Origin: a virus
Taxonomy: Duplodnaviria > Caudoviricetes
Direction: 5' to 3' (one strand)
Virus record (IMG/VR): IMGVR_UViG_2700989574_000004
Span: 18,729 to 82,728 of that record
Length of the DNA stretch: 64,000 nt
Below the pieces are notes generated by a model. The model saw nothing but the letters and a program-made list of their open reading frames with translations, had not been told where the DNA came from and ran no database searches. Below, piece by piece: positions 1-64,000 of the stretch. The stretch's first letter is position 1. Every line of letters starts with the position of its first letter. The translations under genes were made by a program, and so were the position numbers.

Positions 1-115
1 CCAGTGGGCCGCTATTGGTGTTCTGGGAAGTCTGGTATTTGGCTTGCTGACATACCTGACGAATCTGTATTTCAAAATTAAAGAAGACCGGCGAAAAGCT
101 GTGCGAGGTGAATAA
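1..115 (+). CDS. Phage 21-type pinholin, 3' part (truncated by window start)
   Basis: Frame from nt 2 reads [37 protein letters not shown], a typical S21-family C-terminus; stop overlaps the endolysin ATG (TAATG). Confidence 0.85.
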
Positions 116-256
116 TGTCTCCGACACTACGTAAAAGCGTTCTTGCTGCAGTCGGCGGTGGAGCCTTTGCGATTGCCTCTGCACTCATTACTGGCCCGAC
201 GGGTAATGATGGGCTTGAGGGAGTGCGATACGACCCTTATCAGGATGTGGTAGGTG
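115..256 (+). pseudogene. SAR endolysin (R21-like, GH24), 5' fragment interrupted by Mu-like prophage
   Basis: [48 protein letters not shown] then TAG at 259-261 inside the inserted end; SAR domain and catalytic E and D present. Confidence 0.9.
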
Positions 257-336
257 TGTAGCGCGGCGTTTTTTTTTGCATGAAAATGAAATAAAAATTG
301 CACTGCGGTAATGGTGGATTACGCACAGTGCAAAAA
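257..336. repeat. Tail-proximal transposon end (attR-like) with three TGCA-A-tract transposase-site candidates
   Basis: TTTTTGCAT (273-281), TTGCACT (298-304) and an inverted AGTGCAAAAA (327-336); the same core recurs at the other end. Confidence 0.6.
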
Positions 337-364
337 TAAACGAAATAACATGACGTGGGTGGTA

Positions 365-1042
365 TCAGTTACCGTATTGCGCCCGGAAATACGCTTTAAT
401 CGCCGCAATCTCTGCCGGTGTTTTCACCGAGTCGAAAATCATCACTTCCGAGTAATTGACGTTGTTGGCCGCCGTTGCCGCTAGGCTCAGTGGTGCATTC
501 TGATATGTAATGGCCGATGCACCGGTTACAGTCGCTGTGGCATCGTTAACATAGATGGTCTCAATGTCAGTAACCGGATCGTAATTCACGATAATCAGGT
601 CAATGCCGGATGATAGTGCTACACCACCCCGCTGCGTTGATTCCCCCGTTTTGTAGTAATACAACTTGTTATCCGTCTGCGCCTGAAGTCGCAGGTGGGG
701 ACCGCCGGGCAGGAACGTTGCCTGGGTTGTGTTATCGCGTTTAAATGCAAAAGCGTAGCAGTAGCCGTTTGTCGCATTGGCTGGAAACACATTTCCTGAT
801 GTTACACCACCATTCGCCGACAGGGCGCTCTTCATTGTTTTAATGCCATTCAGCGTAGACTCTGAAATAGCGGACCCTAGCGTGATAGCCATATCACCTG
901 CACGGTCGACCAGTGTTGATACCCGCCAGTCGAAGTAATGCGACGGGTCAAAGCGACACGTTGTGTCATCGCGCTCTGAATAGGTGGAAGCTATACCGCT
1001 GTTAACAGCCACAGGAATTTGCAGGAAAGTGGTTTTAGCCAT
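365..1042 (-). CDS. Hypothetical beta-rich protein after the fibre gene (possible lectin/LamG-like fibre partner)
   Basis: 225-aa ORF with RBS AAGGT, last gene before the end; C-terminal YSEVMIFDSVKTPAEIAAIKAYF resembles LamG-like domain ends. Confidence 0.65.
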   Translation of the reverse strand: MAKTTFLQIPVAVNSGIASTYSERDDTTCRFDPSHYFDWRVSTLVDRAGDMAITLGSAISESTLNGIKTMKSALSANGGVTSGNVFPANATNGYCYAFAFKRDNTTQATFLPGGPHLRLQAQTDNKLYYYKTGESTQRGGVALSSGIDLIIVNYDPVTDIETIYVNDATATVTGASAITYQNAPLSLAATAANNVNYSEVMIFDSVKTPAEIAAIKAYFRAQYGN

Positions 1043-1052
1043 TTTAGTTACC

Positions 1053-3053
1053 TTATTTTCTGAGAGATTGTACGGCGTAGTTCAGCAGGGCACGTTTTGC
1101 CTGGTAAGCGCCTATAATTCTGGCTCCCCGTGCGTTGGGGTGCGGGTCTGCCGGGTTGGTAGTGGAGAACGCGTAGCCATTCTGGAATGCAAAGTTTGAG
1201 TTTCGTATCAGGTCGCGAACATTAAATCCGAGCATTCCGTATTTAGTCTGGATAGCGTCATAAACCGCATCGCGTTTAATGTGATTGTCGCTGTACCAGC
1301 GTTCCAGAAAAACGGGCGCCCCCGGCAGCGCATCCTGTACCCGCTCCACAATGGCGCTGTAACCGGCCATAAAATCTGTATCTGACAGCGCGTAATCATT
1401 CTCGCCGAGATTGATAAACACCAGGTCAGCCGCAAAATACTGCATCCAGTATTTCTGGTACGAGGCCGTCTGATTCAGGTGATATGCCGCTGTTGCGCCT
1501 CCTCGTGCGTAACGAATGACGCGAACTCCGCCAGCAGAGTTAATGCAGTTGAAGCTAATCAGCGCAGGGTACCCTGACTGATTTACCCCGGAAGCTGGCG
1601 GTTCAATCTCAAGTGAAAATCGTCCCGTTGATGGGCCAAGCCCTTCAACGCGCACTATCTGGATTTCTTCTGAGCCCTCCGGCTGGTTTGTGATGGTCGC
1701 AGTCTGCCACTCCCCGGAACCCGCTGGCCCTGTGGTGCCATCATCATTCCGGTCTGTTGCACGAAAACGAAACTGACTGGAGGTTCCGGCTGCGCCGGTG
1801 CCGGTGAATCCGACCTCGACAACATCGTGTTGATAAATAGGGTTGCCGCGCGACGCATCTTTTACCCGGAAAAACAGATTAGTGCGGCCTGACCACGGAA
1901 CTAACGCGAAACTCAATGGCGCGCATTTTTTGCCGTATGGCTGATTATCCACCCATCCGCTATAGACCCGCTCCATGTTCAGCAGGTCGCGGGAGGCTGT
2001 ATTGTCGTTTGAGGGGGCGAAGTAGCCGATACCGCCATGACCTAGCCGCGCCGCAAACTGGCTGTACATGGCATCAATAGCTCCTAATCCTCCAGTTCCG
2101 CCAGTCAGTGAATCCCCCGGCCCGCACAGAATAACCAGATACCCACCGGTGTTCGCCCGCGCCTGCATGGCAATCAAATAATCAAGCATCCCGACTTCCG
2201 GCAGTTCAGAAGTGGTCTGATTGCTGCCGGAACCCATTGTCAGCAGTTGATTATCTGAGCCCAGGATCACAAACGGAGAAGGCGCGTATCCACGTAAAAT
2301 AGAGACGCCAGCATCCTGAAGGGTGTCTGTTGTTAAAAATGACAGCATCTGATTATCCGGCCCCAGCAGATACAGAGGTTTATCGCCGTATCCGAATTTA
2401 ATATCCGAGCCAGCCTCTGCCATTCTGTCTCGACCAAAATCCAGTTTCTGGAAATCTTTACCGACAATTTCAAACTCGTCGTTACCATAGCCCCGAAAAA
2501 ATTTTACACCACCCAACGTCCAGTTTGATGGCATAGAACGTCCGGTGGGCTCTAAAACCCCTGCATTATTTATATATTCATCGGACAGTGTAAAATTAGA
2601 TGGATTCGTTATCCATAATCGAGCCTGGTTGAGAATAGTTTTTGCCGCTACATTTTTATCTGCCGCGTCTATTGTTGCGAATTCTCGGGTTGTTCCTGTT
2701 ATTGCTCCCTGACCAGGCATCATCGCTGAGATAATCGCAACACCCGCTTTATTCAGGTAATAGGTAAATGAGGTTAAATCATCCGGCCCATCAGCAACAC
2801 GAAAAATTTTCCCGTCAGGAGTATTAGCCAGTCCTGATATCGTCCCATCAGGATCCGATTCTGTTTTGTAAAATGTATACTCACGGTAATCACTGGCTGA
2901 TTCTATCTGGTCTTTGAGCCAACGAGTCCTGTTAGCCAGTTGTTCAGCCTGAATATTATCAGGACCGCCCCGACCACCCAGCACAGGAGTATCCTTCTCA
3001 AGTTGATAAATATCATCAACCCATGTTGCTTGCTCAGGTAATTTACTGGTCAT
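1053..3053 (-). CDS. Tail fibre/tailspike with SGNH (GDSL) esterase domain
   Basis: N-terminal W..DIYQLE..TPVLGG..GPDN.QA.QLANRT.WLK fibre-docking motif; SGNH blocks GDSLT, RGG, LGEND, DPHP. Confidence 0.85.
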   Translation of the reverse strand: MTSKLPEQATWVDDIYQLEKDTPVLGGRGGPDNIQAEQLANRTRWLKDQIESASDYREYTFYKTESDPDGTISGLANTPDGKIFRVADGPDDLTSFTYYLNKAGVAIISAMMPGQGAITGTTREFATIDAADKNVAAKTILNQARLWITNPSNFTLSDEYINNAGVLEPTGRSMPSNWTLGGVKFFRGYGNDEFEIVGKDFQKLDFGRDRMAEAGSDIKFGYGDKPLYLLGPDNQMLSFLTTDTLQDAGVSILRGYAPSPFVILGSDNQLLTMGSGSNQTTSELPEVGMLDYLIAMQARANTGGYLVILCGPGDSLTGGTGGLGAIDAMYSQFAARLGHGGIGYFAPSNDNTASRDLLNMERVYSGWVDNQPYGKKCAPLSFALVPWSGRTNLFFRVKDASRGNPIYQHDVVEVGFTGTGAAGTSSQFRFRATDRNDDGTTGPAGSGEWQTATITNQPEGSEEIQIVRVEGLGPSTGRFSLEIEPPASGVNQSGYPALISFNCINSAGGVRVIRYARGGATAAYHLNQTASYQKYWMQYFAADLVFINLGENDYALSDTDFMAGYSAIVERVQDALPGAPVFLERWYSDNHIKRDAVYDAIQTKYGMLGFNVRDLIRNSNFAFQNGYAFSTTNPADPHPNARGARIIGAYQAKRALLNYAVQSLRK

Positions 3054-3056
3054 TTT

Positions 3057-3850
3057 CTAACCTCTATAAGTATATCTGCCGTTGTGTCTAATAGAACCGT
3101 TGTGTGTGATGCCGTTTAGTCTGTCGAACAAAACAATGCGCCCAAGTCGCCCCAGAAACTCATCATTGGATTTCTTACCGTCATACAAAATATTAGCTGT
3201 TGTTTCCAGCCCACTGATTTCTGTCTCAGTGTTTATTAATGTGAGTGTAGCAATGGGGTCTAATGACACTCTGTAAATTTCGACTAAAACAGGACGATTA
3301 TTTTCAGCTAAATTAATGCCTTCATAACGTAAAGAAAACTCTTCGGTTATGTTTTCAGCCAACGATAAAACCGTATTACCTGGGTGTTGGTAATCAACAA
3401 TGACGGGTTGTTTTTCGGGAGTCGAAAGAAAGGTTATCGCCCCCCACAACCTGTCAACAACATAATCATCACCATTGACCATGTCTTCTATAGAAACACC
3501 CCACACATTTGGATTTCGTAGCGTAATTCTGTCTCCGGCTTCGATTCCTTCAGGTAATATGTCCTGTGCATACACGTCTGGTATCTGGGATGTATTCTTT
3601 GCTTCAAGAAGAACTTTTAAGTTTTCCACTGAAAATTCATGCCAGGTTGATGTTATTTTCCCTTCCAGCGCGGTGATATAACGCTGAGAGTTAACCAGTC
3701 GTCCACCGACCGACGCGCGGGATTTTTTCTCTTCAAACTCCAGTTCAATATTCAGCGCCGAAACATCACCAACCCAACGCCAGGACAAAGCCTGACCCGC
3801 CGAATTTCGGCGAGCCAGGTATAATTTCCCTTGTCCGTAGTAGTAGTCAC

Positions 3851-3854
<4 letters not shown>
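3057..3854 (-). CDS. Second tail-tube-like protein (paralogue of 12974..13717) with C-terminal HNG repeats
   Basis: Collinear with the 247-aa tail protein (YYYGQGK.YL.RRN.AGQA, TSTW.E.S.ENL, LRYEGINLAEN, GLETTA, GR.GR); extra tail NGITHNGSIRHNGRYTYRG. Confidence 0.85.
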
Positions 3855-6137
<2,283 letters not shown>

Positions 6138-6151
<14 letters not shown>

Positions 6152-6347
6152 GGCCTCCGCTTAAACGGCTCTCAGCCAGTCGAACAATGCTGATGGCCAG
6201 CGCATCACCAGTGGCCAGCAGCTTTTCGGCCTCAATGCCGCCATCACGAATGAAGGCTTTTAAATCGAGGTTATAACGGGCAAAAAAGGCACGTAATCCG
6301 GGAGCGCAGCCGCCACCGGCGCGGATATCTTCCATCGTGATTAACAT
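6138..6347 (-). CDS. Small tail-associated protein
   Basis: MLITMEDIRAGGGCAPGLRAFF..., strong GGAGG RBS before ATG at 6347. Confidence 0.75.
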
Positions 6348-6357
6348 GACTTCCTCC

Positions 6358-6591
6358 TTATTTCCGGATCGCTTCATAGCGATAGTTGCCATACGCCAGC
6401 ACGAACCAGTCTTCAGACCAGCAATCTCCAAAAAAGACACACTGTGGCGTGCCCTCATCCGGTTGCGGCATATTCCAGTCATCTTCCGTGGCCGCTTCCG
6501 GCGTCGTGCTTTTTTGTTTCGGTGCCAGCGCTGCGTTTAGCACGTAAGACGCAACGATCACGGCGACAAATTTCGCTACAGCCCACCACAT
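6358..6591 (-). CDS. Small tail assembly protein
   Basis: 77 aa, P.P.EGTPQ.V.FGDCW motif seen in this tail-tip module. Confidence 0.75.
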   Translation of the reverse strand: MWWAVAKFVAVIVASYVLNAALAPKQKSTTPEAATEDDWNMPQPDEGTPQCVFFGDCWSEDWFVLAYGNYRYEAIRK

Positions 6592-6600
6592 GGCATTACC

Positions 6601-7431
6601 TCAGAATAATTTGATGATTTGATAAGGTGACTTGCCCGGCATATGAGGCTGGCCACCGTAGTTGAGAACGTTGTTGAATTTGGTGTTACAGGTCGAGATT
6701 GTGCGGTCACAGCCCGGATACAGGGTGACTGTCTGCCCGGTTTCCAGGCCCACAGAACCGCCGAACAGACCAAGCGTGCTCCCGTTCTGGGCCCGGAGTC
6801 CTCGCCGCTCGGTCACGCCATCGGAGATCCACTCCACGTAGCCGCCTGAGAACCAGTCGCCGGGCAACCCCTCCGGCATGTTGACGGTGATGCTGGCTCC
6901 GTCCAGTGAAGTGATAACCAGTCCGGCAATACCGAACTGTTGAGGAGAAATGCCGCAGTTATGGTCGTACAGCGAATACGGGCAGGCCCGGCCCCACGTC
7001 AGACGCAGGCCACTGCGGGTGAAGGTGCTGGCCAGGCTGGCGGTCAGTAACCGGCAGCGGTCTGTTGCTTCGCGCTTCATCTCGGTAATGGTGCCGATCC
7101 ACTCCGTCCTGAACTCCTGCTGCACGTCATCTATATGAAAGCGATGTATACGGATACGAACAGGGCTGGACGGCGGAATGTTTCTGAAGAGGGCCGCAAC
7201 CGGGTTTGATGCAGGTACGGTCACGTCGAGGCTGTCCCCAGCCCCCACGCTCAGACCGCTGTCGCTGATGGCCTGGCACTGCCAGAGTACAGGCTGTTGA
7301 GTCGCGTCTGTGGTGGTAATATCCCGATCCGCATTGGTATAGCGATAAAACCTCGTTTCACCGCGCGAGAACTCATACAGCGTAACCGGGCGGCCGTCGG
7401 CAGTAGAATACTCAAACTGATTCCAGCTCAT
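6601..7431 (-). CDS. BR0599/DUF2163-family tail protein (gpL-like, Cys-containing)
   Basis: C.YSLYD..C and YPGCDRT..TC..KFNN..NYGG.P motifs; start moved to MSWNQF. Confidence 0.85.
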   Translation of the reverse strand: MSWNQFEYSTADGRPVTLYEFSRGETRFYRYTNADRDITTTDATQQPVLWQCQAISDSGLSVGAGDSLDVTVPASNPVAALFRNIPPSSPVRIRIHRFHIDDVQQEFRTEWIGTITEMKREATDRCRLLTASLASTFTRSGLRLTWGRACPYSLYDHNCGISPQQFGIAGLVITSLDGASITVNMPEGLPGDWFSGGYVEWISDGVTERRGLRAQNGSTLGLFGGSVGLETGQTVTLYPGCDRTISTCNTKFNNVLNYGGQPHMPGKSPYQIIKLF

Positions 7432-8590
7432 CGCGTATCCCTCTGAATGTTGTTGAAATCTGAGCAAAACCATCGGCATCGGTGGCATGTTCCCATGTGA
7501 TATCGTCCGTGTTCTGACGGCAGAGCGTCATAAAGGAAACGGCCGCAATCTCTCCGATATCCGGGGTCTCACCGTCGAGAAAAAGGGTTTCGTGGTTTTC
7601 CTGGCGGATCGCCGACACAATCCGGCGGTAAACGTCTGAACCGTCCTGACACCGGATACGCAGATCCCGACGCCCGGAAACCACCCCATATTCACTGAAA
7701 CCGGCAACCTCAACATCCAGGGCATTGCCGCTGGCTGCCTGGGGGATGAAGTCCCGCGCCTGACTGGATACCCAGACAGCACGTTGACGGCCGCGCAGCC
7801 AGTACAGCAATTCGCGCAAGCGGGTCTGTGTCTCGCGGTTTGCTCGCGACCATACATGCTGCTGCATGATGAATGCTCGTCCCGCCGTATCGATACGGGC
7901 AGGAATGCCGTATTCATTATCCAGTTCCAGCATGAGGCGCTGGTATTCGGCCGTCAGGTCATCCACCCAGTCGGCGTCGTCGGCCAGTACAGGATGACCG
8001 CGATAGAGGGTAGAACCGGAAACGGCGGTAAAGGGGTTATGCGCTGACAGCTGGCACCGCATTTGTACGCGCATTACACTGTCTGTATGTCGGGTGATCG
8101 CCGGTACATCGGTAAAAAAGGCGGGCCGGAGAGGGTAAATCAGCGTGCCTGATGGCCACGCAGCTACGGGTTGACTGACAGTCACGCCATCGGATTCAAC
8201 AGACTGAACGGGCACAATCTCGGTACTGGCCATCATGCCGAAGCCGGATTTGAGCATCAGATTATCGCCCACAATGAAATCCCGCCCGGCCGTGGCCAGC
8301 GGGATAAACTGACTTCCGGCCGCAACCGGTGATAACAGCTCGGCCACATCAGGGAATACCGGCATATCCCAGATTGTACCACCGGCATGAAAAAGCTGGG
8401 TTTCCAGCGCACGCGCATCAGCATCACCCGCCAGCACCGTGAACTCGTACTGGCGACGCGGTGACAGACGGCGGGCAATCCGCTGTTCGGCCCCGCTCGG
8501 CGAAATCAGCACATCGGTCTTCCAGGACAGGGTTTCGGTGATACCGTCCGTCCAGTCTGGCTCCATCATAAAGGGGAGACGTTCGGCCAT
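7412..8590 (-). CDS. Distal tail protein
   Basis: 392 aa directly after the tape measure; ETLSWKTDVL.SPSGAEQR.A.R..PRR motif. Confidence 0.75.
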   Translation of the reverse strand: MAERLPFMMEPDWTDGITETLSWKTDVLISPSGAEQRIARRLSPRRQYEFTVLAGDADARALETQLFHAGGTIWDMPVFPDVAELLSPVAAGSQFIPLATAGRDFIVGDNLMLKSGFGMMASTEIVPVQSVESDGVTVSQPVAAWPSGTLIYPLRPAFFTDVPAITRHTDSVMRVQMRCQLSAHNPFTAVSGSTLYRGHPVLADDADWVDDLTAEYQRLMLELDNEYGIPARIDTAGRAFIMQQHVWSRANRETQTRLRELLYWLRGRQRAVWVSSQARDFIPQAASGNALDVEVAGFSEYGVVSGRRDLRIRCQDGSDVYRRIVSAIRQENHETLFLDGETPDIGEIAAVSFMTLCRQNTDDITWEHATDADGFAQISTTFRGIRDELESV

Positions 8591-11500
8591 TATTTCCCCC
8601 CCAGCATCTGTTTCAGCGTGGCTGAATTGTTCTTCACCCAGGTCATCATGACGCGGTTTCCGGGGGCGCTCTTAACCGCTTTATCCAGAACGTCATTCGG
8701 ATCGAGTACCAGATACTGCTGTAACACCGGCGCGTTACTGCCCCCGCCGGACTCACTGTCACTGCTGGAGTCCGGGGACTGATTGACCTGTTGTTGCCGC
8801 GAAATCCCCGGATCAGATACCAGACCGCCATCGGCAAACGCCCCCAGACGCCCGTTGTTGATTGCATGAAGAAAATCGACGCCATAGCGGTTAACCGCCG
8901 CAGCTTTGACAACAAACTCCCCGTCAGAAAGCCTGGCAGCGATACTGTCAGACGTTGCCGTACCGGGGCCGGAAATATGGCCACCGGTGGCGGCGGCCAC
9001 ACTGGCAGCAGCCCCGACACCTGAACTGGCACTGCTGGCGGCACTCGCTGACGCGATTGCCGCAGATAATGTCGCGGCTCCTGCGGCAAAGGCACCGCTA
9101 AGGGCCGTGGTGAGAGCGGTAACGCCGGATGTAAACGCGGCCGTGAAACCGGTCGTCATGGCCGTACTGCCCGCAGTGATGGAGGCTCCCATTGCTGTTG
9201 CACCGGCCGTTGAGGCTGTCGTGATGGCGGTGGCATAGGTTGCCGCACCGGCAGCATCAGTGGCGGTATCGGTGGCAGAGCTGACGGCAGACTCAGCAGC
9301 GCCGGTGGCCGCTTTCGCCCCCATACCAAACAATCCTTTCAGGCTGTCTGTGACGCTACCGAGCCCCTCCATAGCCATACCCGCCAGATTGCGGGAGGCG
9401 ACCTGGGCCATCGCGCTGGCCACCGATTTTGCCAGGTTCAGCACGGCATCACTCAGGTTTAACGTGCCATCAGCCAGGCCGTTAAGCGTGCTCTCCATCC
9501 CGTCCTGCAGGCCATCCTTAAAAGCTGTCGTCAGCTCATCCGTGGTGGACTTCAGGGTTAACAGCTCATTCTCCAGGCTGGTGAGCATCTCACGCATCTG
9601 ATCGCCGGTTTCACCGGGCAGCGTGGCCATCTGGCGCAACTGCGGCAGATAACCGGCGATTTTGTCGCCGACCTCCTGATGCAGGGCAACCAGTTGGCGA
9701 CGGCCGTTGAGTTCAGAGATAAGACCCGCCTGAACCTGAGCCTGGACGCTGCTCTCTTTCTGGCTGCGATACGCTTCCAGGTCATCAATACTCTTTTTGA
9801 GCGCGTCGGCCCGCACTCTGGCTTCCTGAACCGGCAGGAGTTTATCCAGCCAGGCCAGCCCTTCGGTATTGCCGGATTCGGTAAACTCTTTGCGCATTTC
9901 AGCAATACTGGCCCGGACTTCTGCCAGACCGCCGCCAAGTACATCACCGGTGGCTTTCAGGTATTGCGCCTGCAGCTGCGCGTTCCGGGTCGCGTTCGCA
10001 TCTGATTTCTCTTTCTGCTCACTGGCGGCGATAACAGCCAGCGCCGCTTCCGCCCGCGCTTTCAGCGCACCGGTCAGCCCCTTTTCCGCCAGCTCATAGG
10101 CCGATACCTGGGCTTTTGTTTTACCCACCGCCCAGGCCTGTTTTTCCAGCCCCTTAACATAGGTTTCACTGTTCTGTGCAGCAGACTTTGCCGCACGTGC
10201 AGCCGCTTCAGACTGCCGTTTGTTCTCTTTGGCCTGGTCGGTCTGTTTCTGCAGGTTAATCAGCTTTTCCAGACTTTCCCGCAGTTTGTCGATATCAGCA
10301 GGAGCCTGACCAGCTGCCAGTGCGGCCGCAATGGTTTTGTCCCGCAGTTGCTCCAGTTGCTGAACGGCCGTCATGGTGGCATCGGCCAGCTCTTTTTCCA
10401 GTTTGGGGCGGAGCTTATCGGCTTCAGCGCTCAGCTCAGCAAAGCTCTGCTCGCTTTTGGCCATCTGCGCAGCCGCCTCATCCATCCAGCGAATAGGCCC
10501 GGCGTTCTGCAGTTCGGTCAGCACATCGCGCAGGGTTTTACCGCTGGCGGTTGGCGCATCGAGGGCTCGGGCAAGGCGGTTTTCCAGCTCGTCGGAAAGG
10601 GTATCCTGGGCGGTGCTGAGGTTATCGAATTTGGGCGTCAGTTCATCAATCTGTTTCTGAACCTCTTCCAGCTTGTTCGCCAGGTACATGATCCCCAGCC
10701 CGGAGGGGGCCGGACTGCTCATCAACCCTTCAATCTGCTGTTTGAGCATGGCGGCCTGACTCTGCAGGTCGCTCAATTTCTTGCTGTCCTGGGTCAGTAC
10801 ATCCGCATTGCTGCGTTGCTGGGTCAGCACATCACCGGTGCTGGCGGAGGCTTTGAGGCGACCCTGAGCATCAATCAGGGCATCGGTTTTCTGGCGCTGA
10901 TCCTCCAGTGTCTGGATGGTCTGCTGATGCTGCTGTGCCAGCGCCGCTTCAGACTCCTGGGCCGATGCATACGCCGCACTCAGCCCACCCACGGCCAGCG
11001 TGACGCCGGTGATGGCCAGCCCCATCGGGCCACCCAGCAGTCCCATCAGGCCGGAGCCCAGACGACTGAAGGCCGATGTGGATGCTCTGGCCACACCCAG
11101 CGCTTTCTCCGCGACAGTCTGTCGAACCAGCGCGGCAGTGACCGCATCCTCCGCTTTCGCCCGTGCGCCTGGTGCGGAAATACCGGTTTTTGCCCTGATA
11201 GCCTGCGCCTGTGCGGCTGCCAGCGCCGCTTTCGACTCCGCGTATTCAGCCTCCGCAAGTTGCAGCGTCTCGATACGGTCAGCGCGTGCTGCCTGTGTGG
11301 CGCTGACCAGGGCGGCAACCTTACGGCCGCCCATCACCACAGCCAGCGCAATCGCAGCAGTCGTCAGGGTGGACAGGTTACCCGCCAGCCCCGAAATGAC
11401 CGCCGCTATAGCCTTTGAGGCACCCAGCGCATCGTTTGTCCCGCCGACGAACTCCACCCAGGCATTGGCCATTTCCGTGGAGGCACGACCAATGGTGAGC

Positions 11501-12306
11501 GGCATCTGGGAGAATTCACGATCAATATCCGCCGCTCCGTCTTTCAGGGCTTTGAAGACCACATCCGTGGTCAGCATTCCCTGTTCCGCCATCGCCCGCA
11601 GCTCGCCTCGCGTTTTACCCAGCGACGTCTGCAGCATCTCCATGATGCGGGGCATCTGCTCGGAAACAGAGTTAAATTCCTCGCCCCGGAGCGTGCCGGA
11701 AGCCAGCCCCTGGCTTAACTGGATGATCGCATTGGTGGACTCTTCCGCCGTGGCACCGGAAACAATTGCTGCTTTGTTGATGACGCTGGTCACCTGCAGC
11801 AGCTCGGTCTGGGTGGCGCTGCCTTTCAGGGATCGCGCCATGCGGGTGTAAAGTTCAGCGGTGGAGGAAATGCGCTGGCCGGTTTCATTGGCCAGTGCAA
11901 TCACCGATTTGAACGTGGTGCCAGCCTGTTCATTCGACGTTGACACCAGGCGGATACGTGCCGCCAGGCTGGTGTATTCATCCGAAATATGCGCCAGTCC
12001 CGTGAGTGCCCCTCCGCCGAGCGCCAGACCGGTGACCGTACCTGCGATGGTTTTCAGGCGGTTAAGCTGTCCCTCGACAACGCTTATCTCACTGCCGGTT
12101 TTGGCCAGTTTCTGACTGGCGCTGTCCGCTGAACGTCCGACGGTTCCCAGACCTGCTGCTGCCGCATTACCGGACTGGCCAAGCTGACTGCCGCTGCGGG
12201 CGGTATTATTCAGGGAGGTTTCGAGTTGAGTGAGGGCGTTCTGAGCGCTTTTTAAATCGGCCTGTATACGGAGGCGCAGCTCCAGATTGCCATTTCCGCT
12301 TGCCAT
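8590..12306 (-). CDS. Tape measure protein (inner phage)
   Basis: ~1238 aa Ala-rich helical; QLSQGLASGTLRGEEFNSV tape-measure motif; C-terminal GPGT.TSDSI.ARLSDGEFVV. Confidence 0.92.
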   Translation of the reverse strand: MASGNGNLELRLRIQADLKSAQNALTQLETSLNNTARSGSQLGQSGNAAAAGLGTVGRSADSASQKLAKTGSEISVVEGQLNRLKTIAGTVTGLALGGGALTGLAHISDEYTSLAARIRLVSTSNEQAGTTFKSVIALANETGQRISSTAELYTRMARSLKGSATQTELLQVTSVINKAAIVSGATAEESTNAIIQLSQGLASGTLRGEEFNSVSEQMPRIMEMLQTSLGKTRGELRAMAEQGMLTTDVVFKALKDGAADIDREFSQMPLTIGRASTEMANAWVEFVGGTNDALGASKAIAAVISGLAGNLSTLTTAAIALAVVMGGRKVAALVSATQAARADRIETLQLAEAEYAESKAALAAAQAQAIRAKTGISAPGARAKAEDAVTAALVRQTVAEKALGVARASTSAFSRLGSGLMGLLGGPMGLAITGVTLAVGGLSAAYASAQESEAALAQQHQQTIQTLEDQRQKTDALIDAQGRLKASASTGDVLTQQRSNADVLTQDSKKLSDLQSQAAMLKQQIEGLMSSPAPSGLGIMYLANKLEEVQKQIDELTPKFDNLSTAQDTLSDELENRLARALDAPTASGKTLRDVLTELQNAGPIRWMDEAAAQMAKSEQSFAELSAEADKLRPKLEKELADATMTAVQQLEQLRDKTIAAALAAGQAPADIDKLRESLEKLINLQKQTDQAKENKRQSEAAARAAKSAAQNSETYVKGLEKQAWAVGKTKAQVSAYELAEKGLTGALKARAEAALAVIAASEQKEKSDANATRNAQLQAQYLKATGDVLGGGLAEVRASIAEMRKEFTESGNTEGLAWLDKLLPVQEARVRADALKKSIDDLEAYRSQKESSVQAQVQAGLISELNGRRQLVALHQEVGDKIAGYLPQLRQMATLPGETGDQMREMLTSLENELLTLKSTTDELTTAFKDGLQDGMESTLNGLADGTLNLSDAVLNLAKSVASAMAQVASRNLAGMAMEGLGSVTDSLKGLFGMGAKAATGAAESAVSSATDTATDAAGAATYATAITTASTAGATAMGASITAGSTAMTTGFTAAFTSGVTALTTALSGAFAAGAATLSAAIASASAASSASSGVGAAASVAAATGGHISGPGTATSDSIAARLSDGEFVVKAAAVNRYGVDFLHAINNGRLGAFADGGLVSDPGISRQQQVNQSPDSSSDSESGGGSNAPVLQQYLVLDPNDVLDKAVKSAPGNRVMMTWVKNNSATLKQMLGGK

Positions 12307-12330
12307 GTTGTACCGCTCCGGAAAGGTGAC

Positions 12331-12354
12331 AAAACCCCTCATCGAGGGGTTATT
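12331..12354 (-). terminator. Hairpin/terminator between tail chaperone and tape measure
   Basis: AACCCCTCGATGAGGGGTTTT on the - strand. Confidence 0.45.
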
Positions 12355-12363
12355 AAGTGGGAG

Positions 12364-12590
12364 TTAACGGCGCTTTAATGCCTGTTTAAATTTGTCGATG
12401 TACTTCTGCAGTGTCTTCCCACCGGTAAATCCGGCGTGACAGTCCAGGGAGCGCTGTAAACGTTCATCAATTTCCCGCCGTTGCGCCTGTTCATAAAACA
12501 GCTTCAGCTGGCGGGCGGTGTAATGCCGGAGGTCTCCGAACTGGTGTCCGTGGTCGATGAGGCAGGCGAAGATGTCCGCCCAGCCTGCTG
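12364..12590 (-). CDS. Tail assembly chaperone extension (gpT-like, probably reached by -1 frameshift)
   Basis: Overlapping -1 frame WADIFACLIDHGH...YTARQLKLFY between chaperone and TMP with no own RBS/start; 5' boundary approximate. Confidence 0.6.
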
Positions 12591-12974
12591 ATTCAGCGCT
12601 TTTACCAGTTTTTCGAGCGCCGGTCTGATGGCGTTGCGGGTAAAAAAACTGGCATTCACCCCCCACCAGGTCAGCAGCAGACTCTCACTGTCTTCCCCGG
12701 TCAGGCCGGAGACCCATTCAACCGACTGGCCACAGGAAATCGCCACCGCCTGCATCACGGATGGCCAACGCTCACCCAGCACATCAAACAGTTCCTCAAC
12801 CGAAATCTCGGCATTAGGGGCAGAGTTCATGGCATCACAAAGGCCAGAACTGATATCCCGGAGGGGATGGCGGTGCTGCAGTTGCTCTGCCAGCGTGTAC
12901 TCATGCACCGTAACCTGGACGCCATTCACGTTCAGCGTCCGGTCTGGCAGCAGAATGTTCAGTTCATCGGCCAT
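12504..12974 (-). CDS. Tail assembly chaperone (gpG-like)
   Basis: 156 aa between tail tube and TMP; LLLTWWGVNASFF motif. Confidence 0.75.
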   Translation of the reverse strand: MADELNILLPDRTLNVNGVQVTVHEYTLAEQLQHRHPLRDISSGLCDAMNSAPNAEISVEELFDVLGERWPSVMQAVAISCGQSVEWVSGLTGEDSESLLLTWWGVNASFFTRNAIRPALEKLVKALNQQAGRTSSPASSTTDTSSETSGITPPAS

Positions 12975-13717
12975 CAGTCACTCCCGACGTGGATCACGCG
13001 CCCGTAGCGACCAAACTCGGCATCCTCCGGACGTTCGGTATCCAGCAGAACGGCGGCGGTGGTCTCCAGTCCGGGCAGTGAGGTATCGGTGTTAATCAGG
13101 CTCAATGCCGACACCGGGTCGTACTGCACTTTGTACAGCTCCAGCACTACCGGTGCGCCGTTCTCTGCCAGGTTGATGCCTTCATAGCGCAGGAACAGGT
13201 CAACCGGGCTGGCAGTAAACATGGAGGTGTTAATGCTGCTGGCATAGGAGTAATTGACGCTGGGCGGTGTCGCTGGCGTGGTGATGAACTCAATCGCCCC
13301 AAACTTCAGGTCAACGGTGTAATCCTCACCCAGTGTCAGACCGGTAATGATGACCGCGCTCACGTTGTGATGCGCCAGCAGAACACGATCCCCGGCGACA
13401 ATACCGGCTGGCAGGACTTCGCCGGTCACGGTTCCGGCAGGCACCACCACTTTTTCGCCATACAGCAGAACAGCCAGGTTTTCCGGCGAATGTTCATACC
13501 AGGTGGACGTGACCGAACCATCCTTACTGGTGCTGATGCGACGAACCGGCGCACGATGGCCGCTGTAGGATTCTTTATGGGTGAAAGACTCCGTTGTCAG
13601 CGCCACTTCAAGCGAGTCAACATCACCAATCCAGCGCATGGTGACAGCCTGTCCGGCGTCATTGCGGCGGCCGAGGTAAACTTTGCCCTGGCCATAGTAA
13701 TAAGTTTCTGGGGTCAT
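12974..13717 (-). CDS. Major tail tube protein (inner phage)
   Basis: 247 aa, canonical position after the tail terminator and before chaperone/TMP; no sheath gene present. Confidence 0.8.
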   Translation of the reverse strand: MTPETYYYGQGKVYLGRRNDAGQAVTMRWIGDVDSLEVALTTESFTHKESYSGHRAPVRRISTSKDGSVTSTWYEHSPENLAVLLYGEKVVVPAGTVTGEVLPAGIVAGDRVLLAHHNVSAVIITGLTLGEDYTVDLKFGAIEFITTPATPPSVNYSYASSINTSMFTASPVDLFLRYEGINLAENGAPVVLELYKVQYDPVSALSLINTDTSLPGLETTAAVLLDTERPEDAEFGRYGRVIHVGSD

Positions 13718-13908
13718 TATTCCTGTACCTCTGACAAAGGATCTCCGGCGCTGCCGGTATCGGTTTTACTCTTGCGGGACGTTCCCGCCGCCTTAGCCGG
13801 GCCGTAGTCAAGCAGCCACCGCCCGGTGATATCGTCCACTTCAATAATCGTTCCGGTACTCAGCACCTTGCCCTGATGCGTGTGTGGCCCGGTCAGTTCA
13901 ATCTTCAT
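13717..13908 (-). CDS. Small hypothetical virion protein
   Basis: 63 aa, coupled start/stop overlaps; PHTHQGK...G..IEV motif. Confidence 0.65.
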   Translation of the reverse strand: MKIELTGPHTHQGKVLSTGTIIEVDDITGRWLLDYGPAKAAGTSRKSKTDTGSAGDPLSEVQE

Positions 13909-14372
13909 CGGTATCCTCCAATCGCTGCCGGAACCGGCAACTGGAAAACCAGCGGGTAATACCCGTACCCGTCCTCATACTGAGCGGGGAGAGTCTGGCT
14001 GCTTCTGGTCAGCGCCCTGGCAATATCACCGTCGGGCTTCCATCCGGCCAGGGCATCGACGGTCTTTTTGATTAACGGGCCTGCTTCGCTGCTGATATCA
14101 GCCCCCAGACCGCGCCCGTCGGCAAAATAAACACAGATAACGACGGCCCAGAGCTGACTAACAAACTGCATTCGCTGCATGCTACCGCCCGTAGCGGCCG
14201 TCGAGGTGTTGACGGTATCGCCGAGATACATCACATACGCCATCGGGCAAATGGGGTTGTCATCGTTCATCTGGGACAGACCCGCAACGCCCGTCACCTC
14301 GACAAAATCAGGCACCTGCTCGCGCAGGCGGTTAATCAGCAAGGGTTCACAAAACAGGTAATCGGTCACCAC
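13905..14372 (-). CDS. Tail terminator/head-tail joining protein (Mu gp37-like position)
   Basis: 155 aa after the gp36 homologue. Confidence 0.7.
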   Translation of the reverse strand: MVTDYLFCEPLLINRLREQVPDFVEVTGVAGLSQMNDDNPICPMAYVMYLGDTVNTSTAATGGSMQRMQFVSQLWAVVICVYFADGRGLGADISSEAGPLIKKTVDALAGWKPDGDIARALTRSSQTLPAQYEDGYGYYPLVFQLPVPAAIGGYR

Positions 14373-14788
14373 AAACCATCCCTCCGGAACATATTGCGGC
14401 CGGGCGTAAACACTACTGATTCGTCCGGTTCCAGTACCTTCCCGGCGTTATCCAGACCCAGAGACAGCCGCCCGGAGGCGACCTTCTCCAGCTGGCGAAT
14501 GCGCTGGTTATAGCGAATGGCCACTGGCGTATCGGTGCCGGGGTTCTGATACAGGTAATAACGGGTGATATCGCTGGCGATACGCCGCAGAGTGTCCGGC
14601 ACGCTGGGGAGTGGCAGCAGACCGCGCCCCTCCAGATACATATTGATCTCCGCATCTGCATCCTCGATGGCCTTTTCCACGACAGCCATAACAATTTGCC
14701 CGGTGGCCGGACGGGCCCGGTCAGAAAGCCGGATAATGTCCTGCTCTCCGAAGTCGTTTATCAAATCATCCAGCGTGCAGTACCCCAT
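14366..14788 (-). CDS. Mu gp36-like head-tail adaptor (DUF1320)
   Basis: MGYCTLDDL...AIEDADAEI..YL...LPL..VP..L..IA.DI.RY.LY. Confidence 0.85.
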   Translation of the reverse strand: MGYCTLDDLINDFGEQDIIRLSDRARPATGQIVMAVVEKAIEDADAEINMYLEGRGLLPLPSVPDTLRRIASDITRYYLYQNPGTDTPVAIRYNQRIRQLEKVASGRLSLGLDNAGKVLEPDESVVFTPGRNMFRRDGLW

Positions 14789-14790
14789 GA

Positions 14791-15186
14791 TTACTCCTCA
14801 GCCGGGGTGTACGGCTTAACGCGCAGGTAAGGATCAAGCATGATTTTTTCGCGCTGCTCCTGCGTGAGCATCAAAAAATTCAGCGGTGTCGGGGTCGTGG
14901 TGAACTCGATACCGCCACGAATGCGTTTACCTGCCGGGGAACGGACGACCTGAACGGTAACCCAGGATTCAATCGCAGCCTCTTGAACTATGGTTTCCGC
15001 ACTGTCACCATCAGCACCATCGGAGCCGATTTCTGTACCATTGCCGGATGCACCATCCCCGGCAGCATCTCCGGAGTCAGTCGATGTACCGTCACCAGTG
15101 GTTACATCAGCGCCGGTCACTTTGCCCGCGCTGTCCTTTTGTTTGTCCTCTGCCGTCCGGGCTTCGGGTTTTGTTTTGCCAGCCAT
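14791..15186 (-). CDS. Mu gp35/HI1506-like protein
   Basis: Low-complexity N-terminus, C-terminal R.RGGIEFT...LT.EQ...I..DPYL.V; AGGAG RBS before MAGKTK. Confidence 0.7.
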   Translation of the reverse strand: MAGKTKPEARTAEDKQKDSAGKVTGADVTTGDGTSTDSGDAAGDGASGNGTEIGSDGADGDSAETIVQEAAIESWVTVQVVRSPAGKRIRGGIEFTTTPTPLNFLMLTQEQREKIMLDPYLRVKPYTPAEE

Positions 15187-15244
15187 TAGGGTGTCTCCTG
15201 TCACGCCGTGACCGGCGTGACGTTAAAGGGGTTAAAAAGCCGGA

Positions 15245-16171
15245 TTAAATCAACCAGGCACTATCGAGAATGTCCGACAGTTTGTAGTTCGGGTTGTCTT
15301 CCCCGCCGTTGATGGTGGCCACACCCACAATCTTGCGGGCAGCTTCCGCCAGCTGAGGCGGGACAACCAGCAGATCGCCTTTGATGTTCAGTGGACGACC
15401 ACCATCGGCCACCATATTGCGCAGCAGGGTATAGGCTTCCTGGTAATTCGCCGCCGTCAGCGGTTTGGTGGACTTCACGCAGAACTGCCAGAAACCGAAG
15501 CCGACAGCCGAACGGGCACGCACGCCATACAGGAACTCATCGTTCATAAAAACGTGATCGCTGTTGTCATCGCTGGTCTTCGCCTTGAGATCAGGCTTAA
15601 TTCGCTCCTGAAAAATCAGTGGCTTCAGCGCACGGGTGGTACACATCAGATACCACGGGGCCGGGCTGGCAGGGTCGCCGGAGGCCGGAGCCAGCAGGTT
15701 ACTGACGGTGGTGATAGTGCCGGTGCCGTCCACGTTCGCCGCAACCGGATGCTCCGTATCAAAGAAGTTCTGTCCGTCATAGCACACGGTGGTTTCACCG
15801 GCTTTCAGCAGCTCAAAGATATGCTCATCCGGATAGACCCCGGCCGCGCGGCCCGCTTCGGTCATAACAGGGGTGTAGACTCCGACGCTGTCATCTTCAA
15901 CGGCTGTACGCGGCACACCCACGGTGGCCTCATACAGTTTGTTGGTGATGCCATAACCATCGGTTTTCATATCCTTGACGATACGGGCACCCACCCATTC
16001 ACGCATCTGCGGGAAGTGGCCCAGCCAGGCGTAAATATTGGTGGCGGTGGTGGATTTGATCACCGTCGCAATTTTGGTGTAGTCGGAATCAGCAACTTTA
16101 AGGCCATCCTGGAATGCCTTGTTAAAGCTGACAAAAAGCGACCGCACCAGCTCAGGAGTGATAATGGCCAT
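15245..16171 (-). CDS. Mu-like major capsid protein (gpT)
   Basis: YAWLG.FPQMREWVG.R, CYDGQNFFDTEHPV, KPLIFQER, FLYGVRAR...GFGFWQ. Confidence 0.95.
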   Translation of the reverse strand: MAIITPELVRSLFVSFNKAFQDGLKVADSDYTKIATVIKSTTATNIYAWLGHFPQMREWVGARIVKDMKTDGYGITNKLYEATVGVPRTAVEDDSVGVYTPVMTEAGRAAGVYPDEHIFELLKAGETTVCYDGQNFFDTEHPVAANVDGTGTITTVSNLLAPASGDPASPAPWYLMCTTRALKPLIFQERIKPDLKAKTSDDNSDHVFMNDEFLYGVRARSAVGFGFWQFCVKSTKPLTAANYQEAYTLLRNMVADGGRPLNIKGDLLVVPPQLAEAARKIVGVATINGGEDNPNYKLSDILDSAWLI

Positions 16172-17310
16172 TACTTGATTTCCTTTTTAGCAGCGGCGAA
16201 TTCCGCCGGAGTTAAACCCGTCAGCGAGGCAACCTGCAGTTCCGTCGCCGTCAGGCCGTGGGTTTCACCAGCCGGAGGGTGGCCTCCGGACTGCATCGTG
16301 GTCAGCGCCGCAATCGGCGCGGCCGCGTCCAGATACTTACGCAGTGCGGCGATATCTTTTTTACCCAGCTCACGCGCCCAGTCCTCCATCACCGGCAGCA
16401 GCTTGCCGGACGACAGACCGTCGTTGACCAGAGAATCAAGATCGCCACCATCGATACGCGCGGTCAGTGCGGCTAGTTGCGTGGTCAGGTCAGTCACCAC
16501 GGCAATCGGGACATATTTCGTCGGGTCTGGTGCGCCTTTACTGGCACTGGCAGAGGCCGCAATGGTTAATGCCGCAATCTTGTCCTCATGGGTTTTCACC
16601 AGCGTGGACTGAGTGGCGAACATTTCCAGCAGGCGGCTCAGGCTGGCGCTGCTGGTATCGCCTTCTTTTTCTTTCGGCATATTGCCCGCTGCCTGCTGAA
16701 GGGCGGACAGAACATCCGCTTCGCTGGCGTCATCGGCCAGGCCCAGCAGCTTACGCAGCAGCTTTAACAGCTCTTCGTTCATTGTCTTCTCCGGGGAGTG
16801 TTGAGTTGATGCCTGCACGATGAGACGAGAGGCGGCCGCCAGGGCAACATGACTCATGCCGTCCAGCGCGGGGTTGTTGGTGAGCGCGGCATTGAGAACC
16901 TGCAGCACGGCACCGGTTTTGGGGTCGTAGGCAAATACCGGGCTGATGTAGCGGTATTCGCCGTTTGCGATCATCTCTCTGGCGCGTTCCGTCCACTCGA
17001 CGTTGCGGGCAAACAATCCGCTCTCTTCCCAGACGGTATCGCTGCCAGCCCACCATCCGGCAGCCGGGGCCGGATGGCCGTTCTGCTCGGTGAGCAACGT
17101 CTGGTGCTCGTAGTCGATGACAATTTTGTTTTTACGCGCCGCGAGCTGTGCAATGACCTGCTGCGCCAGACTCTCAGTCAGGAGCCAGTGCGCACAGTCA
17201 GAGGGGCGACCATCGGTTGCGCGAAACTCACCGGCCGGGAAAAGCTGGATAACGTTTCCGGTCGGGTTCAGCTCAAAGGCCAGGGATGCGACAGCAAGAT
17301 TTTTTTTCAT
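16171..17310 (-). CDS. Mu-like head protease gpI with internal scaffold (gpZ-like start at 16782)
   Basis: IDYEHQT, APAAGW, YRYISPVF, AALTNNPALDGM; internal GGAG-N6-ATG before MNEELL. Confidence 0.92.
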   Translation of the reverse strand: MKKNLAVASLAFELNPTGNVIQLFPAGEFRATDGRPSDCAHWLLTESLAQQVIAQLAARKNKIVIDYEHQTLLTEQNGHPAPAAGWWAGSDTVWEESGLFARNVEWTERAREMIANGEYRYISPVFAYDPKTGAVLQVLNAALTNNPALDGMSHVALAAASRLIVQASTQHSPEKTMNEELLKLLRKLLGLADDASEADVLSALQQAAGNMPKEKEGDTSSASLSRLLEMFATQSTLVKTHEDKIAALTIAASASASKGAPDPTKYVPIAVVTDLTTQLAALTARIDGGDLDSLVNDGLSSGKLLPVMEDWARELGKKDIAALRKYLDAAAPIAALTTMQSGGHPPAGETHGLTATELQVASLTGLTPAEFAAAKKEIK

Positions 17311-17345
17311 GCCGTCAGTGTACGAAGAGGGGTAAAACAGATTCA

Positions 17346-17361
17346 GGGGACGGGGTTCGTC
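17346..17361 (-). promoter_or_regulatory. Candidate late-activator site upstream of gene I
   Basis: GGGGACGGGGTTCGTC identical to 25841..25856 upstream of the lysis gene. Confidence 0.6.
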
Positions 17362-17500
17362 ACACTCATGAAGGGGGAAAAGGAGACGCGATCATCTTAC
17401 AACATCGCAACCCCTTTTAAACCCCTTTTAAAAGTTCACAGAACAGCACAACGTTGTTTTGATGCGCCGTTATGTCAGAAATAAACCGATGCGCTCAGAA

Positions 17501-18109
17501 TCAGTCTGACGCCGTTTTAGAGATATTCATCAGGGCACTGCTCAGAACCGCCATCACCGCTTCAAATGCTGGCGGCGTCAGCTGGTTATTTTCCGTCACC
17601 GGCAGGAACGGACGTGGCCGGATCACGATGCTGTAATTGACCGCGCGGGCGACGGCCTGCTTATGACTGCGTTTCGCGAAGACGGCGAGATTCGGGTGTT
17701 TTTCCTGCCGTCTGAGATTGCCTTTTTTATCGGTTCTCAGTCGTACCTGCCCCTGCCGCTTGATGGTGCCGCCGAGATGCTGAATGGGGGCGTACACAAG
17801 ATTAGAGCCGATTTGCGCAAAATCGTCACCGGCACCGGTCTGAACGGATGAGGCCAGCCGCCCGGTCACCTGCAGGATTTTACCCGGCCAGTGTCCGCTA
17901 CGGCTGCGGGCCCGCATGGTGGACGGCTTCAGGGATGGCCAGCTTTTGGCCGGGAAACCTTCTTCCTCGAACATCTTCATGCTCTGTGCGTGGAGCGTCT
18001 CCGCTACCTCCTGCATGATGGCTCTGGGCTTTCTGATGATGCTGGCCAGCTGCTGCAGTTGCTTGTCCAGCTCGCGGCTGTCTACCGTTAATTTGATACT
18101 GGTGGCCAT
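17501..18109 (-). CDS. Mu gpG-like virion morphogenesis/tail completion protein
   Basis: W..LKPST, GKILQVTGRLASS, GSNLVYAPIQHLGG, IRPRPFL. Confidence 0.9.
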   Translation of the reverse strand: MATSIKLTVDSRELDKQLQQLASIIRKPRAIMQEVAETLHAQSMKMFEEEGFPAKSWPSLKPSTMRARSRSGHWPGKILQVTGRLASSVQTGAGDDFAQIGSNLVYAPIQHLGGTIKRQGQVRLRTDKKGNLRRQEKHPNLAVFAKRSHKQAVARAVNYSIVIRPRPFLPVTENNQLTPPAFEAVMAVLSSALMNISKTASD

Positions 18110-19344
18110 CAGCGGGCATCCTTCAGTACGTCGCCGTCACGCATCGCCGCAACCAGCGTCTTTTCATCTACCGGCATGAAGCGCTGAACAACCAGCCCGC
18201 CATCCAGCACCACCTGCCACCATTGCCCCTCATCCAGCTGGCTGAACAGCAACAATTGCGTGTCAGCACGAACCGCCACCGTTGAGGACTCTATCACCGT
18301 CTGGACGCCAGCCCACTGCGCCTGTGCTGGAAGGGTTCCGGCGCTGGCCTGCGCAGCCAGCTGATGCTCGGCCAGCCATGCGGTACGCCCTGATGTTCCC
18401 AGTGTGGCCATCTCGCCAGTATCCAGCACGCCAGCGGCCAGGATCTCGCCGGAACGACTGCCTTGTGCGGCGTTGTCCAGCATCTGCTTCAGCTCAGGGC
18501 CAGCAAGACCTGCAGCAACATAAGGCCGGGACAGCTCCACATCATATTTATCCAGGTTGGCTTTCCAGACTTCCCGCCCCGGATTCACGTCAAAGCCCAC
18601 GTCGGGAAAGAAGGTGACCTGCACGCCATCGGGGCCGCTGAAGCGCACACCGTTAACAGGCGTGAACACCGGCTGGCCGTTTTCGTCTTCACCGGTCATC
18701 ACCTGCTGAACCACTTCACTGTCAGTCCGGGAAATGACGTAACCATAATTGATAACTTCCTGTTCCGTTAATGCCTCGGCACGACAGCGGCAGTTAAAGC
18801 CGTTTGGCGGGAAGATGAATTTCCATATCGGATCGAGATAATGGAAAACGCGGTTATGCAAACGGGCATGACTGGGGCGCGTTCTGGCATCCATCACTGC
18901 CACATATCGCCAGTACGGACGATTTACCGCATTGGCCAGCATCGACTCATGACGGGCTGACATATAGGCCGCCTGAGTGTTGGTGCGGTAGATAGTGTTC
19001 AGGCGGGCAGGATTACCCATCTGGCGGCGGGTGATTTCGCCGGTCTCCGTATCAATCTTTTCCTCAGTACCCCACCAACCTTTTTTACGCAGCACCGGCT
19101 CCAGGTTCTTCACGAACCACTCCGGTGTCTGCCCGCTGGCCAGACCTTCGCGCAGGCCGTTGACCAGATCCTGCGCGATATCAAGGCGGGTCAGATTGGC
19201 AAAGCCGAAGGAATGGGCGTGGTCTGCTGACAGCATGGCATCGGGATCGGTACGGATACGCAACCCCTTATTTTCAAGATAACGCAGCGCGGCCTCTGGT
19301 TTCATACCAAAGAGCGCACTGATTTCATCCTTTGTGACCGGCAT
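18109..19344 (-). CDS. Mu gpF (gp30)-like head morphogenesis protein, short form without toxin domain
   Basis: RLNTIYRTN, YVAVMDARTRPSH, PPNGFNCRC. Confidence 0.92.
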   Translation of the reverse strand: MPVTKDEISALFGMKPEAALRYLENKGLRIRTDPDAMLSADHAHSFGFANLTRLDIAQDLVNGLREGLASGQTPEWFVKNLEPVLRKKGWWGTEEKIDTETGEITRRQMGNPARLNTIYRTNTQAAYMSARHESMLANAVNRPYWRYVAVMDARTRPSHARLHNRVFHYLDPIWKFIFPPNGFNCRCRAEALTEQEVINYGYVISRTDSEVVQQVMTGEDENGQPVFTPVNGVRFSGPDGVQVTFFPDVGFDVNPGREVWKANLDKYDVELSRPYVAAGLAGPELKQMLDNAAQGSRSGEILAAGVLDTGEMATLGTSGRTAWLAEHQLAAQASAGTLPAQAQWAGVQTVIESSTVAVRADTQLLLFSQLDEGQWWQVVLDGGLVVQRFMPVDEKTLVAAMRDGDVLKDAR

Positions 19345-20837
19345 TATTGCCCCTCCTGTTGAGCATACATGGCAATCAGTCGGGCAATATTCTGCGTATC
19401 GCCCAGATTGTTCTGCAGAAGAACCGGGTCCATTCTGGGGAAGGCATCCGCCAGCGCACCCAGCAGGCTCTGTTCATCCATATCTGCAGATAACGCCGCC
19501 AGCGCGGGTTGAAGGATGGCAATAAGACCGTCGGCGGGTTTATCCCCATTTAAAAGGCTTTTTAACGCCTCATCAATGCCGTTCTGCACATCGTCAGCCG
19601 TGGCCTTCCGGGTCAGGGCCGCAGTGAGGGCCGTGATAATCGCATTCTGATAATGATGCACCGCTGCCGCTGCAGGTGGCACAACGTCGCGCCCGTCGCG
19701 GGCGGTTACATCGCTCTGCACGTCGGGGACATTGAATTTAATACGCGGTGTCCGGCGGGGATCGGCATCAGGGCGACGGTTCAGAACCAGTAACGGCCAG
19801 AACAGGTCGCTGCGCAGTGTCATGGCAACCTGCTTACCGTCGGAAATCAGCAGATCATGGCGCACTTCGTTATGCACGTTCCCCAGGGCGTTCGTGGACG
19901 TTTTGCCGTCGGCCTGAGTGGTCAGTGTGGCCCCCAGTATGGCCTTTGACATGGATTTTTCCGCCCATTCCGCCAGCGCCATAAAGGGTTCATGGGAACT
20001 GTTGGATGCCTGGTGGAGCGTGATCTCCATTTCTTTCGGAATAATACCGCCTGCGTAACGGCCCAGTTCGGTGACAGCCCGCATCAGCTCCTGTTTCTCG
20101 CTTTTACCGATACCTTCAGGGTATTTACCTATACGTAGCGGGATACCGTAGATCTCCAGCAGTTCAGCCAGGCTCTGTGTCCCAAAATTGCGACAGATAT
20201 AGGGCCATGACAGCGTGCGCAGCAGGCCCGCGCGGGCTACATAACCACTGCGGGACTTATGGCGGTGCTGTATCCAGCCAAACGGCTGCAGTTCCGCCCC
20301 CATGCCATCGTCAGTACGCAGTACCAGCTGATCCTGATTGTCGCGGGCCAGCTCGAACCACGACGCCGGGCGGTGGTGAAAGGCTTTAGGGAACCATTCG
20401 CGGCCGACCAGCTGCCACTCCATCTCAATATTACTGAAGCCCTGGCCGATGGCGTCCAGCATATCGATAAGCAAATCCTCCCAGCCGTCCTGCTCAGTAA
20501 TATACTCAGCCAGCCACGTGGCATCGGCGCGTTCGTCCGGGGTGGCATTGGGCGGCGGCACGATTTCATGCCCGATGGTCAGCAAGGCGCGTTTGCGTTT
20601 CTGCATTTCCGCGAACAGGTGCGCGTCGCGCTCTTCCATATCGGTAAACAGGTCAGCCTGTGCCGACAGGTTCCCCAGCTCGGCCTCATTGAGGATACGC
20701 TCCAGGCGCTGCGGAGTCAGTCGCTGGCTGGGATGTTCCGCATAGAGGTTAGACAGAGAGGCAATATGCGAGGTCTGCGGTTCACGCAACACCTCGCGAC
20801 GTAAAGGAAGACCATTAACATCTACAATCTGAGCCAT
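19344..20837 (-). CDS. Mu gp29-like portal protein (DUF935)
   Basis: LF.DMEERDAHLFAEMQKRKRA, E.YG.PLRIGKYP, SKAILGATLT, ALGNVHNEVR; likely start MAQIVD. Confidence 0.93.
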   Translation of the reverse strand: MAQIVDVNGLPLRREVLREPQTSHIASLSNLYAEHPSQRLTPQRLERILNEAELGNLSAQADLFTDMEERDAHLFAEMQKRKRALLTIGHEIVPPPNATPDERADATWLAEYITEQDGWEDLLIDMLDAIGQGFSNIEMEWQLVGREWFPKAFHHRPASWFELARDNQDQLVLRTDDGMGAELQPFGWIQHRHKSRSGYVARAGLLRTLSWPYICRNFGTQSLAELLEIYGIPLRIGKYPEGIGKSEKQELMRAVTELGRYAGGIIPKEMEITLHQASNSSHEPFMALAEWAEKSMSKAILGATLTTQADGKTSTNALGNVHNEVRHDLLISDGKQVAMTLRSDLFWPLLVLNRRPDADPRRTPRIKFNVPDVQSDVTARDGRDVVPPAAAAVHHYQNAIITALTAALTRKATADDVQNGIDEALKSLLNGDKPADGLIAILQPALAALSADMDEQSLLGALADAFPRMDPVLLQNNLGDTQNIARLIAMYAQQEGQ

Positions 20838-20842
20838 ATTTA

Positions 20843-22627
20843 TCACCAAAGGCCACGGCCGCTGAAGTCCGGCTCGTCATCATCGTCAAAAAATGGATCA
20901 CCGCCCCGGAAAGCATCCTGACGGCGGGAAATGGGTTCCCAGGAATAGGAGCCAGACCCGCGAGAGACGGCTATCATCCAGAGAATATGCAGCGCTGAGA
21001 GGCCATCATAATGATGACCGGTTTGCGGTTCCGGCCAGGTCTCCAGCTCCGACAACAGCAGCGTCAGACCCGGATTAAACAAAATGGACGGGTTCAGGGT
21101 GTCATTGATGTAAGGCTCCAGCCCTTCAACACGCACCTCCAGCGGCACACTGGCAGTCAGCCCGACCAGAGGGAGTGCCACACCCTGACGCAGCGCGTTT
21201 TTGATAAACGTCGAGCGGGAGTGCTCATAGGCGTTATTGTTCTCAAAACCGATGGCCAGACAGTTGAACTGGCGCTGCATCGAGATCAAATCCGCCTCCA
21301 GCTTTGACGGTACGCGCCGTTTTATCTCGGCTTCCATCACATGCAGGCGGTTATGCTGTTTGTCCCAGCCGCCCACCAGAATTGCGGAGGGGTCGCTGGT
21401 CTCGCCTTTCCCCATTGACGGATCACAGGCACCAAAAATCAGCCAGTCGCGCCAGCGCTGGGTAAAGAGCTGGATATTAATAAAGGTGCGATCTTCGTCG
21501 GTGCGCGGGTCACCCTGCATTTCGGTGGCAAACGCTTTGCCGTTCTTTGCCCGCTGGCGCATCAGCCAGTAGAGCGTGCGAACGGCGGGCCATGAGGTCA
21601 CAGCGCCTTCATCCATCGTTGCCTGATGCGCCTGGTAAAACCGGTATGACGGCAGGTTGTCCTGCGGCAGGTCAAGTCCCAGCTCCGCTGCCTGCTCTTC
21701 GGCGCGTTTATCGTCGTTGAGCATCTTCTCCTGGCACTGCTCCCATAAATCCATATGGAGCGGCAGCGTCACGATGGCGCGGAAGTGGTGGACAACGTGT
21801 CCGATAGTCTTTTTCGCGCGGCTGATAGGGTCATCTTTATTCAGCACCGTCCCGACGCCCAGGTATTTCACCGAACCATCAGGCGGGCCCAGGTATTCGA
21901 TAGCCTTTGAAATCCAGTTCCAGCGGTTCTCACGCTCAGTCGGGGATTTTGCCTCGGCATCGGTAATCAGGTCATCGCCCAGCAGTAGCTTAGGACGGCT
22001 GGCACCGTGGAACGTCCCGCGAATCGCCTGTTCGGCACCAAATGCCTCCACCTTAACGCCTGTCAGCGTGGTGAACTCGCCGATCTTCCACTGGCCGCTA
22101 CGGCCGCAGACCTCCGGAAAATCCAGCATCAGCGCGGCATTCATGGTCAGCTCGGTTTTGACGACCTCAAGCAGCTTTGTCGGCAGTTTTGTTTCAGCGC
22201 CCAGCAGGATGATGTAGTCAATAAAAGGCGGACGTTCGCCGGTAAAGCCCAGCGCTTCGCGTACTTCATCACGCTGATGCAGTCCCTGCACGGCACACCA
22301 GACCGGGCCGACTTTGGTCAACAGGGATGACTTCGCCTCGCCACGCGGGGCAATCCACCATTCCACCGCGCCGCCCGGACGGGCCAGCAACTGGGGGTAA
22401 CGGGTGCAGAAGTGCGCATGAAACAGGGACTTTTCGCCCCGGATATGATGCGGGAAGTAGGTATAGGCGAAAAACTCAAAATCACCGCTCAGAACACGAC
22501 GGCGGCGCTCCCGGATAGCATCCGGGGAGGTGTCGAGACCGGAACTGTGAGCGCTGATATCGGCTCGCAGCGCGTGCCGCAGCATCGCCAGCTCTTTTAA
22601 AAAGTCGCGTCCGCTTAACTGGCTCAT
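20843..22627 (-). CDS. Terminase large subunit (inner phage)
   Basis: APRGEAKS Walker A-like, RPKLLLGDD Walker B, DPSMGK and HYDGLSA nuclease motifs. Confidence 0.92.
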   Translation of the reverse strand: MSQLSGRDFLKELAMLRHALRADISAHSSGLDTSPDAIRERRRRVLSGDFEFFAYTYFPHHIRGEKSLFHAHFCTRYPQLLARPGGAVEWWIAPRGEAKSSLLTKVGPVWCAVQGLHQRDEVREALGFTGERPPFIDYIILLGAETKLPTKLLEVVKTELTMNAALMLDFPEVCGRSGQWKIGEFTTLTGVKVEAFGAEQAIRGTFHGASRPKLLLGDDLITDAEAKSPTERENRWNWISKAIEYLGPPDGSVKYLGVGTVLNKDDPISRAKKTIGHVVHHFRAIVTLPLHMDLWEQCQEKMLNDDKRAEEQAAELGLDLPQDNLPSYRFYQAHQATMDEGAVTSWPAVRTLYWLMRQRAKNGKAFATEMQGDPRTDEDRTFINIQLFTQRWRDWLIFGACDPSMGKGETSDPSAILVGGWDKQHNRLHVMEAEIKRRVPSKLEADLISMQRQFNCLAIGFENNNAYEHSRSTFIKNALRQGVALPLVGLTASVPLEVRVEGLEPYINDTLNPSILFNPGLTLLLSELETWPEPQTGHHYDGLSALHILWMIAVSRGSGSYSWEPISRRQDAFRGGDPFFDDDDEPDFSGRGLW

Positions 22628-22658
22628 AGTGCCTCATTGCGATTGAGGCTCCGATAAA

Positions 22659-22667
22659 TGCTAAGAT
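22659..22667 (+). promoter_or_regulatory. Extended -10 promoter candidate for the antisense moron
   Basis: TGcTAAGAT ~45 nt upstream of ATG 22711, lying inside a 10-bp inverted repeat. Confidence 0.5.
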
Positions 22668-22710
22668 CCGTTTGCCACAACATCTCTTATAACTACCGGA
22701 GCCTCAGATT

Positions 22711-23217
22711 ATGGATATTACAGGTTTCACGTCTCTTTTTGATTCGGTCAAAGCCGTCAAAGATGTCGTCAAAGCTGCCTCAGATATGAAAACCAATGTC
22801 GCTATTAACGAAAAAGCGACTGAAATTTACAGCTATCTTAATGACGTCCAGGAAAAGCTAATGGCGCTGCAGATAGAGCACATGACGATGGCGCGCCTCA
22901 AAGACGATCTCGAACGTCAGGTTGTACAACTTACGGAGTGGAATCAGGATAAACAGCATTATGCGCTGACCAAACTTCCCTCTGGTGCCCTGGTGTACCA
23001 GCTCAAGCCTGCGTATCAGGGTGATGAGCCCGTACATCAACTGTGCCCCAATTGCTATCAAAAACAGGTTAAGTCGATTATTCAGTTTCATGGATACTCC
23101 CAGTGGCATTCGGTCTTAAAATGCCCTAACTGTTCTGCTGAGTTTTTCAATGAACGGCAGGATATGAAATGTTATTCAGTCGGAAGACGCAGTAGTTTTG
23201 ATACAGATGATTACTAA
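22711..23217 (+). CDS. Antisense moron: coiled-coil + CxxC..CxxC Zn-ribbon protein
   Basis: 168 aa, GGAG RBS, AT-richer than neighbours, CPNC twice; opposite strand to the late operon. Confidence 0.85.
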   Translation: MDITGFTSLFDSVKAVKDVVKAASDMKTNVAINEKATEIYSYLNDVQEKLMALQIEHMTMARLKDDLERQVVQLTEWNQDKQHYALTKLPSGALVYQLKPAYQGDEPVHQLCPNCYQKQVKSIIQFHGYSQWHSVLKCPNCSAEFFNERQDMKCYSVGRRSSFDTDDY

Positions 23218-23423
23218 TCATCAGATTCAACACTGGCCATATTTACTTCATCAACCAACTGAGCCAGACGCGCCCATGCGGTCTGGCCATAACCCTGCTC
23301 AGCAAAAACAATGCGCCCGTCATTCAGCAACACTTTGACCTGACGGTTACAGTCAATATGCATATCGTCGATGGTAGTGGCTGCTACATAGTGATCGCTT
23401 GCGAGCCGAATCATCCTAGCCAT
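23214..23423 (-). CDS. Small late protein coupled to terS, convergent with the moron
   Basis: 69 aa, GAGG RBS, start overlaps terS end, stop overlaps the moron stop by 4 bp. Confidence 0.7.
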   Translation of the reverse strand: MARMIRLASDHYVAATTIDDMHIDCNRQVKVLLNDGRIVFAEQGYGQTAWARLAQLVDEVNMASVESDD

Positions 23424-23919
23424 AAATCCTCTCTATCTCTTTTCCGAAGCCTTCCAGCAGATCGCCAAATGCCTGCAACTGCTGCGGGTGGTTGTCTTTG
23501 ATGAATGCAGCCAGCAGTTGCAGAACTTCCAGCGCGACGGCAAGGCGGGTCACTTCCGGCATAGCCCGCTTACTGCTGGCCACTGCTTTATTAAAGGCAT
23601 CGGACAGGCTGGCCAGCAGCTTTACGCGCTCGGCGGGCTCAATGGCCACATCGTCATAAGCCAGCTTGTCCATCGTGGTTTTGAACTGCACAACCAACCC
23701 GGTAAACATGGCCAGCGTCAGCTCCTCGATGCCGCCGCCAGCCAGCAGGCGAGCCCCCCGGAGCGTTTCCCAGTCATCACCCGCCGCTTTGCTGTCATTC
23801 TTCCAGCGCTGCGCCGTTCCGTAAGACACACCACACTGAACGGCCGCCACCTCAAGAGAAAGGCCGTCAAAAACATAAGCTCTGCGGACGCGGTCTCGCG
23901 TCTCTGGCGGGTATGCCAT
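23416..23919 (-). CDS. Terminase small subunit candidate (DUF1804)
   Basis: MAYPPETRDRVRRAYVF..LSLE.AA...GVSY.TA.RWK......GDDW HTH pattern. Confidence 0.8.
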   Translation of the reverse strand: MAYPPETRDRVRRAYVFDGLSLEVAAVQCGVSYGTAQRWKNDSKAAGDDWETLRGARLLAGGGIEELTLAMFTGLVVQFKTTMDKLAYDDVAIEPAERVKLLASLSDAFNKAVASSKRAMPEVTRLAVALEVLQLLAAFIKDNHPQQLQAFGDLLEGFGKEIERIYG

Positions 23920-24146
23920 CAGCCAACCCCCAGCTTTGCCTTGATCAACAGAATGGTGGTGTAAACCAGACCACCGGAAACACCGCCGGAAATCGCACCG
24001 GCGATGGCCCCCTGGCGGATAGCAGATGATTTAACTTCATCCAGATTCCCTTCCATACGGGCAAGACGCTCATTAATTTCAGACAGTAACGCCATCTCAG
24101 CAGAGGTGACCTGTCCCCGACGGTAACGCGAAGTGCGCCGCGCCAT
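23919..24146 (-). CDS. Small membrane protein
   Basis: 75 aa, GAIAGAISGGVSGG transmembrane segment, coupled. Confidence 0.7.
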   Translation of the reverse strand: MARRTSRYRRGQVTSAEMALLSEINERLARMEGNLDEVKSSAIRQGAIAGAISGGVSGGLVYTTILLIKAKLGVG

Positions 24147-24397
24147 TAGCTGCTCCTTTTATCCGCCTTGCGGTCTAGTTTTTGGTCGATGTGTTCCACG
24201 CTGCGCTTAACCTCGCGCAGCAGTTCCAGAAGCTGATCGTTGTCGCGTCGGGCATCATCACGGCGCTGGTATTCGGTGCGGACGGCCTGCACGGCCGTCC
24301 GCAGCTCTTTAATCTCCGCAAACAGGTAGCGAATGAGTCCGCCAAACAGGGTTGAGGTGATGGCGAGGACGATATTGAAAGCCACTTCAAAGGTCAT
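24146..24397 (-). CDS. TM + coiled-coil protein after the spanins
   Basis: 83 aa, N-terminal hydrophobic helix, KLDRKADK end. Confidence 0.7.
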   Translation of the reverse strand: MTFEVAFNIVLAITSTLFGGLIRYLFAEIKELRTAVQAVRTEYQRRDDARRDNDQLLELLREVKRSVEHIDQKLDRKADKRSS

Positions 24398-25002
24398 TTG
24401 CCCTCCCTGTCATACCAGGCACCCAGTTTTATCAGCTGGCTTTCCAGCTTCTGGCACCACGCGCCATAATCGCTGCTGTGGTTCAGTAAGCCTGCGGGGG
24501 AGAGTCCGCCTCCGCTGCCGGAGGTCTTCCCGATACGTCCAGCAGTTCCGCCGGTGGTCGCTTGCAGACGGTTATCACAGGGGTAACCGAGGGCGCTGTT
24601 GTAGAGGCACAGCCCGCGAGGGCCAATACCGGTAAAGCCCACATCACCTTTAACCGCATCGCTAATCGCCTTTTTGAGTTCATTTTTTTTCTTCTCCAGC
24701 TCATCTTTTTTCTGCTGCAGCTCATGGGCCAGCTGGTCGCGCTCGCGCTCAATATCGGCCTGTTTGCGCCATGCCTCCGCGAGGGCTGCGGCTTTCTCTT
24801 CAGCCTCACGACGACGCAGCTCATTCAGGTCAGTCACTTTGGTGTTAAGCCGGGCGTTTTCCTTCTGAGCGGCCTGCAGGTTTTCGTCCTTCCGGTGCTC
24901 TTCGGCAATGCGGCCAATATTCATCCCCGCAACGGCCGCAGCGGCAATCAGGATGCAGGCCAGCCAGTGTTTTTTAAGGAACTCAAGAACCAGTATTTTC
25001 AT
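24394..25002 (-). CDS. i-spanin (Rz-like)
   Basis: N-terminal TM then long coiled coil; follows endolysin and holin. Confidence 0.8.
   Translation of the reverse strand: MKILVLEFLKKHWLACILIAAAAVAGMNIGRIAEEHRKDENLQAAQKENARLNTKVTDLNELRRREAEEKAAALAEAWRKQADIERERDQLAHELQQKKDELEKKKNELKKAISDAVKGDVGFTGIGPRGLCLYNSALGYPCDNRLQATTGGTAGRIGKTSGSGGGLSPAGLLNHSSDYGAWCQKLESQLIKLGAWYDREGK
24483..24659 (-). CDS. Embedded o-spanin lipoprotein (Rz1-like)
   Basis: MRLKVMWALPVLALAGC lipobox, Pro-rich mature part, in an alternative frame inside the i-spanin. Confidence 0.7.
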   Translation of the reverse strand: MRLKVMWALPVLALAGCASTTAPSVTPVITVCKRPPAELLDVSGRPPAAEADSPPQAY

Positions 25003-25246
25003 CCTGCGCCCCTTTATCAGAAGGTTCCCGGACAACACGATCACGCTTGATTGCGTGATATTTCGATGCCTGCGACTGTGTCACCCAGGCGGTGATGTAG
25101 CCGAGAAACAGCCACTCCGTCAGCTGGCCAGTCCAGGCGTACCAGAGCAAAACAGCCGTAGTGGCCACAAATGCGGCCATCACGATGGTGTCTGAGGTGG
25201 AAAGACGGCCTGATGCGGGATTGGTGATGAGGTCTCTGATCGCCAT
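24983..25246 (-). CDS. Putative holin (DUF2644-like)
   Basis: LITNPASGRLSTSDT motif, two TM segments, basic tail. Confidence 0.7.
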   Translation of the reverse strand: MAIRDLITNPASGRLSTSDTIVMAAFVATTAVLLWYAWTGQLTEWLFLGYITAWVTQSQASKYHAIKRDRVVREPSDKGAQDENTGS

Positions 25247-25248
25247 GA

Positions 25249-25782
25249 TTAAACCCGCTTCAGCCAGCCATACAGGAAGGCTTCGTTCTGCGGCCGGGAT
25301 TCCGCCAGCTCCAGATACCGGTGCCCCTGAGTGCAGTTGAGCGCCCGGAGCAGAATTGTCTCCGCATCGCTCCCGCGTTTTGAAAAGTAGGCTTTCAGAG
25401 CGTTGATGGTGCGGGGGCCAATCTGGCCGTCAGCGATCAAATCGGGGTAAAGTTTGCCGCCATCGTTGAGGGCCGTCAGCCAGCGCTGCAGCCATTTGGC
25501 CGGAACTGACGGGCCCATGTTCACGCCGGTATCGCAAAGCTCGGCGGCTATCTCCGGGGAAACGGCCGCCACCAGATCGAAGCGCGGGCCGTACCAGTAA
25601 TCGGATTCATAGATGGCCAGCGCCTGGCTGCGGGTCAGCGCCCGCATATCGCCGGTGTATCCATGCGCCAGGGCGGTAGCCTGCGTAATGCCGAAATTAG
25701 TCGGGCCGCCTTTGTCGGCGGGATGGTTGGTATACCCGCCTTCAGCGTTCAGAATCGACTGAAAAATAGTGTCTTTGTTCAT
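25249..25782 (-). CDS. GH108 endolysin with peptidoglycan-binding domain
   Basis: EGGY..HP.D.GG.TNFGIT, D.GVNMG, DG.IGP.T, F..GW. Confidence 0.92.
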   Translation of the reverse strand: MNKDTIFQSILNAEGGYTNHPADKGGPTNFGITQATALAHGYTGDMRALTRSQALAIYESDYWYGPRFDLVAAVSPEIAAELCDTGVNMGPSVPAKWLQRWLTALNDGGKLYPDLIADGQIGPRTINALKAYFSKRGSDAETILLRALNCTQGHRYLELAESRPQNEAFLYGWLKRV

Positions 25783-25840
25783 GACGTCACCACCGGAAAT
25801 AAGATGGTGACAGGATGACAAATCAGGGGGATAAGAAAGC

Positions 25841-25860
25841 GGGGACGGGGTTCGTCCCCT
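25841..25860 (-). promoter_or_regulatory. Candidate late-activator site upstream of the lysis operon
   Basis: GGGGACGGGGTTCGTCCCC dyad; 16 bp shared with 17346..17361. Confidence 0.6.
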
Positions 25861-25880
25861 TAATCAGGGAGGCAAAACTA

Positions 25881-26330
25881 CTATAACAGATCAAGCTGGC
25901 GATACGATACCGGGCGCTCAGAAAGCAACTTTTGCGCCCAGCGGTCTGTTACGCCGTACTTCGGACAAAGCGTGATGCGGGCAAATCGGGAACTTTCACC
26001 GGCGGCCACCAGTTCGTTATGCTCCCGAATAAACTCGCGGTTCCGCCACTCCCGCAGGGCACGGTCACAGCGGGGAATATACAACGGTTCGCCGCCAAAG
26101 TGGTGCTCAATGATCCGGGCGGTCTCCTGACCAACCAGCTCCTTGAGCACTTCACCGCGCCGGTTGCCTTTCTGGCGGGTTCCGGTTCCCACTTTCCAGG
26201 TGATGCCGCCGATGGCGCTGATTAGCGTTTCTGTTTTCGCATAACCAATCAGTGAGATCAACTCAATCACGACCTCCGGTAACAGCGCTTCAACCTGGCT
26301 TAAATCGGGTTTTATCTCACTGTATTTCAT
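25881..26330 (-). CDS. Mor/C-family transcription activator
   Basis: FGGEPLYIPRC..A.RE.RNREF and C-terminal HTH (KYGVTDRWAQKLL). Confidence 0.88.
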   Translation of the reverse strand: MKYSEIKPDLSQVEALLPEVVIELISLIGYAKTETLISAIGGITWKVGTGTRQKGNRRGEVLKELVGQETARIIEHHFGGEPLYIPRCDRALREWRNREFIREHNELVAAGESSRFARITLCPKYGVTDRWAQKLLSERPVSYRQLDLL

Positions 26331-26333
26331 GGA

Positions 26334-26750
26334 TCACCCCCTCTGTTTCCGGCGTTTGGCATCAATAATCAGCGCCTTCATGACCGCAGACAGCTGCTCG
26401 ACGGTGAGCCACTCCAGAACGTGCTGTTTGAACATATGCGCGGCCATGCCTTCGGCATATTCCCAGGGGCGTTTGGCCTCTGCCAGCAGCGCCTCGATTT
26501 TGGACAAAATCGCTGTTTTGGTCATAGCCACTTTCGGGCGGCGGCCGTGGCGGCGACTGGTACGCGGGAAGCCCTGTTCGTGCATGTACTCCCTGACTTT
26601 CTCCAGCTCGCCAAGGGAACATTTTGTTGCCGACGTTTTACCGTCACAGAGCCGGGCCAGCACGCTGCGATAGGTGGTATCGTCCCAGCGCAGATAAGAC
26701 TGGCCGGTCTTGATCACACCGATAAGCGCTCTTGTATTAGGCGTTCTCAT
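26334..26750 (-). CDS. gemA: GemA (Mu gp16)-family protein
   Basis: I..IK.G...L.WDD.TYRSVL.R...KTSA..CS..EL..V...M...GF; KIEAL. Confidence 0.8.
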   Translation of the reverse strand: MRTPNTRALIGVIKTGQSYLRWDDTTYRSVLARLCDGKTSATKCSLGELEKVREYMHEQGFPRTSRRHGRRPKVAMTKTAILSKIEALLAEAKRPWEYAEGMAAHMFKQHVLEWLTVEQLSAVMKALIIDAKRRKQRG

Positions 26751-26988
26751 GGGTTCCTCCGTTATTCTCTGACGCAGTTTCCGGCTCCAGGCGGTTCACG
26801 GATAAACCACCAATCATGCCCTCGATGCGCACAACCAGACGGCCGCTCTTCATATGCCAGGCTTCAGAACGGGTCGTGACATAACACCAGTCCGGGATAC
26901 CCGGCACCGGGTAATACTTAAACCGGGTGCCGACAGGAAAACGCTGGTTAAAATTGCTGGCGGTCATATTACGCAGGAGATTTTTCAT
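26737..26988 (-). CDS. Hypothetical early protein
   Basis: 83 aa, GGAG RBS, coupled to gemA. Confidence 0.7.
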   Translation of the reverse strand: MKNLLRNMTASNFNQRFPVGTRFKYYPVPGIPDWCYVTTRSEAWHMKSGRLVVRIEGMIGGLSVNRLEPETASENNGGTHENA

Positions 26989-27245
26989 TACTTAGCTCCT
27001 TTATTACTGGAATACCGCTTTAGATCAAAATTGATAGTTGCTCTGTAATCAGGAAATAAACCGGATTTCTTATGGCGGAACACTTGTCCACTCTCTGCCG
27101 CCATATTGAAATAACGCTGAACAGCATCACGATTCATTCCTAATATTTCGCAGGCATCACGAACAGTCAGACGTCCTCTTTTTCGGGTTTCATCGACAAT
27201 CTTCTGTATAAAACCCTTCCGCTGTTTCGCCGTAATCATTGCCAT
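26988..27245 (-). CDS. Winged-HTH protein (DUF977-like)
   Basis: GRLTVRDACEILGMNRDAVQRYF HTH; GAGG RBS. Confidence 0.7.
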   Translation of the reverse strand: MAMITAKQRKGFIQKIVDETRKRGRLTVRDACEILGMNRDAVQRYFNMAAESGQVFRHKKSGLFPDYRATINFDLKRYSSNKGAK

Positions 27246-27254
27246 AAAGCACCT

Positions 27255-27404
27255 CTATAAAACAAAGTTAAAAATGGCGATGGATAATGCTGAAATAAGA
27301 GTGATGATGATTACAGTCCAGAAACTACGGCGCTCTGCGGAATCTCTGAACTGTGCCGCCTCGGCCATCATTTTTTGTTTGTCAGCGTCCGGAGGTGAGT
27401 TCAT
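27255..27404 (-). CDS. Possible small membrane protein
   Basis: C-terminal hydrophobic helix FWTVIIITLISALSIAIFNFVL; start uncertain. Confidence 0.4.
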   Translation of the reverse strand: MNSPPDADKQKMMAEAAQFRDSAERRSFWTVIIITLISALSIAIFNFVL

Positions 27405-27921
27405 GCCAGCGATCCATAAATAGTTTTCTTGCCTGACGGGGCAATAATGGGTTGATCGTGAATTCATTGGTCGGATGAATACCCCGAAGAATGGCCCACT
27501 CACTATCATCGTCAATAAACAGGTCGCGGCGTTCTGTCGCCAGCATGATGAGGTCGGCCTGTTTGACTACAGGACTCATGGTTTCAGGGAGGCCGAATTT
27601 CTGGCTGATTAAACCCTCAACCCATTTTTCAATACCGCGATAATCCGGCAGTAACGCTTTCAGCGGTGCCGCAATATCATTGCAGTAAGCTTCGCTGGCA
27701 TCATGCAGCAGCGCTTCCAGCGCAAACTCAGCAGGTACCAGGTAACTGGCAAGTACAGAATGCTGCGCGACGCTGTAGAACTCGTCGAGATGACCAGTAA
27801 AACGACACAGGTTAGAAAGCGCCTGGGCGATATCATCAATAAACACAATGTCAGAGCCAGAATTACAAAAATAAAAGTGCTGACCTGACCAGGTGGTAAT
27901 AAAACGGTTTTCAGTATTCAT
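27382..27921 (-). CDS. HD-domain nucleotidase (YfdR/YfbR-like)
   Basis: DIAQALS.LCRF.GH...FYSVAQHS...ALLHDASEAY..D...PLK; D..MLATERRD. Confidence 0.88.
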   Translation of the reverse strand: MNTENRFITTWSGQHFYFCNSGSDIVFIDDIAQALSNLCRFTGHLDEFYSVAQHSVLASYLVPAEFALEALLHDASEAYCNDIAAPLKALLPDYRGIEKWVEGLISQKFGLPETMSPVVKQADLIMLATERRDLFIDDDSEWAILRGIHPTNEFTINPLLPRQARKLFMDRWHELTSGR

Positions 27922-28145
27922 TATGCTAATCTCCAGCGTTTCTTATGACGTTCTACGGCTTGTTTCATGGCGGTCTTATCAGCTGGTTTGCGGATAGACT
28001 GACCGGATTTTGTGTAAAACTGGAATCGTGTCTTGCCCGGATATTTAGGATGCTCAATAACAACAGCATCATTATTCAGATGGTAAATACGCTTATCGCC
28101 TTTATCCTGAATTTCACAACCAGATACACTAAGGAACTCGGCCAT
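27921..28145 (-). CDS. Hypothetical basic protein
   Basis: 74 aa with RBS, coupled. Confidence 0.65.
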   Translation of the reverse strand: MAEFLSVSGCEIQDKGDKRIYHLNNDAVVIEHPKYPGKTRFQFYTKSGQSIRKPADKTAMKQAVERHKKRWRLA

Positions 28146-28154
28146 ATATCCCCC

Positions 28155-28670
28155 TTACGAAATGGTTTTCTCTGCCGCTTTATATTCCGACTCGACAATT
28201 TCAGTTGCGCCCGAATCCGGGGAGGGGGTGACGTCAGTTTTGAAATAGATGACGTCGCCGACACGGAAATGGGTGATACCACAAAGGATCAACATCCCCC
28301 ATTCGACCCCCAGCGCTTTCCAGTAGGGCTCTCGTGAGATCCGTTCCGTGGGGCGACCGTCATCCCACACGTCCAGCAGTTGCTGATGCTCCTCGCGGCG
28401 CTCGCGGGGAATGCGGGTCTTGCCTCGGGGTTCACGCGTATAACCATTCTGCGAGCGGGAAAGCGTCCAAAGACTGCTATGTCCAACAAGTGGCGCAGCA
28501 TCGAATGACAGACCGTGAAAGTGATAGTCCGTAGCGCTACCAGAAAAGACTGGCTTACCGCCAAATTTTTTAGCGAATGAGTCCGCTTTTTCTTTCAGCG
28601 CAATACGTTGGTTAATTTCATTGTCCCAGGCATCAAGCGCTGCCTTTTGAGTCGTTTTATAAAAGCCCAT
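28155..28670 (-). CDS. Hypothetical early protein (Eac/DUF5420-like)
   Basis: 171 aa, M.FYKT..AAL.AW start and EI.ESEY end resemble that family. Confidence 0.6.
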   Translation of the reverse strand: MGFYKTTQKAALDAWDNEINQRIALKEKADSFAKKFGGKPVFSGSATDYHFHGLSFDAAPLVGHSSLWTLSRSQNGYTREPRGKTRIPRERREEHQQLLDVWDDGRPTERISREPYWKALGVEWGMLILCGITHFRVGDVIYFKTDVTPSPDSGATEIVESEYKAAEKTIS

Positions 28671-28838
28671 TTAAACCCCCATAAACATTTTTGATACAAG
28701 ACCCCATGCTTTAATACCAAGCTGAATACAGACGCCCCAGAAGGTTATGCAAAACAAAATGCAAAACATCCAGGCTATTCCACGCAGATAAGGAGTCTTA
28801 ATCAGACGATTAATAATGGTTTCAAGATATGTTTTCAT
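28671..28838 (-). CDS. Small membrane protein
   Basis: Hydrophobic GIAWMFCILFCITFWGVCI; AGGA RBS. Confidence 0.55.
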   Translation of the reverse strand: MKTYLETIINRLIKTPYLRGIAWMFCILFCITFWGVCIQLGIKAWGLVSKMFMGV

Positions 28839-28908
28839 AACCGAAATCCTGTATTCAGGCGTAAGCATCCCCTGACGCATTACGCCATATAAAATAAATA
28901 GGGCTTAA

Positions 28909-29097
28909 TTAATCCTGACGGGAAAGAGAATTCACATTCGCCAGCCAGGGCTCAACGTTAATTTCAACAATTGTTGCTGATTTAAAATCTTTGGCCTCTG
29001 CAACCGTTCTTACCGCCCGACGCTCTGTTTCATTTGGGCGTTGATGCCAGAAGGCCAATCCCGGTTGATATTTACGGTTAAATTCTTTCGCTTTCAT
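28909..29097 (-). CDS. Hypothetical early protein
   Basis: 62 aa directly after the DUF3164 gene. Confidence 0.65.
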   Translation of the reverse strand: MKAKEFNRKYQPGLAFWHQRPNETERRAVRTVAEAKDFKSATIVEINVEPWLANVNSLSRQD

Positions 29098-29098
29098 A

Positions 29099-29737
29099 TC
29101 ACACCGTCGCCATATTCAGAGCAATTGGGGTGTACTGGTCAGTGTCACCAATACGTTCGTAAATACGAATATAAGAGCTTGTAGCAATAACCTGTAAGGA
29201 TTCGCCAATAGCTTCCATCGCTCTGTGCCAGCGCTGATCGTCAATCTCATATCGACGGAGAGCCAGAACAGCACCTGTGGACACCGCACCTGATTTATCC
29301 GTGGAGAATGCGCGATTGATGAGGATTTGTAGCTCTGGCCGTGCACCCTCCGTCCAGTCAGCAAGGCACTGATCAATGAGTTCTTTAGCCGCCTGCAGGC
29401 GCTCATCAAAAGCGATGCGGTCTGCCATAGCCCGTTGAATAAGATAACGGCCATCAAAGCTGTAGAGCGTGACATTGCCTTTTTTGCCGCCCAGCTTAAC
29501 GCCGTATTCGTTAGCCGACAGGTCAACGAACGCTGAGATATCACCAAAGGAATTCTCTTTAAATTCCTTCATCAGCTTATTCAGCTCAATCGCTTTCGTT
29601 ACGATCTCGCCAACCAGAGTATCCCGTGCAAGGTCAATAGGTTTCAGCAGCTTAACGGGAATAAACGCATCTTTGGCATCAATCCAGTACCCTTCAGGGG
29701 CGGTTTTCTCAGTAAATTGTTTTTGCTGGTTATTCAT
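29099..29737 (-). CDS. DUF3164-family protein of Mu-like phages
   Basis: GYW.DAK...P...KPIDLARD, KGNVTL.SFDG, FDERLQAAK.LID.C. Confidence 0.85.
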   Translation of the reverse strand: MNNQQKQFTEKTAPEGYWIDAKDAFIPVKLLKPIDLARDTLVGEIVTKAIELNKLMKEFKENSFGDISAFVDLSANEYGVKLGGKKGNVTLYSFDGRYLIQRAMADRIAFDERLQAAKELIDQCLADWTEGARPELQILINRAFSTDKSGAVSTGAVLALRRYEIDDQRWHRAMEAIGESLQVIATSSYIRIYERIGDTDQYTPIALNMATV

Positions 29738-29921
29738 GGTTTGCCTCATTTAAATGTTGGAAAAACTTAGCGATTTCAGCGCTGGCCGTTGCCAGCATTA
29801 ACGGTGCAATAATGTTTGAAACATCTTTAACTAAACGGGAATCCTGTTTCTCAGCAGATATAATCGCGGATATATTCAGGTTCTCGTCGCTTTCATTAAT
29901 CGTAATAACAATTTCAGCCAC
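29730..29921 (-). CDS. Hypothetical early protein
   Basis: GTG start with GGAGG RBS, 63 aa. Confidence 0.6.
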   Translation of the reverse strand: MAEIVITINESDENLNISAIISAEKQDSRLVKDVSNIIAPLMLATASAEIAKFFQHLNEANHE

Positions 29922-29922
29922 G

Positions 29923-30156
29923 TTACCTCCAGATAACATGCATCCCACGCCAGATAAGCATTTTGACCTGAGAGCTTTTGCCATCCTTGCGCTCAGTTAT
30001 TTCGACCTCCTTCCCGCGCCATGCCTCAAAGGGGCGGTCAACCTCCACGATAGGGCGACGGAAGCGGATGTTAATGTCCAGAACCTGCAGGCCACCACGC
30101 ATCAGGCGGTTAATCGGGGCCATCATTTTTGGATCGTTAATCGGTAAACGGCACAT
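29923..30156 (-). CDS. Hypothetical early protein
   Basis: 77 aa, AGGAG RBS, WRG.HV.W end. Confidence 0.65.
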   Translation of the reverse strand: MCRLPINDPKMMAPINRLMRGGLQVLDINIRFRRPIVEVDRPFEAWRGKEVEITERKDGKSSQVKMLIWRGMHVIWR

Positions 30157-30194
30157 AGTGACTCCTGATAATTTAGTAAAAAGAACCTACGCCA

Positions 30195-30223
30195 TTGAAC
30201 GTAAATCAATCAGTTGTTAGCAT
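30195..30223 (+). promoter_or_regulatory. Sigma70 promoter candidate for the antisense moron
   Basis: TTGAAC-N17-TAGCAT with extended -10 TG. Confidence 0.6.
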
Positions 30224-30253
30224 TGCTTTCCACCCTCACACAGCAGGTGAATC

Positions 30254-30520
30254 ATGAAAAACGAATCGACTTATACAGACGAAGACATCATGAAATTAGA
30301 AGATGATGTTCTTGGCCTTAAAATAACCGTTCATGTATTAATCCAATTACTGGCAAAGAGTAATAATGAAAATTTAGACTTTCTCATTAAGAACTTAGGT
30401 TTTCAGGCTAATCATTTTGAAAATGACCATCCGGATTTTCCGGGTACAATTGAAACCCTTGACTCCTATTTCAGAGAAGCAGTAAAAATTTACAAAGATT
30501 CCTCTAAAATTAGTGAATAA
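30254..30520 (+). CDS. AT-rich antisense moron downstream of B
   Basis: 88-aa acidic helical protein, AGGTG RBS, overlaps the B 3' end by 11 bp. Confidence 0.75.
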   Translation: MKNESTYTDEDIMKLEDDVLGLKITVHVLIQLLAKSNNENLDFLIKNLGFQANHFENDHPDFPGTIETLDSYFREAVKIYKDSSKISE

Positions 30521-31403
30521 GCATTTCTGCAAATTTCCGAACAGCCCCGGCCGTCACCGGCACCTGATTCAGTGAGCTGTAGCGACTTACACCGCGAACC
30601 AGCTTAAACAGGCGGCGGGCGTTGCCCTTACTGGCACCAAACAAGGCATCGTTTACCGCCTCATCGCTGACGGTATCTAACATATTGGCCGCTATGATCT
30701 CGATATCCTCACGGGGCAGCGCGTCACCAATATTCAGGGCAAAGCCAACGCGGCTATAAAGTTGCTTATATTCCCCGCGCTTACCCTTCAGGTTGATAAT
30801 CAGGCGCGGCATACCCGCCAGCACGATGCCGATCCCCGCCTTATCGTGGATACGGCGCAGCGTCTCCAGCGCCCGGTACGGCAGGTTTTCCGCCTCATCG
30901 ATCATCAGCAAACGCCCAGAGTCACGCAGGGCATCAATGCAGGCTTCGCTGAGCTGATGCATGTTACCGCTGCGGGACAATCCCAGCAGGGTACAAAGCT
31001 CTTCCAGTACGGTTCTGGCGGTGTAGCCGGGGTCGGCTTCAATCAGCAGTGCATCACGATGTTCACGGGCATACTGGCGTAACACCATTGTTTTACCTAG
31101 CCCGGCATCGCCATAAATCACATTAATATCGCAGTCCATCTGAGCCAGGTTAATAACCTCCAGCGCCCGGCTTGCCGTGACTGTATTAACGAATGAAATA
31201 TTGATGCGGGCCGCTTTCTCTTTTTCGCGCTCACGGGTAATAAAGCCTGATACCAGTTCATCAATATTTTTTACATCGCCCGGATATTTACCCTGGATAT
31301 ACTGGCTAATAAGGGTTGAGCTTTTACCGATAGCACGGGCCACCTGAGTCTGGCTGTATCCCTTACGGGCCATCAGTTCTGTCAGTTCAGTTTTAATTGT
31401 CAT
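30510..31403 (-). CDS. MuB-like AAA+ transposition ATPase
   Basis: N-terminal HTH, GDAGLGKT Walker A, IDEAE Walker B, QLYSRVG. Confidence 0.95.
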   Translation of the reverse strand: MTIKTELTELMARKGYSQTQVARAIGKSSTLISQYIQGKYPGDVKNIDELVSGFITREREKEKAARINISFVNTVTASRALEVINLAQMDCDINVIYGDAGLGKTMVLRQYAREHRDALLIEADPGYTARTVLEELCTLLGLSRSGNMHQLSEACIDALRDSGRLLMIDEAENLPYRALETLRRIHDKAGIGIVLAGMPRLIINLKGKRGEYKQLYSRVGFALNIGDALPREDIEIIAANMLDTVSDEAVNDALFGASKGNARRLFKLVRGVSRYSSLNQVPVTAGAVRKFAEMLIH

Positions 31404-31413
31404 AACCTTTCCT

Positions 31414-33465
31414 CTACTTATGGTTTCCGGCTTTTTTCAGATGTTCTTCGCGATCTGTTGCAAGGAAGAAATATTCTGGTTCAGGCTCATCAACGATTTT
31501 CGGTATAAAACTGCCAAAGTCGGGTAATTCGTTGACCACACTACCAGGCAGCAGGCCACGCGCTTCGGCTTCCACTTCCTCACGTTTTTTGTCAAGCAAT
31601 CCAAGTCGACGTTTGGTACGTTGTTTCATCGCGTCCTGCATTTTGCTGACCGGGATCGCATCACGTTTATTGCCGTTCCAGACCGCATGACATACATACG
31701 TTCCATCCATGCGGCGGATAATGACTTCGCTGGCGTCGTGAATATCATAGGCAACGCGCACTTCTTCTTTATCGACATTAATAAGGTCTTGCGAGAAGTA
31801 GTCGTTATTCATGAGGCTAATCCAGCCCTGCTGAGCGACACGTACTGTTTCGGCCATGAGCACCTCACGCAGTTCAACATCAGTCAGATACTCAATTTCA
31901 TCACCTTCCTGCTCCAGTACCATTTTTCGGTATGCTGCTGGCGTCATGTGACGGCCATTACGTTTGGGCAGTTCGCTGTGCTCATGCTCGTTGTTATAGG
32001 CGTCCACCTCTTCAGCAATCACGTCCAGCAACCGTTGCCATGTAGGAAGCTTGCTCAGATCTTTTTTCTGCCTGGCTGTCAGTTCACGGCCTGCAGCTTC
32101 TGCACGTATAGCGGACTGAATGGCTCGATTCGTCATACGCACGTTTTCGCGATCAGCACCACGACCATTAAACGTTTCAAAACGTTGTCCCAGCCGGTGA
32201 GGGATGACGGCGTTGAGTCGCTCAATAAGGCCACGAGACTGCGGACGGCCAGGAATACTGGTCATATGGGTAATTCCCATGCGAGGGAATATACCGGTCA
32301 GTTTGTCATCAAACGTTTTGTTAGCCTCACCGCCACCATTATCGGAGTAGACGAATAACGGTTTGCCGTGGTGCTGCATGCCGTAACGGTAAGCATCCAG
32401 TACCGCATCCATACTTTCCGACAGTCGTAGACTCCAGCCCACGCAATAGCGGGTACGTCCATCCAGAACAAGGGTTAACTCCGGCGTAAATGGCTGGCCA
32501 TGAACGGGGTGCCGCGCGACGAGATCCAGTGATTTACCATCCGAAACCCAGCAACCATTGACAGGCATCGTCGACCAGTCTCGCTTCTGATAAGTCTCAT
32601 AGGCCAGTTTTGCCGACCCGCTGACGCGGCCAAGTGCCTTCTCACGACGTGGCAGTTTGACCATTGCCCGACGAACGGCGTCATATGACGGGCAGGCGTC
32701 GAGCTTTTCAAGCTGACCGGCATAAACTACCTGCCATTGTTTACAGAACCCGCGATAGGCTTCGCGCATCGACGGGCCATTAAGGCTACGCCAGTGCGCC
32801 AGGAAGTCTGGTAGCCAGGAGATCTGCTCCGGCTTCTTCGCTTTTAGATGACCGGGTGCCAGCATGGCCAGACGTTCACCACCGGATTTAGTGGACTCAT
32901 AGACACTGAGCCATTCCTGCAGGCTGCGGGTGCCAACACCAGTGCGGCTTCCTTTGCGTGCGTTGGCCAGCTCGACAGCCTTCATCAGGTGCTCAGGCAA
33001 CGTACCGTTGCGTGATGCATTGGAGACATAGTTAACCGCAGCCGTGCGGGACATACCGGCATCACGGAGTTTTTCAACCTCCATTGCCAGCGCTGCACGG
33101 GCATCAGCGATGAGCTTTTGTTTCTCGGTCAGCGCACTGACTTCACGATCCAGCAGGGCCGGGCACTGGCGCATCAGGTTCAGTTCAGTGCGTGGCTTGC
33201 TCACGCCGCATTTGCTGGCGCGAGCGGGCGTGGTATTGGTTTTTGTGGCCAGAACCTGCTGATAGATTTTTTCCCTGAGAACGGTTTGGGCTTCATCAGG
33301 TAAACTATCAACATGATAGGCGCATCCCCCACCAACACCTTGTCTCTTTTGAGCCTGCCAACCTTCTTTTTTCGCACGCTCACGAATGTTTCTTGAGGTG
33401 CTGGGAAGGCCTGGCAACCGCATTTGCGCAAGTTCTTCGGCGCTAAAGTGAGTTTTTATACTCAT
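31414..33465 (-). CDS. MuA-like DDE transposase
   Basis: Mu-type N-terminal HTH (LPGLPST...A.KEGW), WVSDGK, YSDNGGG, GLIERLN. Confidence 0.96.
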   Translation of the reverse strand: MSIKTHFSAEELAQMRLPGLPSTSRNIRERAKKEGWQAQKRQGVGGGCAYHVDSLPDEAQTVLREKIYQQVLATKTNTTPARASKCGVSKPRTELNLMRQCPALLDREVSALTEKQKLIADARAALAMEVEKLRDAGMSRTAAVNYVSNASRNGTLPEHLMKAVELANARKGSRTGVGTRSLQEWLSVYESTKSGGERLAMLAPGHLKAKKPEQISWLPDFLAHWRSLNGPSMREAYRGFCKQWQVVYAGQLEKLDACPSYDAVRRAMVKLPRREKALGRVSGSAKLAYETYQKRDWSTMPVNGCWVSDGKSLDLVARHPVHGQPFTPELTLVLDGRTRYCVGWSLRLSESMDAVLDAYRYGMQHHGKPLFVYSDNGGGEANKTFDDKLTGIFPRMGITHMTSIPGRPQSRGLIERLNAVIPHRLGQRFETFNGRGADRENVRMTNRAIQSAIRAEAAGRELTARQKKDLSKLPTWQRLLDVIAEEVDAYNNEHEHSELPKRNGRHMTPAAYRKMVLEQEGDEIEYLTDVELREVLMAETVRVAQQGWISLMNNDYFSQDLINVDKEEVRVAYDIHDASEVIIRRMDGTYVCHAVWNGNKRDAIPVSKMQDAMKQRTKRRLGLLDKKREEVEAEARGLLPGSVVNELPDFGSFIPKIVDEPEPEYFFLATDREEHLKKAGNHK

Positions 33466-33488
33466 AAGAAAAATCCTCTAACCCGAAA

Positions 33489-33752
33489 TCACTTATGTAC
33501 ATGAACAAAAGAGCGGTTAAAATCACTGCTATAACGACTTGGCCAAATCTCTTCAGGAGAAATGCCTATAGCTGCGGCTATGATTCTCTCCCCTTTGGGC
33601 CATTTTCTATCCAGTGCATTGTTTAAGGCCGTAGGTGTTTTGTAACCGTGATGGATAGATAAACCGCGAAGAGACCAACCTCGTTTGTGCAATGCTGCAA
33701 CAATGTCAGCACGATGCCAGTCATAGGTTGTTTGCTGATTTTTTTTGTCCAT
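33489..33752 (-). CDS. ner: Ner-like repressor
   Basis: DWHRADIVAALHKRGWSLR.LS...L.NAL.R.WPKGERIIA.AIG..PEEIWPSRY. Confidence 0.93.
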   Translation of the reverse strand: MDKKNQQTTYDWHRADIVAALHKRGWSLRGLSIHHGYKTPTALNNALDRKWPKGERIIAAAIGISPEEIWPSRYSSDFNRSFVHVHK

Positions 33753-33810
33753 TGTTTTTGCTCATTTAGTGAAGTCATGAACAAAGGTTATGCGCAAACA
33801 AGCAAGAAAT

Positions 33811-33969
33811 CAACTCGGATAAGTTGATTATTTTCATTATCCGAGATGCAGATCCAACTTATTTAAGTTTGATTTCTATTATTCACATTAAAAACAGTTA
33901 GTTATATATAACTCAGATGAGGTTTTTTTATGGCGTCAAATCATCCAGGTAAGGAAAATCAACTCGGAT
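33811..33969. promoter_or_regulatory. Operator region between divergent ner and repressor
   Basis: Repeated core CTCRGAT at 33811-20, 33837-47 (inverted), 33910-18 and 33960-69. Confidence 0.55.
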
Positions 33970-34664
33970 GCGAAGGTTTTCATTCTCGTTTGCGCACACT
34001 CTTAGATAAATTCAGGAGTGTTAACGCGTTTGCGACTGCCGCAGGGATATCCCCTTCAGGGCTTAACAGGTTGCTTGACGGCGGCTATCCAACGCTCCCG
34101 ATACTTGTTGCATTGGCAAAAGCTGGCGACGTTTCGGTTGAATGGCTGTCTACAGGCGGTGAACAGGTGAGTGCTTCTCTTCCTACAAAGATGGATAGCA
34201 CTTCCATGACAGTGACCGACGTTAAAGGGAATGAGGTAGACCTTGATGAATTCGTTTTTGTTCCTCGCTACAACATAGCTGCAGCGGCAGGTTTTGGGGC
34301 TTGGAATGATGATGAAACGCCGATGTTTACTGTTTCATTTAGGAGATATTGGGTTACCAATCACCTGAAGGCCGATCCTTCAAAGCTATCTGTGATTAGT
34401 GTCTATGGTGATTCAATGGAAGGCGTCTTAAATGACAAAGACATCATATTGATAAATCATGATGATAGGGAACCTAGAGAGGGTATCTATGTCTTGCGGA
34501 TTGATGGCCAACTCATTGTTAAACGTGTCCAGAGACTTCCTGGCTCCATTCTGCGTGTCACAAGTACCAACCCCGCCTATGAACCTTTCTCGGTTGATAT
34601 GAATAACGTATTGGGGGATTTTGCAGTTGTCGGCAAAGTGGTTTGGTATGGAAGGGTTGTTTAA
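33930..34664 (+). CDS. Repressor: XRE HTH + S24 autopeptidase
   Basis: HTH, AAAG cleavage-site region, GDSME and VKR catalytic motifs. Confidence 0.92.
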   Translation: MASNHPGKENQLGCEGFHSRLRTLLDKFRSVNAFATAAGISPSGLNRLLDGGYPTLPILVALAKAGDVSVEWLSTGGEQVSASLPTKMDSTSMTVTDVKGNEVDLDEFVFVPRYNIAAAAGFGAWNDDETPMFTVSFRRYWVTNHLKADPSKLSVISVYGDSMEGVLNDKDIILINHDDREPREGIYVLRIDGQLIVKRVQRLPGSILRVTSTNPAYEPFSVDMNNVLGDFAVVGKVVWYGRVV

Positions 34665-34710
34665 AGGTATTTAAATACACTATTAAGAACTAACATTAAC
34701 AATCCACAAT

Positions 34711-34861
34711 AGTGCAAAAATCCCCGCATAATTTTTAAAAAGTTTCGATTTTCCGGCCAGCCGTGCAAAAGCGGCTCGCTCGTCTCAATCCCTTGTCAAT
34801 CAAGGCGTCCCGCGTTTCGTCGCGCTCGATCCATGCATGCAGAAACGATCACCTCCCCACA
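34711..34861. repeat. Repressor-proximal transposon end (attL-like) with three TGCA-A-tract sites
   Basis: AGTGCAAAAA 34711, CGTGCAAAAG 34762, CATGCAGAAA 34836, terminal ACA. Confidence 0.6.
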
Positions 34862-35221
34862 GGTGTCTGGACGGTTTGCTATGGTCACACAGGTAAAGAC
34901 ATCATGCTCGGCAAAACCTATACCGAGGCAGAGTGTCGGGCGCTACTAAATAAAGACCTGAATACCGTCGCCAGGCAGATCAACCCTTACATCAAAAAAC
35001 CGATCCCAGAAACTATGCGTGGGGCTTTGTACTCGTTCGCCTATAACGTCGGAACTGGTAACTTCCAGACCTCCACACTGCTTCGCAAAATCAACCAGGG
35101 TGACCCTAAAGGAGCGTGCGATCAACTGCTCCGCTGGACCTATGCCAAAGGTAAGCAGTGGAAAGGACTTATTACCCGGAGGGAAGTTGAGCGTGAAGTT
35201 TGTTTATGGGAGCAAAGATGA
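34862..35221 (+). pseudogene. SAR endolysin, 3' fragment
   Basis: [14 protein letters not shown]...[15 protein letters not shown] continues the 115..256 fragment in frame once the insert and one repeat copy are removed. Confidence 0.92.
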
Positions 35222-35568
35222 GTCGCTTAACCGCCGTTATCATCGCTATAACAATCCTGCTGGCCTCTAACGTGATTTCGTGGCGCTCAGGCTGGAGTTC
35301 TCACGCTGATCACATCAATGCTCAAGCTTCAAAGAAGAGAGAGAAGGCCGAGAGTACCATTAAGCCTGTAGAGGAAAAGGCCGCTACTGCTAACGAAGCG
35401 GGTAAGGTCATCTACAAAACAATAACCCGTGACGTGGTGAAATATGTTCAGTCTCCGAATCGTATTGTATGCAGGTTTGATGATGATGCTGTGCAGCTGC
35501 GTCAGCGCGCCATCGATGCTGCCAACTCCATCCCCGGATTTGATGAGCCCGCCGTGCAAAGCAAGTGA
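35218..35568 (+). CDS. Rz: i-spanin
   Basis: N-terminal TM, follows endolysin with ATGA overlap. Confidence 0.8.
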
Positions 35569-35686
35569 CGCCGGGAAGGATAGCGATGAAGATTTACAGT
35601 CTGACATAGAAACCGCTCAGTGCCTACGCCAGCTCCGTTTGGATAAGTATCGCTGGCAGGTGTACTATCGGGCGGTGAGTAAGTAA
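35444..35686 (+). CDS. Rz1: o-spanin lipoprotein (overlapping)
   Basis: MMMLCSC lipobox-like, Pro-rich [16 protein letters not shown]; start uncertain. Confidence 0.7.
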   Translation: MFSLRIVLYAGLMMMLCSCVSAPSMLPTPSPDLMSPPCKASDAGKDSDEDLQSDIETAQCLRQLRLDKYRWQVYYRAVSK

Positions 35687-35836
35687 CAGGTATATCACAT
35701 GAAATAAGTGGCCTTAAGTGAACAAAAGAATCTGAAAACAAGACATTCAAGCTTTCAGCATCAAAATGTTTGTATCTAATTCAGGTGGGGTCATGCACTA
35801 TAGGATCTCAAACCACTCTTAACTAAGTAGCCACTC

Positions 35837-36034
35837 ATGACAGTAAACTTACTACCACAACTTCCATGCGGTTATCGTTACGGCATTGAGCGCTCGATCC
35901 GGCCCCACACTGATGCGGAATTTTTTCCGCCACAAGGGTGTGTTATCAAATCTGTCAACTTTGGGGATGGTGTGGTTATTTGTGTGCCCATCCAATGGTA
36001 CGTTAAACAATTAGATTTATGGGTCACTGTCTAA
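35837..36034 (+). CDS. Hypothetical 65-aa moron
   Basis: Isolated ORF in AT-rich region after the lysis cassette; weak RBS. Confidence 0.45.
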   Translation: MTVNLLPQLPCGYRYGIERSIRPHTDAEFFPPQGCVIKSVNFGDGVVICVPIQWYVKQLDLWVTV

Positions 36035-36211
36035 GGAACCATCGAATAATATGTTAGTTACTGGTGGCTAACGGATCATTGCGCTAAAAAAATAAGCACA
36101 GACGTCTGTTGTTCTTTTTGAATGTTCTTGAGAATAGCGAATTACTAGTCTAATCAGCTATTCATCCATTTAAATGATATCGATGGCTGAAATGAAGCTA
36201 TCCTCACGTTA

Positions 36212-36343
36212 CCACTGCCAGCCAACACCGAAACGGCAGAGGTCATTTAGCAAGCAGAAAATCTCTCCCGGGTGGCTCCTGAGAGATTTTAGATTTCTAA
36301 CTGGTACTAACCAAAGGTCGCATATCTATGCGGCCTTTTTTTT
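36212..36343 (+). ncRNA. Candidate structured small RNA ending in an intrinsic terminator
   Basis: CTGCC/GGCAG stem, AAAATCTCTC/GAGAGATTTT stem with CCGGGTGGCTCCT loop, then AAAGGTCGCATA-TC-TATGCGGCC-T8. Confidence 0.35.
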
Positions 36344-36449
36344 AGCTGGTTTAATGGCTTGAGGAGATCCTGGACGAGAATATGTGACAAAAAAATCAGG
36401 GGAAACAGGAATGCCCTGTGAGCGGATTTACGAATCAGGGAGAACGTCC

Positions 36450-36493
36450 ATCCCCATAAAGGGATAAAATGCTGCTTATCCCTTTATGGGGAT
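36450..36493. repeat. Perfect 18-bp inverted repeat, 8-nt spacer
   Basis: ATCCCCATAAAGGGATAA / TTATCCCTTTATGGGGAT. Confidence 0.9.
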
Positions 36494-36505
36494 AAAGTCT
36501 GTATT

Positions 36506-36529
36506 GCCTCGCATCTGCGGGGCTTTTTT
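36506..36529 (+). terminator. Intrinsic terminator
   Basis: GCCTCGCA-TC-TGCGGGGC-TTTTTT. Confidence 0.65.
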
Positions 36530-36547
36530 ATTCGTAAAGATAAAACG

Positions 36548-36709
36548 ATGAAGAGCTTAAAAATTGTATCCATAGGCGGGAGGCTGGTGGCGATTGAGTA
36601 TGACGGTTTGTCATGTGCATCGCTGCCAGTTTCAGAGCTCCCCATCAATGGTTCAGCTTTAACTCTCCCTCAATTCATGCTCGAGGATGTGTATGCCACC
36701 ACGCGCTAA
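36548..36709 (+). CDS. 53-aa hypothetical, partial paralogue of 37052..37324
   Basis: MKSLKIVSIGGRLVAIEYDGLS...; below the ORF-track cutoff, overlaps the HNH start. Confidence 0.5.
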   Translation: MKSLKIVSIGGRLVAIEYDGLSCASLPVSELPINGSALTLPQFMLEDVYATTR

Positions 36710-37055
36710 ACGACCTTGCCGGCACAGAGGATGCGCGACTGTGACCAATGATGTCGGTGGATACTGTGAGATGCATCGGCAGCAACACGCTGGTGATGGC
36801 TGGCGTAACTACCAGCCCGGAAAAACTCGGCAGGAACGTGGTTATGGTCGACCGTGGGAAATTAAACGGGCCCGTATCATGAAGAGGGATAAATACCTTT
36901 GTCAGAACTGCAGGCGAGACGGTATTGCCACGAAAGCCTCAAGTGTCGACCACATCATTCCTAAAGCTCATGGCGGTACCGATGATGACTTTAATCTGGA
37001 GTCATTGTGCTGGACCTGCCACAGCAAGAAAACAGCAACAGAGAGAACCCGATGA
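36693..37055 (+). CDS. Packaging-associated HNH endonuclease (HK97 gp74-like)
   Basis: RGYG..W, RDKYLCQNC, VDHIIPKAHGGTD...NLESLCWTCH. Confidence 0.92.
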   Translation: MPPRAKRPCRHRGCATVTNDVGGYCEMHRQQHAGDGWRNYQPGKTRQERGYGRPWEIKRARIMKRDKYLCQNCRRDGIATKASSVDHIIPKAHGGTDDDFNLESLCWTCHSKKTATERTR

Positions 37056-37324
37056 AGAGTTTCAAAATTGAATACGTTGATGGCGTTTTGACCGTTCTGG
37101 AGACGGATGGTCAGTCACGAATGAATGAAGCCGTGCATGGCATCCATTTTGAGCACGTCCAGGGCGGCCGCCCACTGCTGAAACTGACGATTGCGCATGA
37201 TATTGCACCGGCACCGGCTGCTGAGTCGGCTCAGGAACCTTTAGTGGGTGAGCTGGTACAGGAGCAACAATCTCCGCTTCCAGGCGGTCGTCGTTTCCGC
37301 CATCGTAGGGGAGGTAAGCAATGA
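37052..37324 (+). CDS. Hypothetical protein
   Basis: 90 aa from MKSFKI, ATGA-coupled to HNH. Confidence 0.7.
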   Translation: MKSFKIEYVDGVLTVLETDGQSRMNEAVHGIHFEHVQGGRPLLKLTIAHDIAPAPAAESAQEPLVGELVQEQQSPLPGGRRFRHRRGGKQ

Positions 37325-37752
37325 TGTATCAACGCACGGATCTGACGCTCTCCATGTTCTATGCATCCAGTGCTGATGCAGACGGGAACAAAGTGGCTAC
37401 GTTGACGATGCAGGTAATTGCGGCAGAGGTTGGAGCCGTCCAGACCAGCCAGCTGCGATGTATCACCGATAGCGCGAAGAAAAAAACGTATAGCGTAGGT
37501 GAACAATCTGTCAGTAATGGTTCCGATCCGTTACTGGTCGCGATTGAGAATTACTGGCGTCAGAGTACGGATGTCGTCGTTAAAGGATTGATCGCCGAGG
37601 TGACCGACTTCATCGCAGGGAACATCAACTCAGTCAGCACCTGGATCGGTCAGTTTGGGATGAAGGTGTTCGAGAACCAGCCATTAGATGAACGGCTACC
37701 AGAAAGCGTACTGCAGGCCGATGGAGGCTCCGCTACCGCGACAGAATCCTGA
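37321..37752 (+). CDS. Hypothetical protein
   Basis: 143 aa, GGAGG RBS, coupled. Confidence 0.75.
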   Translation: MMYQRTDLTLSMFYASSADADGNKVATLTMQVIAAEVGAVQTSQLRCITDSAKKKTYSVGEQSVSNGSDPLLVAIENYWRQSTDVVVKGLIAEVTDFIAGNINSVSTWIGQFGMKVFENQPLDERLPESVLQADGGSATATES

Positions 37753-37859
37753 CCCCGGTATAACAACTGGTGTTCATTGAACGTCTGAGATATGCCGGCC
37801 CACGCAATGCGAACCGTGTTCGCCGCCGGCGCAGCCGGAATGACGACCTCCACCTCGAC

Positions 37860-37999
37860 TGAGGCAGCTGCAGTCAGGGGGAGGGGGGAGCAAATCCCTG
37901 ACCCCTTTCGCGCTTCGGGACTGCCCGTTGAAGTCTATTTTTACACGCCAGAAATAAGAAACTTTTTTCCGGAAGGTTTCATCTATCAAAGGAACGTTT
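37860..37999 (+). other. Probable cos region of the outer phage
   Basis: Non-coding, just upstream of terS, G-run GGGGGAGGGGGGAGCAAATCCCTG typical of HNH/P27-type cos regions; exact cosN not identified. Confidence 0.45.
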
Positions 38000-38434
38000 A
38001 TGGCCGGAGGAATTCGATCGTCCGGTGGTGGCCGAAAACCCACTTTACCCACCGGGCAAAAAAGCAAATTAACACGTATTGCGCCTCCCGCTGAGTTAAT
38101 GGGGGAGGCGGCAATAAGAATGTGGAAGACGCAAAGCAAAATACTCATCGACCGAGGGGTGTTTGAGCTGGAGGACGCACCTTTGTTGCTGGCTTACTGC
38201 AATGCTTTTCATCTGATGCTCGAAGCCGAAAAAATGCTGGCCAGCGGACTGACCTCAGAAAGTGAAATGGGGGGCTTGAAAAAACACCCTGCAGTTAATG
38301 TCCGCAATGACTCGGTTTCCCAGCTTGCCCGCCTCGGCTCTCTGTTGGGGTTAGATCCGCTCAGTCGTCTTCGCATGACCAGCGGACAAAAGGATCCGGA
38401 CGATGACGGGAATGAATTCGATGAGTTTGACTGA
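38000..38434 (+). CDS. Terminase small subunit, P27 family
   Basis: L.AYC, KKHPAV, LGLDPLSR.R. Confidence 0.92.
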   Translation: MAGGIRSSGGGRKPTLPTGQKSKLTRIAPPAELMGEAAIRMWKTQSKILIDRGVFELEDAPLLLAYCNAFHLMLEAEKMLASGLTSESEMGGLKKHPAVNVRNDSVSQLARLGSLLGLDPLSRLRMTSGQKDPDDDGNEFDEFD

Positions 38435-40155
38435 TGGCTACCTATCCGAACGTCAATGCGGCGAACCAGTATGCGCGGGATATCGTTGGCGGGAAGATTC
38501 TGGCGTGTCAGTTAACGGTACTTGCCTGTCAGCGACATCTGGACGACCTCGAACGAGCAAAGGATCCCCACTGGCCCTACCGCTTCGATAAAAACAAAGC
38601 AGAACGATTTCTTCGTTTTGCCCAGAAAATGCCTCATACCTCAGGGGAATGGGCCCGGCGTAAACTCCGGATTGAATTTGAAGCCTGGCAGAAGTTCGCT
38701 CTTGGCGTACCGTTTGGATGGGTACACAAGAAGACAGGCCTGCGTCGTTTCTCTGAAATCTATATCGAGGTGCCCAGGAAGAACGGGAAATCCGCTATTG
38801 CCGCTGCTGTAGGAAATTATATGTTTTGTGCAGATGGCGAGCATGGTGCAGAAGTCTATTGCGGCGCCACGACTGAAAAACAGGCATGGAAGGTATTTTC
38901 TCCGGCGCTGCAAATGGTGAAAAAGCTGCCGGCATTGCGGCAAAAATTCTCGATAAAACCTTGGGCAAAAAAAATGACGCGCCCTGACGGTTCGGTTTTT
39001 GCGCCTGTGATCGGTGACCCGGGGGATGGTGATTCGCCATCATGCGCCATCATTGATGAATATCACGAACATACTACTGATGCGCTTTACACCACCATGA
39101 CCACCGGTATGGGGGCTCGTGAACAACCGATGACACTGATCATCACCACCGCCGGCTATGACATTACATCCCCTTGCTATGAAAAGCGTACCCAGGTTGT
39201 CGAGATCCTGCGGAGAACCCGTAATGGCGAGGAAAATGAAACCATATTTGGGCTGATTTATGGCCTTGATGACGATGATGACTGGACGACTCCTGAGGCA
39301 TTAATCAAGGCAAACCCCAACTATGGCATTTCGGTAAAAGCAGATTTTCTCCGGGCTAAACAATTATTGGGTATGTCGACGCCCGGGCAGACAAACAAGA
39401 TTCTGACCAAGCATTTCAATCGCTGGGTAAGCGCAAAATCAGCTTATTACGACCTGAGAAAATGGATGGATGCAGCCGATAAAAACCTTAAGTTGTCAGA
39501 TTTTGAAGGGGAAGAATGCTGGCTGGGTATAGATCTGGCCTCGAAAGTTGACCTCAATGCCGTGGTTCCAGTTTTTCGTCGTGAAATAGACGGAATAACA
39601 CATTTTTACTGTGTTTCTCCTCTGTTCTGGGCACCAGAAGAAACCATTTACTCTCAGGAGACCGCGCTGAAAAGTACCGCAGAACGTTATCAGTCCTTTG
39701 TCCGGCAGGGTAAGTTGATCCCGACCGATGGTGGCGAAGTTGATTACAGGCTGATATTTGAAACGATCCTGAAGCTGCGGAATACCGTAAAAATTGCCCA
39801 ATGCCCCATTGATCCTTATGGCGCGACTTCATTACGTCACATGCTTGAGGAAGAGGGGCTTGAGCCTGTCGAGATAAGACAAAATTTTACCCATATGAGT
39901 GATCCTATGAGAGAGATTGAGGCTGCGCTCATCTCGGGGAGATTCCATCATGACGGACACCCTGTCATGAACTGGTGTATTTCCAATATCGTCGGCCAGT
40001 ACCTTCCCGGAAGTGACGATATTGTGCGTCCCGGGAAAGAAGGGCGGCAGAACAAGATAGATGGTGCGGTTGGTTTAATGATGGGGCTGGGGCGCGCCAT
40101 GCTTAACAGTTCAGTGATGACATCCGTATACGATGAGGAAGATATAGCATGCTAA
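38434..40155 (+). CDS. Terminase large subunit
   Basis: VPRKNGKS, IIDEYHEH, ITTAG, GIDLAS, KIDGAV. Confidence 0.96.
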   Translation: MATYPNVNAANQYARDIVGGKILACQLTVLACQRHLDDLERAKDPHWPYRFDKNKAERFLRFAQKMPHTSGEWARRKLRIEFEAWQKFALGVPFGWVHKKTGLRRFSEIYIEVPRKNGKSAIAAAVGNYMFCADGEHGAEVYCGATTEKQAWKVFSPALQMVKKLPALRQKFSIKPWAKKMTRPDGSVFAPVIGDPGDGDSPSCAIIDEYHEHTTDALYTTMTTGMGAREQPMTLIITTAGYDITSPCYEKRTQVVEILRRTRNGEENETIFGLIYGLDDDDDWTTPEALIKANPNYGISVKADFLRAKQLLGMSTPGQTNKILTKHFNRWVSAKSAYYDLRKWMDAADKNLKLSDFEGEECWLGIDLASKVDLNAVVPVFRREIDGITHFYCVSPLFWAPEETIYSQETALKSTAERYQSFVRQGKLIPTDGGEVDYRLIFETILKLRNTVKIAQCPIDPYGATSLRHMLEEEGLEPVEIRQNFTHMSDPMREIEAALISGRFHHDGHPVMNWCISNIVGQYLPGSDDIVRPGKEGRQNKIDGAVGLMMGLGRAMLNSSVMTSVYDEEDIAC

Positions 40156-40328
40156 TTTCAGTTCTGAGTTTTATTGTCGGCCTCACTGGTGCTGGATTGT
40201 TATCCGCAGGTGCCTGGCTTATTTCTCCATCAGTGGGATTGATAACAGGAGGGATTATTTGTCTGGGCTGGTCATATATGACAACCCGGGCCTTTTCCTC
40301 CGGCGTCAGCAATGGCGGAGGTAAATAA
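40149..40328 (+). CDS. Small membrane protein between terL and portal
   Basis: 59 aa hydrophobic MLISVLSFIVGLTGAGLLSAGAWLISP..., overlaps both neighbours. Confidence 0.7.
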   Translation: MLISVLSFIVGLTGAGLLSAGAWLISPSVGLITGGIICLGWSYMTTRAFSSGVSNGGGK

Positions 40329-41587
40329 TGTTCCTACCCCAGATGTTCAGGGGCCGACAATACTCGGGTAATAGCTTCTGGGAAGCCATGCTGGGCGGGG
40401 TTCGTTCAAGCCAGAGCAAAACTGGCATCATAATCACGCCGGAAACCGCTCTTGGACTTTCAGCGGTCCGGGCCTGTGTCACCCTCCTGGCGGAGTCAGT
40501 CGCGCAGCTGCCGTGCGAACTCTACCGGCGGGATAAAAATGGCGGGCGCCAGCGTGCGACGGACCACCCGGTTTATGACCTGATTCACTCCCAGCCCAAC
40601 AGGAAAGACACCTCATTCGAGTATTTCGAGCAGCAGCAGGGGTTGCTGGGGCTTGAGGGAAATTGCTACTCGATCATCGAACGGGACGGAAAAGGCTACC
40701 CGAAAGAGCTGATCCCCATTAACCCGAAAAAGGTCATTGTGCTGAAAGGGCCGGACGGTATGCCGTATTACGAACTCCCGGAAGTCGGTGAAATTCTGCC
40801 GATGCGCATGATGCACCATGTGAAGGTCTTTTCTCTGGATGGCTATATCGGCAGTTCCCCCATTCAGACGAACGCCGATGTCTTGGGGCTGAATCTGGCC
40901 GTTGAGGAGCATGCGGCAGCGACATTTCGGCGCGGGACAACGATGAGCGGGGTGATAGAGCGTCCGAAAGAGGCTGCGACCATTAAAAGCCAGGATGCTA
41001 TTGATCGCCTGCTGGCGAAATGGACCGAACGCCATTCCGGTATTCACAATATGTTCTCTGTGGCACTGCTGCAGGAGGGCATGAGCTACAAACAACTGTC
41101 GCAGGATAACGAAAAGGCGCAGCTGCTACAGTCGCGGCAGTGGGGCGTGGAAGAGGTCTGCCGGCTCTATAAAATCCCGCCACATATGGTGCAGATGCTG
41201 GCGAAAGCGACCAACAACAACATCGAGCACCAGGGCCTGCAGTTCGTGATGTATACGCTGCTGGCCTGGCTGAAACGCCATGAAGGTGCGCTGCAGCGCG
41301 ATCTGCTTCTGCCCAGCGAACGCCGCGATTTGTACATCGAGTTCAACGTTTCCGGGCTGCTGCGAGGCGACCAGAAATCACGCTATGAATCGTATGCGCT
41401 GGGCCGCCAGTGGGGATGGCTATCCACTAACGATATCCGGCGTATGGAGAATCTACCGCCAATTGCTGGCGGGGACAAATACCTGACGCCGCTCAATATG
41501 GTCGACAGCGCGAAGATCCTTCCTGGCGATAAGTCGCCGACAGCAAAACAGCTGGCCGAAATAGAATCCCTTCTGGCCAGAGCCTGA
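40328..41587 (+). CDS. HK97-family portal protein
   Basis: AVRACV.LLAESVAQLP, LEGNCY, NNIEHQ, LLRGD..SRY, ND.R..ENLPP..GGD. Confidence 0.96.
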   Translation: MFLPQMFRGRQYSGNSFWEAMLGGVRSSQSKTGIIITPETALGLSAVRACVTLLAESVAQLPCELYRRDKNGGRQRATDHPVYDLIHSQPNRKDTSFEYFEQQQGLLGLEGNCYSIIERDGKGYPKELIPINPKKVIVLKGPDGMPYYELPEVGEILPMRMMHHVKVFSLDGYIGSSPIQTNADVLGLNLAVEEHAAATFRRGTTMSGVIERPKEAATIKSQDAIDRLLAKWTERHSGIHNMFSVALLQEGMSYKQLSQDNEKAQLLQSRQWGVEEVCRLYKIPPHMVQMLAKATNNNIEHQGLQFVMYTLLAWLKRHEGALQRDLLLPSERRDLYIEFNVSGLLRGDQKSRYESYALGRQWGWLSTNDIRRMENLPPIAGGDKYLTPLNMVDSAKILPGDKSPTAKQLAEIESLLARA

Positions 41588-41623
41588 TTGTTTCCCGCCG
41601 CGCGGGATGACCTGGAAGACAAC

Positions 41624-42544
41624 ATGACAACGAAATTAATTAACCTGCCGCACCTGGCAGATATGGTCTTTGGCGTGCCGCATTACGTGACGCGGCAAAC
41701 AATGGACTCCGTGAAAGCGGTGCTCATCCCCCGTATTCAGGGGATCACCGAAGATGCCGTCATTCAGATAGCGCTGAATCCGGGTAAATCACCTGCAGCT
41801 GAGCAGGTTCAGCCCACCGGCGGGGTGGCAGTGATCCCCGTTCACGGCATTCTTGTTCCACGCCGGGGGCAGATTACGGCGATGTGCTCCGAGCTGACCA
41901 GCTACGAGCGGATCCGCGGGCAGCTGCAGGCGGCATTAAACGACCCCTCAATCAGCGAAATCGTTCTGGATATTAACTCCGGCGGCGGCGCAGCGGTGGG
42001 GTGCAAGGAGCTGGCCGATTACATTTATCAGTCTCGCGACACGAAACCCATCACGGCGATTGTGAACTACAGCGCGTATTCCGCCGCGTATTTCATCGCA
42101 TCGGCCTGCAGCAAAATCATCGTCAGCCAGACCAGTGGCGTGGGGTCGATTGGTGTGATCATGGAGCACCTCGATACGTCGAAGATGGAAGAAAAAATGG
42201 GGCTGACGTTCACCACCATTTACCGGGGAGATAACAAAAATAACGGCACCCAACATGAACCACTGAGTGAAGAGTCGCTGGGTATGTTCCAGGGCATGAT
42301 CGACGAAATGTACGAGACGTTTACGGGGTCGGTGGCCGAATATCGCGGCCTGAATCAGCAGGCCGTCATTGATACGCAGGCGGGGCTGTATTTTGGCCCT
42401 GGCGCTGTGTCCGCCGGCCTGGCGGATGAAGTCTCTGACCCCCAGGCGGCGATCAATGCTATCGCGGCAAAGTATCAGCAACCCCGTCAAAAAACCTCCA
42501 TTCAGATGCAGGCAGCCGCGATGGATCTGCAAACCAAAATGTAA
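41624..42544 (+). CDS. S49 (SppA/ClpP-fold) prohead protease
   Basis: LDINSGGG, AYSAAYFIASA, GSIGV. Confidence 0.92.
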   Translation: MTTKLINLPHLADMVFGVPHYVTRQTMDSVKAVLIPRIQGITEDAVIQIALNPGKSPAAEQVQPTGGVAVIPVHGILVPRRGQITAMCSELTSYERIRGQLQAALNDPSISEIVLDINSGGGAAVGCKELADYIYQSRDTKPITAIVNYSAYSAAYFIASACSKIIVSQTSGVGSIGVIMEHLDTSKMEEKMGLTFTTIYRGDNKNNGTQHEPLSEESLGMFQGMIDEMYETFTGSVAEYRGLNQQAVIDTQAGLYFGPGAVSAGLADEVSDPQAAINAIAAKYQQPRQKTSIQMQAAAMDLQTKM

Positions 42545-42573
42545 CCCGGCGCAAACATAAACCGCGTCACCTT

Positions 42574-42598
42574 AAGCAGCCAGCAGGCTGCTTTTTTT
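42574..42598 (+). terminator. Intrinsic terminator-like hairpin
   Basis: AAGCAGCC-AGCA-GGCTGC-T7. Confidence 0.55.
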
Positions 42599-42621
42599 AT
42601 GTCTAAAAAGAGAGAAATAAA

Positions 42622-43908
42622 ATGCCACATATTGAAGAATTGCGTCGTCAGCGTGCGGGTATCAACGAACAGGTTCAGGCCCTGGCAACCATTGACGCCA
42701 GCGGCAGCACGCTGACTGCGGAGCAGCTTACGGAGTTTGCGAACCTGCAGCAGCAGTTCACTGATATCAGCGCCAAAATTGAACGCCTGGAAGCCGCCGA
42801 ACGTGCTGCGGCGCTGGTCGCAAAACCCGTGAAAGCGACTCAGCAGGCCCCCGGCATTATTGTTAAGCAGGAGCCGAAACAGTACACCGGTGCTGGCATG
42901 ACCCGACTGGTTATGTCTGTCGCCGCAGGCGCAGGGAATCTGCAGGACGCGGCAAAATTCGCTTCAGAAGAGCTGAATGACCAGTCCGTATCGATGGCCA
43001 TTTCCACCGCAGCGGCGTCCGGGGGTGTGCTTATTCCGCAGAACCTCCACAGTGAGGTGATCGAGCTACTGAGCGACCGAACCATCGTCCGCAAGCTGGG
43101 TGCCCGTCCCGTTCCGCTGCCTAACGGTAATATGACGCTACCACGCGTGGCCGGTGGAGCAACGGCAAGCTACACAGGAGAAAACAAAGACGCCAAGACA
43201 TCAGAAACACGCTTTGATGATGTAAAACTTACGGCGAAAACTCTGATTGCGATGGTGCCTATTTCCAATGCACTGATTGGCCGCGCCGGATTCAACGTCG
43301 AGCAACTGGTCCTGCAGGATATTCTGACCGCCATCTCAGTGCGTGAGGATAAAGCCTTTATGCGCGATGACGGTACCGGCGATACACCGATTGGTATGAA
43401 GGCGCGCGCGACGCAGTGGAACCGCCTGCTGCCGTGGGAAGCTGATGCAGCGATCAACCTGAACACGGTTGACGAGTACCTAGACAAGATCATTTTGATG
43501 GCGATGGACGGCAACAGCAATATGATCAGCAGCGGCTGGGGCATGTCGAACCGTACCTATATGAAGTTGTTTGGGCTGCGTGACGGCAACGGCAACAAAG
43601 TCTATCCGGAAATGGCTCAGGGATTACTTAAAGGATATCCGGTTCAGCGTACCAGCGCGATCCCTGCGAATCTGGGGACCGGGGGTAAGGAGACTGAGAT
43701 TTACTTTGCTGACTTCAATGATGTGGTTATTGCTGAAGACGGCAATATGAAAGTCGACTTCTCGAAGGAAGCCTCTTACATCGATGCCGATGGCACCCTG
43801 GTATCTGCGTTTTCCCGTAACCAATCGCTAATCCGCGTTGTTACTGAGCATGATATTGGCTTCCGTCATCCGGAAGGCCTGGTGCTGGGTACCGGCGTCC
43901 TGTTCTAA
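42622..43908 (+). CDS. HK97-fold major capsid protein
   Basis: N-terminal coiled-coil delta domain, GGVLIP, L.D.NGN, L.GYPV. Confidence 0.93.
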   Translation: MPHIEELRRQRAGINEQVQALATIDASGSTLTAEQLTEFANLQQQFTDISAKIERLEAAERAAALVAKPVKATQQAPGIIVKQEPKQYTGAGMTRLVMSVAAGAGNLQDAAKFASEELNDQSVSMAISTAAASGGVLIPQNLHSEVIELLSDRTIVRKLGARPVPLPNGNMTLPRVAGGATASYTGENKDAKTSETRFDDVKLTAKTLIAMVPISNALIGRAGFNVEQLVLQDILTAISVREDKAFMRDDGTGDTPIGMKARATQWNRLLPWEADAAINLNTVDEYLDKIILMAMDGNSNMISSGWGMSNRTYMKLFGLRDGNGNKVYPEMAQGLLKGYPVQRTSAIPANLGTGGKETEIYFADFNDVVIAEDGNMKVDFSKEASYIDADGTLVSAFSRNQSLIRVVTEHDIGFRHPEGLVLGTGVLF

Positions 43909-43927
43909 CCCATCCCTCAGTAAATAC

Positions 43928-43948
43928 GGCCCGCATATGCGGGCTTTT
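43928..43948 (+). terminator. Intrinsic terminator-like hairpin
   Basis: GCCCGCATATGCGGGCTTTT after the capsid gene. Confidence 0.55.
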
Positions 43949-43966
43949 CCCTTTCAGGAGAATGTT

Positions 43967-44227
43967 ATGGCTGCGAAAAATAAAGCAGTGGAGTCGGAAG
44001 AAACGGTCGCACAGGACAACCATGCGACCGTGGTCGCACAGGCAGAGCGTAAATCCGTTGTGTTCCTTGGGCCGCACCACCGTTATTCCCGTGGAGATAT
44101 CGCGTGCTTTGAAGGAACGCGCGCCGAAGAGCTGGTTAACCGGCGTATCGCGGTATGGCCGGAGGATGCCGAACGTGCGCTGAAACCGAAGCCGGGAGAC
44201 AGCGATTTTGATACTGACATTGGATGA
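43967..44227 (+). CDS. Hypothetical head-associated protein
   Basis: AGGAG RBS, 86 aa. Confidence 0.7.
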   Translation: MAAKNKAVESEETVAQDNHATVVAQAERKSVVFLGPHHRYSRGDIACFEGTRAEELVNRRIAVWPEDAERALKPKPGDSDFDTDIG

Positions 44228-44525
44228 TGTGAAAACCCAGCTACGCCTGGAACTGGATTTCACGGAGCACGACGCCATGCTCACGCAAATGGTGAACGCC
44301 GCGCAGCGGAGCATCGAGCGTGATTATTACTGCAAGCTGGTCACCAGTGATGAAGAGCTGCAGGCACTCCCGGAGACCGTCCGCGGATTTATCGCGGATG
44401 AAGATATCCGGCTGGCCATTCAGTTTCTGGTCAGCGATGCGTATCTGAATGGCCATACCGGACAGTGGCTGGAAACCGCTGCGGTGAGGCATCTTCTTTT
44501 CCCCCTGCAGGAGCATACGCTATGA
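44208..44525 (+). CDS. Head-tail connector (HK97 gp6-like)
   Basis: LTLDDVK.QLRLE...EHD..L. Confidence 0.85.
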   Translation: MILTLDDVKTQLRLELDFTEHDAMLTQMVNAAQRSIERDYYCKLVTSDEELQALPETVRGFIADEDIRLAIQFLVSDAYLNGHTGQWLETAAVRHLLFPLQEHTL

Positions 44526-44860
44526 GCCTGAAACCGGGTGATATGAACTGTCGCATTGCGATTAGCTACGTTCAGTCCGGTCGGGGGCCGCTGGGCGAAC
44601 CGCTACCGGAAAAGCAGGTTGAATCGGGAAAAGCGTGGGCAAAACGGGAGCTGGTATCGGGGCGGAAAGTCCGCACGCTGGATCAGCAGCAGGTGGTGGA
44701 AACCTGCCTGTTTACGGTCTATCCGGGTGTGCTGGTTGATATTGACTGGAAAATCACGACGAAAAATCTGGTTTATACCGTCCGTAATATCGACCGCAAA
44801 ACGGACCGGATCATTATCACGGGGGAGGCTGACGGGCGGCATGATAGAGCTGGCGATTAA
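44522..44860 (+). CDS. Head closure protein
   Basis: PG.MN.RI, G..GEP, WA, position. Confidence 0.8.
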   Translation: MSLKPGDMNCRIAISYVQSGRGPLGEPLPEKQVESGKAWAKRELVSGRKVRTLDQQQVVETCLFTVYPGVLVDIDWKITTKNLVYTVRNIDRKTDRIIITGEADGRHDRAGD

Positions 44861-45230
44861 GGGTGCGCTGGAGCGCATCACCGGCATGAATGCGTATCCG
44901 CTTTTACTGCCGGACACGGTCCAGGAAGGTGCGACCTTTCAGCGTATCTCTGACCCGGAAATGGTCTCGGGAATGTTGCGAACGGGGATCGTATCTGCCC
45001 GTATCCAGGTGAATCTGTACCGTCTCGATGATTACACCTCACTGCTGCAGCTGGATAAAAAAATCTGGACGGAACTGAAGTCCGTCGTTCATGGCCAGCT
45101 GGAGGGTATTCCGGTTCAGTATGTGGAACGAGGCGGCATCCATCAGGATAAAAACCAGCTGACGAATCGTCGCATTCAGTATCGCCTGACCCGCGATTTC
45201 ATCATTCACTACGTGGAGGACTCCTCGTGA
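44841..45230 (+). CDS. Tail terminator protein
   Basis: YPLLLP...G.TFQRISD, ARIQV. Confidence 0.75.
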   Translation: MIELAIKGALERITGMNAYPLLLPDTVQEGATFQRISDPEMVSGMLRTGIVSARIQVNLYRLDDYTSLLQLDKKIWTELKSVVHGQLEGIPVQYVERGGIHQDKNQLTNRRIQYRLTRDFIIHYVEDSS

Positions 45231-45628
45231 TCCGAATGGAAGTTAAAGGGCTGGATGAGCTGGAGCGGCAGTTAATGGCCCTGGGCGAAAAAGTGGCGAC
45301 GAAGGTATTGCGGGATGCCGGGCGCGAAGCGCTAAAGGTCGTCGAGGAAGATATGAAGCAGCATGCCGGCTTTGACGAAACGTCTGCCGGGCCGCACATG
45401 CGGGACTCAATCAAAATCCGCTCTTCCACCCGCAAGGGTAAAGGGAACGCGGTTGTAACGCTCCGTGTCGGCCCCAGCAAGCAGCACCATATGAAGGCGC
45501 TGGCGCAGGAGTTTGGCACGGTTAAACAGGTTGCAGACCCCTTTATCCGACCCGCCCTGGATTACAACCTCCAGACCGTTTTGCGCGTGTTAACCGTGGA
45601 AATCCGAAACGGCATTGAAAACAGGTAG
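45227..45628 (+). CDS. HK97 gp10-like tail completion protein
   Basis: V.GLDEL...L, EFGTVKQ.A.PFIRPA. Confidence 0.88.
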   Translation: MIRMEVKGLDELERQLMALGEKVATKVLRDAGREALKVVEEDMKQHAGFDETSAGPHMRDSIKIRSSTRKGKGNAVVTLRVGPSKQHHMKALAQEFGTVKQVADPFIRPALDYNLQTVLRVLTVEIRNGIENR

Positions 45629-45659
45629 CATCCGCTGCCGTATAAAAAGAGAGAGAAAC

Positions 45660-46121
45660 ATGGCTGATAAAACTTCGCCTGAATATGCGATGTTGCCGGC
45701 GGGCACCATTGTGAAATACGGAGAGCCTGGCGCTGCCACGTCAGCGCTAAAACCGCTGATTAACTGTAAAGCGCTGGGTGCAATGGGGCAGACGGGGGGC
45801 TTTGTCGACTGCACCACGTTACTGGATAAGCAGAAACAGTCCATCAGCGATCTGCCTGACGGGCCTGAAAAGTCGCTGGGCTTCATTGATGATCCGGGCA
45901 ATACCGATTTTGCCGCGCTGCTGAACGCAGCAGAGGCCCGCAAGACCATCCAGTTATACGTCGAATTACCCAACAAGCGAACAGCGACGATGCTCCTGGC
46001 GCTGTCCGGGTGGCAGATGAATGAAATCGCCGCTCCGGCGAATGAGGTCATCCAGATCACTGTTCAGGGTAAACAGAACAAGATCGCTTGGGGAACCGTC
46101 GCTGTCTCCGGCGGTGCCTGA
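45660..46121 (+). CDS. Major tail tube protein (outer phage)
   Basis: 153 aa, DCTTL.D..KQ.I..LPD motif, position. Confidence 0.8.
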   Translation: MADKTSPEYAMLPAGTIVKYGEPGAATSALKPLINCKALGAMGQTGGFVDCTTLLDKQKQSISDLPDGPEKSLGFIDDPGNTDFAALLNAAEARKTIQLYVELPNKRTATMLLALSGWQMNEIAAPANEVIQITVQGKQNKIAWGTVAVSGGA

Positions 46122-46138
46122 TTAACTTAACCTTTAAA

Positions 46139-46161
46139 CAGCCACCTTCGGGTGGCTTTTT
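46139..46161 (+). terminator. Intrinsic terminator-like hairpin
   Basis: AGCCACC-TTCG-GGTGGCTTTTT. Confidence 0.6.
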
Positions 46162-46178
46162 ATTTTTAAGGACTACCT

Positions 46179-46544
46179 GTGAAAGATAAAGATTACCTGT
46201 CCACGCTGAAATCCGCGTTGCTTAAATCGGAGCCAACCGTCATTAAAACCGAGTTATTTGGCGCCACCGTATTCATCCGCCGCCTGACCGGGGATTACCT
46301 CATCAGCTACGAAGAGAAAATGGCTGAAACCGCAAAAGCTGGCGCAGCGCGCGAGGCATCGGAGCAAGTCATCCAGATCGTCATCGATGCACTGGTTCAG
46401 CCGGATGGAACGGCCATTCCGGATGAGTTTAAACCCACGGCAGCCGAACTGCTGAAGGCCCATGAAAACCCCGAACTGCTGGCCGCAGTGGAAAAAGTGA
46501 AGCAACACGCAATCGGCAAGCTGGACGAAGCGGAAAAAAACTGA
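46179..46544 (+). CDS. Tail assembly chaperone (gpG-like)
   Basis: 121 aa ending GAA AAA AAC TGA (slippery A AAA AAC). Confidence 0.85.
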   Translation: MKDKDYLSTLKSALLKSEPTVIKTELFGATVFIRRLTGDYLISYEEKMAETAKAGAAREASEQVIQIVIDALVQPDGTAIPDEFKPTAAELLKAHENPELLAAVEKVKQHAIGKLDEAEKN

Positions 46545-46777
46545 GTGACTCGCCCTGGCTGGAGCTTATCTTCTGGCTGGCCGACCGCTGGGGCGAGCCT
46601 GACCCATCCAAAATTGCCGCATTGCCGGCAAACACGCTGTACCACTGGCGAGCCTACTTCCTGAAACAGGGCATTTTCCGCCGTCCTGGCGATGAAAACG
46701 CGCCACCTACCGAAACCACACCTGCGCCATCCCGGGTCGATGATGAATGCGCGGCAGTCATGAGGGCGTTAATGTAA
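46535..46777 (+). CDS. gpGT -1 frameshift extension
   Basis: -1 frame LSDSPWLELIFWLADRWGEPDP...RALM* open to TAA overlapping the TMP ATG. Confidence 0.8.
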   Translation, partial: KKLSDSPWLELIFWLADRWGEPDPSKIAALPANTLYHWRAYFLKQGIFRRPGDENAPPTETTPAPSRVDDECAAVMRALM

Positions 46778-49700
46778 TGGCAGACGTCGCATCTTTAGCG
46801 GTCGGGCTGCACCTGAACGCAGCCAGTTTTAAATCCCAGCTGCTGGGAGCGTATGGCGATGCGGAGAACCAGTCACGACGGTTTAACCGTAATGCCCAGG
46901 CGGACGCGAAAAAGACGGAGGACGCCTATAAGAAGGTCGGTCTGTCGATATCCGGGATGGCCAGCCGGCTAGCGGGGCTGGCAGGAGCCGGCCTTTCCAT
47001 CGGCACGATCGTCACCACGTCCAGACAATATGGACAGGCATTATCAGACCTGCAGGCCATCACCGGTGCGACTGCAGCTGAAATGAAAGCGCTGGATCTG
47101 GCTGCGCAGGAAATGGGGCGCACGACAGAGTACAGCGCCAGCCAGGCCGCCGAAGCGTTAAAGCTGATGGCGTCGGCTAAACCGGAGCTTTTAAAAACGT
47201 CCGATGGACTGCAGAAGGCTACGAACAGCGCGCTTATCCTGGCGCAGGCCGCCGGCACAACGCTGCCCGATGCGACCAGAACGCTGGCGCTCTCCTTAAA
47301 CCAGTACGGGGCGAGCACGCAGGAAGCGGATCGTTATATCAACGTGCTGGCCGCCGGCGCGAAATACGGGTCGTCGGAGATTGTGGATACAGCGGCCGCC
47401 ATTAAAAATGGTGGCGTTGCAGCCGCACAGGCCGGCGTTGGTTTTGAGCAGCTGAATGCCGCGATTCAGGTGCTGGCAGAGCGTGAAATTAAAGGCGGTG
47501 AAGCCGGCACGGCGCTGCGTAACGTCATCCTGAACCTGGAAAAGGGCACGGACAAGAGCCTCAAGCCGTCCGTGGTTGGTCTCAGCCAGGCGCTGACCAC
47601 TCTTTCCGGGAAAAATCTCTCCACGGCCCAGGCCGTAAAACTGTTTGGCGTGGAGAACCTGAATGCGGCGTCTATCCTGGTCCAGAACCGTTCAAAGCTT
47701 GATGAGCTGACCGCTTCCCTGACCGGTACCAAAACGGCGCATGAGCAGGCATCCATCAGGGTTAACAACCTGAACGGCGATTTGCTGGGGCTGAGCAGTG
47801 CGTTTGAAGGGATGGTCATTAAGATCGGCCAGAGCAGTAACGGGCCACTCCGCAGCGGGATTCAGGTTGCCACGGAGGCACTGAACAGCCTGGCAGACAA
47901 TTTCAACACCGTCTCCAGCGTGGCGCTTTACAGCCTGATCCCCGTGTTATCCACGAAACTGACTGCAGGGCTGCGGGAGAATATCGCGGCCTGGCGGGAA
48001 AGCCAGGCGGCGGTAAAAGCGCGGGCGCAGGCTGATGCGGATATTGCCCGCAAAACGCTGGATTCGACAGCGGCCATCCTGAAACAGAACGACGCTGAGT
48101 TTGGCCACTACCGGCAGATGGAGCGGACGGCTAAACAGTACGGGATGAATATCAGTTACCAGGATGAGTTTACCCGCCTCATCCGACAGGAAACTGAGCA
48201 AACCAATCTGGCCAGCCAGGCGAAACTGAAACTGGCAGCGGCAAACCGGCAATTGTCGATATCAGCCCGTGCGGCCTCCGTTGCGGTGGGCCTGGCAAGA
48301 GGCGCCCTGGCTTTTGTTGGTGGTCCGGTTGGCGCGGCGACGCTGGCTGGCTCTGCATTACTGTATTTCCATCAACAGGCAAAAGAAGCCCGGCAATCGG
48401 CCATTGATTTAAAAGATGCCGTAGTGGAAACCAGTGAAGCGCTGATGCGCCTCTCGCTTAACCAGTTAAATGTGAAGCAGTTCGACCTGGAGGATAAGTA
48501 CGAAAACCAGGTCGTGCAGCGTAACCAGCTGATAAAAGAGATTCAGGATGCCGACAGTCGTATCGACAGCCTGAAAGGGTTTGACCCCTTCGGCCAGCTG
48601 GAAGGGGTGACAAAAGACCAGACGCGGGCGCGGGCGGATCTCGATAGCGTTAACGAGGGACTCCGCAAAACCGAGGAAAACATTAAGCGTGTCAGTGATG
48701 CAAAAACACTGGCTCAGCTGGGTTTATCGGGAAAAATAACCTCCCTTACGGACGATCTGAAAGGAGCGTTAAGCACGCCCCCCAAAGAGACCGGAGATGG
48801 AAATCCCTGGGGCGGCGATGGCGGTACCGGCACGGGGAAAGGCAGTAAGTCCCAGGTCGACCAGTTCAAAACGCTGCGGCAGCAAATTGAAGAAGCCCAT
48901 GCATCCAGCCTGGCCAGAATTAACCTGCAGGAAAAGGACAGCAACAGGGAGCTCCAGGAAGCGGCGAAGAAAAATGGCGCCAGTGATGCTGACCTGCAGC
49001 GCGCGCTGTTAATGAATGCAGAGAACTACCAGAAACAGCGACTGGATCTGGCCGCGCAGTATTCCCCCGCCCAGGAAACTCTGCGAAAAGAGCAGGAAGC
49101 CAGCCGGGACCTGGCTGAGCTTTTCAAAGCCCGCCTTCTTGATGAAAAAGAGTACCAGGCCGCACGAATAACGCTGGCCAGAGATACTGCGAAAGAGCTG
49201 CTGCAGGCGCATGCCGATGAAATCGCTGCGCCGGCACTGGATATCGCCGGCGAAGTTGATCCACTGGTCTCGCTGCGCAATCAGCTTGCGCAGCGGCAGG
49301 CATTGCTGCAGGCGTACTACCAGGGCAGCGCGATCAGCAAAGAACAGTACGAAATGCTGATGCAGAAGGCGACGAAAGAATCCGCCGATGCGCAGTATCA
49401 GACGTCACTGGAGTTATACCGATCACAGGGAGAATTCCAGAGCCTGGCCGTCGGGTTATTTGAAACGGCCCATGAGCGCTCAAGCAACTTCCTGACGAGC
49501 ATGCTGACGCGGACGAGAAGCTTTAAGGAGAACATGGCTGACCTGTTTTCCTCGCTCACGCAGTCGGTCATAAAAAACCTCGTTGATATGGCTGCTCAGG
49601 CGCTGGTCACCAGTTCCGTCATGCAAACCATTATGGGCGTGGTGGGAGCTGGAGTGAGTATTGCAAGTGGTGTTTCTGGAGCGGCTGATGTCGGCACAGG

Positions 49701-50133
49701 TACTGCGATTCAGAATGCAGGTAAAAACTTTAACTTTCAAATACCGGGTTATGCCAAAGGCGGTGTCTTCGATTCTCCTTCATTAAGTGCCTACAGCAAC
49801 CAGGTCTACGACTCTCCGCAGTTCTTCGCTTTCGCAAAAGGGGCCGGCGTATTTGGCGAGGCCGGGCCGGAGGCCATCATGCCGCTGACGCGTGCCGGCG
49901 ATGGTTCGCTGGGTGTACGCGCTGTCGGTGGTGTTCAGAACGCCGGCGCGTCGGAAGGGCCAAAAGTCTATATCACGATTGAAGGCGGAAACATCTCAAC
50001 GCAGGCGCCGTCTGGTTTTGAGCAGTTTGGTCAGCAGATCGGCTCGTTTGTGGAGAAAAAATACAGGGAGCTGATGGCGCAGGATATGCGCCCTGGCGGG
50101 ATGGTCTGGAATGCAGTTAAAGGGCAACGCTAA
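46777..50133 (+). CDS. Tape measure protein (outer phage)
   Basis: TP901-like core, lambda-type C-terminus GEAGPEAIMPL.R..DG.LGV. Confidence 0.93.
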   Translation: MADVASLAVGLHLNAASFKSQLLGAYGDAENQSRRFNRNAQADAKKTEDAYKKVGLSISGMASRLAGLAGAGLSIGTIVTTSRQYGQALSDLQAITGATAAEMKALDLAAQEMGRTTEYSASQAAEALKLMASAKPELLKTSDGLQKATNSALILAQAAGTTLPDATRTLALSLNQYGASTQEADRYINVLAAGAKYGSSEIVDTAAAIKNGGVAAAQAGVGFEQLNAAIQVLAEREIKGGEAGTALRNVILNLEKGTDKSLKPSVVGLSQALTTLSGKNLSTAQAVKLFGVENLNAASILVQNRSKLDELTASLTGTKTAHEQASIRVNNLNGDLLGLSSAFEGMVIKIGQSSNGPLRSGIQVATEALNSLADNFNTVSSVALYSLIPVLSTKLTAGLRENIAAWRESQAAVKARAQADADIARKTLDSTAAILKQNDAEFGHYRQMERTAKQYGMNISYQDEFTRLIRQETEQTNLASQAKLKLAAANRQLSISARAASVAVGLARGALAFVGGPVGAATLAGSALLYFHQQAKEARQSAIDLKDAVVETSEALMRLSLNQLNVKQFDLEDKYENQVVQRNQLIKEIQDADSRIDSLKGFDPFGQLEGVTKDQTRARADLDSVNEGLRKTEENIKRVSDAKTLAQLGLSGKITSLTDDLKGALSTPPKETGDGNPWGGDGGTGTGKGSKSQVDQFKTLRQQIEEAHASSLARINLQEKDSNRELQEAAKKNGASDADLQRALLMNAENYQKQRLDLAAQYSPAQETLRKEQEASRDLAELFKARLLDEKEYQAARITLARDTAKELLQAHADEIAAPALDIAGEVDPLVSLRNQLAQRQALLQAYYQGSAISKEQYEMLMQKATKESADAQYQTSLELYRSQGEFQSLAVGLFETAHERSSNFLTSMLTRTRSFKENMADLFSSLTQSVIKNLVDMAAQALVTSSVMQTIMGVVGAGVSIASGVSGAADVGTGTAIQNAGKNFNFQIPGYAKGGVFDSPSLSAYSNQVYDSPQFFAFAKGAGVFGEAGPEAIMPLTRAGDGSLGVRAVGGVQNAGASEGPKVYITIEGGNISTQAPSGFEQFGQQIGSFVEKKYRELMAQDMRPGGMVWNAVKGQR

Positions 50134-50471
50134 TGGCTATTGAGATATTCACCTGGAGTCCGCGGGTTAATCCCCAGCAGACCGTTAACTTTCGTGTCCG
50201 AAAGGCGCAGTTCGGTGACGGGTATACGCAGGTATCCGGCGATGGTATTAACACCCGATCACAGGACTGGGAGCTGAGTTTTGTCGGTACGGAGGACTAT
50301 ATCCGTCCGATTAAGCAGTTCCTCGACCGTCATGCCGGCACCCGCGCGTTTCAGTGGACCCCGCCTCTGGAAGAGGTGGGGCTTTACCGCTGCGAACAAT
50401 ATAAACCGGTGCCGCTGGGCGGCGGAAATTACTCACTTTCAGCCACTTTTATTCAGGCATTTAAACCATGA
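50133..50471 (+). CDS. Minor tail protein gpM-like
   Basis: QFGDGY.Q...DGIN, FL..H.G..AF.WTPP. Confidence 0.92.
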   Translation: MAIEIFTWSPRVNPQQTVNFRVRKAQFGDGYTQVSGDGINTRSQDWELSFVGTEDYIRPIKQFLDRHAGTRAFQWTPPLEEVGLYRCEQYKPVPLGGGNYSLSATFIQAFKP

Positions 50472-51223
50472 GCCTTAACGCGAATTATCAGAAGTTAGAG
50501 CCAGGCGATGAGGTTCGTCTCCTGGAGATCGATGGCCAGGCGTTTGGCCTGGATGAGGTTTTGTATTTCCACGGCTATAACGTTCCCCATACTGCAGCCG
50601 AAATCCTCGCCGCTGGCGGCGACCTGGATAAGCTGCCGGCGAAAAGCATCTGGTGGCAGGGGCGGGAGTATAAAGCCTGGCCATGTGAAATCGAAGGGAT
50701 CGAGTCCTCCACCACGGGCAGCGACGCGCAGCCAACGCTGCGGGTAGGGAATATCGACGGAAAGATATCCGCGCTCTGTCTTCATTACGACGATCTGGCT
50801 CTGGCGCGGGTTGTCATCCACGACACGCAAAAACAGTATCTCGATGCGAAGAACTTTCCGGAAGGGAATGCCTCAGCTGATCCGACGCAGGAGAAACGGC
50901 GCCTTTTCTTCATCGACGTAAAGCATTATGAAGACGATGAGAAGGTGGAATTTACTCTCTCCAGCCCGTTTGCCCTGCAGGGGATGATGATCCCCACTCG
51001 CCAGCTGCATGCGATTTGCACCTGGTGTATCCGCAATCAGTACCGCAGCGGTAACGGGTGCGACTATGCCGGCACCCGGTATTTTGACAGGAACAATCAG
51101 CCAGTTGATGACCCGTCGCAGGATGTCTGCAACGGAACGCTCACGGCCTGCAAATTACGTTATGGTGAGAATAGCGAACTGCCGTTTGGCGGGTTCCCTG
51201 GCACCTCATTAATCAGGAGCTGA
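50468..51223 (+). CDS. Minor tail protein gpL-like
   Basis: WQG.EY.AWP, CTW..YR.G.GC.Y.G, D.C......C, FGGFPG. Confidence 0.93.
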   Translation: MSLNANYQKLEPGDEVRLLEIDGQAFGLDEVLYFHGYNVPHTAAEILAAGGDLDKLPAKSIWWQGREYKAWPCEIEGIESSTTGSDAQPTLRVGNIDGKISALCLHYDDLALARVVIHDTQKQYLDAKNFPEGNASADPTQEKRRLFFIDVKHYEDDEKVEFTLSSPFALQGMMIPTRQLHAICTWCIRNQYRSGNGCDYAGTRYFDRNNQPVDDPSQDVCNGTLTACKLRYGENSELPFGGFPGTSLIRS

Positions 51224-51224
51224 T

Positions 51225-51935
51225 ATGCGTCAGAAAACGATTAAGGCCATCCAGGAACATGCGGCCGCAGAATATCCGCGCGAGGCCTGCGGCCTCGTCG
51301 CCCAGAGGGGGCGAGCGGAGCGTTATTTCCCCTGCCGGAACCTGGCCACAGAGTCGAAAGATAATTTTGTGCTGGCGCCGGAGGATTATGCGGAGGTTGA
51401 GGAATGGGGAACGATCACCGGTATTGTTCACAGCCATCCTGATGCCACCACCCAGCCGAGCGAACTGGATAAAGCGCAATGCGACGCGACCCTTCTCCCC
51501 TGGCATATTATCAGCTGGCCAGAAGGCGATCTCCGTACCATCCACCCGCGTGGTGAGTTGCCGCTCCTCGAGCGACCATTCGTGCTGGGCCACTACGATT
51601 GCTGGGGCCTGGTGATGAGCTATTTTAGGCAAACCCACGGCATCGAGCTGCACGATTACCGCGTCGATTATCCGTGGTGGGAAAAGGAGTATCCGGACAA
51701 TTTTTATCAGGACTGCTGGTATGAATGCGGGTTCCGTGAGTTTGATGGTCCACCGCAACCGGGTGATATGGTGATCATGCAGGTGCAGGCGGATAAGTGG
51801 AACCACGCCGGGATTCTGCTGAAAGGGAACCTGCTGCTGCATCACCTGTATGGCCATCTCAGCAAGCGCGTGCCGTATGGTGGGTACTGGATGGAAAGGA
51901 CAATGAAGATTGTTCGATACAAAACATTAATTTAG
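51225..51935 (+). CDS. Tail tip assembly protein gpK-like (JAB + NlpC/P60)
   Basis: YPREACG, VHSHP, DCWGL, NHAGI. Confidence 0.93.
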   Translation: MRQKTIKAIQEHAAAEYPREACGLVAQRGRAERYFPCRNLATESKDNFVLAPEDYAEVEEWGTITGIVHSHPDATTQPSELDKAQCDATLLPWHIISWPEGDLRTIHPRGELPLLERPFVLGHYDCWGLVMSYFRQTHGIELHDYRVDYPWWEKEYPDNFYQDCWYECGFREFDGPPQPGDMVIMQVQADKWNHAGILLKGNLLLHHLYGHLSKRVPYGGYWMERTMKIVRYKTLI

Positions 51936-51995
51936 GCTTTATATATCACTTCTCTTTGGTAACATCTAGCTTCCTTTACTCATGGGAATATGGAT

Positions 51996-52673
51996 ATGAA
52001 AAAAGTAGTGATATTTTTAGCTACATTAGCACTAGCAGGGTGTGTATCAAACTCAGAAAGACAAAAGCAGCAAGCTGAAATTGACAGAACCACGCCAAGC
52101 TGTTCATCCCAAAAACAATGCGATGCAGCTTGGGCTGCTGCAAGACAGTGGGTGAATCAGAATTGTGGAATGAAAATCCAGAACTATAGCAGTGATTATA
52201 TAGAAACATATAATTCCCCTGCTAATAGTGCAGCAATCGCTTGCCAAGTAACCAAAAACCCGTTACCTACAGGTGCTAGCTCAATAAACGTACGTATATC
52301 ATGCTCAAATATGTTTGGATGCGTTCCTGATGTATATCAGGCTGCTATTAATTTCAATAAATACATTAATGATTATATTGAGAAATTTGCACCAGTCAGA
52401 ATGGGTTTTATGGCAAGAATGTCTGATACCAAGGGGAATGAAGTGCAAAACACGTCTTATTCCGCAGGAATGATAATAAAAGGTGTTACTCATGACGGAC
52501 CTGCTTATAACGCAGGGTTACGTGATGATGATATTATCACAGCGGTAGGGAATGATGCGGTGCGAAGCCAGTACGACTTAACCTCGGTGATGGAAAAGTA
52601 TCACTCAGGGGATAATGTGAAAGTCACCATTTTAAGGAATGGAAAGGAATTAATTAAAGAAGTGCGTCTTTGA
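51996..52673 (+). CDS. AT-rich moron: lipoprotein with Cys-rich domain and C-terminal PDZ
   Basis: MKKVVIFLATLALAGC lipobox; V..DGPAYNAGLR.DDIITAV PDZ signature. Confidence 0.85.
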   Translation: MKKVVIFLATLALAGCVSNSERQKQQAEIDRTTPSCSSQKQCDAAWAAARQWVNQNCGMKIQNYSSDYIETYNSPANSAAIACQVTKNPLPTGASSINVRISCSNMFGCVPDVYQAAINFNKYINDYIEKFAPVRMGFMARMSDTKGNEVQNTSYSAGMIIKGVTHDGPAYNAGLRDDDIITAVGNDAVRSQYDLTSVMEKYHSGDNVKVTILRNGKELIKEVRL

Positions 52674-52680
52674 AAATTAT

Positions 52681-52704
52681 AGGCCCGATTATATTCGGGC
52701 TTTT
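52681..52704 (+). terminator. Terminator after the moron
   Basis: AGGCCCGA-TTATAT-TCGGGCTTTT. Confidence 0.6.
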
Positions 52705-52719
52705 ATTCCCGGGGTATAT

Positions 52720-53310
52720 ATGAAGGAAACAATGACCAAAATAATACTTTCTGGAGTATTAGGTAAAACTTTTGGGAAAATTCACTATCGTTTAATTAGC
52801 ACTGTTCATGAAGCAGGGCAGGCATTATCGGCAACGATACCAGGCTTCGAAAAATTCATGATTACAAGTAAAGAACGTGGACTAACTTATGCGGTATTTA
52901 AGGATGAAAAAAATATAGGTCTAGATGACTTAGGATTCCCCATAACCGGGGAAGTAATCCGCATTGTCCCTGTAGTCATTGGTAGCAAAAAAGCCGGTTT
53001 TCTTCAGACTATTTTAGGTGCGGTCATTGTTGCGGTTGGAGCTATAGCCACTTTCGGATTCGATCAGCCGTGGGGGGTTAATGTAATGATGGCTGGCGGC
53101 GCCATGATGCTCGGCGGCGTCGTTCAGATGCTTTCTCCACAGCCAGCAGGCCTGGCACGAAAAGAATCCGCTGACAATAAAGCGTCCTACGCCTTTGGGG
53201 GCGTGACGAACACTGCCTCTCAGGGATACCCGGTCCCTTTGCTTTATGGCAAAAGGCGAATTGGCGGCGCCATTATATCTGCCGGTATTTACGTAGAAGA
53301 CCAGCAATAA
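52720..53310 (+). CDS. Tail assembly protein gpI-like
   Basis: IRIVPV..G.K..G..QTILG, SYAFGG..NT..QGYPVPLLYG. Confidence 0.93.
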   Translation: MKETMTKIILSGVLGKTFGKIHYRLISTVHEAGQALSATIPGFEKFMITSKERGLTYAVFKDEKNIGLDDLGFPITGEVIRIVPVVIGSKKAGFLQTILGAVIVAVGAIATFGFDQPWGVNVMMAGGAMMLGGVVQMLSPQPAGLARKESADNKASYAFGGVTNTASQGYPVPLLYGKRRIGGAIISAGIYVEDQQ

Positions 53311-53337
53311 GTTTTATTCAGTAAACCATCCAATTCA

Positions 53338-53361
53338 GGCCACCTTGCGGTGGCTTTTTTT
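53338..53361 (+). terminator. Intrinsic terminator-like hairpin
   Basis: GCCACC-TTGC-GGTGGC-T-run. Confidence 0.55.
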
Positions 53362-53372
53362 ATGGGCGTAAT

Positions 53373-56300
53373 ATGGCAAATAACATAATTAAAGGGCGCA
53401 AGGGTGGCGGCTCAAAGCAGCGTACACCGACGGAACAGCCGGATGATTTACAGTCCGTTGCGAAAGCCAAAATTCTGCTCGCATTAGGTGAGGGTGAATT
53501 TGCAGGTGGTTTAACCGGGGAAGATATTTATCTTGATGGCACTCCGCTTGAAAATGCTGATGGTTCGCAAAACTTCAGTGGCGTGTCTTGGGAATTTCGC
53601 CCTGGCACGCAGGCACAGACTTATATTCAGGGTATTCCCGGCACTGAAAATGAAATCAGTGTAGGAACGGAAGTTTCCAGCAAGACAGCCTGGACCCATA
53701 CCTTTACTAATACCCAGCTTTCTGCCGTTCGTGTCCGCCTGAAATGGCCGTCCCTGATGAAACAGGAAGATGACGGCGACGTGGTGGGCAATACCGTCAA
53801 GTATGCGATTGACCTGCAGACCGACGGCGGCGCCTGGCAGACGGTGCTGGAAACCGCTGTCACGGGTAAAACCACCTCCGGTTATGAGCGGAGCCATCGT
53901 ATTGATCTTCCCCAGGCCGGCAGTACCTGGACGCTACGCCTGCGTAAAATCTCTCCGGATGCAAACAGTGTCAAAGTTGGCGACGTGATGACGCTGCAGA
54001 GCTATACCGAAGTGATTGACGCGAAGCTGCGTTATCCCAACACCGCGCTGCTTTATATCGAGTTCGACTCCAGCCAGTTTAATGGCTCCATTCCGCAAAT
54101 TTCCTGTGAGCCGCGTGGGCGCGTGATTCGTGTGCCGGATAACTACAATCCGGAAACCCGCGAATATACCGGCGTCTGGACCGGCGGGTTTAAATGGGCC
54201 TGGACGGATAACCCGGCCTGGATCTATTACGACATTGTTATAGCTGACCGTTTTGGTCTCGGTAATCGTCTGAGCAGCGCCAATATTTCGAAATGGACGT
54301 TGTACCAGATTGCACAGTACTGCGATCAGCTGGTTCCTGACGGGCGCGGTGGTGACGGCATGGAGCCGCGCTATACCTGTAACGTCTATGTCCAGGAACG
54401 CAACGATGCTTACACCGTGCTGCGAGACTTTGCCGCCATTTTCCGGGGCATGACCTGCTGGAACGGTGAGCAGATTGTTGTGCAGGCTGATATGCCGCGT
54501 GATGTCGATTTTACCTATACGCGCGCCAATATTATCGGCAAACCCCGTTATTCGAGCAGCAGCAGCCAGGTTCGGTACACCAACGCCCTGGTTTCCTGGT
54601 CTGATCCGGATAATGCTTATGCTGATGCAATGGAGCCGGCATTTATCCCGGAACTGGTTTCCCGCTACAGTTTTAACCAGCTCGAAATGACGGCGATTGG
54701 CTGTACGCGCCAGAGCGAAGCCCACCGTAAGGGGCTGTGGGGCATACTGACCAACAATAAGGACCGCATGGTCGAAATTGATGTCGGGCTGGACGGTCGC
54801 ATTCCTCAACCCGGTTATATCATTGCCCTGGCGGATGAGTTGCTGGCCGGACGGGTCAACGGCGGGCGAATCAGCGCGGTGAATGGCCGGGTGATTACGC
54901 TGGATCGTGATGTGGATGCCAAACCTGGCGACCGCCTCCAGCTAAACCTGCCATCCGGGATCTCACAGAGCCGGACTATTCAGGCTGTTAACGGACGCCG
55001 GCAGATTACGGTCACAACGGCGTACAGTGAGACACCAGAACGGGAATGCGTCTGGGCCATTGAATCCGATGACCTCTTCCTGCAGCAGTACCGGGTTACA
55101 GGGGTAAAAGAGAACAGCGATGCCACCCTCACGATCACCGGCGTGGCACATGACCCGGATAAATTCCCCCGCATCGATACCGGCGCTATTATCGACCAGC
55201 GCCCGGTTAGCGTATTGCCGGCGGGCAACCAGTCACCTCCTGACGATATTGTCATCACATCCCGCTCGGTCGTGAATCAGGGGATCAGCGTCGAAACGAT
55301 GCAGGTTAACTGGTCAGCGGTCAGCGGCGCTATTGCCTACGAGGCGCAGTGGCGCCGTAACGACGGGAACTGGATTAATGTGCCGCGCAGCTCGACCACC
55401 TCGTTTGAGGTCAGCGGCATTTATGCCGGTCGTTACCTGGTTCGCGTCCGTGCGATCAATGCGGCGGAGATCTCGAGCGGCTGGGCGTATTCCGAAGAGA
55501 AAACCCTGACCGGCAAGGTCGGCGAGCCGCTGGCACCGCTGGCGCTGGCAACCCGTTCGCTGGTTCATGGGGTCCAGGTTAGCTGGGAGTTCCCGACCGG
55601 CTCCGGGGATACTCTGCGCACGGAACTGCAGTACAGCAAAAACCAGGACGGCAGTGCGCCAATGCCGTTATCAGACGTAGCCTATCCGGGGAAAAGCTAT
55701 CAGCAGATGGGCCTCAGTATGGGCGCCGAATTCTGGTACCGGGCGCGCCTTGTGGATCGTCTTGGCAATGAAAGCCCGTGGACCGGCTGGGTCCAGGGGA
55801 TAGCCAGCGATAACTTTGATGACTACTACGAAAACCTGACCGACGCGATCAAGGATACGGATGCCTGGGAGGAAACGCAGCGTACCATTAGCGAAACGCA
55901 GGAAGGTATCCGCAATACGCAGCAGGAACTGGAGCAGACCGCTGAAGAGCTGCGTCAGGAAGCCGCAGATCAGGCGAAGCAAGTCAGCCAGGATATTGAT
56001 GCATCTGCGAAAAGCATCACTGCTGATGTTGACGGAAAGCTCTCTGCCGTGAATAAAACCATCACGGATGAGCTTACCTCGGTAAATGAGTCTCTCGATT
56101 CTGGTCTGGCTCAGGCAAACAAGGGGATTCAGGAGGCAAAATCCGCCGTCGCTGATGCGAATCAGCAGATAGCAATTTTGAGCAAGTCGCTGGCCGACGG
56201 CGATGCCGCATTGAATGCGCAGATTAAAACTGCCGAGAATGGCCTGAAGCAGTCGTTGTCTCAGGTCAACACCACGTTAACCAATGCGGTTAAGCAGGAA

Positions 56301-59300
56301 ACTGCGGATCGTATCGCAGATGTTAACGCGAAGGCGGCACAGGCTGCTGATGAACTGCTGGCGGCAACGCAGGGGATTGAGGCGAGTATCGAGAGCCTGA
56401 CTCAGGTAATGAAGAGTGCCGATGAAAATCTGGCGCGGGAAATGTCCAGCCTCGCTGCCGGCGCTAATATCCAGTTCGATTCGCATGTTATCTGGCATTT
56501 CAACAATCAGACGACCGAGGGCTGGACCGGAAGCGCCGGCGTACCGGGAGTGTCCCAGGATGGCTGGTTACGCCCTGCTGACAGCGCCACCGATCCGTAC
56601 ATTACCTCTCCTGGCGGTTTGGCTGTCAATGGTGCGGCGTACCGCTTCATCATGCTGCGCTTTCGTAAAACCGGCAAACCAGTCTGGGCGGGTGAGATCC
56701 GTTGGGTGTCTGCCGGCGAAAACTTCAATAACACGAAGCGATACATTGTTGCTGAGCCAGAATATGCCGATGGGGTGGCAACCCTGACGGTGCGTGATAT
56801 TCCTTGGACAGGGAACATTGATCGTATTCGTCTGGACCTGACGAACCAGCAGGATGCCAGCAACTTTATCGAATTCGACTGGATCGCCGTTGGCCGGCCA
56901 GCACCCGGCGCCAGTACGGCGGCTCTGCAGGATGTGCGCAGCACGCTGAGTAACGCGCTGACCGCCGAAGCGCAGGCACGCAGCACGCTGGCGGCGCAGA
57001 TGCGTGGCTCCTATGAGGGCAGCGATCTGGAGAAAGTCACCTCCGGGCTGCTGTACCAGGAAAAAACGGCGCGCGTTACCGCCATCTCAGCGGAAGTTAA
57101 GGCCAGAGAGTCCCTGCAGACGCAGTTTAACGACAACAAAGCTGCTGTTTCTGGTGAACTGAGTTCCCTGACGACAGAGCAGAGTGCGCAGGCGAGTCGT
57201 ATCGGAGGCCTGGAAACCAGCCTCGGGAAAAAAGCCGATGCGACCGCGCTGACGTCCCTGACGCAGAAAGTTGAGCAACAGGGTGCCACGCTGACATCGC
57301 AGGGAGCCGCGTTAACATCACTCACTAACCGGATGGGCCAGACGGAAACGGGCCTGGCTGGTACGAATGAGGCGTTGAGCGGGCTGGAGTCTACTGTTAC
57401 CCAGCAGGGCGACAGGATAACCAGCCAGGGTCAGTCCATCACGAAACTGACGAGCGATTTGGGCACGACAAATGCCGCGCTGGCGAAGAAAGCGGAGGCG
57501 AGCGCGGTCACCGCGTTAACACAGCAGGTAGAGCAAAACGGCCAGGATATTCGCAGCAATACTGGCAGCATCACCAGTCTGTCGAATCAGCTGGTCAATG
57601 GCCAGCCGAATAGCTGGTCCCGTCGGATCTATCCTGTGCAGCTGGCTAACGCCGGGACAGTCCCGTCATTCAGCGATATTCGCGCCGTGGCGCCCGTGGT
57701 CGTGGATGAGGCGGCCGACGCGGCCAAACTGGACTTTACGTCCTCCGGTAGCTATCTGATCGCGCTGTATTCCTGCCAGGTAAAAGTGGCCGCCGATACC
57801 ACCATCACAATGGCGCCCGGTAACAGGGTTTTTGATGATACCGGTGCTGTATTTGTAAATGGCGTTCAGGTTGCCTGGGGAAACGCCAGCTGGACTACCG
57901 TCAGTTTTGATCTGAAAGCCGGCTGGAATACCGTTGAGTTTCTGGTGAATCAGTGGACCGGCCAGGCGTATATCAACCTGGGCCTGAAGCTGTCAGACAA
58001 GGTTGCTGAGATGTACTCCGGTCTCGGTGTTTCCGCGCTGGCAAACGCAGCCGGCGTACTCAGCTCGAATGTCAGCCAGATTGGCAACGATGTGGTCAGC
58101 AATTCGCAGAGCATCACCCAGCTCCGGAATGCGCTGACGCAGACAGACGCGAATGTGGCCAGCAAAGCGGATCAGACGGCGATGAACTCGCTAACCGGAC
58201 GAGTGGAGAAGACGGAGTCCGGTCTGACGGCGGCGAACAGCAACATTACGTCGCTCAGCAGCTCTCTGAGCCAGCAATCCAAACGCGGCGCTAATCTGCT
58301 TCCTGATGGCACTTTTGAAAGCTACGCGGTTGGCCACAATCTATCAAATAATCGCGTTATCGTGACCACTGATGACTCGCATGGCGGTAATAAGTGCATC
58401 CGTGTGACGCGTCCGAATGATTACAACGCTAACGCAACTGATAACAGCGATAATCACATTTTCAGCGGTTTCCAGGTACGCGATAACGCAGTCTTCTATA
58501 TGGAATGCTGGGTTAAGCGGGATGCCAAGAGTACCGCTATGGCCGAGAATGCACAGATCTCCATTGGCTTATCGCTCCAGTATCAGGACAACTCCTGGCA
58601 GTGGCCGGCAGTTACCAAAGCGGCAAAGGATCTCTCTTCAACTCAATGGACGAAGGTTTCTGGTTACCTGAAATCAACGAAGAGCGGTATTAAGCAGGCA
58701 ATGGTCAGGATTTCTATTCCTAACGTTAGCAGCGTTAAGGCGGGTAACTCATTCCTCATTGATGACCTGGTCATTACCGAAGTGACTGATGCCTACAATG
58801 CGCAAAGTACAGCAGATGCTAACGCTAATGCGATTTCGACACTGAACTCGACCGTATCCCAACAGGGCGACCAGATCACCAGTCAGGGTAACAGCATCAC
58901 TAAACTGACAAATGACCTGGCGACGACTAATAACAACGTCAGCAATAAAGCAGACGCTAATGCTCTGACGGCACTGACCAACCGTGTTACCCAGACCGAA
59001 AAAGACATTAACTCAACGAGTTCGTCTGTCACGAATCTGAACAACAAGGTTGATTCTATTTCTGTCGGTGGAACAAACCTGATCAAGAACTCCGGCGATA
59101 TGACCGGCTGGTCGAACGTTACCAGCGAGACGTATCGTGGTAACGCGGTAATTGGTGCAACGGTAAAAGCCGGCTCCGGTTACAAGGATCTGCGGGAAAT
59201 CACGCTTGAGTCGCCTGTCGATGCAGGTGAGTACGTTTACAGCTTCTATGCGAAAGGTGGTGTTGCCGGCCAGACGATGACGGCGTTCTTCTACAATCCG

Positions 59301-62300
59301 AACACCACAACGTCTATCGAGACCAGCCAGGGTGCGAAAGGTAATAACACCGATGGCCGTGCGTACTTCACGCTGACCACTTCATGGGTTCGCTATTGGG
59401 TTAAGTGGAAACAGACACCTACCACGGGTACCAAGCGCCTGATTCTGTGCCGTATCGAGAGTAATACCTCCAAAGACCAGACGGTGTACATCAACAGTCC
59501 GAAGTTTGAGGTAGGTAACGTTGTTTCCGACTGGAACGACTCTCCGGCTGATAGCGCCAGCGCGTCGGCTGTGGACTTGTTGACAACGACAGTGAATCAG
59601 CAGGGCACTTCCATAAGCTCTATCGGTAATCGCACCACATCGCTGGAAAACGGGCTGTCGACAGCTCAGAACAACATTGCCAGGAAGGCTGATGCTTCTG
59701 CATTGCAGGATCTCCGGAACACGGTGACATCTCAGGGGGGCGATTTAACTGCGGCGAACAGTAGCATTACCAGCCTGCAGGCCTCGATGAACCGTCGCAC
59801 TGTGTTTACTGTCACTGCACGGGGAAATGGCAACAGCGTAACTACTGGGGTTTTTGATGAAAGCGGCAAAAACCTGTTTACCCCTGGTCGCAGCTGGGCA
59901 CTGGTCACTTTTGCAAAACACAGCGACGGATCAACGGTGATTGCGACATCCAAAACATACGATGTCTTTGGCAGCGCGAATAATGGTGCCACGATGTCTG
60001 CTGATATCGAGGCGTTGGCCAGTGGCACTTACGTTTGCGTCCTGACATTCGATGAGCCATCTGGCAACCGAGGTAAGATATTGTCTGCTCTGGAATCTCT
60101 TGGTGGTACATCCGAAGTCGTCAACTCCCTGCCGTATCGTGGTGCCTATATTCTCCTTGGCCGCAAAGGCATGAGGTCGGGCGATGGTCTGGAACTGCGT
60201 GCGCCAACCGGTGGTGACGCCACCGCTCACATTTCGACCTCAGTCGAATTTGTGAACGGGATAATGATGGGGCTGGGTGCAGCCGGCGGTGTGATGATGA
60301 AGGCTGATGCGAACGCGTCGGCAATTACCACGCTCCAGAACACAGTGAAGACCCAGGGGGGTAATATTGACTCCCTGAGTTCCTCGATAACGGCGCTGGA
60401 GAACAGCCTCAGGTCGACAAACGATACGGTGAGTAAAAAGGCTGACACGACTGCAGTGAGTTCACTGACTGGTCGCGTAAGCCAGGTGGAAAACACTATC
60501 ACCAGCCAGTCGCAGAGTATCACGTCGCTGACCAGCAGCATCAATACCATCAGTACTCAGGGAGCTAATCCGTGGGTTGACGGTACGTTCGAAAGCTACG
60601 GAGATGGTCATGTGCTGGGCGGGGGCGGCACCGCCGTTGTGGTGGCGTCTCAGAAATTCACCGGCAATAAGAGCCTGCAGGTGAGTCGAGGAGCGAACAA
60701 CAACGGCAACAGCGATAAACAGCTTGGGAGCTGGCAGTCAGTCCGTGAGGATGCGAAGTTCCGGTTTGAGTTCTGGGCCATGATGCCGGCGGATCAGAAA
60801 CCCTCCTCCGGGTGGACAACGCTGGTCGGTATCAACTCACTGAATGCTGCCGGTCAAAACTCCTGGCAGTCGGCGGTCACTGTCAGCGAAGCCGCTCTTG
60901 GTGCGCGTGATAAGTGGGTGAAATTTACGGGTATTGCCAGTAACAACGGGGGTGGCAGAACACGCGCGGTGGTCTGGATCTCCACCCGTGGCGCCTCCGG
61001 CAGCGGCACCCCCGGTTATTCGCTGTATATCGACGATCTGGTTATCACGGATGTTACCGATGCGAAAGCGGCACAGGATGCCTCTGACGCGACGGCGAGT
61101 GCCGTAAGCGGTCTGACGGCTCGCGTAACGGATGCCGAAGGGAAAATCACCGCCCAGGCGCAGCAGCAGGCGGCACTGGCCACGAAAGTGGATAATGCCA
61201 ACTCCCGCGTCGATAACATGGCGAAGACGCTGAGCGACAGCCAGAACACACAGGCCAGTCTGAATACCTCGCTTCAGTCGCAGATTGACGCGCAGGCGGC
61301 CGCCAACATCAAAAACCAGACGACGCTGGACAACACGATTAAATCGGTGGCCAGTATCACCAGTACCCAGCAGACGCATGCAACGGCACTGGAGGCGCTG
61401 GCAACGCAGCAGACGACCCTGACATCCAGTGTCGGGGATCTCAGTGCTTCCGTTCAGAATACCGCCAAAACCGTGGCGGCTGTGAATGGTACGGTGAGTT
61501 CTCTGTGGTCGATGAAGGTTGAGACGGTTAACGGGAAGAAGGTTGGCGCGGGGATTACGCTGGGCAGCAATGGTGAAACGAGCGACATTATCCTTTATGC
61601 CGACCGCTTCTCGCTGTTTAACCGTAATAATGCGACGGCTGTTCCGGTGATGGTTGCCGAAGGCAATGAACTGTATATCGATACGGCACGTATCAAAAAC
61701 AGTTCCCTGACCTCAACCAAAATCGCGGACGGTTCCATCACGAACGCGAAGATCGGCAACGAGATCCGCTCGAATGACTTTGTAGACGGGTCACGCGGCT
61801 GGCGTATCGCTAAGGATGGCTCTTCGCAGTTCAACAACGTGATCGTTCGCGGTGCGGTTTATGCGACTGACGGCTGGTTCCAGGGGACGGTATATGCGAA
61901 CCACATCGAGGGCGACATCGGGTCATTTGCGATCAACATCGCTCAGCACCGCACGCGCAAGGTGCCGAAGGCTACATGGCAGTGGTTTGAGCTGGCCCGG
62001 TTCCGGCGGCAGAATTTCGACCAGGTGATCAATATTCGCGGTGGACTCCTCCAGACGGATAGCATCACTATCTACGGCGGCGCGAAACTCAGAGCGGGGA
62101 TGTCCTACGCGCCAGGGGCTGACGGCGGACTGAATCCTGGCTATCTGTCGTATGCAATGCTTCTTCGTGGCACAGGCGCTACGTCTGGTGGCGGCAGTAT
62201 GGAGCTAGGCATTGAGCTTATGTATGAAACAGGTGGAGCAACACGCCTGTTAACGGCGCAAGAGTCAATGAACGTAGACAACATGTCATTTGTCGTCCCT

Positions 62301-62435
62301 GCCGGTACTGGCGACGCTGTTCTGCGATATGGCTGTTACCTGGACCGTAACGGACAGATGGTATTAACCATCCTCTCAAGATTCGACGCCTTCGCCGCGC
62401 GCAATAACAACGTAATTCGCGGTTCATCAACCTGA
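53373..62435 (+). CDS. Giant central tail fibre/tip attachment protein J (3020 aa) with six inserted globular modules
   Basis: Lambda J-like N-terminus (LGEGE, WTDNPAW), FN3-like region, repeated KAD..A...L..RV linkers, CBM-like and ILEI-like modules, DUF1983-like C-terminal segment. Confidence 0.93.
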   Translation: MANNIIKGRKGGGSKQRTPTEQPDDLQSVAKAKILLALGEGEFAGGLTGEDIYLDGTPLENADGSQNFSGVSWEFRPGTQAQTYIQGIPGTENEISVGTEVSSKTAWTHTFTNTQLSAVRVRLKWPSLMKQEDDGDVVGNTVKYAIDLQTDGGAWQTVLETAVTGKTTSGYERSHRIDLPQAGSTWTLRLRKISPDANSVKVGDVMTLQSYTEVIDAKLRYPNTALLYIEFDSSQFNGSIPQISCEPRGRVIRVPDNYNPETREYTGVWTGGFKWAWTDNPAWIYYDIVIADRFGLGNRLSSANISKWTLYQIAQYCDQLVPDGRGGDGMEPRYTCNVYVQERNDAYTVLRDFAAIFRGMTCWNGEQIVVQADMPRDVDFTYTRANIIGKPRYSSSSSQVRYTNALVSWSDPDNAYADAMEPAFIPELVSRYSFNQLEMTAIGCTRQSEAHRKGLWGILTNNKDRMVEIDVGLDGRIPQPGYIIALADELLAGRVNGGRISAVNGRVITLDRDVDAKPGDRLQLNLPSGISQSRTIQAVNGRRQITVTTAYSETPERECVWAIESDDLFLQQYRVTGVKENSDATLTITGVAHDPDKFPRIDTGAIIDQRPVSVLPAGNQSPPDDIVITSRSVVNQGISVETMQVNWSAVSGAIAYEAQWRRNDGNWINVPRSSTTSFEVSGIYAGRYLVRVRAINAAEISSGWAYSEEKTLTGKVGEPLAPLALATRSLVHGVQVSWEFPTGSGDTLRTELQYSKNQDGSAPMPLSDVAYPGKSYQQMGLSMGAEFWYRARLVDRLGNESPWTGWVQGIASDNFDDYYENLTDAIKDTDAWEETQRTISETQEGIRNTQQELEQTAEELRQEAADQAKQVSQDIDASAKSITADVDGKLSAVNKTITDELTSVNESLDSGLAQANKGIQEAKSAVADANQQIAILSKSLADGDAALNAQIKTAENGLKQSLSQVNTTLTNAVKQETADRIADVNAKAAQAADELLAATQGIEASIESLTQVMKSADENLAREMSSLAAGANIQFDSHVIWHFNNQTTEGWTGSAGVPGVSQDGWLRPADSATDPYITSPGGLAVNGAAYRFIMLRFRKTGKPVWAGEIRWVSAGENFNNTKRYIVAEPEYADGVATLTVRDIPWTGNIDRIRLDLTNQQDASNFIEFDWIAVGRPAPGASTAALQDVRSTLSNALTAEAQARSTLAAQMRGSYEGSDLEKVTSGLLYQEKTARVTAISAEVKARESLQTQFNDNKAAVSGELSSLTTEQSAQASRIGGLETSLGKKADATALTSLTQKVEQQGATLTSQGAALTSLTNRMGQTETGLAGTNEALSGLESTVTQQGDRITSQGQSITKLTSDLGTTNAALAKKAEASAVTALTQQVEQNGQDIRSNTGSITSLSNQLVNGQPNSWSRRIYPVQLANAGTVPSFSDIRAVAPVVVDEAADAAKLDFTSSGSYLIALYSCQVKVAADTTITMAPGNRVFDDTGAVFVNGVQVAWGNASWTTVSFDLKAGWNTVEFLVNQWTGQAYINLGLKLSDKVAEMYSGLGVSALANAAGVLSSNVSQIGNDVVSNSQSITQLRNALTQTDANVASKADQTAMNSLTGRVEKTESGLTAANSNITSLSSSLSQQSKRGANLLPDGTFESYAVGHNLSNNRVIVTTDDSHGGNKCIRVTRPNDYNANATDNSDNHIFSGFQVRDNAVFYMECWVKRDAKSTAMAENAQISIGLSLQYQDNSWQWPAVTKAAKDLSSTQWTKVSGYLKSTKSGIKQAMVRISIPNVSSVKAGNSFLIDDLVITEVTDAYNAQSTADANANAISTLNSTVSQQGDQITSQGNSITKLTNDLATTNNNVSNKADANALTALTNRVTQTEKDINSTSSSVTNLNNKVDSISVGGTNLIKNSGDMTGWSNVTSETYRGNAVIGATVKAGSGYKDLREITLESPVDAGEYVYSFYAKGGVAGQTMTAFFYNPNTTTSIETSQGAKGNNTDGRAYFTLTTSWVRYWVKWKQTPTTGTKRLILCRIESNTSKDQTVYINSPKFEVGNVVSDWNDSPADSASASAVDLLTTTVNQQGTSISSIGNRTTSLENGLSTAQNNIARKADASALQDLRNTVTSQGGDLTAANSSITSLQASMNRRTVFTVTARGNGNSVTTGVFDESGKNLFTPGRSWALVTFAKHSDGSTVIATSKTYDVFGSANNGATMSADIEALASGTYVCVLTFDEPSGNRGKILSALESLGGTSEVVNSLPYRGAYILLGRKGMRSGDGLELRAPTGGDATAHISTSVEFVNGIMMGLGAAGGVMMKADANASAITTLQNTVKTQGGNIDSLSSSITALENSLRSTNDTVSKKADTTAVSSLTGRVSQVENTITSQSQSITSLTSSINTISTQGANPWVDGTFESYGDGHVLGGGGTAVVVASQKFTGNKSLQVSRGANNNGNSDKQLGSWQSVREDAKFRFEFWAMMPADQKPSSGWTTLVGINSLNAAGQNSWQSAVTVSEAALGARDKWVKFTGIASNNGGGRTRAVVWISTRGASGSGTPGYSLYIDDLVITDVTDAKAAQDASDATASAVSGLTARVTDAEGKITAQAQQQAALATKVDNANSRVDNMAKTLSDSQNTQASLNTSLQSQIDAQAAANIKNQTTLDNTIKSVASITSTQQTHATALEALATQQTTLTSSVGDLSASVQNTAKTVAAVNGTVSSLWSMKVETVNGKKVGAGITLGSNGETSDIILYADRFSLFNRNNATAVPVMVAEGNELYIDTARIKNSSLTSTKIADGSITNAKIGNEIRSNDFVDGSRGWRIAKDGSSQFNNVIVRGAVYATDGWFQGTVYANHIEGDIGSFAINIAQHRTRKVPKATWQWFELARFRRQNFDQVINIRGGLLQTDSITIYGGAKLRAGMSYAPGADGGLNPGYLSYAMLLRGTGATSGGGSMELGIELMYETGGATRLLTAQESMNVDNMSFVVPAGTGDAVLRYGCYLDRNGQMVLTILSRFDAFAARNNNVIRGSST

Positions 62436-62446
62436 TAACAATATAT

Positions 62447-62470
62447 GGCCCCGCAAGGGGCCTTTTCTTT
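62447..62470 (+). terminator. Intrinsic terminator-like hairpin
   Basis: GGCCCC-GCAA-GGGGCC-TTTT. Confidence 0.6.
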
Positions 62471-62503
62471 TTCCAGGGAAAATCATCCAGGAGGAACTTT
62501 ATT

Positions 62504-64000
62504 ATGGCGATGTATGAAGTCGGTACCGTCACGGGTGCCGCGTCGCAGGCACGGGTGACAGGTGCGACAACAAAATGGTCACAGGAGGCGCTGGGGATAC
62601 TGCCCGGGTCGATTCTAGTGGTCTACCGCAGCGGTAGTGCTGACCTGTATGCGATCAAATCCGTGGACAGCGACACGCAACTGACGCTGACCCGGAATAT
62701 CACCACCGCATTTTCCGGTGCCAGTTACGGCATTATTACCGCTGAAACCGCCAGCACCTCGTCGTTTGCTAACCAGCTGGCCAGCGCGTTTGCATTCTGG
62801 CGTAGTGTAGTGGAGGGCTGGTCGATGGCCCTGACCGGCAGCGGCAATATCACCCTGACTGACCCGATCACAGGAAAGCAGGTGACCGTGCCGGCGATAG
62901 CCGGGATGGCGAAGGCCTCGGATCTTAACGCGCTGGCAAAACTCACCGGAGGAAACAAACTCGACGGCTCGCAGGTTATAACCAGCGATAATGCCGGTTT
63001 TATTCTCGGTAAGAACTCAGATCTGGCTCTGCTCAAAAAACAGGGGCAAGGCGGGACGATTGCCGTTGGCTCGGGAACACCGTTCAGGGTTCAGCGTTCA
63101 AGAGCGACCAGTGTATCACCGTCAGACACCTATGATGACATCCTCGTTATTGGCACCAACAACCAGACGACGTTGCCCGGAGATTTGGTTGTCGGTGGTG
63201 GTTTCGATAATACGGCAAAGGGCAAGCTGTATTCCCAGGCGTTAGAGCTGTCGATGGGCACTCCGTACATCGACTTTCATTTTAACTACAGCACCGACGA
63301 CTTCACCGGGCGGATTATGGCCACTGCCGCCGATCAAATTAGTGTACAAGGTAGTCATTGGCGAGTTGACAGGGATCTTCGTGTTGGTGGTATGGCAGAT
63401 ATTGGAGGGTGGGCGCAATGCGGAGTCGACCTTTCGGCCAACAGAACAGACTTTGGTTCCCCTGCTGATGGTTCGTTGGTTTCAGGCGGACGTATTCGAT
63501 CCAGAATGCTGGGACGCGGCGGTAACGGTGACACCTCCGGAGCGTGGGGTGGTTTCTACCTTGAAGAATACGTTGGGTACAACCACCGGGTGGTACTGTA
63601 TATGGACGGTTTTGACAGAAAAGATGCCTGGCTCTTTTACACCGGTGGGACAATCTCCACCCCTAAAGGCGATGTTATGACCACTGGCTCAGACGTGCGG
63701 CTGAAAAAGGATTTTACGGAATCCCAGGAAGGGGCCTCCAGGCGTATTAACGCGCTGGGGGTATGTGAGTTCAACATGAAAGGCGAAACACGCCGTAGGC
63801 GTGGATTTATTGCTCAACAAGCTGAAAAAGTTGACCCGATTTACACCTTTCAAAGCGGCGATGTAGAAATTGATGGCGAGAAGATCAATATCCTTAACGT
63901 AGACCATACGGCCATCATCGCGGATCTTGTTCTTACGGTGCAGGAGTTAACAAAACAAGTTCGTGATTTGAACAAGCAGGTTCAAACAAAAGAGTACTGA
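62504..64000 (+). CDS. Side tail fibre with C-terminal S74 intramolecular chaperone
   Basis: MAMYEVGTV N-terminus, PYIDFH...D...RI fibre motif, SDVRLK...GFIAQ chaperone and terminal coiled coil; TGA at 63998-64000. Confidence 0.88.
   Translation: MAMYEVGTVTGAASQARVTGATTKWSQEALGILPGSILVVYRSGSADLYAIKSVDSDTQLTLTRNITTAFSGASYGIITAETASTSSFANQLASAFAFWRSVVEGWSMALTGSGNITLTDPITGKQVTVPAIAGMAKASDLNALAKLTGGNKLDGSQVITSDNAGFILGKNSDLALLKKQGQGGTIAVGSGTPFRVQRSRATSVSPSDTYDDILVIGTNNQTTLPGDLVVGGGFDNTAKGKLYSQALELSMGTPYIDFHFNYSTDDFTGRIMATAADQISVQGSHWRVDRDLRVGGMADIGGWAQCGVDLSANRTDFGSPADGSLVSGGRIRSRMLGRGGNGDTSGAWGGFYLEEYVGYNHRVVLYMDGFDRKDAWLFYTGGTISTPKGDVMTTGSDVRLKKDFTESQEGASRRINALGVCEFNMKGETRRRRGFIAQQAEKVDPIYTFQSGDVEIDGEKINILNVDHTAIIADLVLTVQELTKQVRDLNKQVQTKEY

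What the first reader, a model, noticed from the sequence alone, without database searches (positions are those of the whole stretch)
3057..3854. Duplicated tail-tube gene as a possible adaptor for grafting a myovirus-type fibre onto a siphophage tail
Seen: a full-length collinear paralogue (roughly 40% identity by eye) of the major tail protein at 12974..13717. It sits 9 kb away between tail tip and fibre and carries an added C-terminal NGITHNGSIRHNGRYTY. The adjacent fibre starts with the IYQLE..PVLGG...QLANRT motif that I recognise from contractile-tail phage fibres, where upstream baseplate proteins carry similar H/D-N/D-G repeats (recalled, not searched). Inference: a specialised tube ring that co-assembles into the tail and presents a docking peptide for the fibre, an attachment strategy I do not know to be described.
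Basis: partly seen in the sequence, partly recalled or inferred. Interest (0 to 1): 0.72.

Follow-up and report, generated by a model that had tools for sequence, protein, structure and literature searches.

The report
Tail-tube paralogue carrying a fibre tether
A Mu-like prophage with a non-contractile tail carries a second copy of its tail-tube gene whose short added tail matches the peptide that contractile-tail phages use to hold their fibres, so it probably acts as the hook for the fibre encoded next to it.

Summary
The ORF at 3057-3854 (-), here TTP2, is a full-length paralogue of the major tail protein at 12974-13717 (45% identity, E 6e-71). It adds 23 residues ending GITHNGSIRHNGRYTYRG.

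The element is a Mu-type transposable prophage with a JBD30/D3112-like non-contractile tail.

- **Family:** TTP2 belongs to a large clade of 'long' tube paralogues, always encoded hub-TTP2-fibre.
- **Two tail types:** the tails are either a double (H/Y)(N/D)G motif or a ..GE..TIYP motif. Each type matches one fibre N-terminal adaptor type (14 of 14 and 4 of 4 loci).
- **Myophage link:** both peptides also end P2 gpI-family (Tail_P2_I) baseplate proteins placed directly before the same two fibre types. A P2 preprint proposes, from a low-resolution map and structure predictions, that the flexible gpI C-terminus tethers the fibre.
- **Exclusivity:** TTP2 never occurs with the long distal-tail-protein arm that holds the side fibres in JBD30.

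Best reading: TTP2 forms a tube-type ring, most likely at the tube/tip junction as in T5 p140, and its six tails tether myophage-type fibres. The tether role is well supported by comparison. The ring position is inferred. I rate it a new variant of known kinds.

The parts
3057..3854 (-). TTP2: tail-tube paralogue with a C-terminal fibre tether (265 aa)
3129..3854 (-). TTP2 tube-protein body, residues 1-242 (beta-sandwich, hinge loop, decoration domain)
   Evidence: phmmer to JBD30 gp44, residues 3-241, E 5e-28. AF2 model and Foldseek top hit 8rk3_f, E 2.6e-15.
3675..3737 (-). TTP2 hinge loop, residues 40-60. This is the element that contacts the next ring towards the tip in JBD30 and the most diverged part against TTP1.
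   Evidence: 4 of 21 residues identical to TTP1, against 22 of 35 in the N-terminal sandwich and 5 of 5 in loop L1. JBD30 domain map from PMC11445458. Translation.
3060..3128 (-). C-terminal extension, residues 243-265: the proposed fibre tether
   Evidence: Absent from TTP1. Coil with pLDDT 66/52/46 over its blocks. Translation.
3078..3104 (-). Double motif HNGSIRHNG (period 6), shared with the C-termini of gpI-family proteins
1053..3053 (-). Tail fibre, 666 aa
   Evidence: PHROG fibre families and Pfam Lipase_GDSL_2
2889..3053 (-). Fibre N-terminal adaptor, residues 1-55: W..IYQLE..PVLGG..N...QLANRT.WLK
1116..1538 (-). SGNH/GDSL hydrolase region of the fibre, residues 506-646
   Evidence: Pfam PF13472, 3.3e-08, above the curated cut-off
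365..1042 (-). Last gene of the prophage arm, 225 aa, PHROG 19416 of unknown function. It may be a fibre accessory.
3851..6151 (-). Baseplate hub, a homologue of JBD30 gp53. The last ~30 residues are Pro/Glu-rich and no gp54-type receptor-binding protein follows.
   Evidence: one search found no match of the fibre to any JBD30 chain
6601..7488 (-). Protein in the position of JBD30 gp50, the upper baseplate protein (PHROG 778)
   Evidence: assignment by gene order with MP22
7412..8590 (-). Short distal tail protein. It aligns with residues 177-565 of JBD30 gp49 and lacks the N-terminal arm, domains I-II.
8590..12342 (-). Tape measure protein
   Evidence: Gene order, and the annotation of the VW-6B homologue
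12974..13717 (-). TTP1: the major tail (tube) protein

Best explanation
TTP2 is a virion tail protein that keeps the tube-protein fold and probably forms a hexameric, tube-type ring. Its flexible 23-residue C-terminal tail is the same kind of tether that P2 gpI-family baseplate proteins of contractile phages are proposed to use to hold their fibres. The tail would bind the N-terminal adaptor (residues ~1-55) of the trimeric SGNH-esterase fibre encoded immediately downstream. One tail would hold one fibre trimer, so a ring would hold up to six fibres.

The most likely position is the first tube ring on top of the distal tail protein, as for p140 in T5. There it would replace the JBD30 system of a Dit arm plus gp47/gp48 side fibres.

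Shown here: the paralogy, the fold, that the tail is shared with gpI, that tail type and adaptor type covary, purifying selection, and a foreign origin for the cassette. Inferred: physical binding, stoichiometry, ring formation and ring position.
For: 1. **Paralogy and fold.** 45% identity, E 6e-71. PHROG 807. JBD30 gp44 by sequence at 5e-28 and as the best Foldseek hit.
2. **Conserved arrangement.** Hub-TTP2-fibre occurs in the window, in Klebsiella phage Kp4852-3, in Pseudomonas phage VW-6B and in 18 of 32 genome loci. Of the 120 homologue clusters listed, 102 are long forms: 90 match the strict double-motif pattern and 3 are variants, 8 match the IYP pattern and 1 is a variant.
3. **Tail and adaptor covary.** The double (H/Y)(N/D)G tail precedes the IYQLE-type adaptor in 14 of 14 loci. 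The ..GE..TIYP tail precedes a P2 gpH-type adaptor in 4 of 4. Three loci are undetermined (L011, L019, L031).
4. **Same tail on myophage gpI.** The protein immediately upstream of IYQLE fibres ends in the double motif in 12 of 15 INPHARED contexts examined. Ten of those upstream proteins, nine from IYQLE contexts and one from a gpH-type context, went to a Pfam scan and 8 are Tail_P2_I. In an IMG/VR sample, 53 of 72 upstream proteins are gpI-like. Of these, 39 match the strict pattern and 14 are evident variants.
5. **The second tail type also matches.** gpI proteins before gpH-type fibres carry ..GEEITIYP.. or ..GEIILIKP. P2-like Klebsiella prophages carry both peptides in tandem, and the two whose fibre genes were inspected encode both fibre types.
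6. **Not chance.** The motif pattern occurs in the last 35 aa of 16 of 1703 six-frame ORFs of 80 aa or more, and all 16 are TTP2.
7. **Published tether.** In P2 the flexible gpI C-terminus (from R153) is proposed to tether the gpH trimer by a beta-sheet 'rope' (preprint passages). Tail_P2_I is treated as a fibre adaptor in contractile injection systems.
8. **Flexible tail.** The TTP2 tail is predicted as low-confidence coil.
9. **Selection.** dN/dS is 0.09 against Kp4852-3.
10. **Position.** The tube core and the head-facing loop L1 are conserved, while the tip-facing hinge loop is replaced. TTP2 overlaps the hub gene by 4 nt. A short Dit occurs in 21 of 21 TTP2 loci where Dit is visible, against a long Dit in 11 of 13 loci without TTP2. 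T5 p140 is a precedent.
11. **Hub is a poor alternative.** Hub C-termini are not conserved among TTP2 loci.
Against: - There is no direct evidence of binding, of TTP2 in virions, or of ring formation.
- Tail and adaptor are adjacent on the DNA, so they are inherited together. The tree needs only 3 label changes where 2 is the minimum, so the 18 of 18 covariation rests on few independent events.
- The motif pattern was written after seeing the sequences.
- Three of 15 INPHARED contexts lack the motif in the adjacent ORF: ST405-OXA48phi1.1, Bise and Bm1. In 19 of 72 IMG/VR loci another protein, mostly about 150 aa, sits between.
- TTP2 keeps its decoration domain, unlike T5 p140.
- The same tether on a T4 gp15-like tail terminator in phage RsoM2USA shows it can also sit at the head-proximal end of a tail.
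- The AF2 model is only moderately confident (pLDDT 77, pTM 0.56), and Foldseek TM-scores are about 0.46-0.49.
Confidence: 0.65

Rival explanations
1. TTP2 does tether the fibre but sits elsewhere in the tail. It could be the head-proximal ring, giving neck or whisker fibres, or it could be scattered among TTP1 rings along the tube.
For: The same tether ends a T4 gp15-like tail-terminator homologue in jumbo phage RsoM2USA, so the peptide is not tied to the tip. TTP2 keeps the decoration domain and the whole tube core.
Against: The gene lies between hub and fibre and overlaps the hub gene. The head-facing loop L1 is identical to TTP1, while the tip-facing hinge loop differs. A head-proximal ring would be expected to show the opposite pattern. 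TTP2 is mutually exclusive with the long Dit arm.
Confidence: 0.12
2. TTP2 does not form a tube ring. A few copies, for example three, bind the outside of the hub or Dit as a peripheral adaptor, taking the place of the JBD30 gp54 tripod.
For: TTP2 occupies the gene slot directly after the hub, where JBD30-type phages encode gp54. The baseplate has threefold symmetry in JBD30.
Against: The most conserved tube motifs (YYYGQGK, LRYEGINLAE) and a hinge loop of full length are retained under strong purifying selection. That retention is hard to explain without ring or stacking contacts.
Confidence: 0.1
3. The shared tail is a linked passenger and not a docking peptide. The fibre would attach to the hub or Dit, and TTP2 would serve tail assembly only, as a tube initiator or chaperone.
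For: Adjacency alone can produce covariation, and few independent switches are seen. No binding data exist.
Against: The same peptide recurs on unrelated scaffolds (gpI, a gp15-like protein, Mulvp2_68, TTP2), always just before the same adaptor. P2 gpI is proposed as the tether. Hub C-termini are not conserved.
Confidence: 0.08
4. TTP2 is a redundant or decaying duplicate, or a decoy for tube-sensing host defences.
For: Foldseek lists tube proteins bound by the DSR2 defence protein among remote hits. One Orbaceae copy is split into two ORFs (L031).
Against: dN/dS is 0.09. There are 102 long-form clusters with intact frames. Position and tail are conserved.
Confidence: 0.03

Closest known systems
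Phage T5 p140, with the p132 collar and pb1 side fibres (Linares et al. 2023, PMC10038345; passages read)
   Same: A duplicated tail-tube protein encoded among the tip genes. It forms one extra tube ring between the last tube ring and the distal tail protein. Its C-terminus takes part in anchoring side fibres.
   Different: T5 p140 is 9% identical to its tube protein, has lost the Ig-like domain, and anchors fibres indirectly through a separate dodecameric collar protein. TTP2 is 45% identical to TTP1, keeps the decoration domain, and carries the tether itself. No collar gene lies between hub, TTP2 and fibre. The authors state that p140/p132 are a landmark of T5-like phages only.
P2 gpI / Pfam Tail_P2_I (PF09684) baseplate protein tethering fibre gpH (preprint 10.64898/2026.09.14.750843, passages read; eCIS catalogue PMC12923769, passages)
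   Same: A flexible C-terminal peptide directly upstream of the fibre gene. Both peptide types (double (H/Y)(N/D)G and ..GE..TIYP) are shared, and each pairs with the same fibre adaptor type.
   Different: The scaffold is unrelated. gpI is a wedge protein of contractile baseplates. TTP2 has no Tail_P2_I domain (0 Pfam hits) and belongs to a non-contractile tail.
Casadabanvirus JBD30 tail tip (Valentova et al. 2024, PMC11445458; passages read)
   Same: Homologous tube protein, distal tail protein and hub. The genome is the same transposable-phage type.
   Different: JBD30 has one tube gene. It has a long Dit whose N-terminal arm holds gp47/gp48 pilus-binding fibres, and gp54 receptor-binding trimers docked on the hub C-terminus. 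In the window no gene lies between the tape measure and Dit genes, the fibre matches no JBD30 chain, the Dit lacks the arm, and TTP2 plus a myophage-type fibre are present.
T4 gp54/gp48, tube-like rings at the base of a contractile tail (mentioned in PMC10038345)
   Same: Extra rings with a tube-like fold at the tube/baseplate junction.
   Different: Their proposed role is tube and sheath initiation. No fibre tether is known for them.

Membership tests
Siphophage major tail (tube) protein, JBD30 gp44 / PHROG 807 type | Sequence match to the family profile over the full length | tested here: met
   PHROG 807 at 3.7e-58, residues 1-242. JBD30 gp44 at 5.3e-28, residues 3-241. Database clusters carry the precomputed label PF27730. 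Our Pfam copy gave no hit.
Siphophage major tail (tube) protein, JBD30 gp44 / PHROG 807 type | Tube fold: beta-sandwich, long hinge loop and decoration domain | tested here: met
   AF2 model with pLDDT 77. Foldseek top hits are the JBD30, YSD1 and Chi tube proteins, though TM-scores are only about 0.46-0.5.
Siphophage major tail (tube) protein, JBD30 gp44 / PHROG 807 type | Polymerises into stacked hexameric rings that form the tube | not testable with these tools
The only evidence is indirect: conserved core motifs.
T5 p140-type baseplate tube ring | Arose by duplication of the phage's tube protein and is encoded among the tip genes | tested here: met
T5 p140-type baseplate tube ring | Decoration (Ig-like) domain lost to make room for a collar | tested here: not met
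   Residues 86-163 align with the TTP1 decoration domain, 27 of 78 identical and with no deletion.
T5 p140-type baseplate tube ring | Fibres anchored through a separate collar protein (p132) | not tested
   No gene lies between hub, TTP2 and fibre. No search with p132 was made.
T5 p140-type baseplate tube ring | Single ring between the last tube ring and the distal tail protein | not testable with these tools
   Inferred only.
P2 gpI / Tail_P2_I (PF09684) | Tail_P2_I domain | tested here: not met
   0 Pfam families at E up to 0.1 for P0001. 8 of the 10 myophage upstream proteins tested do carry the domain.
P2 gpI / Tail_P2_I (PF09684) | C-terminal flexible peptide beyond the domain, directly before the fibre gene, that tethers the fibre | tested here: inconclusive
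   The peptide is shared and covaries with the adaptor. Binding itself was not tested.

The most novel reading that the evidence does not exclude
The two short peptides (double (H/Y)(N/D)G and ..GE..TIYP) may be portable, self-sufficient 'plugs' that match two fibre 'sockets'. Phages have grafted them onto unrelated tail scaffolds: the gpI wedge protein, a T4 gp15-like tail terminator, a duplicated tube protein, and a protein of unknown family in Mulvp2. If so, fibre cassettes move freely between contractile and non-contractile tails, and the position of fibres on a tail is set only by which ring carries the plug.
Probability: 0.4. Interest if true: 0.78.

Novelty: new variant of a known kind. 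Interest (0 to 1): 0.62.

Why it matters
How side fibres are anchored on non-contractile tails outside the T5 and lambda groups is largely unknown. The T5 authors state that p140/p132 are confined to T5-like phages, so anchoring must differ elsewhere.

This case offers a concrete and testable answer for a widespread group of Mu-like prophages of Klebsiella, Serratia, Citrobacter, Gilliamella and Pseudomonas. A duplicated tube ring would present the same tether that contractile phages carry on gpI. It also gives a simple sequence rule, tail type predicting fibre adaptor type. That rule can improve annotation: VW-6B labels both tube genes 'tail sheath'. It can also guide structural work on fibre attachment and on how fibre cassettes move between phage morphotypes.

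Tried and rejected
- **Locus search with the adaptor alignment.** The search for related loci with alignment A2 failed because no stretch was conserved enough. A degenerate DNA pattern scan replaced it.
- **Solved structures of the adaptor.** A profile search of solved structures with the adaptor alignment gave only weak, chance-like matches to RecA repeat constructs. The whole fibre gave only one weak lipase hit, E 0.51. No solved structure of this adaptor was found by sequence.
- **Fused forms.** A search for TTP-fibre fusions ('longer' lengths) found none among 2797 candidates. The tool itself calls this weak evidence.
- **Pfam.** It gave no family for either tube protein.
- **Recent in-place duplication: rejected.** TTP2 has 43% GC (GC3 40%) against 58% (GC3 66%) for TTP1. 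dS between the window and Kp4852-3 is 1.06 for TTP2 against 0.084 for TTP1. All 36 long forms lie on one side of a branch (SH-aLRT 97), including those of Orbaceae phages whose TTP1 is far away on the tree.
- **Hub C-terminus as the docking site: rejected.** Hub C-termini are not conserved among TTP2 loci.
- **Literature.** Searches for a described tube paralogue with a fibre tether found none. I did not see Supplementary Fig. 8 of the P2 preprint, which holds the gpI-gpH models.

Full report
**Context**

The window is part of an 82.7-kb provirus record. Positions ~257-34860 are a Mu-type transposable prophage on the minus strand. It has a MuA-type transposase (HTH_Tnp_Mu_1, Mu-transpos_C), a MuB-like AAA protein, an S24 repressor, Portal_Mu, Mu F, Mu-like protease I and a gpT capsid protein.

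Its tail genes are homologous to those of the non-contractile Casadabanvirus JBD30. The tube protein matches gp44 at 5e-28. The distal tail protein matches gp49 residues 177-565 at 5.5e-70. The hub matches gp53 residues 3-714 at 8e-147. The closest phage record is Klebsiella phage Kp4852-3, 95-97% identical in DNA over most of the element.

- ORF 3057-3854 (-) encodes TTP2 (265 aa). ORF 12974-13717 (-) encodes TTP1 (247 aa). They are 45% identical over 238 residues with one gap, E 6e-71.
- Both match PHROG 807.
- TTP2 overlaps the hub gene's stop by 4 nt and ends 3 nt before the fibre gene.
- TTP2 has 23 extra residues, FDRLNGITHNGSIRHNGRYTYRG.
- An AlphaFold2 model built on 18 sequences (mean pLDDT 77, pTM 0.56) shows the tube-protein body. 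Residues 243-265 are coil with low confidence. The best Foldseek match is the JBD30 tube protein, E 2.6e-15, followed by the YSD1 and Chi tube proteins.

**TTP2 is a family, not a local accident**

- Among 240 phage records with a homologue, exactly two hold two copies: Kp4852-3 and Pseudomonas phage VW-6B. Both show the order hub-TTP2-fibre. VW-6B annotates both tube genes as 'putative tail sheath protein'.
- In the large protein collection, 192 proteins scored E up to 0.001 and 120 were listed. Of these, 102 are long forms: 90 match a strict pattern for the double motif and 3 are variants, 8 match the second tail type and 1 is a variant. The other 18 lack an extension or are fragments.
- Of 32 genome loci fetched, 18 have the long copy directly after the hub. 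In 16 of them the locus also holds a short tube-protein copy about 9.4 kb upstream. In L004 and L013 the held DNA upstream of the hub is not intact phage tail module and shows none.
- A tree of 74 tube proteins used body columns only and the 'quick' method. It puts all 36 long forms on one side of a branch (SH-aLRT 97), nested among short forms. Orbaceae and Gilliamella prophages have a very distant TTP1, yet their TTP2 lies inside this clade.
- In the window TTP2 has 43% GC (GC3 40%), the fibre adaptor 44.5%, and TTP1 58% (GC3 66%).
- Between the window and Kp4852-3, dS is 1.06 for TTP2 and 0.084 for TTP1. dN/dS of TTP2 is 0.09.

TTP2 is therefore an old, selected paralogue that travels with the fibre cassette.

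**The tail is a fibre tether**

*Covariation.* TTP2 tails come in two kinds.
- Tails with a double (H/Y)(N/D)G motif of period 6 include ..ITHNGxIxHNGxYTHRG, ..LTYNGxAxYDGxYxYRGK and ..ITYDGxIDFDGxYxFAY. A fibre starting W..(I/V)YQ(L/I)E..D.V.GG..N....LA.RT.(Y/W)LK follows them in 14 of 14 loci.
- Tails of the type ..IYTT....GE..TIYPK are followed by a fibre with a P2 gpH-type N-terminus in 4 of 4 loci.
- Three loci are undetermined: L011 is cut, L019 shows no fibre ORF, and L031 has a split gene.

*The same peptides in myophages.* The first 75 residues of the window's fibre find 39 phage records, mostly P2-like and BcepMu-like myophages. I examined 15 contexts other than the two TTP2 phages.
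- In 12 of them the ORF immediately upstream ends in the double motif. Examples are ..MRYNGAAHYDGQYNHGSS in BcepMu gp51 and ..IRHNGTAVRNGQYSRG.. in vB_HM795.
- Three do not: ST405-OXA48phi1.1, Bise and Bm1. In the first two a looser motif lies in the wedge protein one or two genes upstream.
- Ten upstream proteins went to a Pfam scan, nine from these IYQLE contexts and one from Cartapus, a gpH-type context. Eight are Tail_P2_I, with the motif beyond the domain. One is a T4 gp15-like tail terminator (RsoM2USA_406) and one has no Pfam family (Mulvp2_68).

I used 80 loci, and 79 held a fibre ORF with the adaptor. Seventy-two had an upstream ORF in view.
- 53 of these are gpI-like by BLASTP to gpI bodies. 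Of them, 39 match the strict pattern and 14 are evident variants by eye.
- 19 are another protein, mostly about 150 aa, most ending ..WTI(I/L)F.
- None is a TTP2.

*The second tail type.* gpI proteins that precede gpH-type fibres carry ..GEEITIYP.. (Cartapus, RE2010) or ..GEIILIKPR (a Mannheimia phage). These match the second TTP2 tail type. The P2-like Klebsiella prophages ST512-KPC3phi13.2 and ST13-OXA48phi12.1 carry both peptides in tandem on their gpI proteins. ST512-KPC3phi13.2 and ST437-OXA245phi4.1 encode both fibre types.

*Background rate.* The strict pattern occurs in the last 35 residues of 16 of 1703 six-frame ORFs of 80 aa or more in the window and loci L001-L035. All 16 are TTP2. 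The pattern was written after seeing the sequences, so this figure shows specificity and is not a formal probability.

[quoted passage not shown] The region from R153 is flexible, and the authors model a beta-sheet 'rope' between gpI and two gpH chains (passages read). Their Supplementary Fig. 8 was not available to me. A catalogue of contractile injection systems treats Tail_P2_I as the fibre adaptor (passages).

**Where TTP2 sits: inferred**

I mapped the alignment onto the JBD30 domain map (passages).

| Region of the tube protein | Identical between TTP1 and TTP2 |
|---|---|
| N-terminal sandwich | 22 of 35 |
| C-terminal sandwich | 37 of 73 |
| Head-facing loop L1 | 5 of 5 |
| Tip-facing hinge loop | 4 of 21 |

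- Two of the three columns that are conserved within each paralogue family but differ between them lie in the hinge loop.
- All 21 TTP2 loci where Dit is visible have a short Dit (369-410 aa). It lacks the ~170-200-residue N-terminal part that wraps the gp47/gp48 fibres in JBD30. Among 13 loci without TTP2, 11 have a long Dit (560-598 aa) and 2 a short one.
- In the window no gene lies between the tape measure and Dit genes, and the fibre matches no JBD30 chain.
- Hub C-termini are not conserved among TTP2 loci.
- In T5, the duplicated tube protein p140 forms one ring between the last tube ring and Dit. Its C-terminus contacts the p132 collar, which anchors the side fibres. The authors regard p140/p132 as limited to T5-like phages (passages).

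From this I place TTP2 as the first tube ring on Dit, with six tails that each hold one fibre trimer. Against this placement, TTP2 keeps its decoration domain, and the gp15-like example shows that the tether can also sit at the head-proximal end of a tail.

**Limits**

- No binding, stoichiometry or virion data exist.
- Tail and adaptor are adjacent on the DNA, and the tree needs only 3 label changes where 2 is the minimum. The covariation therefore rests on few independent events. The myophage data supply the independent support.
- No fused TTP-fibre protein was found, which is weak evidence.
- No solved structure holds this adaptor by sequence.
- Literature searches found no description of a tube paralogue with a gpI-type tether. 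The library lacks most subscription papers.

**Verdict**

The adaptor reading is well supported by comparison, and the ring position is plausible but unproven. I rate it a new variant of two known kinds, T5 p140 and the gpI tether, combined in one protein.

Noticed in passing
window 1-257 and 34861-37724; junctions at 252-257 and 34861-34866: The Mu-like prophage (~257-34860) sits inside a lambdoid prophage. Window 1-257 and 34861 onward are contiguous in Klebsiella phage Kp4865-4 (record 16216-16472 and 16467-19939). The hexamer AGGTGT stands at both junctions, consistent with a 5-bp target duplication plus one shared base. Window 1-257 matches annotated holin genes of other lambdoid phages, so the insertion lies at or just after the holin gene.
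   Followed up: partly
L053:669-1481 (Ralstonia jumbo phage RsoM2USA_406): A T4 gp15-like tail terminator / sheath stabiliser (Pfam T4-gp15_tss at 1.2e-40, PHROG 227) ends in the same double motif (..LYYDGEADYDGVYQSG..). A fibre with the IYQLE-type adaptor follows it directly. This may be a neck-end mounting of the same tether.
   Followed up: partly
L049:929-1501 (Enterobacter phage Mulvp2_68): A 190-aa protein encoded right after the tape measure gene has no Pfam family (PHROG 384 'virion structural protein'). It ends ..YYDGEFLYNGAVNH.. and precedes an IYQLE-type fibre. This is another scaffold for the tether.
   Followed up: partly
L038:3397-3996 and L050:891-1496 (P2-like Klebsiella prophages): These gpI-family proteins carry both tether peptides in tandem (..GDEVSVYP.. 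or ..GEVIDIYP.., then ..YDG...(H/F)DG..). ST512-KPC3phi13.2 (L038) also encodes both fibre types, as does ST437-OXA245phi4.1 (L039). The second fibre of ST13-OXA48phi12.1 (L050) was not checked.
   Followed up: partly
IMG/VR loci such as L061, L070, L088; L048:1044-1487 (phage Bise): In 19 of 72 loci the gpI gene is not adjacent to the IYQLE-type fibre. Another protein lies directly upstream of the fibre, mostly about 150 aa and ending ..G.WTI(I/L)F. The Bise representative matches PHROG 5417 (unknown function), and in Bise it lies between the gpI-like gene and the fibre. By eye its C-terminal part resembles the start of gpH-type fibres.
   Followed up: no
L031:9974-10793 (Orbaceae ESL0727, second copy): TTP2 is split into two ORFs (162 and 114 aa) here. 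This is probably a frameshift in a decaying prophage copy or an assembly error.
   Followed up: no
L001 (Pseudomonas phage VW-6B, genes 36 and 44): Both tube-protein genes are annotated 'putative tail sheath protein', although the tail module is of the non-contractile JBD30 type.
   Followed up: yes
window 1053-3053 and 365-1042: The fibre carries an SGNH/GDSL hydrolase region. A GDSLT motif and a GENDY motif are visible in the translation. Homologous C-terminal parts occur in Klebsiella prophages with contractile tails, such as ST405-OXA48phi1.x. The following 225-aa gene belongs to PHROG 19416, of unknown function.
   Followed up: partly
window 53373-62435 (+): A 3020-aa ORF lies in the tail region of the flanking lambdoid prophage, after a 1128-aa ORF that is probably the tape measure. 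It was not examined.
   Followed up: no

Follow-up and report, generated by a model that had tools for sequence, protein, structure and literature searches.

A probable Rip1-family defense cassette between the terminase genes of a Mu-like prophage, beside a small late gene of its phage group

[quoted passage not shown] The reading that we favor, and consider highly probable, is that of a Rip1-family defense moron cassette in the late operon of the prophage, in which case the 69-aa gene that it faces is a resident small late gene. An earlier note on this DNA had viewed the antisense Zn-ribbon gene as a defense gene of the type expressed in lysogens, a view that agrees well with the homology to Rip1 in both sequence and fold. 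Its suggestion that the locus is a “possibly new system” has to be given up, as the Rip1 family has already been described and its structure solved (PDB 9oox; review PMC13434031).

The window, by which we mean the whole 64,000-nt stretch of DNA that was analyzed, was drawn from an 82.7-kb provirus record. It includes a Mu-like prophage whose late operon runs on the minus strand and contains the inter-terminase locus; the local order on that strand is terS, the 69-aa ORF, terL and then portal-like and Mu F-like ORFs. The features of this prophage are as follows:

33930-34664: S24 repressor, upstream of the late operon
31414-33465: Mu-type transposase A, upstream of the late operon
30510-31403: B ATPase, upstream of the late operon
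23416-23919, minus strand: terS, small terminase/DUF1804 protein of 167 aa (Pfam PF08822 (DUF1804), E 1e-53; phrog_756)
23214-23423, minus strand: small late gene of 69 aa, probably resident in the phage group (ORF; phrog_19649, E 1.7e-33)
22711-23217, plus strand: Rip1-family gene of 168 aa, by homology (ORF; phrog_1244, a PHROGs family without a named function, E 5.6e-44)
22636-23235, boundaries approximate: putative inserted AT-rich cassette of about 600 bp, promoter plus Rip1 gene (DNA alignment A3 and G+C content)
22698-22701, plus strand: candidate ribosome-binding site of the Rip1 gene, GGAG, 9 nt before the ATG (read by eye)
22659-22667, plus strand: candidate extended -10, TGcTAAGAT (read by eye; conserved in all three cassette-bearing sequences of A3)
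22644-22656 and 22694-22706: arms of an inverted repeat round the promoter, 13 nt each, 92% complementary and 37 nt apart
20843-22627, minus strand: terL, large terminase of 594 aa (phrog_38, E 2e-90)

The 168-aa and 69-aa ORFs converge with a 4-bp overlap at 23214-23217 that includes both stop codons. At its other end the 69-aa gene overlaps terS by 8 nt, its ATG (23423-23421) and the terS stop TAG (23418-23416) sharing one ATGGCTAG. These two overlaps, the ORFs themselves and two CPNC motifs in the 168-aa protein (C112/C115 and C138/C141) had all been described correctly in the earlier note. Read by eye, both convergent stop codons fall within a palindrome at 23206-23222 (17 nt: two arms of 8 nt and a single base at the center), which encodes acidic C-terminal residues in each of the two proteins.

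The 168-aa protein belongs to a large family: HMMER searching of 1.84 billion cluster representatives identified 2426 relatives at E<=0.001, of which 871 remained at E<=1e-10, and with few exceptions these proteins are 145-200 aa long. When the query was aligned with 67 of the 150 relatives listed (alignment A1, 68 sequences), C112, C115, C138 and C141 were invariant in 68/68 sequences and W77, Y84, L86, P107, H109 and Q125 were near-invariant. Comparison of the A1 profile with the PDB gave a sole strong entry, 9oox, titled [quoted passage not shown], with its Rip1 chain 9oox_L matched over profile positions 4-149 (E 2.7e-37, 130.8 bits); the single 168-aa sequence also matched 9oox with an E value of 8.6e-18. 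The four invariant Cys align with Cys of 9oox, and we consider the four Cys of the C-terminal domain to be a likely defining feature of the Rip1 family. In Pfam, the matches to the 168-aa protein (zf-DNA_Pol, Lar_restr_allev and others) were all far under the cut-offs, and PADLOC 2023 had no model for it, its best match being LmuB at 14 bits.

The predicted structure points in the same direction. An AlphaFold2 model of the 168-aa protein made with A1 (pLDDT 91.7) has helices at residues 3-25 and 30-83 followed by a beta-rich C-terminal domain with the four Cys, and the “coiled coil plus Zn ribbon” of the earlier note fits this model of two helices and a four-Cys beta domain. Foldseek searching of the PDB with the model gave just two matches at E<=0.001, both of them chains of 9oox (9oox_M: E 3.9e-8, TM 0.86 by target length, rmsd 1.8 A over 122 columns). 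The hydrophobic moment of helix 3-25 is 0.36 versus a shuffle mean of 0.18, a value reached by 3% of 2000 shuffles, indicating modest amphipathicity, whereas helix 30-83 is no different from its shuffles in this respect (26% reach its moment).

What is already known of Rip1 bears directly on how such a gene should be viewed. The primary description of Rip1 is reportedly that of Patel et al., Nature 651:1060, 2026. For the mechanism of the characterized Rip1, “ring interacting pore 1”, we draw on passages of a review (PMC13434031) and of a meeting report (PMC12908700). [quoted passage not shown] The same passages place Rip1 relatives across the Proteobacteria, where they are common, chiefly in prophages, and place the prophage Rip1 of Pseudomonas aeruginosa between terminase genes (PMC13434031). 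A passage of another article names Rip1 and TerI as defenses that sense the small terminase (PMC13601566).

The solved HK446 Rip1 (9oox; HK446_037) is homologous to the 168-aa protein in sequence and fold and is of similar length (164 versus 168 aa), with four conserved Cys in both, although the identity between them is only 27% in the structural alignment (28% for the tblastn match). The characterized Rip1 and the window gene are both prophage-borne and antisense to a phage operon; in HK446 the gene adjoins gene N in the pL operon. Closer homologs are encoded by Pseudomonas phages D3112 (orf25), DMS3, JBD30 (gp30), MP38 and others (E 2e-20 to 4e-23), those of JBD30 and D3112 being about 34-35% identical to the 168-aa protein, and the homologs of JBD30, D3112, DMS3 and others lie antisense between terS and terL, a position that the window gene matches. 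It differs from the HK446 and Pseudomonas Rip1 genes in host range, being enterobacterial, with its nearest relatives in Klebsiella and Serratia records. In a passage that is older than the Rip1 work, JBD30 gp30 is said to be a protein that “blocks phage genome injection”, with citation of Tsao 2018 (PMC11445458). Literature searches with the names JBD30 gp30, DMS3-30 and D3112 orf25 gave nothing beyond an unrelated preprint.

The DNA of the locus suggests that the Rip1 gene came as a unit with its own leader. Alignment with cassette-free relatives (A3) places the cassette next to the ribosome-binding site of terL on one side and the final few codons of the 69-aa gene on the other; apart from these codons, the 69-aa gene lies outside it. 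The G+C content is 0.44-0.48 over 22600-23300 versus 0.53-0.63 in terL and 0.54-0.63 in terS. A promoter/leader of about 45 bp, including TGcTAAGAT, is kept in all three cassette-bearing sequences of A3 and is absent from the two cassette-free ones; in one of the aligned contigs (L021) a different cargo gene lies behind the same promoter/leader as in the Rip1 cassettes, and it would seem that a single promoter/leader module serves different cargo genes. Does the Rip1 gene have a promoter of its own? The earlier note had claimed an extended -10 and a ribosome-binding site for it, and this claim stands in part: both motifs are visible by eye and the leader is conserved, but a consensus promoter scan of 22300-23800 that required both hexamers called no promoters, and the promoter is therefore plausible only. 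Four sequencing runs gave four short contigs, from one wastewater run of uncertain kind, and no reads in three raw RNA runs, and are no test of expression. The inverted repeat brackets the -10 motif, its second arm (22694-22706) covers the Rip1 ribosome-binding site, and both arms keep their core in two other cassette-bearing contigs (L019 and L021). On the late transcript this repeat would fold as a hairpin just upstream of the terL ribosome-binding site.

Variation among very close relatives is consistent with such a unit. We defined a close clade of 12 distinct elements with a terS at least 92% identical to that of the window, comprising the window, VW-6B, Klebsiella phage Kp4852-3 and nine IMG/VR contigs. 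Of these, 11 had a readable slot between the terminase genes; it held Rip1 in four, a different insert in one and the small gene only in six. As far as can be judged from these alignments, the Rip1 gene is a swappable putative defense-moron cassette in the late operon, and the cassette slot between terS and terL in Mu-like prophages appears to extend to enterobacterial phages besides those of Pseudomonas.

A variety of other genes was seen in the slots of related phages. In L008 (2724-3148; contig of L021 and L031) a different cassette behind the same promoter/leader consists of an antisense ORF of 62-79 aa that converges on a 73-aa late-strand ORF, the latter with a start that overlaps the resident small gene's stop. 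The layout is like that of Tab/anti-Tab, a defense pair of the Pseudomonas phage JBD26, and neither ORF resembles Tab or anti-Tab. There are two antisense morons in L009 (2730-4274; contig of L032), a 153-aa phrog_6315 protein with, by eye, a membrane-spanning look, and Rip1, with a 68-aa late-strand ORF between them. That ORF had looked by eye like a diverged copy of the 69-aa gene and was rejected as such, as BLASTP found nothing and the family profile scored it at only 6 bits (E 0.0016 with three sequences searched). The 153-aa protein also has a 198-aa relative in L034, encoded between the small gene and terS. Other antisense genes included one for a protein of 256-263 aa with N-terminal Cys pairs and a DUF4145 match (E 5.4e-12) in L051 (4064-4834), L078 (4530-5321) and L089 (4530-5321), a family of 162-187 aa with no Pfam match in L075 (2382-2870), L079, L085 and L092, and a 166-aa ORF in L048 (3998-4498).

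How might the window cassette have arisen and how might it act? We propose that the cassette, AT-rich, about 600 bp long and equipped with a promoter of its own, entered the gap between the resident small late gene and terL in antisense orientation. The lysogen would make Rip1, which, if the second-hand accounts of the characterized protein apply here, would be harmless alone. Upon superinfection, a ring-shaped late protein of the incoming phage, its small terminase or portal, would be bound around by the C-terminal four-Cys domains, and the N-terminal amphipathic helices would then form a membrane pore, such that the cell would therefore die before progeny were completed. The 69-aa gene would not be part of the cassette, its family being found after a DUF1804-type terS in the majority of related Mu-like phages, and the 4 bp that it shares with the convergent Rip1 gene would simply reflect the site at which the cassette came in.

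A question arising from this proposal is what keeps a prophage with Rip1 from setting off its own pore when it is induced, and whether the small protein coupled to terS has a possible part in this. The earlier note had assigned such a part to the 69-aa protein, with the Tab/anti-Tab pair as its precedent, and its account of that pair is accurate, as checked in passages of PMC10884400. As described there for JBD26, Tab occupies the same terS-terL slot as an antisense defense gene with its own promoter, and anti-Tab is a small late gene set on the terS stop. That the window has the same layout, a small late gene on the terS stop converging on an antisense gene with its own candidate promoter, is one reason to see in the 69-aa protein a dedicated factor against Rip1, expressed from the late operon and binding and neutralizing Rip1 during the lytic cycle of the prophage itself as anti-Tab does for Tab. 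Another is that Rip1 is, in the review passages, triggered by small-terminase or portal rings, and a phage carrying it would plausibly need self-protection (PMC13434031). We nevertheless think a dedicated anti-Rip1 role improbable. The proteins themselves are of other families, Tab and anti-Tab being phrog_14530 and phrog_13614 versus phrog_1244 and phrog_19649 here, and BLASTP gave no alignment of the 69-aa protein with anti-Tab. The activities also differ, as Tab is described as blocking tail assembly via the tape-measure protein (PMC10884400) whereas the characterized Rip1 is a ring-triggered pore. The term “anti-Rip1” did not occur in the papers listed by a literature search of a kind that would miss a paper with that term alone.

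Further evidence against a dedicated antidote comes from how the two genes are distributed. In IMG/VR, at least 482 relatives were identified with the help of a terS alignment (A4); the best 80 of them were taken, and we counted the 79 loci, those of sampled relatives and the window, that have both terS and terL (L016 and L040, with no terL, were left out). An iterated 69-aa family profile, run on the late-strand ORFs of the slot, detected the family in 55 of these 79 Mu-like loci from the best 80 of at least 482 relatives. The Rip1 profile found three, all with the small gene; 52 loci had the small gene without Rip1 and 24 had neither. Collapsing near-duplicates left the 69-aa family in 47 of 66 groups and Rip1 in three of 66. 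Conversely, the Rip1 genes of JBD30 and HK446 have no neighbor of the 69-aa type, and in JBD30 Rip1 directly abuts terS with no small gene. The earlier note had asked for a co-occurrence analysis and had named independent assortment beforehand as the outcome that speaks against the pair; since 52 of the 55 family loci lack Rip1 and Rip1 stands alone in JBD30 and HK446, independent assortment is therefore what was found. In the close clade, likewise, the 69-aa gene is present in 12/12 elements, whatever the slot contains, versus Rip1 in 4/11. Nor are the alleles of the small gene grouped by the presence of Rip1: the small protein of VW-6B, which has Rip1, is 91% identical to that of a phage without it (L020) and 78-86% identical to those of the other Rip1 carriers. 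Taken with the position of the 69-aa gene outside the cassette, the independent assortment and the solitary Rip1 genes of JBD30 and HK446 leave the anti-Rip1 role therefore unsupported. Tab homologs, by comparison, are reported in the passages of PMC10884400 to be always accompanied by anti-Tab; on the sequences compared, the window locus shares the architecture of Tab/anti-Tab, is not homologous to it and fails its “always paired” feature.

Two observations speak for some protection of the carrier phage all the same. Every Rip1 carrier in the close clade also has the 69-aa gene, which leaves room for a protective role. Also, Rip1 has been gained or lost among phages with a 100% identical terS, which favors an anti-Rip1 factor to the extent that terS itself did not adapt. 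Either a terS of the window type is no trigger of Rip1, or something already present protects. The TerI/anti-TerI system of Listeria phi10403S provides a further comparison, by description: in the portions of its report that we draw on (bioRxiv 10.1101/2025.02.27.640495) it is a prophage defense directed at the packaging machinery, with self-immunity proteins on induction, although it comes from another host and type of phage and TerI blocks DNA packaging without a pore.

Whatever its role, the 69-aa gene is a real gene. It is under purifying selection, with a median dN/dS of 0.13 (29 usable of 36 pairs), and its attachment to terS is widely kept: in 47 of the 55 loci the start of the family match is no more than 20 nt away from the end of terS, the remaining eight having an insert between the small gene and terS, and in four of five other loci examined there is a ATGGCTGA start/stop overlap with terS in which the ATG lies seven bases before the terS end, including in phages with only about 50% terS identity. 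We think that it most likely has a terS-linked late function, for example as a packaging or assembly accessory. At the protein level it evolves about four times faster than its neighbors (dN 0.16 versus 0.04 for terS and terL). Identity between alleles ranges from 59 to 91% among phages with a terS identity of 92-100% (window, L003 and L014-L022), and from 69 to 84% among those in which terS identity is 100%; in the window and Kp4852-3 terS is identical and terL 99.7% identical, yet the small proteins are 77% identical. Such fast evolution would also suit an arms-race gene, as an anti-Rip1 factor might be.

Could the family instead shield the terS ring in general from ring- or terminase-sensing defenses encoded by the host and by other prophages, Rip1 included, and be kept whether or not the phage has a Rip1 of its own? 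We give this only a slim chance, even though it would explain how Rip1 cassettes enter and leave the slot with no change in terS, and why the small gene diverges far faster than the genes beside it. The closeness to terS in 47 of 55 members and the quick divergence beside an identical terS fit it well. Defenses that sense the small terminase exist, Rip1 and TerI being those named in the passage cited above (PMC13601566), and the adjoining slot, with its varied antisense morons, looks like a general hotspot for candidate defense genes in related Mu-like phages. However, purifying selection fits an ordinary accessory protein equally well, and the fold model of the 69-aa protein, five strands and a C-terminal helix, is moderate (pLDDT 82 for the best model and 57-59 for the other four) with no significant structural match: Foldseek against the PDB and BFVD gave none at E<=0.001, and the best VIA-align score, a Z of 6.0 to PH-like domains, is too low to indicate anything beyond a common arrangement. 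Sequence searches were similarly sparse, with no Pfam family for the 69-aa protein or for five diverse relatives, no relative in a profile search of genome contigs with the 69-aa alignment, and unnamed clusters plus a weak FlbD lead (score 0.82) in an Atlas search. We therefore retain the reading of a Rip1-family cassette set beside a resident small late gene.

That reading has a consequence for annotation, in that the window gene and its homolog in VW-6B should be named Rip1-family defense proteins. The VW-6B gene (MF975721.1, L001; positions 3001-3507), whose product is 84% identical to the 168-aa protein, was deposited as “ATP-dependent chaperone ClpB”, a label that nothing we found supports. 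VW-6B is labeled as infecting Pseudomonas fluorescens, yet in terS and terL it shares 92-93% identity with the enterobacterial-type prophage of the window.

The window continues beyond the Mu-like prophage into a second, unrelated one (36687-64000), with the following features:

36687-37055: HNH endonuclease
38434-40155: large terminase
46747-50133: ORF of 1128 aa
53373-62435: gpJ-like tail-tip protein of 3020 aa
running past the window end: tail-fiber ORF with an S74 chaperone domain
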